Shown here: in pieces, positions 1-33,072 of the stretch | How positions within the stretch are numbered: position 1 is the stretch's first letter | How the letters are laid out: each line of letters begins with the position of its first letter | DNA from: Moorena bouillonii PNG | GTDB lineage: Bacteria > Cyanobacteriota > Cyanobacteriia > Cyanobacteriales > Coleofasciculaceae | NCBI RefSeq assembly: GCF_001942495.1 | Contig: NZ_MKZS01000001.1 | Coordinates: 186,503-219,574 of the forward strand | Direction: 5' to 3' | Length of the DNA stretch: 33,072 bases | Notes under the pieces: model-generated | Database searches by the model: none | Told to the model about the DNA's origin: nothing | What the model saw: the letters and a program-made list of their open reading frames with translations, nothing else | Translations under genes and position numbers: made by a program

Positions 1-1471
1 GTTCTGCCAGAGCCTACCAGGAACTGCCTGGAAATGATGCTCCTAGATTTTCCTGATCGCCCCCAGCTAGAGAATGCTGACCACGCCCAGACAATGGGTC
101 TATTTTTTGCATCAACAGTTCCTCAACTACCGATGGCAGTTCTTTTTGCCAAAGCTTCTCATAGGGAGTGAGCATATAAGCCTGAGGACCACCGACCAGC
201 TTGAGTTCACCAGTCTGAATGTTACGCACATAGATACCTTCATTCTTATCGAGGGGAATTGCTTGACGCTTCTCAACCACTTCCACTTCCACAGGGGGAA
301 TATAATCTTGTGGCCCAGCAATCATCCACAAATCCCCTGGTTGATGAGTAATGACCTGGTCACCTTCCCCCTCATTAAACGCTTCTTTGGATCGAAGCAA
401 TAGTGCTTCGAGCTCACTGAGAACATAGATGTTTTGGATACCATTCTCCAAGGACTCACCGGGATGCAAGAAAAATGATGTTCTCCCCTGGCGAACCTCT
501 CGCATACCCAGCTGAGGTTTACCAGACTCATCAATGGGGTCAACCACAATACACCATTCGTGATCGCTCAGGGTAGTAATCGTGACTTCTCCCACTACAT
601 CTTCATAAACATCGGGAATATGAATTTCTGCATCTTCAAAGGTGACCAACCATTCATCTCCAGCTTTACGCTGACGACCAAAAATATCAGTAAAGGTGCG
701 TTTAGCTTTCAGATGTAATGCTTTTTGTTCTGTCAAAATGTAAGCATTAATAATGCCAATTACTTCTTCATCCACACCAGGTAAATAGGCTCCTTCTTCT
801 CTAACCAGCCATTCTTCACCTGCTCTACGTCTATTCCTTTGACGATCGGTGCAATTCTGCCGTGCTAACAGGTGTAAGGCTTGGTTAGGTTTAATCACCT
901 CAGCTGTTACTGTCTCAACTACTTCCACCTCCACCCGGGGAATATAAGTTCCAGGTCCTTCAAACAGCCATTCATCACCTGCTAAACGGTTAATTGTTTC
1001 AGTCTGGGTTTCTCCATCAACTATTCTCGTAACCGTATCGGTAAAATCCCTAATTGCTCTCAGACGCAGTGCTTGATTGGTCTCGACTACTGCCAGTTGC
1101 GTGACATCCCCTACCAGTTTCTCGTTTGGATAAAGGGGAAACGGATCTTGCGCGAAGCGAATTTCCAGATCACCGTAGCGCAGTCGAATTTGACCATGTT
1201 GATCAGCAATGGGTTGACCGTCTTCATCCCGGAGTAACGGATTAGCAACCACACAATAATACCGAGGCGGCACAATAATCATCGGTTCAGGTTTTAAGAT
1301 CAGCCGCTCGTGATCCCGAAGAGTAATGGTTTGAGGACCAACCTCCAGTCGGGTAACACCGGTGTTGTTGTCTAGCACATGAATAAACTGTTGGGGCTTG
1401 ATGCGAATCACTTCACTAGTTGTCCTAGGCCCTTCCATTTTCTTATCTGTTTTACGCTCAGTTGTAGTCAT
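1..1471 (-). CDS. Major vault protein (MVP) homologue, N-terminal about 485 aa. The 3' end of the gene runs off the left window edge. It has tandem vault repeats.
   Basis: Translation shows repeated modules with the MVP signature, e.g. 'GDEWLFEGPGTYIPRVEVEVVE', 'GEEWLVREEGAYLPGVDEEV', 'GDEWLVTFEDAEIHIPDVYEDVVG' and 'PGDLWMIAGPQDYIPPVEVEVVEKRQAIPLDKNEGIYV'. The N-terminus 'IRIKPQQFIHVLDNNTGVTRLEVGPQTITL...PPRYYCVVANP' is near-collinear with metazoan MVP as I remember it. The ORF is open to position 1, with no stop. Confidence 0.85.
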
Positions 1472-1976
1472 AGTCTTGGTCTAATCGAACTGGATTATTA
1501 AGTTGCCTTTATAGGTCGTAAGTAGTCAGACACAATTAAAGCAGAATTTTTTTACAAGGTAACTTCGGATCAGGAAATTTCACGATTCATGTAGGATTAC
1601 TATAGTTCATGGTTTATCCCTAAAGCCTAATCAACAATCAACTATTTTGTAACCTGACAGCAAATGAACTCCCTATAAAACTAACCTAACCTTTATTTTT
1701 ATGTTCTGCTAAAATAACCAAAACTCGTTATGACTACGTCAAGTTTATGGAGTTGGGAGCAATTTCATCTGCTGATCGGCACATTAAGGATAAAGGATCA
1801 GGGATGAGGGATTAAGAATTAAGGATTAGGCACCCTTAGATTAGGCTTGATACCATTAAGTACTAACAACTATTAACCATTAATCATTAACCCAACCCAT
1901 GAAAATACTAATAATTTTTTTTTACGATATAATCAGGATGATTACTATCTAAGATTAAACAAATAAGGGGCATACT

Positions 1977-2846
1977 ATGAATCGTGATGAATTCCTAAAA
2001 CGCTACGAAGCCGGTGAAAGAGATTTTTCTGGTATTAATTTTAAAAAGGCTAACTTTAAAAGTACTAACCTCAAGGGTGTTTGTCTAAATTATGCTGACT
2101 TGAGTAATGCTGATTTAGAAGAAGCCACTTGGGATGATGTGGATCTAAGTCATGCTAACTTGAGGAATGCTTACCTATATGAAACCACTATCGAAAATTC
2201 CAACCTCACTAAGGCTAACTTGAGTCATCTAGTAGCGTCTGAATCAAACTTGGAAAACTGCGACTTTAGTGGTACTGATCTCAGTTATGCTGATTTATCT
2301 GTAATCTATATGGCTGGTAGTAAGCTCAGGGATGTAAATTTCAGTTATGCTACCTTATGTGAGGTTTACCTAGGTGATTCTGACCTGAGCAATGCTAACT
2401 TCAGTTATTCCCGTATGCTAGGGGTTGATGGCTGGAAAAAAGCTGACCTTAATAGTATAAATTTTACCAAAGCTATCTATACATCATGCACTGAGTTTCC
2501 GACTGGATTTAACCCATCAAAAGCAGGAGCGATCTTTATTTGTGCAGAGGCTGACTTAAGCGGTTTGGACTTGAAAAATATTAACCTAGGTTATGAAGAA
2601 ATGTCTGGCGCTAACCTTAGTCATGCTAATTTGAGTGGTGCAAGACTGTATAATAGTGACTTGAGAGCCGCCAACCTAAGTTATGCCAATTTAGAAGGTG
2701 TTGACTTTCATGATGCTGATTTGAGTGAGGCTAATTTGAGCCATGCTAATCTTAAAAAGGCTAAATTAGCTAAGGCTGACTTAAATGATGCTATTTTCTG
2801 TAACACTATTATGCCTAATGGCAGGATTAGAAATAATAATTGTTAG
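1977..2846 (+). CDS. Pentapeptide-repeat protein
   Basis: About 50 consecutive A(D/N)LSxA(N/D)L-type pentapeptides (ANLSHANLSGARLYNSDLRAANLSYANLEG...). There is an RBS-like 'aaggggcatactATG'. This family is typical of cyanobacteria. Confidence 0.85.
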   Translation: MNRDEFLKRYEAGERDFSGINFKKANFKSTNLKGVCLNYADLSNADLEEATWDDVDLSHANLRNAYLYETTIENSNLTKANLSHLVASESNLENCDFSGTDLSYADLSVIYMAGSKLRDVNFSYATLCEVYLGDSDLSNANFSYSRMLGVDGWKKADLNSINFTKAIYTSCTEFPTGFNPSKAGAIFICAEADLSGLDLKNINLGYEEMSGANLSHANLSGARLYNSDLRAANLSYANLEGVDFHDADLSEANLSHANLKKAKLAKADLNDAIFCNTIMPNGRIRNNNC

Positions 2847-2881
2847 CTAGATCAATACCTTCAACCATCAGGAGTTTTCCA

Positions 2882-4012
2882 TCACAAGCTACATACTTCC
2901 AGGCAATCGAGGATATATCTAGCCGCATCTACAAATACCATATCCAGATACTGAAACTGATCCGGATGGAGCTGGGAGCGCAACTCCTCCCAAGCCTGTT
3001 CATCCTGAATATCTTCATCCCTAAATCCTGCCTCCAGGACTGCTGTATACCTAACATCAATCCCCAGATGCTTAGCCACTATGTGTAAATAGTCCTGCTC
3101 AGTAGGGTCAATTTCCCCATCCGCCGCTGACATATCATAAGCAAAGCACAACAGGAGTAGCTTCTCAGCATCGCTTAGAGGCTTAGTCAAAGTTAACCAT
3201 TCGGGGCAATTAGACGCAGTAGGGTTCCGCTTAACTTGCCTAAGCAGAAGTCCGATTAAGAACGGCCCCAATTGACGCAAATCATCCTCCTCGGGAGGCG
3301 TTAAGCGGTCAATAGTTTTTGCCAGCAGCTGTGTTTCTTCTTCTACCACTTGACCATCCGCCAACATTACTTCCAAAGAAATAGTGACCAAGGCTACCAC
3401 AAAAATCATGGTTGGTGTAATATCTAGTACACTGAGTTGCCTTCCCACCAGACGAGACAAGTATTCAACAACTTGCTGATTTACCAGTCGAATACCTAAA
3501 GCCTCAAACTTTTCTGGTTGCAGCTTTGATTGCAACTCTTTCCAAACCGACTGATCTGGAAATTCCTCACCCTTGAACCAAGCTTCCATCAGCACTGGGT
3601 AGCGGGAATCAATGCCTAGGGAATTTGAGGCTAGCTGTAAATACTGGCTTTCATTGGGGTCAATCGTCCCATCCACCGCTGACATGGCATAGCAAAAGTT
3701 AAGGAGCAAAATTCGCTCTGACTCAGACAGGGAAGTAGTTAGCTTCAACCACTGCTGAGGATTTTGATAAACCGGATTCTTCTCTAGTCCACAAAGCAAA
3801 CGCTGCACCAATTGACGGACATCCCTCTGGGGGGGTACTAATCGCTCAATGGTTTTCTCTAGTAGCTGCTTTTCTTCGTCCTGTACAACGCCATCAGCAT
3901 ACATGACTCCCATCCCAAGGGTTACTAGGGCAGCTAAAAACCTCACAGGCGGTGTTATATTGTCTTGAGTGAGGTTTCGTCCGGTTAGGTGGGACAAAAG
4001 TTCAATAGTCAT
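2882..4012 (-). CDS. Protein with two tandem TerB-like (tellurite-resistance TerB / DjlA-N-like) domains
   Basis: There are two homologous halves of about 185 aa. Each carries paired '...M.ADG...E...L' motifs (VMYADGVVQDEEKQLL / AMSAVDGTIDPNESQYL; VMLADGQVVEEETQLL / DMSAADGEIDPTEQDYL). Each half ends in 'LGID.RY..L.EA.F..E'. Confidence 0.5.
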   Translation of the reverse strand: MTIELLSHLTGRNLTQDNITPPVRFLAALVTLGMGVMYADGVVQDEEKQLLEKTIERLVPPQRDVRQLVQRLLCGLEKNPVYQNPQQWLKLTTSLSESERILLLNFCYAMSAVDGTIDPNESQYLQLASNSLGIDSRYPVLMEAWFKGEEFPDQSVWKELQSKLQPEKFEALGIRLVNQQVVEYLSRLVGRQLSVLDITPTMIFVVALVTISLEVMLADGQVVEEETQLLAKTIDRLTPPEEDDLRQLGPFLIGLLLRQVKRNPTASNCPEWLTLTKPLSDAEKLLLLCFAYDMSAADGEIDPTEQDYLHIVAKHLGIDVRYTAVLEAGFRDEDIQDEQAWEELRSQLHPDQFQYLDMVFVDAARYILDCLEVCSL

Positions 4013-4852
4013 TTTTTAGTTAGCTATTAGGTTTTAGGTATTAGGTTTTGATATGAGTGAGTGGAATCACATCTCAAGGTAACTTGGTTAAGCTAATGGT
4101 TATGCAATCACCCATTCTAAGTTGGCTTAAGGCTTTTGTAATGCGATCGCATCTTGATCACGTTGGTTTAGCAAATAGTCATGGGATCACGAAGACGTTG
4201 AGACGGTAGTAATGCGATTAGCCCGAAGGGCGTTGGCTAGCGAACGCAACCAAGCTTCAGGGAGTAAAGAAGGGATCCCATGGATCATCCCTCCATGACT
4301 TTTATGCCCATATTGATCAATATTCCCCTATCACTAGAAATAAGTTGTCCAATCTCAGTTGGTGTTACACCATCAGACAATATTGCTTGGGTCAATAGCT
4401 CAATAGATACAGAGCTATTGCTTCTTTTCAGGGCAATCAACCGCTGGATTCCATGAATCTTTTCTGCCCATAAAGACATCCTGTTAAGCTTTTTTTGCTT
4501 CTCCAAGAGATGGCGAGAGAGGGCTAATTGGATTTCTATTAATGTCGCTTATTCTGGGGTTAAGTCTAAAAATTAGATTACTCAGGACTTACGCACAGAC
4601 TCCATGGGTAGGGTGGGGAAGGTTTTTACCACCCTACAGGTAGCGTTAAATTGAGGTATTTGCGTAAGTCCTATTACTGTACCAACTTTCCCACCTTTGG
4701 CTTCTATTTGTGCTTTTTTCCGTAGCTCAATCCCACTACTCCTTTTTATCTCTATCGTATTTTTATGCTCGCTTTTGGCAATTAGATATCACCCTTGATA
4801 GGTGTTAGGTTTTGGGTGTTAGGTCTTAGGCTAATAGTGTTAGACTCGGTGA

Positions 4853-7645
4853 GTGCGATCGCATCCTTTGACTAGTGCGATCGCATCCTTTGGCTTAGAT
4901 TTACCCCTTGGTCATGGGATCCCATCAATAGAAGAGAGATTCGTGGATTCTGTAACCGGTAATCCTCAATTGGTAGTGAAAGGGAATCGTCCCCTACTGT
5001 TGGATGAGCTAAAGAAGCTTTGGCTGATTAAGTCCGGTTCTATTGCTATATTTGCCGTTGAGCGTAACGATGGTGTTCTAGAGGGGCGACGCCGTTATCT
5101 ATTCAGCCTGGGAGTGGGTGAGGCTTTGTTTGGGATGGGGGCGAATGCCCAAGACAAGCCCTACACCATGCTTGCTGTGGCAATTGAAGAAGCAACAGTT
5201 TGTCAGTTAACCACTACAGACATAGAACTAAAAGGGAATAGTAATGGTAAAACAGCCACGCTGATTTCCCAAGACATCATTAAGTTGACCGAGAAATGGA
5301 TTGAGGGATTTTCCATCTTCCCTGGTGTGGTTACTCCGTCTACAGTATTGGATACCTCAGCAGTTTACAGTTGGGAGTCCCTACAGTCCCATCTGGATCA
5401 GCTATACAGTAACCTCTACCACTACCTAGCTAAACTCGAACAAACAGAATCAGCTCAAAAACTGACTCAGTTCCAAGAACGGGAACGCCTCAATCATCAA
5501 GTTACTACGGAAGCGATTGCAGAACTAGCATCTGTGATCAAGCCCCAGTTAAAAGAGAGTTTTCAACAGGGAACCCCCCTGTTAATTGCCGCTGGTGCTG
5601 TAGGACGGGCGATGGGGATTCAAATTAACCCCCCCGCCCAGTCAGAAGACCTCAATCGAGTCCGAGAACCCATAGAAGCGATCGCTCGCGCTTCCCGCAT
5701 TCGGATCCGGCGAGTGATTCTACGTGACTACTGGTGGAAGAAGGACAATGGGCCTCTATTAGCCTACACCCGAGAGGATAATCGACCTGTAGCACTGCTA
5801 CCAATGGGGGTGGGTCAGTATGAGGTACTAGACCCAGAATCGGGAAAGCGTGTCCCAGTCAATGCCAATAATGCTAGTTTCGTTGCTCCCATGGCTTATA
5901 TGTTTTATCGGTCATTCCCCGATCAAGCAATTAAAGCCTTAGACTTACTCCAGTTTACTTTTAGAGGTCGTAGCAAAGAGTTAATCACCTTGATGTTGAC
6001 GGGAGTTGCCGCTGCTGTTTTGGGAATGGTCACTCCCCAAGCCACTGCCATTCTGATTGACAATGCTATTCCCGATGCTGACCGGGGATTATTAGGACAA
6101 GTAGGGTTAGGACTGTTAGCAGCTAGCTTTGGCAGTGCCATCTTTCAACTGGCTCAAGGGCTTGCCACCTTGAGATTACAAACGATTAGCGAAGCTACCA
6201 GCCAAGCCGCTGTTTGGGACCGATTATTAAACCTAAGAATTTCTTTTTTTCAGCAATATTCCACCGGAGACCTAATATCCCGGGTTTCAGCAATTTCTGA
6301 AATCCGTAACCGACTCAGTGGCACAGTGATGCAAACCCTATTCACCAGTTTTTTCTCTCTCTTAAATTTGGGTTTGCTGTTCATCTACGATGCCCAATTA
6401 GCCTTAGTCCCGTTGGGAGTGGCATTAACTGCGATGATTGTGACCACTACCTCTGGTATTTTAACCCGGCGCAAGCTAAGACCCTTGCAAAAGCTAGCAG
6501 GAGAAATCTTTGGACTAACGGTGCAACTAATTGTTGGTGTTTCTAAACTCCGGGTAGCAGGGGCAGAAAATCGGGCATTTGCCTACTGGGCTAAATACTA
6601 TACTCAGCAAATTAAGCTGGTGCTGAGTACGCAGTTCATTGAAGACTTACTGAACGTATTCAATACCATACTCCCTACCCTCAGCCAAATGATTATCTTC
6701 GCCGTGGCTGTTCAATCCATTACCAAATCCGAATCTGGGCAAGGTTTATCTACTGGTACATTCCTAGCCTTTAATACTGCTTTTGGAACCTTTATCACTG
6801 GCGCAACTGATTTAAGCAATACCCTAATTAATATTTTAGAAATAGGCATTTTATGGGAACGAACTCAACCGATTTTGGAAGCTACACCGGAACTAGACTT
6901 AAGCAAAGCAGATCCAGGACGGCTTTCGGGGCAAATTAAATTAGATCATGTCAGCTTCCGCTACCGACAGGATGGTCCTTTGATTTTAGATAATATTACT
7001 ATTCAGGCAAACCCTGGAGAATTTATTGCTTTAGTCGGTCCATCTGGTAGTGGCAAATCCACGATTATCCGATTACTGTTGGGGTTTGAAACCTCTGAAA
7101 ATGGCACCATTTACTACGATGGTCAAGACTTATCTGGACTAGATATCTCAGCTGTGCGTCGGCAACTAGGAGTAGTGCTACAAAACGGTCGAATTAATAG
7201 TGCTTCTATGTTCGATAACATTGCCAGTGGTGCTTTAGTTACCATGGATGAAGCCTGGGAAGCTGCAAAAATGGCAGGGTTTGCTGATGATATTGAAGCC
7301 ATGCCCATGGGGATGCACACCGTTATTTCTGAAGGCGGTACCAATCTTTCTGGTGGACAGCGACAACGGCTATTAATTGCCCGTGCCCTAGTCTTAAAAC
7401 CAAGACTATTGATATTCGATGAAGCTACCAGTGCTTTAGATAACCGCACCCAAAGCATTGTTAGTCAAAGTATTGACGAATTGCAAGTGACTCGGATCGT
7501 AATTGCCCACCGCCTCAGCACTATCCGCAAAGCAGACCGTATTTATGTGCTGGAGGCTGGGAGAGTGGTACAACAGGGAACCTTTGAGGAACTGGTTAAT
7601 GAGGAAGGGTTATTTGCGAATTTGATGGCTCGACAAATGGCTTAG
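4853..7645 (+). CDS. ABC exporter (HlyB/bacteriocin-exporter type) with an N-terminal cNMP-binding-like domain. The true start is probably downstream of 4853, around 4940.
   Basis: Walker A 'GPSGSGKST', ABC signature 'LSGGQRQR', Walker B 'LLIFDEATSALD' and H-loop 'IAHRL' are present. The six-TM exporter core ('GVAAAVLGMV...', 'ALVPLGVALTAMIV') precedes the ATPase. The N-terminal roughly 330 aa carries a beta-roll-like 'LWLIKSGSIAIF...VGEALFGMG' motif. The GTG at 4853 lies inside a direct repeat of HIP1-containing sequence and is unlikely to be the real start. Confidence 0.85.
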   Translation: MRSHPLTSAIASFGLDLPLGHGIPSIEERFVDSVTGNPQLVVKGNRPLLLDELKKLWLIKSGSIAIFAVERNDGVLEGRRRYLFSLGVGEALFGMGANAQDKPYTMLAVAIEEATVCQLTTTDIELKGNSNGKTATLISQDIIKLTEKWIEGFSIFPGVVTPSTVLDTSAVYSWESLQSHLDQLYSNLYHYLAKLEQTESAQKLTQFQERERLNHQVTTEAIAELASVIKPQLKESFQQGTPLLIAAGAVGRAMGIQINPPAQSEDLNRVREPIEAIARASRIRIRRVILRDYWWKKDNGPLLAYTREDNRPVALLPMGVGQYEVLDPESGKRVPVNANNASFVAPMAYMFYRSFPDQAIKALDLLQFTFRGRSKELITLMLTGVAAAVLGMVTPQATAILIDNAIPDADRGLLGQVGLGLLAASFGSAIFQLAQGLATLRLQTISEATSQAAVWDRLLNLRISFFQQYSTGDLISRVSAISEIRNRLSGTVMQTLFTSFFSLLNLGLLFIYDAQLALVPLGVALTAMIVTTTSGILTRRKLRPLQKLAGEIFGLTVQLIVGVSKLRVAGAENRAFAYWAKYYTQQIKLVLSTQFIEDLLNVFNTILPTLSQMIIFAVAVQSITKSESGQGLSTGTFLAFNTAFGTFITGATDLSNTLINILEIGILWERTQPILEATPELDLSKADPGRLSGQIKLDHVSFRYRQDGPLILDNITIQANPGEFIALVGPSGSGKSTIIRLLLGFETSENGTIYYDGQDLSGLDISAVRRQLGVVLQNGRINSASMFDNIASGALVTMDEAWEAAKMAGFADDIEAMPMGMHTVISEGGTNLSGGQRQRLLIARALVLKPRLLIFDEATSALDNRTQSIVSQSIDELQVTRIVIAHRLSTIRKADRIYVLEAGRVVQQGTFEELVNEEGLFANLMARQMA

Positions 7646-7721
7646 AAGGATCAATGATTAACCCATGAACTATCATCGCTTTTGGGACAAATCATACCTG
7701 AATTCACCAACACCAAATGTC

Positions 7722-10628
7722 TCAATTGCGCAGAATCAACCGTTGCCGATGAACATGCAACAAACGAAACTCCTGCTGCGCCACCTGGTCCAACATATAA
7801 ATAATATGCTCTGGTCGCAACATGGTGCCATCATTCAAACAACTCCCGACATACCGCAAAACCACCCCAGACTCCGCAACCTCCTCTTCACCATCTTTGG
7901 GTTTTTGGGGTTCCATCACCTCGAACTCAAATAAGCGATCGCATAAATTCACCCACTGCTTCTTACCCGACTTCGTAAACCGCTCCCACCAAATTTCCTT
8001 ACTACCCTTAATTGCTTCAATCCAACCCTGCCAGTCTTCCCAAGACACCGATGACATTACCTCAACTTGAATCAAATACTCAGCCTTTTCCAACAGCTGA
8101 GTTCCAGCAGGTTCCTTCAAATCCACTGCTTCAACCCCATACACCGGAATCTCTTCAGGCAACTCAGACACCAGCCTTTCCCTAAACTCTTCAACTGGCA
8201 TTTTCTGAGTTAACTCAAACTCCACAATCTCCCCACTACTAGACGCTCCCAAGGGCAATGCATTAGCAATCATAATCCGAGCATTAGCCCGAAACCCCCC
8301 ACTATAGCGAATTGGTAGTGACGCCCGTCTTACTGCTCTCTCAAACAGACTTGCCAAATCCAGATGACCCAACAAGGTCATATCCCCCAACTTTCCAAAC
8401 CAAACCCGCAGCCGCTGATCCTTATTAGTATTGGGTTTAAAGTGACCAGCAAATTGGGGAATCTGCGGCGGGTCAATCACCACATTATGACCAAAATCAA
8501 TCCCACACACACCACAGTGAGAACACCCATCAAAGGAACAATCCGGTACTGTTGCTGCATCTAACGCCCGTTGTAAATCTTCCTTGAGCCAATTCTTATC
8601 AATTCCCGTATCAATATGATCCCAAGGCAAGGGAGCATCAAGGGCATCAAGGGTTGAAGGTTGTTCGCGTAGCGTGGCCGAAAGGCCAAGGTTAGTTGGT
8701 TGTTCGCGTAGCGTGGCCGAAAGGCCAAGGTTAGACCGTTGAAGGTTAGACCGTTGAAGGTTAGACCGTTGAAGGTTAGACCGTTGTTCGCCTTTGGCGT
8801 TCCCGTAGGGTAGGTTATTTGGTTGTTCGCGTAGCGTGGCCGAAAGGCCAAGGTTATTTGGTTGTTCGCGTAGCGTGGCCGAAAGGCCAAGGTTAGCTGG
8901 TTGCTCTGAACTTTCAACCTTCAACCTTCCAACTTGCAACTCTTCTAGACCAGCCATCACGTTCCATTCGCCATTTTCTACTTGGCGATATTTCCAGGTC
9001 AGACCTGATGAAGCGATCGCATTTTCCCAAGCAGCAAATGCCCGATCCAAGCTTTCCATCCAGGAGTCCATCCCTGCCCCCAATTCCCAAGCACGGCGCA
9101 CCACCGCACTTAAGCGTCTGTCACCCCGTCCCACGAAATCTTCCATGGCCGAAATCCGAACATCGGTGTAATTAACCTTCACCCCCCTGATCTGAGCAAA
9201 TACTTGTTTGAGCAATTCCTGCTTGCGTTTAAACTCCGAAGTCGATACGGAATGCCACTGGAATGGGGTGTGAGGTTTTGGGGTAAAATTAGAAACAGTT
9301 ATGTTAAACTTAAGGGTTTTTCTGCCTTTGGCACGGCACTCCTGCTGCAACCAACGCACCGTTTCTGCGATCCCCAACACATCCACATCCGTTTCACCGG
9401 GCAAACCAATCATAAAATAGAGCTTGACTTTCTCCCAGCCTTGGTCAAATGCCGTCTTTACTCCCCTGAGCAGTTCTTCGTTAGTCAGTCCCTTATTAAT
9501 AATATCCCGCATCCGCTGAGTTCCTGCTTCTGGGGCAAAGGTCAAGCCACTCTGCCGATTTCCCCCTAGGATATTGGCAATATTTTCATCAAAGCGGTCT
9601 ACCCGCTGACTAGGTAGAGACAGGGAAATATTCTGATCCTTAAGACGATTTTTGATTTCCATCCCCACCGCTGGTAGAGCCAGATAATCCGAACAACTCA
9701 GGGATAAAAGGGAAAACTCGTTATACCCTGTAGCACGCATGCCTTGTTCAATAGCTTCCACCACTTTTTCCGGTTCCACATCCCGCGCTGGTCGAGTCAG
9801 CATCCCAGGTTGGCAGAAGCGACAACCCCGAGTACAGCCCCGTCGCACTTCGATCTTGAGTCGGTCATGAACCGTTTGGATATAGGGTACTAGTCCAATA
9901 GCATAGGCAGGCATCGGTGTAGCCACACGCCGCAAAATCCGCTTCGGCACATCAGGGCGGTTGGGTTTAACTGAGCCATCCTCAGTCATATCATAGAATT
10001 GGGGGACATACACCCCTGGTATCTGAGCCAAATCCAGGAGTAATGCTTCTCGACTTAAGCCAGCTGCTTTGCCTTCTTCGATTACTAAGCCAATCTCTGG
10101 CAACAATTCTTCCCCATCGCCAAGATCAACAAAATCTAAGAAATCTGCATAGGGTTCAGGATTCGATGTCGCCGTTTGTCCACCTGCAAAAATTAGGGGG
10201 ATTTCCGATATATCAAACTCAGCACGGTCTTTCCAGGTCAGGGGAATTTCTGCCAAATCCAACATTTCCAAGATGTTGGTTGCCCCTAATTCATAGCTAA
10301 GGCTAAAGCCAATAATATCAAAATCTTTCAGAGGTCGCCGATTCTCGACAGCAAACAGAGGGGTTTGAGTGGAACGCAATTTAGCTGCCAAGTCTGGGGC
10401 GGGTAGATAGGCGCGATCGCATAATTGCCTAGGTTGAGAATTCAATATATTGTAGAGGATGATATGGCCTAAGTTAGAAGCGCCCACTTCATAGACTTCT
10501 GGATAAGTCAATACCCAGCGTACCTCAGCTTTTTCCCAAGGTTTATGGACTGCTCCCAACTCGTTACCTAAGTAACGGGCAGGTCTGTTGATGTCTGGTG
10601 TTAATATTTCCTCTACAGTGATTGCCAT
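7722..10628 (-). CDS. Radical SAM protein fused to a DUF2344-like C-terminal domain (TIGR03960/TIGR03936-type fusion). It carries an in-frame insertion of about 95 aa derived from repetitive elements.
   Basis: N-terminus 'MAITVEEILTPDINRPARYLGNELGAVHK' and the CxxxCxxC cluster 'CTRGCRFCQPG' identify the family. The ORF is long and conserved-looking. The internal low-complexity segment 'NLGLSATLREQPN' x4 plus 'SNLQR' x4 is encoded by DNA repeats at 8640-8930. Confidence 0.85.
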   Translation of the reverse strand: MAITVEEILTPDINRPARYLGNELGAVHKPWEKAEVRWVLTYPEVYEVGASNLGHIILYNILNSQPRQLCDRAYLPAPDLAAKLRSTQTPLFAVENRRPLKDFDIIGFSLSYELGATNILEMLDLAEIPLTWKDRAEFDISEIPLIFAGGQTATSNPEPYADFLDFVDLGDGEELLPEIGLVIEEGKAAGLSREALLLDLAQIPGVYVPQFYDMTEDGSVKPNRPDVPKRILRRVATPMPAYAIGLVPYIQTVHDRLKIEVRRGCTRGCRFCQPGMLTRPARDVEPEKVVEAIEQGMRATGYNEFSLLSLSCSDYLALPAVGMEIKNRLKDQNISLSLPSQRVDRFDENIANILGGNRQSGLTFAPEAGTQRMRDIINKGLTNEELLRGVKTAFDQGWEKVKLYFMIGLPGETDVDVLGIAETVRWLQQECRAKGRKTLKFNITVSNFTPKPHTPFQWHSVSTSEFKRKQELLKQVFAQIRGVKVNYTDVRISAMEDFVGRGDRRLSAVVRRAWELGAGMDSWMESLDRAFAAWENAIASSGLTWKYRQVENGEWNVMAGLEELQVGRLKVESSEQPANLGLSATLREQPNNLGLSATLREQPNNLPYGNAKGEQRSNLQRSNLQRSNLQRSNLGLSATLREQPTNLGLSATLREQPSTLDALDAPLPWDHIDTGIDKNWLKEDLQRALDAATVPDCSFDGCSHCGVCGIDFGHNVVIDPPQIPQFAGHFKPNTNKDQRLRVWFGKLGDMTLLGHLDLASLFERAVRRASLPIRYSGGFRANARIMIANALPLGASSSGEIVEFELTQKMPVEEFRERLVSELPEEIPVYGVEAVDLKEPAGTQLLEKAEYLIQVEVMSSVSWEDWQGWIEAIKGSKEIWWERFTKSGKKQWVNLCDRLFEFEVMEPQKPKDGEEEVAESGVVLRYVGSCLNDGTMLRPEHIIYMLDQVAQQEFRLLHVHRQRLILRN
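8640..8930. repeat. Composite tandem-repeat element inside the rSAM CDS. It has 39-nt units (ttggttgttcgcgtagcgtggccgaaaggccaaggttag) x4 and 15-nt units (accgttgaaggttag) x4. All units are multiples of 3 nt.
   Basis: Direct reading of the sequence. The same unit families recur at 24085-24385 (intergenic), 18683-18712, 27897-27975 and 29583-29603. Confidence 0.85.
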
Positions 10629-10878
10629 AGAAACTTACTTTATTACTGCTTTCAATGCAGTTAGCCCTAATCCACCATTCATTTTATCAGTACTCAGGGT
10701 AAAGATAGGGAGGGTGAAGGTGATGAAGTGAGGGAGTAGAGAACCACCATATTTCTTGACTAGTATTTCCCTATCTCCTCCCATCGTCATCGGTTTCAGC
10801 ACTTAATCTTCCTTGGATTTCCTCGGATTTTGCTGCACTCATAGCCATTGAGTTAGCTTCCCAACCTACTCCAACCCC

Positions 10879-11211
10879 CTACAGGGCTGTAGCAAAAGCA
10901 TCATGGCTGTCAAAAATCTCAAATACCCCATCTAATTTAGTTAGCTCCAGCATAATGCGAATTGAAGGAGCTACTGAGCAAAGACCAAAGGGCCTCTCTA
11001 GACGTCTTGCTAACTTCAGACCATGAATTAAGGCCATTAAGCCAGCACTGTCGAGTGACTCTAACTGATGCATATCAACCAACAAAGCCGAATCCTCACC
11101 AGCCACCACAGCTTCTGTCAACTGACTTTTAAACTCAACTGCATTGGAGGCGTTAATATGACCGGAAGGTTGAATAATTCGTAATTTTGCACTTAGGGTC
11201 GCCTGTGTCAT
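10879..11211 (-). CDS. STAS-domain anti-sigma-factor antagonist (SpoIIAA-like)
   Basis: About 110 aa with 'INASNAVEFKSQLTEAV...LLVDMHQLESLDSAGLMALIHGLKLARR...LCSVAPSIRIMLELTKLDGVFEIF', the typical STAS fold pattern. The start is probably at MTQATL (11211) rather than 11226. Confidence 0.75.
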   Translation of the reverse strand: MTQATLSAKLRIIQPSGHINASNAVEFKSQLTEAVVAGEDSALLVDMHQLESLDSAGLMALIHGLKLARRLERPFGLCSVAPSIRIMLELTKLDGVFEIFDSHDAFATAL

Positions 11212-11853
11212 GAGTAGACTCCTCACTGGGTCAAATCCAATAAAATTTTTTAGAGAATATATAGAAGATAGTATGGAATTTTGCTAATTCCATACCACTT
11301 CTGAGATACTTTGCCGAATCTTTACAGATGGCTAATGGTTTTTAAAATCTTCATAAAACTTACCATCACAATGTATCATATATTACTTTCTTTAAAGTTA
11401 AGTAATTTATTTTTCATTTCCGATGGTCTAAGTTGCTATGAGCATGGCTCAGTTCATACCTATAAGTAGGGATTAAATTTTAATAATTTTTGTTACGTTA
11501 AATCAATAGAGCTGCCCTGACCTAAAAATATAATACTTTTTTTTATAGGCTTGAGCCAAATGTTTAGCTTTAGGTAAGTATAACGTTAACTAGGGTGTAG
11601 AGGCAAGTAGTACTAAGCAGTATTTGCTTATAACTGCCTAAACTTTAATACCTCTAAGCCTTGAAACGGCATAGCTTCTTAGGTTCAGGTTAAGCTTTCT
11701 GAGTTAAGTCAAAAAGGCTTATAATATGTATGTCAGAGAGGACAAATCCACCTCATCAGTGATTTAGATCACATACCAATAAGATAAAAATCACTAGAGT
11801 GGTTAGTAGTTTCAGAAGACAATAAATTTATATGGAATTGTGGGTAAGTCATA

Positions 11854-12048
11854 GTGAAAACTACATTTGTTATTCGTCAACTAGTAGAAAAAGCCCTATA
11901 TATTAGGAAATTGACTCCTGATATAGAAAATGCAATTAACTACGAACTAACTCAAACCGGTTACATCTCTGATGTGGATTACGAAGCACTGGAATTATTA
12001 ATGTCCGAGATGGATGCTGGTCGTGTACAGCTCGTTCCGAGTTACTAG
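11854..12048 (+). CDS. Small hypothetical protein (64 aa)
   Basis: An isolated ORF at the end of an AT-rich, ORF-free island. No recognisable motif. Confidence 0.3.
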   Translation: MKTTFVIRQLVEKALYIRKLTPDIENAINYELTQTGYISDVDYEALELLMSEMDAGRVQLVPSY

Positions 12049-12269
12049 AAGTGGTTATAAACTAAGGCTAGACCAGATCACAGGCTTGGTAACTAGTCCA
12101 TGACTAGGCATAACTTTTAGGGTTGGGGCAAGCTCTGACAGCTACATATGGCAAAACCGCTACAACTTTAGTTTACTCTCCTAAGGATTCTGACTTGCTA
12201 CTGCTTAAGTCGTGATCAGATCACCATGGAGTTGGCAAAGTCCTATGACCGATTAACCATTAACAAAAC

Positions 12270-12665
12270 TTAAAACTTGTCTGGATAAGCTTGCCAAACT
12301 GCACAGATAAAATAACTTAGTTGCTGGCGAGCATCAGGGTCACTTTCTACATTGACATCAGGGTCATCTAACCGAACCAAGAGGGGAATTACTTCAGTGT
12401 CTAAGGCTAGTCGTAATAAACTCGCTGGCCAAAGTAAATCCGGTCCAGAGCGTAGGTCGTAAAGAGTAAGCTGTTCAGGGGGTTTCACTGGCACAGGCTC
12501 TTGACTATGCAAGGTGACCAATATCATAGAACGCACCCAACACATTTGTCGCGATGACACAAATTCGATAACTTCAGCGTATAAACGAGTATTGTCATGC
12601 TCTAAGCAAATAATCTGATGAGGCTGGAACTCGTAAACCAAACCCCTTGATACGTCTTTATTCAC
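12270..12665 (-). CDS. Hypothetical protein (131 aa)
   Basis: Clean ORF with no overlap. No recognisable domain. Confidence 0.45.
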   Translation of the reverse strand: MNKDVSRGLVYEFQPHQIICLEHDNTRLYAEVIEFVSSRQMCWVRSMILVTLHSQEPVPVKPPEQLTLYDLRSGPDLLWPASLLRLALDTEVIPLLVRLDDPDVNVESDPDARQQLSYFICAVWQAYPDKF

Positions 12666-12850
12666 CAGGCATCAATTCCTAAATTGAGTCATTGCGATAT
12701 AATATACTGTTCATATTACCAGTTTGGTTAACGGTGCTATTAGACCCAGATTTGGGATTACTGCATTTCAGAGGCTGTATCACTGCTCATCTTTGCTATC
12801 ATGTATTAATTCAACTTAGTCTCAATAGATTGAATACCATAGCATAGATT

Positions 12851-13195
12851 ATGAAAGTCCAAGTATCGGTCGTTTTTACCAATCCCGTGGATTTCGTTAA
12901 TTTTTCTCATCAGGCACTGCCTCGATTTTGCGTCGATCTGCCTTTTAAACCTCGCGCTATCCCAGTTGAAGAACTGTTGCCCAACGTCCCTATGATTAAT
13001 AGCAATTCAGACGATTGGACAACAGACCTGCCCTTCGAGCAAATAGAATACAAGGAAGAAGGAGCAGAGGAATATGCCCAAATGGTAGTAGTAGTGGGAA
13101 TCCCACAGGATGATATGCCCTTGTTTGAAGATGTAGTTAAGTCCTATGGGGGAAAGGTTATGCCATCAGAGGGGTTGGATGTAATGGACATGTAG
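12851..13195 (+). CDS. Hypothetical acidic protein (114 aa)
   Basis: ORF only. The C-terminal half is acidic. No known motif. Confidence 0.4.
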   Translation: MKVQVSVVFTNPVDFVNFSHQALPRFCVDLPFKPRAIPVEELLPNVPMINSNSDDWTTDLPFEQIEYKEEGAEEYAQMVVVVGIPQDDMPLFEDVVKSYGGKVMPSEGLDVMDM

Positions 13196-13337
13196 TGGAC
13201 ATGTAGTTTACACCCCATATCTTACCCATAACCTGGCTTATAGGTCATAGAAATTCCTTGTTAATCTTGATCGAAAATTTAAGACTATCACAAAATATGT
13301 TTGAAGGAAAAATAGTCTGGAATACACAAGGAATTAA

Positions 13338-14531
13338 ATGACGTCTGAGCAGGATAAACCTGAGGTGGCTAAAATCCTCGAACCATTTAAACCCGCATTG
13401 GCTGAGCATCTGAGCAACCCTGATGTTGTGTTAGACGAGGTACTGGCATGGACTGGCTCTCAGCCTTTTTTGACCCAGAAGCTTTGTCAAGTTATCCTTG
13501 ACTCTAAATCTCCCATCCCTGTTGGTGAGGAAGCTCTCAAAGTCGAAGAACTCGTCAAAACTCACTTCGTTGAAAATTGGGAAACTCAGGAAGCCGCTGA
13601 ACTTCTGCAAGATATTCGTAGTTTCTTGCTCGAAGAACAATTCCTGCGCCTGTATCAGAAAATTTTGCAGGGAGTCATGATGGCAAATGACAGTTGGGAA
13701 CAAAAAGTGTTGCTCAACTCCGGTGTGGTGATTAACCAGGGGGGAAATCTCAAAGTTTCTAACCGTATTTATGAGGCTGTTTTTAATCACAGCTGGGTAG
13801 CTCAAGAGTTAGCACAGTTGACCAGTACAGACTTTTGGCTGGCATCTGAGCTGACCACAGACGCTACTGATGAAGCCATCGCTATCGCTTTTCCTAACCT
13901 ACCAATCACCCCAGTTACTCAAGACCAAGATCTAACAACTGACGAGCCCAAACACCGAGCTCCAACAACTGACGATTCCAAACACCGAGATCTAACAACT
14001 GACAATCCCAACCGATTAACTGTAGTACCTTTAGAGCCAGACCAAGCCACAACCTTGTCTACCCCATCAGCTAGCAGAATCCCATCACCCATTAGTTTTT
14101 GGGGTGGCTTGATCGCCTTGTTTCTAGTCATTACCTTTGGTGTATTTCAGTGTACTAGTTCTAGAAGAGCAGACGATCAACTAAAAAACCTTGCTTCTGA
14201 GGACATATGCAGACGTCAATTTACTAACAGAAAAGAACAAATAGAGCAACTTAGAAAGATAAAGAGTCAAAATAGTGCTTTTCCTAAGCTATGTCAGTCA
14301 ATGTTAGATCAATTGCAGTTTTCCTATGCTATAGAAGAGCTCGCTAGTCAAGGTGAATTCAAGCAAGCTACTATAAATCTTTGTCAAGTATCACAGCGTT
14401 ACTACCAGTTTAGACAAAAATCTCTTCCACGTTTTTTCCGTCGATGGGGTCGGAATAATGAGAATTATGCTAATTGGTTGAAAAACTATCTAATAAAATA
14501 TGATTGTCCCGCTTCTAAATATTTGGGCTAA
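13338..14531 (+). CDS. Hypothetical single-pass membrane protein with 11-aa tandem repeats
   Basis: A 397-aa ORF. The repeats 'DLTTDEPKHRAPTTDDSKHRDLTTDNPNR' come from 33-nt DNA repeats at about 13915-14010. There is a hydrophobic segment 'ISFWGGLIALFLVITFGVF' and a Cys-containing C-terminal domain. Confidence 0.55.
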   Translation: MTSEQDKPEVAKILEPFKPALAEHLSNPDVVLDEVLAWTGSQPFLTQKLCQVILDSKSPIPVGEEALKVEELVKTHFVENWETQEAAELLQDIRSFLLEEQFLRLYQKILQGVMMANDSWEQKVLLNSGVVINQGGNLKVSNRIYEAVFNHSWVAQELAQLTSTDFWLASELTTDATDEAIAIAFPNLPITPVTQDQDLTTDEPKHRAPTTDDSKHRDLTTDNPNRLTVVPLEPDQATTLSTPSASRIPSPISFWGGLIALFLVITFGVFQCTSSRRADDQLKNLASEDICRRQFTNRKEQIEQLRKIKSQNSAFPKLCQSMLDQLQFSYAIEELASQGEFKQATINLCQVSQRYYQFRQKSLPRFFRRWGRNNENYANWLKNYLIKYDCPASKYLG

Positions 14532-14550
14532 TCAATTGTTAAATTGAAAA

Positions 14551-14640
14551 CAGGGAACAGGGAACAGGGAACAGGGAACAGGGAACAGGGAACAGGGAAC
14601 AGGGAATAGGGAACAGGGAACAGGGAACAGGGAATAGGAA
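14551..14640. repeat. Heptamer tandem array (CAGGGAA/GGGAACA) of about 13 copies, STRR-like
   Basis: Direct reading. It lies between convergent genes (the 13338..14531 CDS and amt). Confidence 0.9.
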
Positions 14641-14759
14641 ATGTATGGATTTTTAGCAAGCATTTAACTAACTAATTAATAGAAGTTAAGATTATAGATT
14701 TTTTTATTTCCTACTTTTTAAGACTTAGCTATTTACTTACTGAACTGATAATCCAGATT

Positions 14760-16334
14760 TTAAGGATTATAAAAAACTCCATCGCTACCACTGATTTCTT
14801 CTTCCAAAGATACTCTTATCCCTCGACGAGAAATTTCAAAAATAGTTAAGATAAATTCTCCTAATTGAAAATATTGGGTTTGACGGAATTGTTGTCTATG
14901 GCGTTGTTTGCCACTAATCCGCTCATTGATCTGGCTTGCATAATATAAAATTAGGCTAACTAATAGCCAACCTACTAAACTCAAGAGAGCTGTTACAATG
15001 ATAATAATCAGCCAGCCTAAGAACTGACACAACACTTGTAATAATGGATCGTCATATACATCAAGTTCTGAGTACAACAGAGAACTATTGCTACTAAAGA
15101 TTCCTAAGGCAATCGTTCCCCAAAATCCACAGAAAAGGTGAACAGGAACCGAACCAACGGGGTCATCAATTTTCCAAACTTGTAGAAAATATTCGCCTAA
15201 AAGGACAAAAATACCGCTGATTGAGCCAATTATAAATGCACTTCTGATATCGACAAAAGCAGCTGAACCTGTAATTCCCACCAAACCACCTAAAATTCCA
15301 TTGATAATTGAGGCTAGACTGGGTTTTCCCAGGATAATTGGACTAAAAAATACGCTGGATATTCCACCAGCTGCTGCTGCCATCATGGTAGTTGTGATGG
15401 TATTGGCTACATAATCGAGATCCTTTGCTGAGCCACCATTAAAACCAAACCAGCCCAGCCAGAGAATTAAGCAGCCTAAGGTGGCTAAACCCAGATTATC
15501 GGAAGAGAACTTTTCAGTTTCGAGACCTTCATATCTATCTGTTCTTAAATTGTAGCCAAAACGACCTTGTCGTGGCTTTAGTAGCCAAGCCCCTACCAAG
15601 CCAGCCATACCACCAACACTATGGACTACAGTTGAACCGGCAAAATCCTGAAATTTTAGCGCCTTGGCTAGCCAACCATAGTGTCCCCAAACCCAGTGAC
15701 CCGTTAGGGGATAGATAAAACCAACCAGGAAAAAACTAAATAGCAGAAATGCCCAGAATTTAACCCGTTCAGCAACAGCTCCTGACACAATAGTGGCTGC
15801 AGTTCCAGCAAAGACTAACTGAAATAAAAATAGAGCCGCAAAGGAGTGATTAGACCAATCTTGATTGAGACAATTAAATCCTGATTCTGGAAAACCCAGA
15901 TTTCCAAATTGGGGAAAGGGAAGATTAAAAAATAACCCCTTTTGACCCACTAAACTTAAACTAGTATTTTCTCCTGGAACACAACTGTAAGTGATGCCAT
16001 CACCAAACATTAAGCCAAAGCCAAGTAGCCAAAATGCTAAGGCTGATATACAGAAAACTATCAAATTTTTAGCCAAGACATTAGTCGCATTTCTTCGTCT
16101 ACATAACCCGGCTTCTAACATGGCAAAGCCAGCATTCATAAAAAAGACTAGAAAAGATGAAACTAACAACCAGATAGTAGACAGGTTAGTGAAATTATTC
16201 GTGTTACTATCTTGTGCTGCTGCTACACCAACCCATCCCAGCAGGATGGTAATAGCCAAAGATAGGCAGAAGTACCAACGGCTCGGTACCGAGGTGATTT
16301 GGTGTTTTAATCTCTTGTACTTATGTCGAGACAT
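14760..16334 (-). CDS. amt: Ammonium transporter (Amt/MEP family) with a C-terminal extension of about 100 aa
   Basis: Motifs 'FFMNAGFAMLEAGLCRRRNATNVLAKNL', 'DFAGSTVVHSVGGMAGLVGAWLLKPRQGRF' and 'VHLFCGFWGTIALGIF'. The preferred start is ATG 16334 (MSRHKYK...), which sits downstream of an NtcA-type promoter. The ORF-track start at 16376 would overlap that promoter. Confidence 0.9.
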   Translation of the reverse strand: MSRHKYKRLKHQITSVPSRWYFCLSLAITILLGWVGVAAAQDSNTNNFTNLSTIWLLVSSFLVFFMNAGFAMLEAGLCRRRNATNVLAKNLIVFCISALAFWLLGFGLMFGDGITYSCVPGENTSLSLVGQKGLFFNLPFPQFGNLGFPESGFNCLNQDWSNHSFAALFLFQLVFAGTAATIVSGAVAERVKFWAFLLFSFFLVGFIYPLTGHWVWGHYGWLAKALKFQDFAGSTVVHSVGGMAGLVGAWLLKPRQGRFGYNLRTDRYEGLETEKFSSDNLGLATLGCLILWLGWFGFNGGSAKDLDYVANTITTTMMAAAAGGISSVFFSPIILGKPSLASIINGILGGLVGITGSAAFVDIRSAFIIGSISGIFVLLGEYFLQVWKIDDPVGSVPVHLFCGFWGTIALGIFSSNSSLLYSELDVYDDPLLQVLCQFLGWLIIIIVTALLSLVGWLLVSLILYYASQINERISGKQRHRQQFRQTQYFQLGEFILTIFEISRRGIRVSLEEEISGSDGVFYNP

Positions 16335-16355
16335 CAAAGCAAGCTTTCCAGTTTT

Positions 16356-16397
16356 ACAGTAGAAGTGAATTTCCAACTGGTAAGTAGGTTGACATAC
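16356..16397 (-). promoter_or_regulatory. NtcA-activated promoter. GTAN8TAC (16384-16397), a 22-nt spacer, then TAN3T -10 'TACTGT' (16356-16361).
   Basis: The minus strand reads GTAtgtcaaccTAC-22nt-TACTGT. This is about 22 nt upstream of the amt ATG at 16334. NtcA control of amt genes is established in cyanobacteria. Confidence 0.55.
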
Positions 16398-16495
16398 TTA
16401 CATAACACTATTAAATAACACTGTTAAATAACACTATATGATGTTTCGTCACATCATTAACTGCTTACATCCGAGCCTTATAAAAGGACAGAGAT

Positions 16496-26054: not shown

Positions 26055-26932
26055 AGGGCATGTCGTCAGTTAGAGAATTGACAACCAGTCAGTGCAGCTA
26101 TAGAACTGAGGGGAGTCAGGAAAACTCAACTAAGGAGGAAGTAATGCGTCGGTATGCCTTGCGTCTTGGATCAGTGGGAGCGAATTAAGGATATGCTACC
26201 TGGCCAGAAGGGCGCTTGTTGGTGGAAATGCCAAAGATAACCGCCTATTTGTTGAAGCCGTACTGTACCGATACCGTGCAGGTATTCCGTGGCGTGATTT
26301 GCCGGAGAGGTTTGGCGATTTTCGGTCTGTGCACAAGCGTCATAGCCTAGGGTCTGAAAGTGGTGTGATAGAACGTGTATTCAAGACACTCTCATTAGAT
26401 GCAGACAACGAGTACGCTGCGCTCGACGAACACAATTGTACGCGCTCATCAACGAGGGTGCTGGTGCAAAAAAAAACACCAGACGATAAACCATTAACAC
26501 AAGCAATTGGACGCAGTAAGGGTGGTTTATCTACCAAAATTCATGCCACCTGTGATGCACGCTGGTAATCCCACAGGGTTTCATCTGACCCCCGGTCAAG
26601 CACATGATTTGCAGGGAGCTGATGCGTTACGCGGGTGGTATACATGAGATTGGTGCACTGCTTGCAGACAAGGCTTACGATGCGTCAGAGCGGGTGCTCA
26701 AACGATTAAAAGAAGCTGACTGCCAAGCTGTCATTCCTCCTAAAGTCAATCGTACTCAACTTTGAACATATGACTTGCACATGTATAAGTGGCGTCATCT
26801 GATCGAAAACTTTTTTCAGAAACTTAAGCAATACAGGGCAATAGCAACTCGCGCTTGATAAAACTGCTCGTAATTTTTTGGGAGCCATTCATCTCGCCGC
26901 TTCTGTCATCTGGCTTAACTGACGACATGCCC
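26055..26932 (+). mobile_element. IS5-family insertion sequence (IS427/IS1031-like, 878 bp). It has 17-bp perfect terminal IRs (GGGCATGTCGTCAGTTA) flanked by a TA duplication. The transposase is interrupted.
   Basis: IRs at 26055-26071 and 26916-26932 with flanking TA at 26053-54 and 26933-34. The transposase fragments read 'ERIKDMLPGQKG', 'NAKDNRLFVEAVLYRYRAGIPWRDLPERFGDFRSVHKRHS', 'SKGGLSTKIHATCDA', 'GNPTGFHLTPGQAHDLQGADAL', 'LADKAYDASE' and 'YKWRHLIENFFQKLKQYRAIATR', all IS5-family hallmarks. They are spread over three frames with stops, so at least part of the disruption is decay rather than a programmed frameshift. Confidence 0.8.
26299..26925 (+). pseudogene. IS5-family DDE transposase, frameshifted and carrying stops
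   Basis: See the mobile element above. There are multiple in-frame stops, including 'GSVGAN*', 'CDARW*' and 'GWYT*'. Confidence 0.7.
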
Positions 26933-27295
26933 TAAGTTAAAGCGATTATTAGTACGGCGCACTTGGTAGTTTATTTCTATCAAGAGACGATTAAATTGAT
27001 CTTCATCCGGGTAAACACCTACATCTAGAACCTCAATGCGCGGTTCCCACTGGGTCAAGGCTCGGCGTACCTCCACTGTTAATTGTCCAGCTGTCCCAGC
27101 GCTGTTGCTGGCAAATACTAAATCATGAATACCGCAGCCAAAATCTGGCCGCATCAGCCGTTCTCCTGGAGAAGTACTCATAATCATCCAAATCGACTGG
27201 CGGACACTATCCTCATATTGCGCCATATCGATTTGTTTATTTTGGTCGAGTACTACGGGGAAACTCCATCCCACTCCGAGAAAATCAGTAGTCAT
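26915..27295 (-). CDS. Baseplate protein of the gp25/GPW family (TssE-like). The C-terminus has been altered by the IS5-family insertion.
   Basis: 'SIWMIMSTSPGERLMRPDFGCGIHDLVFASN' is the GPW_gp25 signature. The last 6 codons and the stop are encoded by the TA duplication plus the IS inverted repeat. Confidence 0.85.
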   Translation of the reverse strand: MTTDFLGVGWSFPVVLDQNKQIDMAQYEDSVRQSIWMIMSTSPGERLMRPDFGCGIHDLVFASNSAGTAGQLTVEVRRALTQWEPRIEVLDVGVYPDEDQFNRLLIEINYQVRRTNNRFNLGHVVS

Positions 27296-27310
27296 CGTTC
27301 CATCTCCTTA

Positions 27311-27736
27311 TCAACCCCCAATAAATACCTTCGTCGGCTTACCAGGCCCAGGGGTTACTGTGCCGTGGGGAGGGGGTAATTCACTACAGGTCTTAACTGG
27401 GTCACCAATGCGCGCCACTGGTTTACCCTCAATTTTCACAGAGGAACTACCCTTAGTAATTTCAGCTGTTTTGTTAGGTTCCTTGACAAACTTGATCGGT
27501 GAAGTTCCCGGTGGCGGTATTGGTGGGTGTGCCTGGGTTTTACCCTGGCTGCCCTTTAAAGCCACCAATTTACCACCAATTTTCACCTTTTTACTCAACT
27601 TTTGCTCGAATTTTCCTTGGAAAGGAATTGGCATTGGCGCTACAATTGGCGGCGCAGGAGCAGGTGGTTGACCCTGGACTTTGTGCGTACAAGATGTCAC
27701 AACTAAATCGCCTTTTCTGGCTGCCGGTTTACCCAT
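27311..27736 (-). CDS. PAAR-repeat spike-tip protein (141 aa) with a central proline-rich insert
   Basis: 'GKPAARKGDLVVTSCTHKV' and 'GKPVARIGDPVKTCSELPPPHG...VFIGG' are PAAR motifs. GGAG sits 11 nt upstream of the ATG. Confidence 0.8.
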   Translation of the reverse strand: MGKPAARKGDLVVTSCTHKVQGQPPAPAPPIVAPMPIPFQGKFEQKLSKKVKIGGKLVALKGSQGKTQAHPPIPPPGTSPIKFVKEPNKTAEITKGSSSVKIEGKPVARIGDPVKTCSELPPPHGTVTPGPGKPTKVFIGG

Positions 27737-27772
27737 GATTTTTCATACTCCATAAAACTTAAATAACAGTAT

Positions 27773-27847
<75 letters not shown>

Positions 27848-27894
27848 TGATTTTATTCAAAAACAGTAGTGTGGCACACCTCAAGTAGTGTGGC

Positions 27895-27975
27895 ACAGGC
27901 TTTGGCCTTTGGCCACGCTGTGCGAACGACGCTGGGACCTAACCCATAAGCTGTTCGCGTAGCGTGTGCGTAGCA
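27895..27975. repeat. Hairpin copy of the GGCCACGCT(A/G)(C/T)GCGAAC dispersed element. An inverted pair ggccacgctgtgcgaac ... gttcgcgtagcgtgtgcg is present.
   Basis: Direct reading. It is related to the units at 8660-8890, 18683-18712 and 29583-29603. Confidence 0.7.
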
Positions 27976-27989
27976 CATTCGCTGATACC

Positions 27990-28117
27990 TGATTGCTGAT
28001 TGCTGATTGCTGATTGCTGATTGCTGATTGCTGATGGCTGATTGCTGATTGCTGATTGCTGATTGCTGGTTGCTGATTGCTGATTGCTGATTGCTGATTG
28101 CTGATTGCTGATTGCTT
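27990..28117. repeat. Heptamer array TGATTGC of about 18 copies
   Basis: Direct reading. It abuts the stop codon of the spike gene. Confidence 0.9.
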
Positions 28118-28955
28118 AATTAATTGATACCGTCTTACCGGTAATTTTAACGTTTTTACTAGCTTTAAAGTGCATCCCCTGCTTAGTTTCAATTTTGCTA
28201 CCATTAGCATTAACTTTCAATGACTTATCTGTCTTCATATCCAGGTTATTCTTGGCAGTAATTTTGATATCTTCCTCGGAAATAATTTCGATACCCTTAC
28301 CACCAAGCTTTAGCTTACCTTCCTTAGACTCAATGGTAATCGAATTATCCTTAGTATTAATAATAATGCTGTTTTTGCCAGTTTTATCAATTACTTCAAT
28401 TTTTTCCTTATCCTTAGTATCATCTAAGCAAATAGTGTGACCACTTTGGGCAATTACTTCAATTTTGCCTTTGTCCTTAGTATCATCTAAACGGATAGTA
28501 TGTTTCTTATGGGAAATGACTTCAACTTTTTCTTCATCCTTAGTATCATCTAAGCGAATAATATGACCACTACGGGACTTAATTGTACGCTTATTAATAG
28601 TCTTTTTTTTACTATCTTCCTTGTCTTTTTCAGGAGACTCAGGTGGTTTATCTTTGCCATTCCATAACCCTCCTAGGATATAGGGAAAATTAATATCACC
28701 TTGTTCAAAAGCTACCAGCACCTCATCATTCACCTCCGGCAAAAAATAAATACCACGGTCATTACCAGCCATGGGAGTTAACACCCTAGCCCAATAACTT
28801 TCATCATTATCTGAGAGCCAAGGAAACTTGACCTTGACTCGCCCTAAGTTTTCCTCATCGCCATTGTTAGTCACTATTCCCATAGTCACCCCATAGAAAC
28901 GACCTCGTATTTCAGGGGGACCTAGCAAATTACTTAGTAAATCGATGCTTGTCAT
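28116..28955 (-). CDS. Spike protein of the gpV/gp5 family (Phage_base_V OB-fold N-domain plus beta-helix repeats)
   Basis: 'YGVTMGIVTNNGDEENLGRVKVKFPWLSDNDESYWARVLTPMAGNDRGIYFLPEVNDEVLVAFEQGDINFPYILGGLWN' is the canonical gpV/VgrG-gp5 N-domain. The C-terminal repeats 'HTIRLDDTKDKGKIEVI' occur three times. Confidence 0.85.
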   Translation of the reverse strand: MTSIDLLSNLLGPPEIRGRFYGVTMGIVTNNGDEENLGRVKVKFPWLSDNDESYWARVLTPMAGNDRGIYFLPEVNDEVLVAFEQGDINFPYILGGLWNGKDKPPESPEKDKEDSKKKTINKRTIKSRSGHIIRLDDTKDEEKVEVISHKKHTIRLDDTKDKGKIEVIAQSGHTICLDDTKDKEKIEVIDKTGKNSIIINTKDNSITIESKEGKLKLGGKGIEIISEEDIKITAKNNLDMKTDKSLKVNANGSKIETKQGMHFKASKNVKITGKTVSIN

Positions 28956-28963
28956 GATGTCCC

Positions 28964-30020
28964 GGTGGTGATAAACATGTAGTGATACAACATTTACTTT
29001 AGCCTAAATAAGACATTTGTTAATCAAAAATATAGTCACTAATATAGTCACTTGACTATCATATTATTAGCAATACTTATATAATTTATTAAAAAATTTG
29101 ATTAAAAAACTCTTATGAAACTGCTATATTTTTATTAGTAAAAAATGCTTTTTCGATAAACAAGCCCTGGTAAACAATGAATGCAAAACCTGATTTAATA
29201 ACCCGACCTAATTGCCCTTACTGCAATTGTGAGCGAACAGTTAAAAATGGCAGCACTCATAATAAAAAGCAAAAATACCTCTGTAAAAACTGTAAGAAGC
29301 AGTTTCTAAAAAATCCGACAAAAAAGCCGATACCATTGTCGAAAAAAAAGATAATAGATGACCTCTTGCTTGAAAAACTATCTTTAGCTGGCATTGCACG
29401 AGTAGTTGGAGTTTCAAAAACATGGCTCCAAAATTATGTTAATAAAAAGTATGCCGAAACTCCCCGAAAAATCAAGGTTTCCGAAAAACCAAAAGGGAAA
29501 ATTACCATAGAATGTGATGAAATGTGGTCTTTTGTTAACCAGAAAGATAATCAGCAATGGATTTGGTTGGCAATTGATGGCCGTTGGCCACGCTACGCGA
29601 ACAAAAAACTAGAGAAATAATTGGAGTTTATATTGGTGATCGTACTCGATACTCGGCCAAAAAATTATGGCAGTCTTTCCCTCCAGTAGTTCGACAATGT
29701 GCTGTGTGTTATACAGATTTTTGGGAAGCTTATAAAACAGTAATACCTAAAAAGCGATGCAGCGCGGTCTTGGGGGTTTCCCCCATGAGCGACTGCATCA
29801 AGACAACGTCACAAGCCAGTAGCAAAAAAAACTGGTAAAACTAATCATATTGAAAGATTAAATAATACCTTAAGACAAAGGATTAGTCGTCTGGTAAGAA
29901 AAACTTTGTCATTTTCCAAAAAAGAACGAAAATCACTTAGGAGCTATTTGGAATTTTATTCATCACTATAATAAGTGTTTGTCAGGTTGATTAGGCCATC
30001 ACTACATGTTTATCACCACC
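28964..30020 (+). mobile_element. IS1-family insertion sequence (1057 bp). It has 23-bp perfect terminal IRs (GGTGGTGATAAACATGTAGTGAT) and an 8-bp target duplication GATGTCCC.
   Basis: IRL 28964-28986 and IRR 29998-30020 are exact reverse complements. Direct repeats GATGTCCC lie at 28956-28963 and 30021-30028. The internal ORFs read 'NCPYCNCERTVKNG...CKNCKKQF' (zinc finger), 'IECDEMWSFVNQKDNQQWIWLAIDG', 'REIIGVYIGDR...YTDFWEAYKTVIP' and '[30 protein letters not shown]', all IS1 InsA/InsB hallmarks. Confidence 0.9.
29177..29985 (+). pseudogene. IS1-family transposase (InsAB-like), broken into three frames by inserted small elements and a poly-A tract
   Basis: Frame changes occur at about 29600, where the element GGCCGTTGGCCACGCTACGCGAAC sits. 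They also occur at about 29760-29800, where the hairpin gatgcag...TTGGGGGTTTCCCCCATGAgcgactgcatc sits, and at the A8 run at about 29822. Confidence 0.75.
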
Positions 30021-31090
30021 GATGTCCCATTTCTCCTAACCTTGAATGCTGTGCGATACCCTCGTTTATGAGAATAACTATGGGTGCTGGAGGTGACATA
30101 GTAGTCACCACTAAACTGTTTGCCCACCCCTTGGATAGTAATAACAGTAGCTGCTCGCAAGTCAGGGCGTCCGACACACAAGCCCTCCCCACTGATGTAT
30201 TCTAGGGCCATGTTATTAAATCCTCCCTGAGCGATTTGCTCAGCTTCCTCTCTACTGAACACAGGGCGATACAAACGTTCGCTGGTTTTTTTTCCACTAC
30301 CCAAAGCCGGATCTACAGCCTTAGCACCGCTCTTGTTAGTACTAAAACCAGGACTGGCTCGCCCAATGAAGGCTTTCTTGTCCTTCGGGTTCCAACCGCG
30401 CACCTCCACCTGTCCCACCTGGGTCAAGCTGGTCAGTCGGGAAGAAAAACTGAGCAAATCCTTTCGTTGAACTAGGGTCAACACTGACTTGGATTTATCC
30501 TGATGGGGCCGGAAATATAGTGTTTTATCTTGAACCACTACCTCATAACCGAGTCGTTGAGCACGGGTCTGAAGAAATTCCATGTCTGTTTGGTTATGCT
30601 GTAGTACATAGTCCAAAACCAGCTTTGTCGTTACTCCCCCATACTTTAGACCGGCTTTTTTGGCAATATCTCTAGCAATATCGCTGTCTTTCTTTTTAGT
30701 AAACGAGCGAGTGTTGTAACCCCGAAGCAATCGATGACTGTAGTCGTAGCCGCGCACTGTCAACAGAGGTATTTCCCCATGGGCAAATTCTGGTTCCAGA
30801 CCGGTAATCTGACCCATCATCAGTTTTTGCAGTTTCCCTCCACTACCCCCGTAGCCCATAAAAATCGTTACCTCATTGCCTAGCTTAAACAGTTGCGGAT
30901 CAATCCACTCCTGCTTTTCTTGGTCCCAGTTGGCAAGCTTGATGGTAAACATAGTGGGAGTACTAACGTTTTCATCCACAATTACTGCCATCACATCAGA
31001 CCGCAACTGTTGTCCCCTGATCAGAATTCTGAAGCCAGGGACTGAGGTAGCGATGCTATTGGTACTAGTTTGAGGAGGTGTCGAGAGCAT
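30002..31090 (-). CDS. Baseplate hub protein of the phage late control gene D (gpD/gp27-like) family. The stop codon is now supplied by the IS1 inverted repeat.
   Basis: 'QHNQTDMEFLQTRAQRLGYEVVVQDKTLYF' and the C-terminus 'GDYYVTSSTHSYSHKRGYRTAFKV' match the Phage_GPD pattern. The last 5 codons, 'VVINM*', are encoded by IRR of the IS1 element. Confidence 0.8.
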   Translation of the reverse strand: MLSTPPQTSTNSIATSVPGFRILIRGQQLRSDVMAVIVDENVSTPTMFTIKLANWDQEKQEWIDPQLFKLGNEVTIFMGYGGSGGKLQKLMMGQITGLEPEFAHGEIPLLTVRGYDYSHRLLRGYNTRSFTKKKDSDIARDIAKKAGLKYGGVTTKLVLDYVLQHNQTDMEFLQTRAQRLGYEVVVQDKTLYFRPHQDKSKSVLTLVQRKDLLSFSSRLTSLTQVGQVEVRGWNPKDKKAFIGRASPGFSTNKSGAKAVDPALGSGKKTSERLYRPVFSREEAEQIAQGGFNNMALEYISGEGLCVGRPDLRAATVITIQGVGKQFSGDYYVTSSTHSYSHKRGYRTAFKVRRNGTSVVINM

Positions 31091-31098
31091 GGTTAATT

Positions 31099-31950
31099 TT
31101 AGGTTAGATTAAGTACCGGGATGGTCAGAACTTGACCTGGTGTAAGGTTACGGGGATTATTAATCCCATTAGCCTTGGCAATCTCTCGCCAGAAGCTGGG
31201 GTCATTATATTCTTGACCAGCGATGCTGCTCAGGGTTTCTCCACGTCGCACAACGTGAATTGGGTCGTCATCCCGTGCCAGAGAACTGGGCTTTTCCCGC
31301 TCCTCATCTTCTTCAGGGATGAACTGGTGGAAAGTACAGTTGAGAGCGGCCCTGACTGGCATCCCATTAGGGGTAAACATAGTAAAGCGCTGGGTTAGTT
31401 GTCCAAGATACCCCTTAAAAATCAGGTTAAATGCCCCCCACCAGAGTTCACATACAGGGGGACGTTTTAAATCAGAGTCAATCAGAGTCAACTCAAAAAT
31501 CTTATTCGTATACTCTCGAACATCTACAGCATTGGGTGCTGATAATCCATACACACCAGTTAACGATGACGCCGCTGTTGCCGCTCCCGATGCAACTCGT
31601 TTGAGGGGAGAACTGCCGCCCCCGGATATACTTTCAGGTAGTCCCTCGTAGGTGTCAAAAAACAGGTCGAGAGTCAGGGTTGCTGGATCCCCACCAATAA
31701 ATTTAGTATCACCGCGATCGCGGTTTTTGAGAGTTTCATGACGCCATTGGGTTGTCTTGGTAATTTGAATTTCATTAGGATTGAATAGAGGCATTGGTTT
31801 GTTTTCTGGAAAAACCATCTGCCATCTTTTTCCTGGCTGCTCCTTGAGGATGGTTAATTTATCTAACTCTGCCCCAAAGAGGCTACTTGTTAATCCTTTG
31901 GTTTGGTTTAGTGTTTTTTGGGCTAGATTCTTAAACCCTGTTAATGCCAT
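31099..31950 (-). CDS. LysM-domain protein (Cis7/Afp7-like, or a gpU-gpX-like fusion) of contractile injection systems
   Basis: C-terminus 'GETLSSIAGQEYNDPSFWREIAKANGINNPRNLTPGQVLTIPVL' is a LysM domain. The gene sits immediately upstream of gpD-like, 8 nt from it. Its ATG overlaps the stop of the upstream gene in an ATGGCATTAA arrangement. Confidence 0.65.
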   Translation of the reverse strand: MALTGFKNLAQKTLNQTKGLTSSLFGAELDKLTILKEQPGKRWQMVFPENKPMPLFNPNEIQITKTTQWRHETLKNRDRGDTKFIGGDPATLTLDLFFDTYEGLPESISGGGSSPLKRVASGAATAASSLTGVYGLSAPNAVDVREYTNKIFELTLIDSDLKRPPVCELWWGAFNLIFKGYLGQLTQRFTMFTPNGMPVRAALNCTFHQFIPEEDEEREKPSSLARDDDPIHVVRRGETLSSIAGQEYNDPSFWREIAKANGINNPRNLTPGQVLTIPVLNLT

Positions 31951-33072
31951 TGGCTTAATCCCCTCCGCTCACTTTCTATGGTCAGATGCTGCATCAGTTT
32001 ATGGTGTACTTTCTCTACTAGTTCATCCACATCAATGTCCTCCACAGACTGATTAGTTGTAGTAGCGCCTGTTGTATTTTCTGATGCTTTCTGAATCACG
32101 GTATTTGCCTGTAAGCTAGTAGTTGATACAGTTGATATACTAGTTGATACTGATGCACCGTTGACAGATGGCATTCTTTGGATAACTCCAGAGCCATGAT
32201 CACCAATAGATGGCGAACTACTAACTCCTAGTCCGTTGCCAGAAAATGACGTTCTATTGACCCCAGAGGCGGAAAAAATCAGGGGAGCAGATAATTGATA
32301 ACCATCTTTTCCGGAAATTTCTCTAACCACTGGTCGCTCCGGGGTGGGTTGAATCAATGGCTGCTTTCCTTCGGATGGGCTGTTGACTATCTCCTTGACC
32401 ACTGGTCGCTCCGGGGTGCGTTGAATCAGTGGCTGATTTCCCTGGGATGGGCTGTTGACAATCTCTTTGATCACCGGTCGCTCCGGGGTGGGTTGAATCA
32501 GTGGCTGATTTCCCTGGGATGGGCTCTTGACTATCTCCTTGTGAAGCGATCGCTTTGGGGAGCGTTGAATCACTGGCGACTGGGTCAGGTTTCCGGAACT
32601 GCCTAGCGATCGCTTAGACTCTGTTGGCAAAGTGGTATTGGTGTTTTTTAAATTGTTTTTTAAATTGTTTTTTAAATTGTCTGAACTGACCTCTCCCCCA
32701 ACTCCTGCTCTAGTAGGAAAGGAATGTTGAGTACCACCCGTTCCTTCAGGATTAGGAGGGTTAGGCAACTTTACCAACATCTTCTCAGAACTACTTCCAG
32801 AACTACTTGATGACTGGGAGTTAATTGCTTTGGCTTGGACAACTGGCCAGGATAAGTCAGAAGATAGTCTAGTTTTCCTAGAAGGTTCAAGACCAGAAAC
32901 TAGGGGTTTGCTCTCAGAATCTGCTCTGGGGGAAGTCCTCTTAGTGGAGTTTACAAATTTTGCCTGGACAATCAATGGTTTTGTCCCAGATTTGCCCCTT
33001 TCAGAGGGTATTGAATTTGGTAACTGCTCAGTGCAATAAAGATGCTCTATTGACAAGCTGAGAGGGAAAATT
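31941..33072 (-). CDS. Repeat-containing Ser/Pro-rich protein, 5'-partial, possibly a tape-measure-like length determinant of the CIS
   Basis: The ORF is open to the window edge. It has three 20-aa repeats 'KEIVNSPSQGNQPLIQPTPERPVI' and 'NLKNNLKNNLKN', the latter from 15-nt DNA repeats. The conserved-looking C-terminus 'DIDVDELVEKVHHKLMQHLTIESERRGL' is translationally coupled to the LysM gene. The functional call rests on position only. Confidence 0.35.
   Translation of the reverse strand, partial: IFPLSLSIEHLYCTEQLPNSIPSERGKSGTKPLIVQAKFVNSTKRTSPRADSESKPLVSGLEPSRKTRLSSDLSWPVVQAKAINSQSSSSSGSSSEKMLVKLPNPPNPEGTGGTQHSFPTRAGVGGEVSSDNLKNNLKNNLKNTNTTLPTESKRSLGSSGNLTQSPVIQRSPKRSLHKEIVKSPSQGNQPLIQPTPERPVIKEIVNSPSQGNQPLIQRTPERPVVKEIVNSPSEGKQPLIQPTPERPVVREISGKDGYQLSAPLIFSASGVNRTSFSGNGLGVSSSPSIGDHGSGVIQRMPSVNGASVSTSISTVSTTSLQANTVIQKASENTTGATTTNQSVEDIDVDELVEKVHHKLMQHLTIESERRGLSQWH

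Follow-up and report, generated by a model that had tools for sequence, protein, structure and literature searches.

The radical-SAM gene of Moorena bouillonii PNG contains, within its reading frame, a block of short repeats. Rather than being there by design, this block very probably arose as a side effect of two repeat processes that operate across Moorena genomes and have here acted on a loop tolerant of structural change, in an enzyme that is otherwise strongly conserved. The block occupies positions 8649-8933 of the window, which is the whole stretch of 33,072 nucleotides analysed here, and is composed of two superimposed repeat systems, a 15-mer tandem array and 24-nt insertable hairpin elements. 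It is a mosaic of nine 15-nt units, four copies of a 24-nt two-hairpin element (TTCGCGTAGCGTGGCCGAAAGGCC, designated E1), all four identical, a single copy of another 24-nt element, E2, and an inverted block of 30 nt. Such repeats behave in this way across the genome and affect many genes, of which this is a single example.

The host gene (7722-10628, minus strand) was assigned on the basis of its ORF, which has no stop for 968 aa, and of profile matches, as a fusion of a TIGR03960 B12-binding radical-SAM protein with TIGR03936/DUF2344; its orthologues are found throughout cyanobacteria. The TIGR03960 profile scored 601.5 bits (curated cutoff, 462.3) and is split by the insert into two stretches, residues 8-550 corresponding to positions 3-549 of the 605 in the model and a second stretch following past the insert. 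While the first-pass annotation had placed the repeats in an inter-domain linker, the site falls within the TIGR03960 match, and DUF2344 begins only at residue 739 (739-907). The site is, judged from sequence comparison, a variable loop within the TIGR03960 region between EWNVMAG and LPWDHID, upstream of the invariant LPWDHIDTG...CxHCGxCG block. An AlphaFold2 model built with an orthologue alignment was of low quality (mean pLDDT 47.8, pTM 0.33); it rendered the insert (residues 542-663) as coil with pLDDT of 21-27, but much of the remaining protein was low too, and the model lends weak support to a predicted surface loop. Since a PDB search with the orthologue of M. producens PAL-8-15-08-1 matched solely a distant radical-SAM core (9ccb_A, residues 257-416), there was no solved structure on which to locate the loop. 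Most likely the block is functionally irrelevant to the enzyme and, judging from its variability, it is probably tolerated and neutral.

Tandem Repeats Finder detected repeats with a period of 39 nt at 8659-8903 (6.1 copies, 72% matches) and, at 8727-8786, four perfect copies of a 15-nt unit (100% matches), and the 29-mer GTTCGCGTAGCGTGGCCGAAAGGCCAAGG occurs four times with no mismatch (8663, 8702, 8825, and 8864), while none was expected from 100 shuffles. Together with the 968-aa ORF, whose translation includes NLGLSATLREQP four times and (QRSNL) x4, these counts bear out the first-pass annotation's claim of an in-frame repeat block; its 39-nt and 15-nt repeats are real, but its extent of 8640-8930 has to be replaced by 8649-8933, and what looks like a 39-nt "unit" consists of one 15-nt repeat and an inserted 24-nt element. 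In order of position, the block begins with a terminal 15-nt unit (8649-8663, minus strand; coding strand caaccttcaaccctt, QPSTL), E1 copy 1 (8664-8687, plus strand, antisense to the gene, GLSATLRE), which folds as two hairpins and is orthologous to the sole copy of allele L102, a 15-nt unit encoding QPTNL (8688-8702, minus), and E1 copy 2 with the same sequence as copy 1 (8703-8726, plus). Four perfect 15-nt units ((QRSNL) x4 on the minus strand; plus-strand sequence aaggttagaccgttg) follow at 8727-8786, and next to them lies E2 (TTCGCCTTTGGCGTTCCCGTAGGG, 8787-8810, plus), the second 24-nt two-hairpin element, encoding PYGNAKGE. Two QPNNL units (8811-8825 and 8850-8864, minus) then alternate with E1 copies 3 and 4 (8826-8849 and 8865-8888, plus), and the last 15-nt unit (8889-8903, minus, QPANL), whose coding strand caaccagctaacctt is the unit of the 24.2-kb intergenic array, adjoins the 30-nt block (8904-8933, minus; coding strand gttggaaggttgaaggttgaaagttcagag, VGRLKVESSE), which is the same heptamer-type repeat turned round. 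This inverted block is missing in the PAL allele and houses a sense E1 in alleles L099 and L101.

Several other readings of the segment were considered. An opposite-strand gene was rejected, as the minus- and plus-strand ORFs at 8561-8917 and 8836-9171 are the repeat read in other frames. Removal of the block in the manner of an intein or intron was also rejected, because its length in multiples of three and its avoidance of stops favour read-through. A search of Rfam with 8300-9300 gave only two matches, both at chance level, and the segment is therefore without a known RNA family.

The same repeats are found elsewhere in the window. A 15-mer array between an OmpA-family gene and fmt (AACCAGCTAACCTTC, 12.3 copies, 24197-24380, plus strand) has the same unit as the gene, and an E2-like element (TTTCCCTTGGGCGTCCCTTGTAGGG, 24128-24152, plus) lies just upstream of it among GGTTGAA-type units. 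The sequence CTAACCTTCAAC occurs three times on the minus strand in the gene, 12 times on the plus strand in the intergenic array (24203-24379, up to one mismatch), and once more with one mismatch on the minus strand at 24157-24168; these 16 matches against 0.24 expected confirm the proposal that the block shares a unit with the array at 24.1-24.4 kb. All arrays of period 7 in the window avoid ORFs of at least 150 aa, and the period-15/39 array is the sole in-gene array, as a filter on the reading frame would have it. The hairpin unit had also been called dispersed; within the window this does not hold for the exact 29-mer, of which just the 11-nt head TTCGCGTAGCG recurs (18686, 27954, and 29591 on the minus strand), each time with a different hairpin, but dispersal is evident at the level of Moorena genomes. 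The three window relatives of E1 are TCGGC-ttc-GCCGA (18686-18708, plus), intergenic and beside an AAGTCTA heptamer array, TGTGC-gta-GCACA (27954-27976, plus), intergenic and beside a GCTGATT heptamer array, and TGGCC-aac-GGCCA (29579-29601, minus), outside arrays.

Comparison of nine Moorena alleles at the DNA level showed a gapless core of 2589 nt with 96.6-98.3% identity, and the alleles differ only in the repeat segment. This hypervariable segment, counted from the conserved EWNVMAG to LPWDHID (8631-8948, minus strand, 318 nt here), ranges from 60 to 327 nt, several alleles being from short-read MAGs in which repeat copy numbers may be collapsed. Its organisation is distinct in each allele and always in frame, giving orthologues of 882-971 aa, and the length polymorphism expected between strains is thus present. 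The gap of about 95 aa that had been predicted against orthologues is 86 aa against M. producens PAL-8-15-08-1 (882 versus 968 aa), which has just EELQPSNLQPSTLNALD at the loop, and other cyanobacteria have short unrelated segments at this position. Symploca orthologues have different heptamer repeats (AGGCAGC and AGGAGTC) in the same loop, which marks the loop as a general repeat-tolerant hot spot; these repeats answer in part to the unrelated low-complexity segment at the same site that had been named as evidence against insertion, but they do not undo the insertion reading.

At least three separate E1 sites, in both orientations and two codon phases, plus one E2 insertion are found in the gene among the nine alleles. 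Antisense E1 in codon phase 0 is found in the window allele, L102, L099, and L104, and antisense E1 in phase 1, within a unit, in L103 and L100, while the sense E1 in the inverted block (L099 and L101) has TAG changed to AAG, which eliminates the only stop of the element. E2 is present in the window allele alone. When each element is removed computationally, an intact 15-mer is regenerated, and the insertion point GGTTG^AAGGTT is exact and without target duplication. Composite 39-nt tandem units are seen as two adjacent pairs in the window, five in L099, and nine in L078.

E1 folds as two hairpins with z-scores of -2.4 to -3.0, and a compensatory change of both stem arms distinguishes the orthologous copies of L103 and L100 (CGCTACGCG versus CCCTACGGG, CGC/GCG versus CCC/GGG). 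It belongs to a superfamily with the invariant 11-nt head, which is a 3-bp mini-hairpin containing GTAG, directly 5' of a 5-bp hairpin of variable but always self-complementary sequence. Because loop gaps at the 3' end and sequences chosen for complementarity made a MAFFT alignment of the hairpin variants mis-registered and its pair count circular, a head-anchored census was used instead, and a perfect 5-bp hairpin followed the head in 179 of 224 occurrences, with 11 different stems. The hairpin subfamily follows the array type (TGGCC with GGTTGAA, TGCGC or TGTGC with AGCTGAT, and TCGGC with AAGTCTG). Array-to-array recombination would likewise yield a correlation of subfamily and array type.

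At least 97 stretches matching E1 were found, 86 of them in four Moorena genomes, and the sampled loci, some 640 kb in total, contained at least 131 exact copies; among 72,556 plasmid records the only match was a Moorena plasmid. Of the 131 exact copies, 25 (about 19%) lie within long ORFs of 11 different genes and are read through. Genes confirmed to carry E1 encode an NRPS, a CurM-like PKS, a CheA-like kinase, a P-type ATPase, TnpB, an M23 peptidase, and a STAND NTPase, and E2-like peptides (PYSNAKAE, PDSNPKGE, and AYSNPKGE) are found in other genes. Copies are embedded in heptamer arrays, nested in one another, and located in HIP1-like GCGAT...ATCGC sites (for example, ggttgTTCGCG...GGCCaaggtt, gtggccGTTCGCG...GGCCaaaaggcc, and gcgatcGCGTAGCGtgacc...ggtcaatcgc). 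The TnpB genes L057 and L074 show an exact 24-nt difference at ggctg^atggtt in unique, non-repeat sequence, and L074 has another 24-nt two-hairpin element at a position that is empty in L057. Similarly, L006 and L095 differ by the 8 aa GLSATLRE in unique coding sequence without an array.

We propose that the block was formed in four steps. The loop would have started from the 15-nt tandem array that it still carries, an 8+7 pair of the GGTTGAA/TTCAACC heptamer type encoding QPxNL, whose copy-number differences between strains are as expected from slipped-strand or unequal recombination. E1, and once E2, would then have entered at exactly GGTTG^AAGGTT (coding strand, AACCTT^CAACC), with the target not duplicated and the orientation of the element fixed relative to it; the pattern is seen directly in the alleles, and for the copying we would guess at an insertion activity that recognises hairpins, works on single strands and is supplied in trans. 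The composite units of 15 + 24 = 39 nt were later duplicated in tandem. Purifying selection probably removes variants that break the frame or add a stop, only stop-free configurations in multiples of three being seen, and the peptides GLSATLRE, WPKGHATR, FAKRGQKA, PYGNAKGE, and others would be incidental. Tentatively, E1 and its relatives may be a currently active, target-specific (TG^A[A/G/T]GG) 24-nt mobile DNA, among the smallest insertable units, having a GTAG head and an exchangeable hairpin that possibly contributes to the choice of target repeat type, and being mobilised in trans by a HUH/RAYT-like single-strand activity or an RNA-based one.

The more specific proposal that E1 is a GTAG-tagged REP mobilised through single-stranded DNA by a RAYT, a REP-associated tyrosine (HUH/Y1) transposase, appears unlikely. 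Transposition of the IS200/IS605 type is orientation-specific, uses a sequence-specific target and produces no target duplication, and E1 insertion resembles it in all three respects. An RNA intermediate, however, is said to have been favoured by Elhai et al. for the small dispersed repeats (SDRs) of Nostoc, which counts against a RAYT. The invariant E1 head has GTAG immediately 5' of a hairpin with a covarying stem; REPs, also short hairpin repeats, likewise have a conserved GTAG beside a covarying stem (PMC3116915, PMC3733652), and it is to such hairpins, in single-stranded form, that RAYTs bind, cutting at GTAG (PMC3733652). A RAYT-like protein with a Y1_Tnp match and 43% identity to an E. 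coli RAYT sequence used only as a probe is encoded in Moorena, but its gene (L031) is interrupted by an in-frame stop, and the repeat on its flanks is not E1 but another one (GTAGGGTGCG...). In a search of the roughly 640 kb sampled with this probe and an IS608 TnpA, no transposase tied to E1 and no RAYT gene flanked by E1 was found, the hits being an ordinary IS200/IS605 TnpA adjoining TnpB in L074 and the pseudogene in L031. Most REPs are larger than E1, whose target site is precise; E1 copies occur singly, in direct tandem, or nested, and the inverted doublets that characterise REPINs were not seen among them. The intragenic share of E1 copies is a further point against this proposal, although some REPs are intragenic as well.

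It is rather improbable that E1 and E2 do not insert at all and owe their spread solely to passive routes, namely tandem duplication and gene conversion or recombination of homologous heptamer arrays, with the apparent target specificity reflecting shared flanks. Array units of the form GGTTG...AAGGTT border the majority of copies, hairpin subfamilies go with particular array types, and composite 39-nt units clearly amplify in tandem (window, L099, and L078), all as passive spread would have it. The exact 24-nt filled and empty states in array-free coding sequence (TnpB L057/L074 and L006/L095) and the copies nested in loops of other copies argue against it, as does the presence of a canonical copy in paralogues only 81% identical, which implies recent arrival.

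In contingency loci of pathogens, slippage in an in-gene tandem repeat switches expression when the unit is not divisible by three, and slippage in a promoter repeat can do the same. The in-gene repeat of Moorena is also hypervariable in copy number between strains, and an adaptive contingency locus, in which fast copy-number change tunes or switches the enzyme by phase variation or linker length, would fit with a copy number and composition unlike in every strain and with repeats at the same loop in other genera. Such a role is nevertheless highly unlikely. The unit lengths of 15, 24, and 39 nt are each divisible by three, so that copy-number change cannot shift the frame and on/off switching, the usual sense of the phase variation that the first-pass annotation had considered possible, is not available; no frameshifted allele was seen among the nine, which were gathered as full-length annotated proteins, so that frameshifted ones would escape. 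Moreover, two units suffice in the PAL strain, the peptides obtained when the same elements are read in three frames and two orientations are unrelated and not conserved, and the elements are present in intergenic DNA and at least 11 unrelated genes. Lastly, short tandem repeats assemble poorly and an exact-protein look-up matched the window allele to no record, but mis-assembly or a chimeric join of repeat-rich reads can hardly explain a homologous array with flanks and frame intact at the same position in each of eight independent assemblies, the complete genomes of strains PAL-8-15-08-1 (contig of 9.67 Mb) and JHB (contig of 9.65 Mb) among them, or an ORF that stays open over 285 nt of repeats, which is unlikely for a random mis-join.

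Small dispersed repeats SDR1-8 were reportedly described by Elhai et al. in 2008 in Nostoc punctiforme and its relatives. E1 resembles them in its length of 24 nt (SDRs, 21-27 nt; far below MITE size), in its many, highly dispersed copies, also within genes, in its occurrence in tandem heptamer-type repeats, in itself and in HIP1-type GCGATCGC sites, in a conserved hairpin backed by compensatory changes, and in presence/absence variation among close relatives without target duplication. Its host is a non-heterocystous marine filamentous cyanobacterium, whereas the SDR host range is heterocyst-forming Nostocaceae, and the E1 family is modular, with an invariant 11-nt head and a variable hairpin. 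We therefore regard E1 as an SDR-like new family and not one of SDR1-8, the likeness drawn here being one of size, structure, and distribution. SDR features are also given in the citing papers PMC5861425, PMC4390886, and PMC3116915, and a paper citing Elhai et al. 2008 states that no SDR-like repeat was found outside Nostocaceae. A literature search on dispersed repeats of Moorea/Moorena found nothing relevant. A MITE (50-500 bp, with TIRs and TSD) was rejected, as E1 has 24 nt and neither TIRs nor TSD.

Tandem heptamer repeats (STRRs) of filamentous cyanobacteria are said to have been described by Mazel et al. in 1990. The short units of Moorena are likewise arranged head to tail with strain-variable copy number, and the in-gene unit also builds an intergenic array; the difference is that it is a 15-nt (8+7) composite, which keeps the frame, while the pure heptamer arrays of the window are all intergenic. 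Heptamer repeats have been noted in cyanobacteria, including proteins of Moorea producens (PMC4679880). Rickettsia palindromic elements (RPEs) are selfish palindromic repeats in frame within protein-coding genes (PMC10969869, PMC3733652). E1 is similarly a palindromic repeat, in frame in many unrelated functional genes, translated, and presumably at permissive surface positions, but RPEs are of about 100-150 bp with a conserved peptide in one frame, whereas the 24-nt E1 is translated in various frames and in either orientation and moves together with tandem arrays.

How elements of 21-27 nt such as SDRs are copied has been a standing question since their description in Nostoc, and the loop provides clean filled and empty sites at one orthologous position of a conserved gene, in both orientations and two codon phases. 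These sites, the change of TAG to AAG, and the compensatory pair define the limits of the element (24 nt), its target GGTTG^AAGGTT, and the lack of target duplication, and thereby constrain models of the mechanism. Such elements appear, from the reading frames, to be routinely translated within real Moorena proteins, including NRPS/PKS natural-product enzymes, one example being the sulfotransferase-thioesterase (ST-TE) linker of the CurM-like module; this is relevant to annotation, to heterologous expression constructs, and to the use of repeat arrays as strain markers. If E1 is indeed active mobile DNA, Moorena would be the first documented host outside Nostocaceae, and the radical-SAM loop, with E1 at three or more sites among strains about 2-3% apart, would be a natural reporter of its activity.

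The ORF at 7722-10628 (minus strand) encodes a 968-aa protein in which a TIGR03960 B12-binding radical-SAM protein is fused to a TIGR03936/DUF2344 domain (DUF2344 at residues 739-907). The TIGR03960 match, which scores 601.5 bits where the cutoff is 462.3, is split in two. Two conserved motifs, EWNVMAG and LPWDHIDTG, bracket the repeat block, which is directly ahead of the invariant Cys-rich tail of the TIGR03960 model. The first-pass annotation had assigned the block to an inter-domain linker, which is imprecise; the block occupies a variable loop inside the TIGR03960 model and is not at the DUF2344 junction. Its description of a repeat block within an uninterrupted, frame-preserving ORF was confirmed, since the ORF is open across the block and the translation is as it had given. 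In the AlphaFold model, which is poor as a whole, the insert is a low-confidence coil, and no solved homologue covering the block site was found by structure sequence search.

By Tandem Repeats Finder, 8659-8903 has a period of 39 nt, and four 15-nt copies form a perfect array at 8727-8786. The 29-mer reported in the first-pass annotation occurs four times without mismatch, where none is expected, and the gene contains three copies of CTAACCTTCAAC (minus strand), with 12 in the 24.2-kb intergenic array (plus strand) and one more one-mismatch match at 24157 (minus strand). When the coding strand was compared with eight orthologous alleles, the 39-nt unit proved to be 15 plus 24 nt. Within the block are nine units of 15 nt (caaccNNNtaacctt, translated as QPxNL or QRSNL) and two kinds of 24-nt element: E1, with four identical copies, and E2, with one copy. 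A further 30 nt consist of the same heptamer-type repeat in inverted orientation and are translated as VGRLKVESSE. The plus-strand sequence of E1 is TTCGCGTAGCGTGGCCGAAAGGCC; the element runs antisense to the gene, where it encodes GLSATLRE. E2 (TTCGCCTTTGGCGTTCCCGTAGGG) encodes PYGNAKGE, and two adjacent mini-hairpins are predicted for each element.

The best protein matches are all from Moorena (Moorea), with lengths of 882-971 aa, and exact-protein look-up found the window allele in no other record. Among the nine alleles compared, the gene core outside the segment aligns without gaps over 2589 nt (96.6-98.3% identity), and the repeat segment is 60-327 nt long and organised differently in every allele. 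The array has expanded and contracted in tandem: the segment of M. producens PAL-8-15-08-1 consists of two 15-mers only, those of JHB and SIO1G6 contain long pure arrays of 17 and 16 units, and composite 39-nt units have been amplified, with five units in SIO4A1 and, in the window, two adjacent pairs. The proposed length polymorphism was thus borne out, as was the insertion relative to orthologues, the same loop being occupied in other cyanobacteria by a short, variable and unrelated sequence; phase variation of the block was not supported.

In every case in these alleles, removal of exactly 24 nt gives back an intact unit at AACCTT^CAACC (GGTTG^AAGGTT on the other strand). E1 has been inserted precisely and without target duplication, and its orientation is always coupled to that of the target. 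Antisense copies at unit junctions are in codon phase 0 and read as GLSATLRE or GQKATLRE, and those within a unit are in phase 1 and read as WPKGHATR (locus L103) or WPKGHPTG (L100). The sense copy in the inverted block is read as FAKRGQKA, with the only stop codon of E1 removed by a change of TAG to AAG. In the small hairpin, the orthologous copies of L103 and L100 show a compensatory pair change, CGC...GCG versus CCC...GGG. Repeated insertion of a 24-nt element has left a natural record at the radical-SAM locus, an aspect outside the first-pass interpretation.

Filled and empty sites also occur in unique sequence. Two TnpB paralogues with 81% identity (L057 and L074) differ by exactly the 24-nt E1 at ggctg^atggtt, and L006 and L095 differ by eight residues, GLSATLRE. 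Recombination between arrays cannot account for these pairs, which support true insertion into a loose target, TG^A(A/G/T)GG. At another site, around 6030-6060, L074 (the paralogue lacking this E1) has a third 24-nt two-hairpin element where L057 is empty; this element (approximately TAGCGAAGCTTGCCCGAAGGGCGT, AGC-gaa-GCT plus GCCC-gaa-GGGC) has an E1-like architecture and a different sequence.

The loop of the radical-SAM enzyme is a general repeat-tolerant hot spot, since in two orthologues from another genus, Symploca (L106 and L107), the EWNV-LPWDH loop has undergone in-frame expansion of other heptamer repeats, AGGCAGC/AGGCAAA and AGGAGTC. The gene neighbourhood is rearranged between strains, because TnpB/OrfB_IS605 genes adjoin the radical-SAM gene in some (L100, 1-723; L103, 5084-5751), and in others the ABC transporter downstream has been replaced.

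When one genome per species was scanned for CGCGTAGCGTGGCCNNNNGGCC, at least 97 stretches were found; 86 of those listed were in four Moorena genomes, and the others listed were single chance matches in GC-rich bacteria, without the characteristic flanks. Among 72,556 plasmids, the sole E1 match was a Moorena plasmid. Most copies have the form ggttgTTCGCGTAGCGTGGCC-loop-GGCCaaggtt and stand within GGTTGAA-type arrays; others are nested, occupying the loop of a second copy, or are located in HIP1-like GCGAT...ATCGC contexts. A stem census anchored solely on the 11-nt head ([AT]TCGCGTAGCG) gave 224 occurrences in the sampled loci. A perfect 5-bp hairpin follows in 179 of these and one with a single mismatch in 16, the remainder being mostly nested copies; 11 different stem sequences are in use. 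The E1 superfamily has an invariant head and a variable, always paired hairpin, with strong covariation. Three further members with the head TTCGCGTAGCG are present in the window: 18686-18708 (plus strand, stem TCGGC, adjoining an AAGTCTA heptamer array), 27954-27976 (plus strand, stem TGTGC, adjoining a GCTGATT heptamer array), and 29579-29601 (minus strand, head at 29591, stem TGGCC, 3-nt loop). The kind of hairpin seems to vary with the kind of repeat that flanks it. In the 86 Moorena loci and the window, the loops of GGCC hairpins form complementary pairs (TTTT 60/AAAA 11, TATT 11/AATA 9, and TAAA 7/TTTA 2), and GAAA (21) and CAAA (13) have no complementary partner. The loop would seem able to invert across the palindromic stem, e.g., by template switching.

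Insertion of E1 into genes is routine: in the sampled loci, 11 different genes have long open frames that contain 25 of the 131 exact copies, and the surviving variants in genes are all multiples of three nucleotides and stop-free. By Pfam, the hosts include an NRPS, a CheA-like kinase, a P-type ATPase, TnpB, an M23 peptidase, a STAND NTPase, and a CurM-type KS-AT-KR-ACP-sulfotransferase-hydrolase PKS whose ST-TE linker holds the element. A CurM-type PKS module (L067, M. producens 3L scf45985, partial ORF 3-5648, residue ~1574) has, between its ST and TE domains, the same mosaic as the radical-SAM gene, in the order E2-like PDSNPKGE, (QPSNL)n and E1 read as GQKATLRE; this bears on the design of expression constructs for natural-product enzymes. 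An NRPS of Moorena sp. SIO3H5 (L012, ORF 1771-7998, residue ~312) contains a nested double E1, one copy in the loop of another, in sense orientation and read through as ...RSRSVAHSRSVAFWPRP... Antisense copies predominate in genes, as is to be expected, since TGA closes most frames of the arrays in their GGTTGAA orientation. The period-7 arrays of the window (1783, 4799, 14549, 18644, 25444, 27773, and 27981) are all outside ORFs of at least 150 aa, and the sole array inside a gene, among these and the period-15/39 arrays, has a period divisible by three; this distribution is consistent with a frame filter.

The architecture of the in-gene block recurs at 24086-24380, in the intergenic region that separates fmt from an OmpA-family gene, with GGTTGAA-type units and an E2-like element (24128-24152) followed by 12 inverse-oriented 15-mer copies, together forming a long imperfect inverted repeat. 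Longer in-frame tandem repeats are also present in other ORFs, at 13338-14531 (plus strand, 30 nt x2.9), 28116-28955 (minus strand, 63 nt x2.9), and 31941-33056 (minus strand, 72 nt x3.5). Because the second has a Phage_base_V/VgrG-like OB domain, a phage-tail-like or contractile injection gene cluster is suggested at the right end of the window.

E1 would be copied by some agent, perhaps via an RNA intermediate, as is reportedly favoured for the SDRs of Nostoc, or perhaps by a RAYT-type single-strand activity. The invariant GTAG beside the E1 hairpin recalls the GTAG-tagged REPs, whose single strands are bound and cleaved by RAYT tyrosine transposases (PMC3733652). A RAYT-like (Y1_Tnp) gene of Moorena (L031, 144-656, minus strand) has an in-frame TAA stop, and its flanks (including 660-2000) carry REP hairpins of the GTAGGGTGCG type, as well as a ~135-nt tandem repeat, in eight copies, that contains them; E1 was not found beside this gene, and the flanking repeat differs. 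Alongside the E1 family, this locus represents a classical REP/RAYT system.

E1 resembles the Nostoc SDRs (Elhai et al., 2008), as these are described in citing papers, in its size, its embedding among heptamer repeats, its nesting within itself, its occurrence in HIP1 sites, its compensatory structural changes, and its recent gain and loss. Searches of the Moorea repeat literature found nothing relevant, and a paper citing Elhai et al. (2008) states that SDR-like repeats were not found outside Nostocaceae. Selfish palindromes translated in frame are already known as the RPEs of Rickettsia (PMC10969869). Since all hallmarks match the Nostoc SDRs and in-frame palindromes are known from RPEs, the E1 family is a new family, in a new host lineage, of a known SDR-like type.

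Follow-up and report, generated by a model that had tools for sequence, protein, structure and literature searches.

The IS1 element of E. coli produces InsA and, by way of a −1 frameshift, InsAB′, and its inverted repeat starts with GGTG (GGTGATG...). Elements of this family typically duplicate 8–9 bp of their target, and the polarity of IS1 has been established in the gal and lac operons. The small dispersed repeats (SDRs) of cyanobacteria, reportedly the subject of an article by Elhai and colleagues in Genome Res in 2008, range from 21 to 27 nt. The proteins InsA and InsB′ are those of classical IS1 (PMC8944449), GTAG-tagged REPs include cyanobacterial GTAG families (PMC3733652) and cyanobacteria are without Rho (PMC7665894). 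Loci of the eCIS type are already on record in Moorea producens (PMC8213781).

Our analysis concerns a window of Moorena bouillonii PNG, by which we mean the whole stretch of 33,072 nucleotides analysed. An earlier note on this DNA had placed an IS1-family element at the ATGA stop/start overlap of two genes, termed hub and spike. The features considered here are collected in Table 1.

Table 1. Features at and around the hub/spike junction, with window coordinates.
Feature	Coordinates	Strand	Basis
IS1-family element, defective, 1,057 bp	28964..30020	+	Inverted repeats, duplication, alignment to L032/L033, NF033558
IRL, GGTGGTGATAAACATGTAGTGAT, spike-proximal end	28964..28986	+	Direct sequence comparison
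IRR, exact reverse complement of IRL, hub-proximal end	29998..30020	-	Direct sequence comparison
Target-site duplication GATGTCCC, spike side (GGGACATC on the operon strand), directly 5′ of the spike ATG	28956..28963	.	
Target-site duplication GATGTCCC, hub side, spanning the G and T codons of the hub and positions 1 and 2 of its final Ser codon	30021..30028	.	
Junction ORF, 13 codons, MLYHYMFITTGTS and stop, formed by IRL together with the octamer copy; terminated by the native TGA overlapping the spike ATG	28952..28993	-	
IS1-family transposase pseudogene; one 245-aa ORF after removal of three lesions	29177..29990	+	Alignment, repaired translation
Lesion 1: 23-nt insert GGCCGTTGGCCACGCTACGCGAA, small dispersed hairpin repeat; frame shifts after WLAID	29579..29601	+	
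Lesion 2: 52-nt palindromic insert, core TTGGGGGTTTCCCCCATGA; frame shifts after IPKKR	29754..29805	+	
Lesion 3: 1-nt insertion within GAACG (relatives TTA-G), third frameshift	29924..29928	+	
Spike, gp5/VgrG OB-fold and beta-helix, C-terminal half of split VgrG; intact 279-aa ORF	28116..28955	-	
Hub, gpD-like, N-terminal half of split VgrG-related protein; 357 native residues plus VVINM	30002..31090	-	PF05954
CIS_tube and LysM gene, upstream of hub	31099..31950	-	PF19266, PF01476
PAAR, intact, 141 aa	27311..27736	-	PF05488
gp25-like baseplate gene	26915..27295	-	PF04965
Second IS, IS5 family, heavily degraded; TA on both flanks	26056..26932	+	Inverted repeats, NF033580

On rechecking, the 23-bp terminal inverted repeats are exact reverse complements (100%), as had been reported, and the octamer is indeed duplicated directly outside both ends of the element. 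It has no further occurrence in the window on either strand, and a scan for the inverted repeat at up to three mismatches gave exactly two matches in the window, with 0.00 expected from shuffles. Because C28963 and G30021 also pair, the ends could formally be read as 24-bp repeats flanked by a 6-bp duplication; the restored sequence is identical under both readings. Excision of the element and one octamer leaves ...GGGACATCATGACAAGC on the operon (minus) strand, to be read ...AGG AGA AAT GGG ACA TCA TGA CAA GC, in which the end of the hub (RNGTS-stop) overlaps the start of the spike (ATG-ACA-AGC). The claim that removal of the 1057 bp restores a 4-nt ATGA overlap is borne out by a natural empty site in another Moorena (L035), which is 100% identical to the restored junction over all 81 nt compared. 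The site is also empty in locus L003, with the same ATGA overlap, and an ATGA/GTGA overlap is retained in relatives from Waterburya, Nodosilinea, Competibacteraceae and SAR324; in a Chloroflexi relative hub and spike form one fused ORF. The element thus abuts the former overlap, where it had been placed, and lies opposite to the operon, as had also been noted: the transposase frames are on the plus strand and the operon is on the minus strand. Judged from these comparisons, a single IS1-family element has demonstrably transposed into the hub/spike junction, where the staggered cut duplicated the 8 bp that immediately precede the spike ATG.

The predicted read-through of the hub into the inverted repeat holds: its ORF now ends ...RRNGTSVVINM, and the IRR end supplies the new tail codons and the stop. 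The last native Ser codon has changed from TCA to TCG, which is synonymous, its third base now being derived from the IS. A VVINM tail is expected in either orientation of the IS since the two repeats are identical.

Assignment to the IS1 family is upheld by the repaired transposase (244/245 aa), which scores 189.7 bits against NF033558 (cut-off 100) over profile positions 1–199 of 199 and 79.9 bits against Pfam PF03400 (DDE_Tnp_IS1; cut-off 24.1, 2.7e-22); the longest fragment as encoded reaches 19.4 bits, which is under threshold. The N-terminal zinc domain matches NF050000 (IS1/IS1595) with 42 bits over residues 13–44 (cut-off 28), and the Pfam Zn_ribbon_InsA match is weak (16.3, cut-off 26.1). 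Cysteines C13, C16, C36 and C39 are invariant in an alignment of 13 sequences, and the repaired protein retains all of the invariant residues of that alignment. Its homologues number 4,193 and are mostly single-ORF proteins of about 240 aa. The nearest intact one, P0001 (245 aa), is encoded on metagenome contig L032 and shares 89% identity with the repaired protein; P0036, named 'IS1 family transposase ISLysp1' by NCBI, shares 64%, and the best full-length-type matches in the plasmid collection, annotated as IS1 family, share about 65%. We did not find the InsA/InsB′ pair of ORFs with a −1 frameshift, and intact relatives encode a continuous protein of about 240 aa. This is a difference of subgroup and not an exclusion from the IS1 family, because the NCBIfam equivalog model and the source annotations call such fused proteins IS1 family.

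Alignment of the DNA reveals near-identical inverted repeats in the relatives L032 and L033. Among 43 fetched loci the inverted repeat was matched in the distant relative L033 only, with 1–2 mismatches and a 9-bp duplication, ACCGCCATA. Scanned for exact copies of the 23-bp repeat, metagenome contigs gave 0 matches, and the window holds no second copy of the element. Exact look-ups of the 147-aa transposase fragment and of the spike, tube–LysM and DUF6464 proteins found no record, and a protein search with that fragment for copies sharing the 23-nt insert found nothing above 87% identity. The element is an undescribed member of the cyanobacterial single-ORF IS1 elements, because a closer relative is not on record.

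The transposase gene is broken, as had been stated, and the breaks can be specified: two small-repeat inserts, of 23 nt and 52 nt, and a 1-nt insertion, without which the element measures 981 bp. Both inserts are missing from L032 and L033 in the alignment. Copies related to the 23-nt insert occur in the window at 8663–8880 (four) and 27904–27966, in L034 at 9851–9873 and in L037 at 114–136, and a copy of the 52-nt insert with 98% identity is found in another Moorena strain (L034, 4190–4241). The predicted hairpin energies are −8.3 and −28.3 kcal/mol for the 23-nt and 52-nt inserts, respectively. Both are short, hairpin-forming and multi-copy, and are present or absent between otherwise homologous sequences. 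On these features we class both as SDR-/REP-like repeats dispersed in Moorena genomes. Programmed frameshifting as the cause of the frame changes was rejected, all three coinciding with sequence that the intact relatives lack. With its transposase gene interrupted, the element is unable to move by itself; mobilization in trans is possible because its ends are intact.

The hub matches PF05954 (Phage_GPD) with 35.7 bits (cut-off 30.1), and its residues 1–357 share 97% identity with Moorena producens 3L. The spike matches PF04717 (Phage_base_V; 106 bits, 1.2e-30) and is identical to the Moorena bouillonii protein WP_075895768.1; an identical PAAR protein occurs in four Moorena assemblies. On the NF033848 (VgrG_rel) profile the hub occupies positions 17–348 and the spike positions 370–523, adjacent parts of one profile; neither reaches the cut-off of 275, which applies to the full-length protein and which a half would not be expected to pass. 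By this measure the hub and spike genes each encode one half of a split VgrG-like protein, and the pair belongs to the cluster of a contractile, phage-tail-like injection system. The flanking genes have dN/dS values of 0.05–0.36 and no stops, which points to purifying selection.

What the insertion does to the spike can be approached from its new upstream context. Only eight native bases are left upstream of the spike ATG, which is now 1,065 nt from the stop of the hub and from the GGAG motif that lies 9–12 nt upstream in relatives; the spike has lost this motif. Operon transcripts now have to traverse 1,057 nt in which the transposase gene runs antisense to them. The insertion would remove the termination–reinitiation coupling of spike to hub, and the output of spike relative to hub would probably be lowered. 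Polar or antisense effects on spike and PAAR expression, which the earlier note had judged likely, are plausible. The case for polarity is weakened because the host has no Rho, most Moorena strains carry spacers at this position and the junction ORF ends at the native TGA. In a host without Rho the classical Rho-dependent polarity of IS elements should not apply. On the operon strand, a search within the IS turned up no convincing terminator. Within and around the IS, terminator-like sites (3, against 2.3±1.5 in shuffled sequence) and promoter-like sites (12, against 7.1±2.5) are not clearly above background, and an Rfam search of the whole window gave no matches.

Other strains offer a comparison. 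In nine of the 12 other Moorena/Symploca loci a spacer, 107–403 nt where measured, separates hub and spike, and a tenth (L034) has a spacer with a nested IS5-like element. The strains PAL and JHB represent the spacer state. Hub and spike are therefore apart in ten of the 12, by 107–1,526 nt where measured (one partial locus is unmeasured), and both ORFs are intact. The spacer is rich in repeats and has ATGA on both flanks; in the spacer loci examined for it, the ~13–30 nt read before the spike ATG contain no GGAG motif. Loss of hub–spike coupling is evidently tolerated, to judge from this separation of genes that are still intact.

There is a further break at gp25. The second IS has perfect inverted repeats of 17–19 bp, and a protein stitched from five frame segments of its heavily frameshifted gene scores 222.4 bits against NF033580 (cut-off 110). 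After codon 121 of gp25 the native VYPFYLDY is replaced by GHVVS, which is read from the end of this IS. The earlier note missed this cut, the more damaging of the two insertions. We rejected a simple insertion of the second IS, as neither its other flank nor any other part of the window contains the sequence with which gp25 natively continues. In relatives, genes for the sheath and a gp19-type tube are found upstream, and a gene for a 1219-aa protein follows gp25 in L001, L002, L004, L034–L037 and the outgroups L008, L014 and L015, with only its first 30–95 residues visible on the short contigs L035–L037. In the window unrelated housekeeping genes lie beyond the break. The missing part of the cluster may still be present and expressed at another genomic location, to which an IS-mediated inversion, for instance, could have moved it.

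Three other accounts of the junction deserve consideration. The apparent insertion might be an assembly artefact, a repeat having been collapsed or misjoined: assemblies are often fragmented or misled by IS elements and by the short repeats in which Moorena genomes abound, and several MAG contigs end at the hub/spike junction. Against this, the 8-bp duplication around perfect inverted repeats is exact and excision recreates the natural empty site with 100% identity, which a misjoin would not yield; we regard an artefact as so improbable as to be negligible. It is possible, if somewhat doubtful, that the insertion is real and nearly neutral, transcription reading through the IS, the spike being translated independently or after the junction ORF and the boundary tolerating mobile DNA. 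The spacers between intact genes, one of them hosting an IS5-like element, are in keeping with this idea, as are the junction ORF itself, the want of rho in cyanobacteria, the failure to find a strong intrinsic terminator in the IS and the hub, spike and PAAR ORFs of the window, which are still intact and carry no disabling mutations. However, intact ORFs may only reflect a recent insertion, no ribosome-binding site is apparent in front of the junction ORF, and downstream expression could yet suffer from the passage through 1 kb of antisense untranslated RNA, with the transposase promoter driving transcription in the opposite direction. A bolder proposal, which we think unlikely, is that mobile DNA has repeatedly found a safe place to settle at the split-VgrG boundary in Moorena, the spacer, the nested IS5-like element and IS1 having arrived there independently. 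Insertions might persist at this point because duplication of the target re-creates a stop/start overlap, in the present case by way of the 13-codon junction ORF with its native TGA, and translation of the spike could then go on. If this were true, the decoupling of hub and spike synthesis would be tolerated or would even serve to make spike dosage differ from one strain to the next.

The remaining account, to which we give a little less than an even chance, has the locus already dead when IS1 arrived, or dead independently of it: the IS5-associated break in gp25 would have removed the remaining baseplate genes, and IS1 would be a symptom of pseudogenization with no functional consequence. Synteny with all relatives ends inside gp25 (window position 26932), the downstream 26.9 kb of the window lack the 1219-aa gene and the two IS elements are less than 4 kb apart. 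Either IS event may have come first, though, and the remaining genes still look selectively maintained; moreover, the missing genes may be relocated rather than lost, given that 33 kb of the genome is visible. Our preferred explanation, which taken as a whole we hold to be highly probable, is that an IS1-family element entered the junction of a split VgrG, that a second IS cut the cluster at gp25, that hub–spike coupling was lost and that the locus is eroding. The two events taken together suggest that mobile DNA is eroding, and not regulating, this injection-system locus. The IS1 insertion is ordinary IS-driven erosion, routine IS biology.

Two consequences follow for work on such clusters. 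Firstly, the VVINM end of the hub, the GHVVS end of gp25 and the three fragmentary transposase ORFs are insertion artefacts, not native features, and a cluster interrupted twice by IS elements should not be assumed to be functional in toxin mining or in comparisons across Moorena. Secondly, the three states of the junction among strains (overlap, spacer and IS) provide a natural test of 1:1 hub–spike coupling in particle assembly.

Compared with IS1 of E. coli, the element shares an IS1-type DDE transposase with an N-terminal zinc-binding domain, short inverted repeats starting with GGTG, a target duplication of 8–9 bp and a size of about 0.8–1 kb; like that element it has inserted into an operon, where polarity would be expected from what is established for gal and lac. 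It differs in that the transposase of the cyanobacterial lineage is one continuous ORF of about 240–245 aa with no two-ORF frameshift, in that the Moorena copy is dead and in that its host is without Rho, so that polarity of the classical kind would not be expected. With the cyanobacterial single-ORF IS1 elements (P0001, P0036) it has architecture and length in common, and with L032 and L033 near-identical repeats, but only the Moorena copy carries the 23-nt, 52-nt and 1-nt insertions.

The 23-nt insert resembles cyanobacterial SDR and REP-like repeats in falling within the SDR size range, in the short GGCC...GGCC hairpin beside a GTAG motif on the complementary strand and in being dispersed, present or absent inside another mobile element; the 52-nt insert is longer and comes closer to a MITE. 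As in the spike complexes of VgrG, Afp8 and Pvc8 and in gpD/gpV of phage P2, there is a Phage_GPD hub and a Phage_base_V OB-fold spike, with CIS_tube–LysM, PAAR and gp25 as neighbours. Unlike those systems, the cluster here stops at gp25 within the window, and the protein is divided between two genes that met in an ATGA overlap until the IS separated them.

The ends of the IS1 element bear out the earlier note, which had read perfect inverted repeats and an 8-bp target duplication there. The 23-mer GGTGGTGATAAACATGTAGTGAT at one end is the exact reverse complement of that at the other; these are its only two matches in the window with up to three mismatches allowed (none is expected by chance). 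The octamer GATGTCCC, found nowhere else in the window, directly flanks both ends of the 1,057 bp element. Excision in silico of the element and one octamer gives ...AGG AGA AAT GGG ACA TCA TGA CAA GC on the minus (operon) strand, and so restores the proposed ATGA overlap of the gpD-like hub and gp5/VgrG-like spike genes. A natural empty site agrees: in Moorena contig L035 the junction is uninterrupted and 81 nt around it are 100% identical to the restored sequence, and the overlap is likewise present in a Moorena MAG (L003). Among distant relatives a four-base overlap is present as ATGA in Waterburya, Nodosilinea and a Competibacteraceae MAG and as GTGA in a SAR324 MAG. Judged from these sequences, the ATGA overlap is the earlier state of the junction. 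The note read the sequence correctly, and what it saw is nothing out of the ordinary: an IS1-family element has inserted, leaving a textbook duplication, into a cyanobacterial genome rich in IS elements and repeats.

Positions of features in the window, and of spacers in the comparison loci
Feature	Position	Strand
ORF matching Major Vault Protein repeats	14-1471	minus
Radical-SAM/DUF2344 ORF	7722-10628	minus
Intergenic palindrome	18790-18870	
Second element	26056-26932	
gp25-like	26915-27295	minus
PAAR protein	27311-27736	minus
Heptamer arrays	27773-27847, 27981-28116	
Spike, Phage_base_V OB-fold then beta-helix	28116-28955	minus
13-codon ORF	28993 to 28952	minus
Octamers	28956-28963, 30021-30028	
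IS1 inverted repeats	28964-28986, 29998-30020	
Lesion 1 (23 nt)	29579-29601	
Lesion 2 (52 nt)	29754-29805	
Lesion 3 (one nucleotide)	within 29924-29928	
Hub, Phage_GPD hub domain	30002-31090	minus
CIS_tube + LysM protein	31099-31950	minus
Repeat-bearing ORF without Pfam match	31941-33056	minus
Spacer loci	L001 7075-7398; L004; L038-L043; L034 7345-8870	

The largest ORF of the element (147 aa) matches the IS1 transposase family weakly. Intact relatives (L032 and L033) were found through protein homologues, and alignment of their DNA to the window copy identified three extra pieces in the latter, removal of which gives a single 245-aa ORF; the transposase is broken, as had been claimed. Searches and scores used a near-identical 244-aa repair that predates the mapping of the exact lesion boundaries. 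The repaired protein upholds the family assignment: it reaches 189.7 bits over the full NF033558 "IS1 family transposase" profile (cut-off 100), the IS1/IS1595 zinc domain model gives 42 bits against a cut-off of 28, and Pfam DDE_Tnp_IS1 matches at 2.7e-22. It also retains every invariant residue in a 13-sequence alignment. Its 4,193 homologues are mostly cyanobacterial and about 240 aa long; the nearest intact one, P0001 from metagenome contig L032, is 89% identical. At 952 bp, the L033 element has almost the same inverted repeats and is flanked by a duplication of 9 bp. A metagenome scan for the inverted repeat, an Rfam search and exact look-ups of four window proteins gave no match, and a plasmid search returned distant relatives only.

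The 23-nt insert, GGCCGTTGGCCACGCTACGCGAA, is a copy of a small hairpin repeat that occurs four more times at 8663-8880, again at 27904-27966 and in other Moorena strains (L034 9851-9873, L037 114-136). The 52-nt insert folds into a long hairpin (-28.3 kcal/mol) and recurs at 98% identity in another strain (L034 4190-4241). Because of these copies elsewhere, both behave like mobile mini-elements nested in the IS; they resemble mobile repeats of very small size known from cyanobacteria (Elhai et al. 2008, as cited in PMC3733652). Four GTTCGCGTAGCGTGGCCGAAAGGCCAAGG-type repeats with short tandem units (8663-8890) occupy an uninterrupted coding region of the 968-aa radical-SAM/DUF2344 protein and, since they fall between its two Pfam domains, appear to have been taken up in frame into a linker. 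An intergenic palindrome containing TTGGGGTTTCCCCCATGA has a 16-nt core, GGGGTTTCCCCCATGA, in common with the 52-nt insert, which hints that related hairpin elements form a broader family.

One NCBIfam profile, "VgrG-related protein" (547 positions), covers the hub at 17-348 and the spike at 370-523; the two are therefore halves of a split VgrG, and Chloroflexi relatives carry both parts in one ORF. Compared with M. producens 3L, the hub shows 97% identity, and the spike protein matches M. bouillonii WP_075895768.1 at every residue. Moorea producens PAL has previously been listed as carrying an eCIS locus (PMC8213781). The hub, spike and PAAR genes are intact ORFs, with dN/dS of 0.05-0.36 in comparisons with other strains. 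The ORF upstream of the tube-LysM gene carries a 72-nt (24-aa) repeat, ...PSQGNQPLIQPTPERPVIKEIVNS..., 3.5 times at 32326-32577, and its length varies by strain (371+ aa here, 427-529 aa in relatives). Between spike and PAAR lie heptamer arrays, TCAGCGG x10.7 and GCTGATT x19.4, the second reaching the spike stop codon, with small hairpin repeat copies between them. Elsewhere in the window, a 485-aa ORF strongly matches repeat domains of the Major Vault Protein (PF01505 at 1.9e-68, with Vault_2 and Vault_4 as well), an unusual family for a bacterium.

The hub now ends ...RRNGTSVVINM, with the C-terminus given in the note. Its final native Ser codon changes synonymously from TCA to TCG, the third base being the first of the IS. 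No native residue is lost and five are added, a tail expected in either orientation because both inverted repeats are identical. The IS, antisense to the operon as the note had stated, now lies between the spike ATG and both the GGAG motif and the stop of the hub; the ATG does follow the IS end, with only eight native bases, the octamer, between. The left inverted repeat and octamer also form a 13-codon ORF, MLYHYMFITTGTS, which uses as its stop the native TGA that overlaps the start codon of the spike. We infer that the insertion ends termination-reinitiation coupling of spike to hub and that spike output probably falls. GGAG lies 9-12 nt upstream in all overlap-state relatives, a conservation that need not mean ribosome binding, since the motif also encodes a conserved Arg-Arg.

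Hub and spike are separated in other ways within the genus. A repeat-rich spacer splits them in nine of 12 other Moorena/Symploca loci examined, including the complete genomes of PAL and JHB, and a tenth, L034, has an IS5-like element nested within the spacer. Where measurable (eight loci) the spacer is 107-403 nt; it starts after ...TCATGA and finishes ...CAATTATGAC, so that ATGA borders it at either end, a pattern that an old insertion which copied the overlap might leave. Partly palindromic, the spacer is made up of heptamer arrays (e.g. GGGAGAT, CCCGATT). GGAG is absent from the ~13-30 nt read directly upstream of the spike ATG in all nine spacer loci. Separation is evidently tolerated. 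Cyanobacteria lack rho (PMC7665894), and a consensus scan gave one weak terminator-like site on the operon strand inside the IS, together with a few weak promoter-like sites, neither count clearly above shuffled background; these points, with the spacer loci and the nested element of L034, make strong polarity less likely. The most interesting alternative, to which we give a low probability, is that the boundary between the VgrG halves tolerates incoming mobile DNA, with translation of the spike continuing. Strain identity is a mosaic: at the nucleotide level PAAR-gp25 is 99.7% identical to L035 and 93% to L034, and the hub 98.7% to L034. Spike similarity does not predict junction state, and the two observations suggest recombination among Moorena strains within the cluster.

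A larger lesion lies at gp25. Synteny with every relative ends at 26932: the first 121 residues of gp25 are identical to the L035 protein, and the reading frame then enters a second element's inverted repeat, where GHVVS and a stop take the place of the native VYPFYLDY. This element has 17-bp perfect inverted repeats flanked on both sides by TA; its gene is heavily frameshifted, and a stitched version reaches 222 bits against an IS5-family model. A simple insertion would leave the 1219-aa protein that follows gp25 in all relatives (only its first 30-95 residues are visible in the short contigs L035-L037); the window holds no trace of it, and DUF6464, formyltransferase, OmpA-like, RNase II and other housekeeping genes lie downstream instead. 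We reject simple insertion: a rearrangement or a deletion produced this junction.

Neat as they are, the small repeats nested in the IS, the ORF at its junction and the variation of that junction among strains all fit known mobile-element biology. The IS1 element is new to its family but dead: an undescribed, defective representative of a single-ORF branch. Programmed frameshifting in this copy was rejected, its frame changes being lesions that are extra relative to intact relatives. Classical IS1 has two ORFs joined by a frameshift (PMC8944449), whereas the branch to which this element belongs encodes its transposase in a single ORF.

Follow-up and report, generated by a model that had tools for sequence, protein, structure and literature searches.

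Small SDR-like hairpin repeats, most probably mobile, inserted in an IS1-family element of Moorena bouillonii

The transposase gene of a defective IS1-family insertion sequence (IS) in Moorena bouillonii PNG is interrupted by two short elements, here called E1 and E2. They belong to two unrelated families of non-coding hairpin repeats and were inserted independently into the IS. We consider it highly probable that both are mobile mini-elements like the small dispersed repeats (SDRs); repeats of the SDR kind have already been described in Nostoc and are found here in Moorena. All positions refer to the window, i.e., the whole stretch of 33,072 nt of DNA that was analysed.

Two insertions in an IS1-family transposase gene

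The IS and the features that it contains are as follows.

28964-30020, + strand: defective IS1-family insertion sequence of 1057 bp, housing E1 and E2
28964-28986 and 29998-30020: perfect terminal inverted repeats of the IS, with arms of 23-24 nt that are 100% complementary
28956-28963 (left) and 30021-30028 (right): 8-bp target-site duplication GATGTCCC of the IS, from comparison of the flanks
29177-29620, + strand: N-terminal ORF fragment of the transposase (147 aa), whose last 14 codons consist of E1 and out-of-frame IS sequence
29579-29601, - strand: E1, a 23-nt insertion (GGCCGTTGGCCACGCTACGCGAA) that reads TTCGCGTAGCGT-GGCC-AAC-GGCC on the - strand and shifts the frame by +2
29603-29608, + strand: A6 run of the IS itself, adjoining E1 on the 3' side and also present in the intact copy L163
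29754-29804, + strand: E2, a 51-nt hairpin (GCGATGCAGCGCGGTCTTGGGGGTTTCCCCCATGAGCGACTGCATCAAGAC) plus one ambiguous A (29753 or 29805), shifting the frame by +1
29924-29929, + strand: insertion of 1 nt (+1 frameshift; GAACGA versus TTA-GA in relatives), which is the third defect of the transposase gene and is absent from the initial annotation

The assignment to the IS1 family follows from the DDE transposase domains found in homologues (an IS1 catalytic domain with an N-terminal zinc-finger/HTH region), the terminal inverted repeats and the 8-bp duplication, the family range being 8-9 bp. Homologues of the transposase, annotated as IS1 family transposase, contain PF03400 and PF03811, and the element can be aligned end to end with copies from Moorena and Hormoscilla. 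It landed in a phage-tail-like cluster, where the stop codon of a gpD-like gene overlaps the start codon of a gpV-like gene.

The initial annotation had located the break in the transposase ORF at two short elements, and the reading frames bear this out. Frame 0 stops at 29620, 19 nt past E1, while the frame that continues from there stops at 29838, 34 nt past E2. In silico removal of E1 (23 nt) and E2 (52 nt) yields a continuous frame of 221 codons, which aligns with the intact relative P0001/L163 (245 aa, 87% identical) and matches intact IS1 transposases. Both sequences are missing from the intact homologues, namely L163 and the Hormoscilla copies L001, L005 and L007; in L163 and the Hormoscilla copies, the empty sites read GAC^CAAAAAACT for E1 and CCTAAAA^AACGTCAC for E2. 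Alignment with intact IS1 copies thus identifies E1 and E2 as insertions, which helped to inactivate the transposase gene. The sequences of the two elements had been recognized correctly in the initial annotation, but their positions needed correction (from about 29583-29603 for E1 and about 29762-29806 for E2), and its description of the two inserts as nested does not hold, as they lie side by side about 150 nt apart.

An identical E1 occupies the same site in three other Moorena IS copies located elsewhere (L010, L011 and L012). Since four IS copies at different loci share it, E1 in this IS is old and not a recent local event; the four copies come from at least three genomes. E2 is private to the IS copy of the window, having no counterpart in L163, L010, L011 or L001.

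Structure and insertion sites of the two repeat families

The E1 module is 24 nt long (copies 23-25 nt) and consists of the conserved 12-mer TTCGCGTAGCGT, which forms its own mini-hairpin (CGC-GTA-GCG), followed by a variable hairpin with a 4-bp stem and a 3-4-nt loop. The copy in the IS has 23 nt instead of the canonical 24, which points to imprecise insertion or to the later loss of one base. With up to 3 mismatches allowed, the E1 17-mer matches the window 8 times (at 8663, 8702, 8825, 8864, 18685, 27911, 27953 and 29586) versus 0.04 expected, and the hairpin-constrained motif also occurs 8 times versus 0.09 in shuffles. The initial annotation had seen kin of E1 in a radical SAM (rSAM) gene, near 18683-18712 and in a hairpin near 27897-27975, and these are indeed among the matches. 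Across 239 kb of Moorena DNA, 26 distinct matches to the E1 13-mer were found. A perfect 4-bp stem follows immediately 3' in 21 of the 26, where chance would give about 0.8% per site, and these 21 copies carry 11 different stem/loop variants. The stems covary. The hairpin is followed by A in 20/21 copies, and a pyrimidine precedes the G in 26/26. The other E1 copies of the window are listed below.

8664-8687, 8703-8726, 8826-8849 and 8865-8888, + strand: four E1 units, in frame, each encoding GLSATLRE
18686-18709, + strand: 24-nt E1 unit with stem CGGC/GCCG in the rpsR-RNase II spacer, flanked directly by an AAGTCTG heptamer on either side
27903-27926 (- strand) and 27954-27977 (+ strand): REPIN-like inverted pair of E1, with 27 nt between the 24-nt modules

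The four in-frame units occupy the linker between the radical-SAM and DUF2344 parts of ORF 7722-10628 (- strand). E1 is thus present in intergenic repeat arrays, in-frame coding sequence and IS genes, in agreement with the initial view that such hairpins colonise IS elements, coding and intergenic DNA alike. Its length of 24 nt makes in-frame persistence within genes possible. Tandem arrangements are seen in the rSAM gene arrays and in L012, where E1 is duplicated with a 27-nt period, and palindromic E1 fusions were found in L172.

Insertion of E1 is precise. Taking out 24 nt brings the heptamers at 18686 back into phase, and likewise the 15-mers at 8664; removal of E1 at position 6107 of L172, within a TnpB-like ORF, regains an exact HIP1 site (GCG^ATCGC). 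Near-HIP1 sites are regained in the same manner at L012 1809 (TCG^ATCGC) and in the PAL plasmid (GCA^ATCGC), and the site in the IS is G^ATC on the - strand. In total, 5 of about 27 E1 copies sit at G^ATC-type sites, including the one exact HIP1, and most others at YG^A. No target duplication accompanies E1 in the IS. E1 is pasted exactly after a G and without target duplication.

The E2 hairpin is imperfect; its ends are fixed (GCGATGCAG...CTGCATCAAGAC) and its core is G5/C5. Its insertion point in the IS lies within an A-run, and more E2 copies follow A-runs in other IS copies. As predicted from folding, E2 forms a DNA hairpin of -17.6 kcal/mol (z -5.5). The E1 hairpins alone are only weakly stable (z -1.3 to -2.8); the inverted E1 pair at 27903-27977 reaches -20.4 kcal/mol (z -3.0). 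The E2 core occurs twice in the window (29770 and 18825) versus 0.02 expected, and its recurrence upstream of rpsR, as first noted, is hereby established. An identical 51-nt E2 is present at another locus in M. producens 3L (L171). The E2 stem shows compensatory changes, with 18 double-change cells versus 7.0 +/- 2.1 in shuffles, a number reached in 0 of 500 shuffles. E2-type hairpins are also found inside the loops of like hairpins.

Short duplications that might flank the inserts were likewise looked for; there are none at E1, and at E2 at most the single ambiguous A. A 3-nt target duplication (CGA) for E2, considered from the comparison of L011 with L012, was rejected because it is unsupported at other sites. 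We also rejected the view that E2 represents the omega-RNA region at the 3' end of TnpB genes, as it is an apparent insertion in a Stanieria tnpB too, where it encodes the same 10-residue peptide.

Beyond the IS, both motifs recur elsewhere in the window as well as in further strains of Moorena and other cyanobacteria. Neither of the refuting conditions set by the initial annotation (the same sequences in frame in intact IS1 homologues, or motifs confined to these positions in the genome) applies, and its interpretation is supported, with the corrections given. A plasmid of Nostoc flagelliforme carries E1-like units of the form GTTCGCGCAGTGT-CTC-GTA-GAG, Hormoscilla has similar units, and E2 matches were obtained in 25 plasmid records, mostly from Nostocales and also from Pleurocapsales. 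A plasmid BLAST search with a 37-nt E1 query returned mostly noise. In viral contigs, a scan with the E1 14-mer gave nothing beyond single chance matches, and the structured 21-base E1 pattern gave no match. Four metagenome matches to the structured pattern in one scan are attributed to chance, since all lie in contigs of 66-68% GC. No Rfam family matched E1, E2 or any part of the window.

Variation between Moorena strains

The window can be compared directly with other Moorena assemblies, to which it is 91-97.5% identical at the DNA level; M. producens 3L and other Moorena assemblies have identical S18 and L33 proteins in syntenic position. Against 16 orthologous Moorena loci, the window shows few indels of at least 12 nt, and these include the E1 unit at 18686 and the following hairpin.

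18810-18852, + strand: 43-nt hairpin with the E2-type core TTGGGGTTTCCCCCATGA, inserted in the apical loop of an older element of the E2 type (about 18780-18877)

This 43-nt hairpin (fold -12.7 kcal/mol, z -5.7) is present in the window, L160 and L161 and missing from L157, L158, L159, L162 and seven further loci. Here the arrangement of a hairpin within a hairpin is true nesting. The E1 unit at 18686 is present in L175, which is 97.5% identical to the window, while nine Moorena loci show a 51-nt gap across the site; in the six-locus alignment A2, the window alone has the copy. Conversely, inserts missing from the window occur in other Moorena strains. Both families vary from one Moorena strain to another in which copies are present, which is evidence of mobility.

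How 24-nt repeats move has been a question since the description in Nostoc in 2008. Moorena has many sequenced strains that are 91-97% identical, so that recent gains can be read base by base, including exact boundaries, the lack of a target duplication, the G^A or G^ATC target, in-frame inserts of 8 residues and nesting in loops. The Moorena inserts therefore offer suitable data for the search for the mobilising factor. Inserts of the E1 and E2 type disrupt genes or make them longer, produce strain-specific indels, and will cause confusion in the annotation of IS elements and repeat-rich linkers.

Relation to known elements and possible modes of movement

The nearest known class for E1 and E2 is that of the SDRs of Nostoc, SDR5 especially, E1 being compared with them by description only. 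SDRs were reportedly described by Elhai et al. in 2008 in Nostoc punctiforme and relatives as repeats of 21-27 nt, and are said to occur inside IS copies. In Nostocaceae they form a class of mobile repeats of very small size (PMC5861425, PMC3116915), some 20 bp (PMC2884548); the SDR5 insertion point in HIP1 lies after the 3rd nucleotide and before the 4th (PMC4390886). E1 falls into the same size class (23-25 nt) and likewise combines a fixed sequence with a variable hairpin. Both insert precisely and without target duplication, both use the HIP1 site between the 3rd and 4th base (E1 at L172 6107), and both sit inside other repeats. Like SDRs, E1 is small, dispersed and multi-copy, with filled and empty orthologous sites. 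The differences are the host, since SDR reports are restricted to Nostocaceae (PMC5861425) and Moorena belongs to the Oscillatoriales, and the length of E2 (51 nt), which exceeds the SDR range.

The elements had initially been called MITE-like or REP-like, and of these terms REP-like is acceptable, SDR-like being better. Cyanobacterial MITEs (Nezha, MaeMITE and others; PMC3184786) are also non-autonomous, multi-copy and hairpin-forming, with filled and empty sites. However, they measure 100-400 bp and carry the terminal inverted repeats of a parent IS together with a target duplication (PMC3184786). E1 has neither inverted repeats nor duplication; E2 has hairpin arms and a duplication of at most 1 nt, and a parent IS was not found. 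MITE-like is thus a poor fit, both elements also being below MITE size. PATEs, derived from IS200/IS605, share with the elements the lack of target duplication, one orientation beside a short fixed sequence and the dependence on hairpins. They possess, however, two subterminal hairpins that differ from each other and match those of a resident IS200/IS605, while the sole Moorena TnpB element examined (L171) has ends (CCCCGTGTCTAATGACCGGGG and CCCCGCGTATGCGCGACCGGGG) that are unrelated to E1 and E2.

Because neither E1 nor E2 encodes anything, a trans-supplied factor must do the copying and pasting. A trans-acting enzyme might recognise the folded DNA hairpin together with the short fixed sequence, and would act on single-stranded DNA as HUH/Y1 enzymes such as RAYT or the TnpA of IS200/IS605 do. 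By analogy with these enzymes, we offer this mechanism tentatively. Against the explanation as a whole, a mobilising enzyme for E1 or E2 was not identified in the DNA examined: genes with a Y1 transposase domain are absent from about 240 kb of Moorena loci, and no protein named Moorena is among the best 120 relatives of a cyanobacterial IS200/IS605 TnpA (query, TnpA of PCC 7120). The weak stability of lone E1 hairpins, the unrelated ends of the L171 TnpB element and the 23-nt length of the E1 copy in the IS also count against it.

On a wider scale, the elements could belong to a copy-and-paste system common to filamentous cyanobacteria well beyond Nostocaceae, targeting a G (often G^ATC/HIP1) or hairpin loops, a speculative idea that is possible at best. 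Such a system would not be classical transposition but base-exact and free of target duplication, and would tie HIP1/GATC nicking to the spread of repeats. The genera named in this reading are Moorena, Hormoscilla, Nostoc, Fischerella and Stanieria, with modules of 24 nt and roughly 45-50 nt.

Movement might also proceed with no dedicated transposase at all, through copying during repair or replication, by short-patch gene conversion or template switching, with nicks or extruded hairpins as the starting points, which we regard as possible but doubtful. Entry would then be favoured at G^ATC, at HIP1 sites and in the loops of hairpins already in place, as in the 5 of about 27 E1 sites of the G^ATC type with one exact HIP1, and in the E2-type hairpins that enter loops of like hairpins. 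The tandem E1 copies of L012 and the rSAM gene are also compatible with copying, and HIP1-directed cutting has been offered as a possible cause of SDR5 insertion, for which it could account (PMC4390886). However, beyond the G most E1 sites have no homology to the element, and the boundaries are base-exact at unrelated sites. In addition, the variable hairpin covaries while the 12-mer is fixed, which suggests recognition by a specific factor.

Such a factor could be a RAYT, a domesticated Y1 transposase, encoded elsewhere in Moorena, if E1 and E2 were strict REPs present mostly as inverted doublets (REPINs). In REPs, the palindrome measures 20-40 bp, one end is tagged with GTAG or CGTC, and the stems have 6-13 bp (PMC3733652). 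They resemble E1 as short GC-rich hairpins with covarying stems, GTAG near the stem and occasional inverted doublets (PMC3733652, PMC3116915). The GTAG of E1 lies 2 nt 5' of the stem, the layout of the GTAG-1 and GTAG-2 families (PMC3733652), and GTAG REP families have been reported from filamentous cyanobacteria; the missing target duplication, the inverted doublet at 27903-27977 and the palindromic fusions in L172 agree with this view too. Nevertheless, we judge it unlikely. The E1 stems measure 4-5 bp versus 6-13 bp in GTAG REPs, an additional conserved TTCGC stands 5' of the GTAG, and most copies are singletons or tandem. REPs and REPINs are mostly extragenic, while many E1 copies lie within coding sequences and IS genes: four in the rSAM-DUF2344 ORF, one in the TnpB-like ORF, and those in the IS1 transposase gene. 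Moreover, neither a RAYT nor another Y1 gene is present in the roughly 240 kb of Moorena loci.

Stem covariation suits RNA as well as DNA structure, and in both coding contexts observed, E1 points the same way with respect to the coding strand. Reverse transcriptases are common in filamentous cyanobacteria, so a transcribed hairpin might be reverse-transcribed and then integrated by a host enzyme of this type. This spread through an RNA intermediate is improbable, considering that poly-A or priming signatures are absent, G-U-type pairs are rare in the stems (few GU cells), and neither an association with a reverse transcriptase nor an Rfam match was seen.

In classical IS1, InsA and InsAB' are made via a -1 frameshift. 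E1 with the adjacent A6 run could accordingly be imagined as a functional part of this IS1 lineage, whose transposase would then need a -1 frameshift; E1 beside the A6 run may have made a single-ORF IS1 frameshift-dependent yet still transposing. As an identical E1 sits at one and the same site in four copies of the IS, which occupy different loci in at least three genomes, the IS still moved after gaining E1, and the 8-bp target duplication around the IS of the window is intact. The shift caused by E1 is +2; slipping by -1 on AAC AAA AAA C, as read from the sequence, would give ...NKKTREI... and the normal downstream frame. The putative slip region in E1-bearing IS1 is GCGAACAAAAAACTAGAG. Still, a functional role of this sort is very improbable, since all four E1-bearing copies have further stops, indels or insertions and two of them have AAGAAA in place of A6. 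Furthermore, in the zero frame C AAA AAA does not fit the canonical X XXY YYZ heptamer, no product in the protein database ends in an E1-coded tail, and intact copies acting in trans account for the spread equally well.

Finally, the chance that E1 and E2 are native to IS1 and resemble sequences elsewhere by coincidence is negligible: apart from the sharing of E1 among Moorena IS copies nothing speaks for it, both sequences are absent from intact homologues, their excision restores the frame, and the motifs occur far above chance in unrelated contexts.

Insertions in the IS1-family transposase gene

The IS1 copy examined here and its neighbours in a phage-tail-like cluster are as follows.

28116-28955: gpV-like gene, neighbour of the IS1 copy
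28964-30020: IS1-family element with perfect terminal inverted repeats of 23-24 nt
29579-29601: E1, member of a family of 24-nt hairpin modules
29754-29804: E2, member of a hairpin family
30002-31090: gpD-like gene, neighbour of the IS1 copy

Flank comparison revealed an 8-bp target duplication, GATGTCCC, around the element. Together with this duplication (28956-30028), the copy landed exactly in the ATGA stop/start overlap of the cluster and replaced the last codon of the gpD-like gene. The gpD-like and gpV-like genes, now parted by IS1, were probably translationally coupled before. The element's relatives encode IS1-family transposases (PF03400, PF03811) of about 240 aa in a single ORF.

The initial annotation had placed two small sequences within 29560-29830 and proposed that they interrupt the transposase ORF; both are present as described. 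In the ORF listing, the transposase frame stops at 29620, 19 nt past E1, and the frame continuing beyond it stops at 29838, 34 nt past E2. The closest intact transposase, P0001 (245 aa, 87% identical, locus L163), is uninterrupted at both sites, reading ...WLAID-QKTREI... at one and ...VIPKKRHKPV... at the other. In DNA alignments, the empty sites of L163 are GAC^CAAAAAACT and CCTAAAA^AACGTCAC, and three Hormoscilla copies are equivalent, which identifies both sequences as insertions. These empty sites define E1 as exactly 23 nt and E2 as 51 nt plus one A assignable to neither side; of the short flanking duplications raised as a check, E1 has none and E2 at most 1 nt. In-silico removal of 23 and 52 nt yielded a 221-codon open frame collinear with P0001. 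The repaired frame is then broken by a third lesion near 29924-29929, where one nt has been inserted (+1). The suggested recurrence of both motifs in the window also held: GGCCACGCTACGCGAAC (up to three mismatches) gave 8 matches against 0.04 expected, and TTGGGGGTTTCCCCCATGA gave 2 against 0.02. E2 is predicted to fold as DNA with -17.6 kcal/mol (z -5.5).

IS copies L010 and L012 of M. producens 3L and L011 of Moorena sp. SIO3I8 carry an identical E1 at this very position. These three copies differ in their flanks, and their identity to the window copy is no more than 80-91%. Therefore, E1 entered an ancestor of this subfamily, which then kept transposing. The window copy still retains its target duplication. 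E2 is found at its IS1 position in the window copy only and is base-for-base identical to a 51-nt E2 at another locus of strain 3L (L171), so its insertion is recent. A single IS copy thus holds one old insertion (E1) and one recent one (E2).

Anatomy and distribution of the two families

A search of 239 kb of Moorena DNA (the window and 22 loci) found 26 distinct matches to GTTCGCGTAGCGT with at most one mismatch. Directly 3' of 21 of them lies a perfectly paired 4-bp stem with a loop of 3-4 nt, where chance predicts about 0.8% per site. Since these 21 stems comprise 11 stem/loop combinations (GGCC, CGGC, GTGC, TGGC, GCGC and others), the E1 stem covaries while the 12-mer is fixed. The hairpin is directly followed by A in 20 of 21 cases, and a pyrimidine precedes the G in all 26 matches.

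For excision tests, the E1 unit was taken as the 24 nt beginning at TTCGCG. Excision at 18686 regained the phase of the AAGTCTG heptamers, and excision at 8664, as for the sister copies, that of a 15-mer repeat. An exact HIP1 site (GCG^ATCGC) was regained at L172 6107, within a TnpB-like ORF, and near-HIP1 sites at L012 1809 and in an M. producens PAL plasmid. The E1 unit in IS1 lacks one base relative to the canonical 24, and its site, read on the minus strand of the filled copies, is G^ATC. The linker between the two domains of the radical-SAM/DUF2344 ORF (7722-10628, minus strand) contains four in-frame units, each reading GLSATLRE; the 24-nt length explains how E1 persists inside genes. 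E1-like units are also present in Hormoscilla loci and one Nostoc flagelliforme plasmid. At L012 3348-3398, two E1 units follow each other in tandem (27-nt period, E1 + GAT) within an IS1 copy of M. producens 3L, the result of either duplication by slippage or a second insertion 3 nt from the first.

Moorena E2 copies have the ends GCGATGCAG...CTGCATCAAGAC in common and are positioned after A-runs. IS copy L012 contains two further E2 copies at other positions, and one E2 copy in L012 hosts another, nested E2-type hairpin. A MITE of about 100-200 nt lies in the loop of three E2 copies (L011, L012 and L027), measuring roughly 100-150 nt there, and may target this loop.

Copies of the MITE GGAGACGAAACC...GGTAACTTCAAA
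L010: 2886-3092
L011: 3378-3532
L012: 3110-3311
L027: 2572-2728
L171: about 13360-13470

The same MITE also occurs alone in one IS1 copy and within a TnpB element.

The E2 core with other outer stems is found in 25 plasmid records (Nostoc, Fischerella, Trichormus, Halotia, Brasilonema, Tolypothrix and Stanieria). An E2-type hairpin lies within the 3' end of tnpB on a Stanieria plasmid (L028, 2495-2540), and another between divergent tnpB and tnpA in an IS of PCC 7120 pCC7120alpha (L155, 20001-20041). Together with the IS1 site, this places the hairpin in three different IS families. Compensatory changes affect five E2 stem pairs (12 copies), with 18 double-change cells compared with 7.0 +/- 2.1 in shuffles, none of 500 shuffles reaching 18, and much lower values in slid controls.

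Repeat class and possible mechanism

The closest class for E1 and E2 is that of the Nostoc small dispersed repeats (SDRs; Elhai et al. 2008), very small mobile repeats (PMC3116915, PMC2884548). SDR5 is inserted precisely between the third and fourth nucleotide of HIP1 (PMC4390886). E1 resembles SDRs in HIP1 behaviour and size, a likeness by description rather than to a published consensus. However, SDRs are Nostocaceae repeats, then unknown outside that family (PMC5861425), whereas E1 resides in Moorena and Hormoscilla. REP elements, moved by RAYTs, are comparable in principle through their GTAG tag and stem covariation, but their stems are longer than that of E1 and they are mainly extragenic. 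E1 and E2 do not qualify as MITEs. Combined, it is well supported that they represent a known, poorly understood repeat class in a new host genus.

The insertions have exact boundaries, with a fixed sequence, a covarying hairpin and no coding capacity. The target is YG^A, including G^ATC and HIP1, and hairpin loops are entered as well. A trans-acting factor would recognise the hairpin in its folded form along with the fixed 12-mer, and then paste a copy. HUH/Y1 enzymes (RAYT, IS200/IS605 TnpA) act on single-stranded DNA without target duplication. By analogy, such an enzyme might move E1 and E2 on single-stranded DNA, a proposal that we consider tentative. No Y1-domain gene was found in the Moorena loci examined, the end hairpins of the one TnpB element examined are unrelated to E1/E2, and no Moorena-named match was among the top TnpA relatives listed for a cyanobacterial query. 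Alternatively, copying may depend on nicks or repair at GATC/HIP1 and hairpin loops, in line with the directed cutting at HIP1 raised for SDR5 (PMC4390886), or the elements may spread via an RNA intermediate. Since E1 adds +2, a -1 slip on the native A6 run directly 3' of it would restore the transposase frame. That such slippage operates is highly improbable: the IS did go on spreading with E1, but all four E1-bearing IS copies carry further lesions, and mobilisation in trans accounts for the spread equally well.

Strain differences, nesting and tandem repeats

The window S18 and L33 proteins are identical in M. producens 3L (GL890973) and CP017708, and the gene order rpmG-rpsR-RNase II-amt is common to all three; DNA identity between the window and Moorena loci is 91-97.5% over 5-10 kb. 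These matches place the window in Moorena and not in Nostocales. In an alignment of the rpsR-RNase II spacer from the window and six further Moorena strains, E1 at 18686-18709 was missing in all six, and a 43-nt hairpin (18810-18852) was present in three strains and missing in four. In a wider comparison, 9 of 16 orthologous loci show a clean gap across this E1 unit, which is carried by L175 (97.5% identical to the window). Almost every window-specific indel of at least 12 nt in ~15 kb of orthologous DNA is this E1 unit, the 18810-18852 hairpin or a copy-number change of tandem repeats. Such presence/absence, together with sites in IS elements, coding and intergenic regions, upholds the proposal of small mobile hairpins, without the MITE label. 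Nesting had been proposed for E1 and E2 in IS1; what is truly nested in the window is instead the 43-nt hairpin, which lies in the loop at the apex of an older hairpin of E2 type (GCGATGCAG..GGGGAATTCCCCC..CTGCATCAAGAC).

A 114-123-nt MITE (TAGGTGCGC...GGGTCGCACCT) with a nested E1 occurs at seven other Moorena loci (L171-L174 and L176-L178), and window 11636-11639 is an empty site for it. CP017708 alone (L172) carries a 37-nt hairpin insert (TCCAATGGGCAGGTAAACTGCCCTTGGGTCGCGCCTG), apparently from yet another family of small elements; the equivalent window site (22242) is empty.

The window also contains long 7-nt tandem arrays (AACAGGG, AAGTCTR, CAGYGGT and GCTGATT; 14549-14646, 18650-18720, 27767-27853 and 27981-28123), which resemble the STRR repeats of heterocystous cyanobacteria and vary in copy number between strains. 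Upstream of ORF 24404-25405, the 15-nt repeat AACCAGCTAACCTTC is present 13 times (24197-24391), in an array that is 105 nt shorter in CP017708; a related 15-nt repeat, AAGGTTAGACCGTTG, occurs four times in frame in the rSAM linker (8727-8786). The gpV-like gene carries 63-nt in-frame repeats (28389-28576), and ORF 31941-33056 near the window end three 72-nt repeats (32316-32577).
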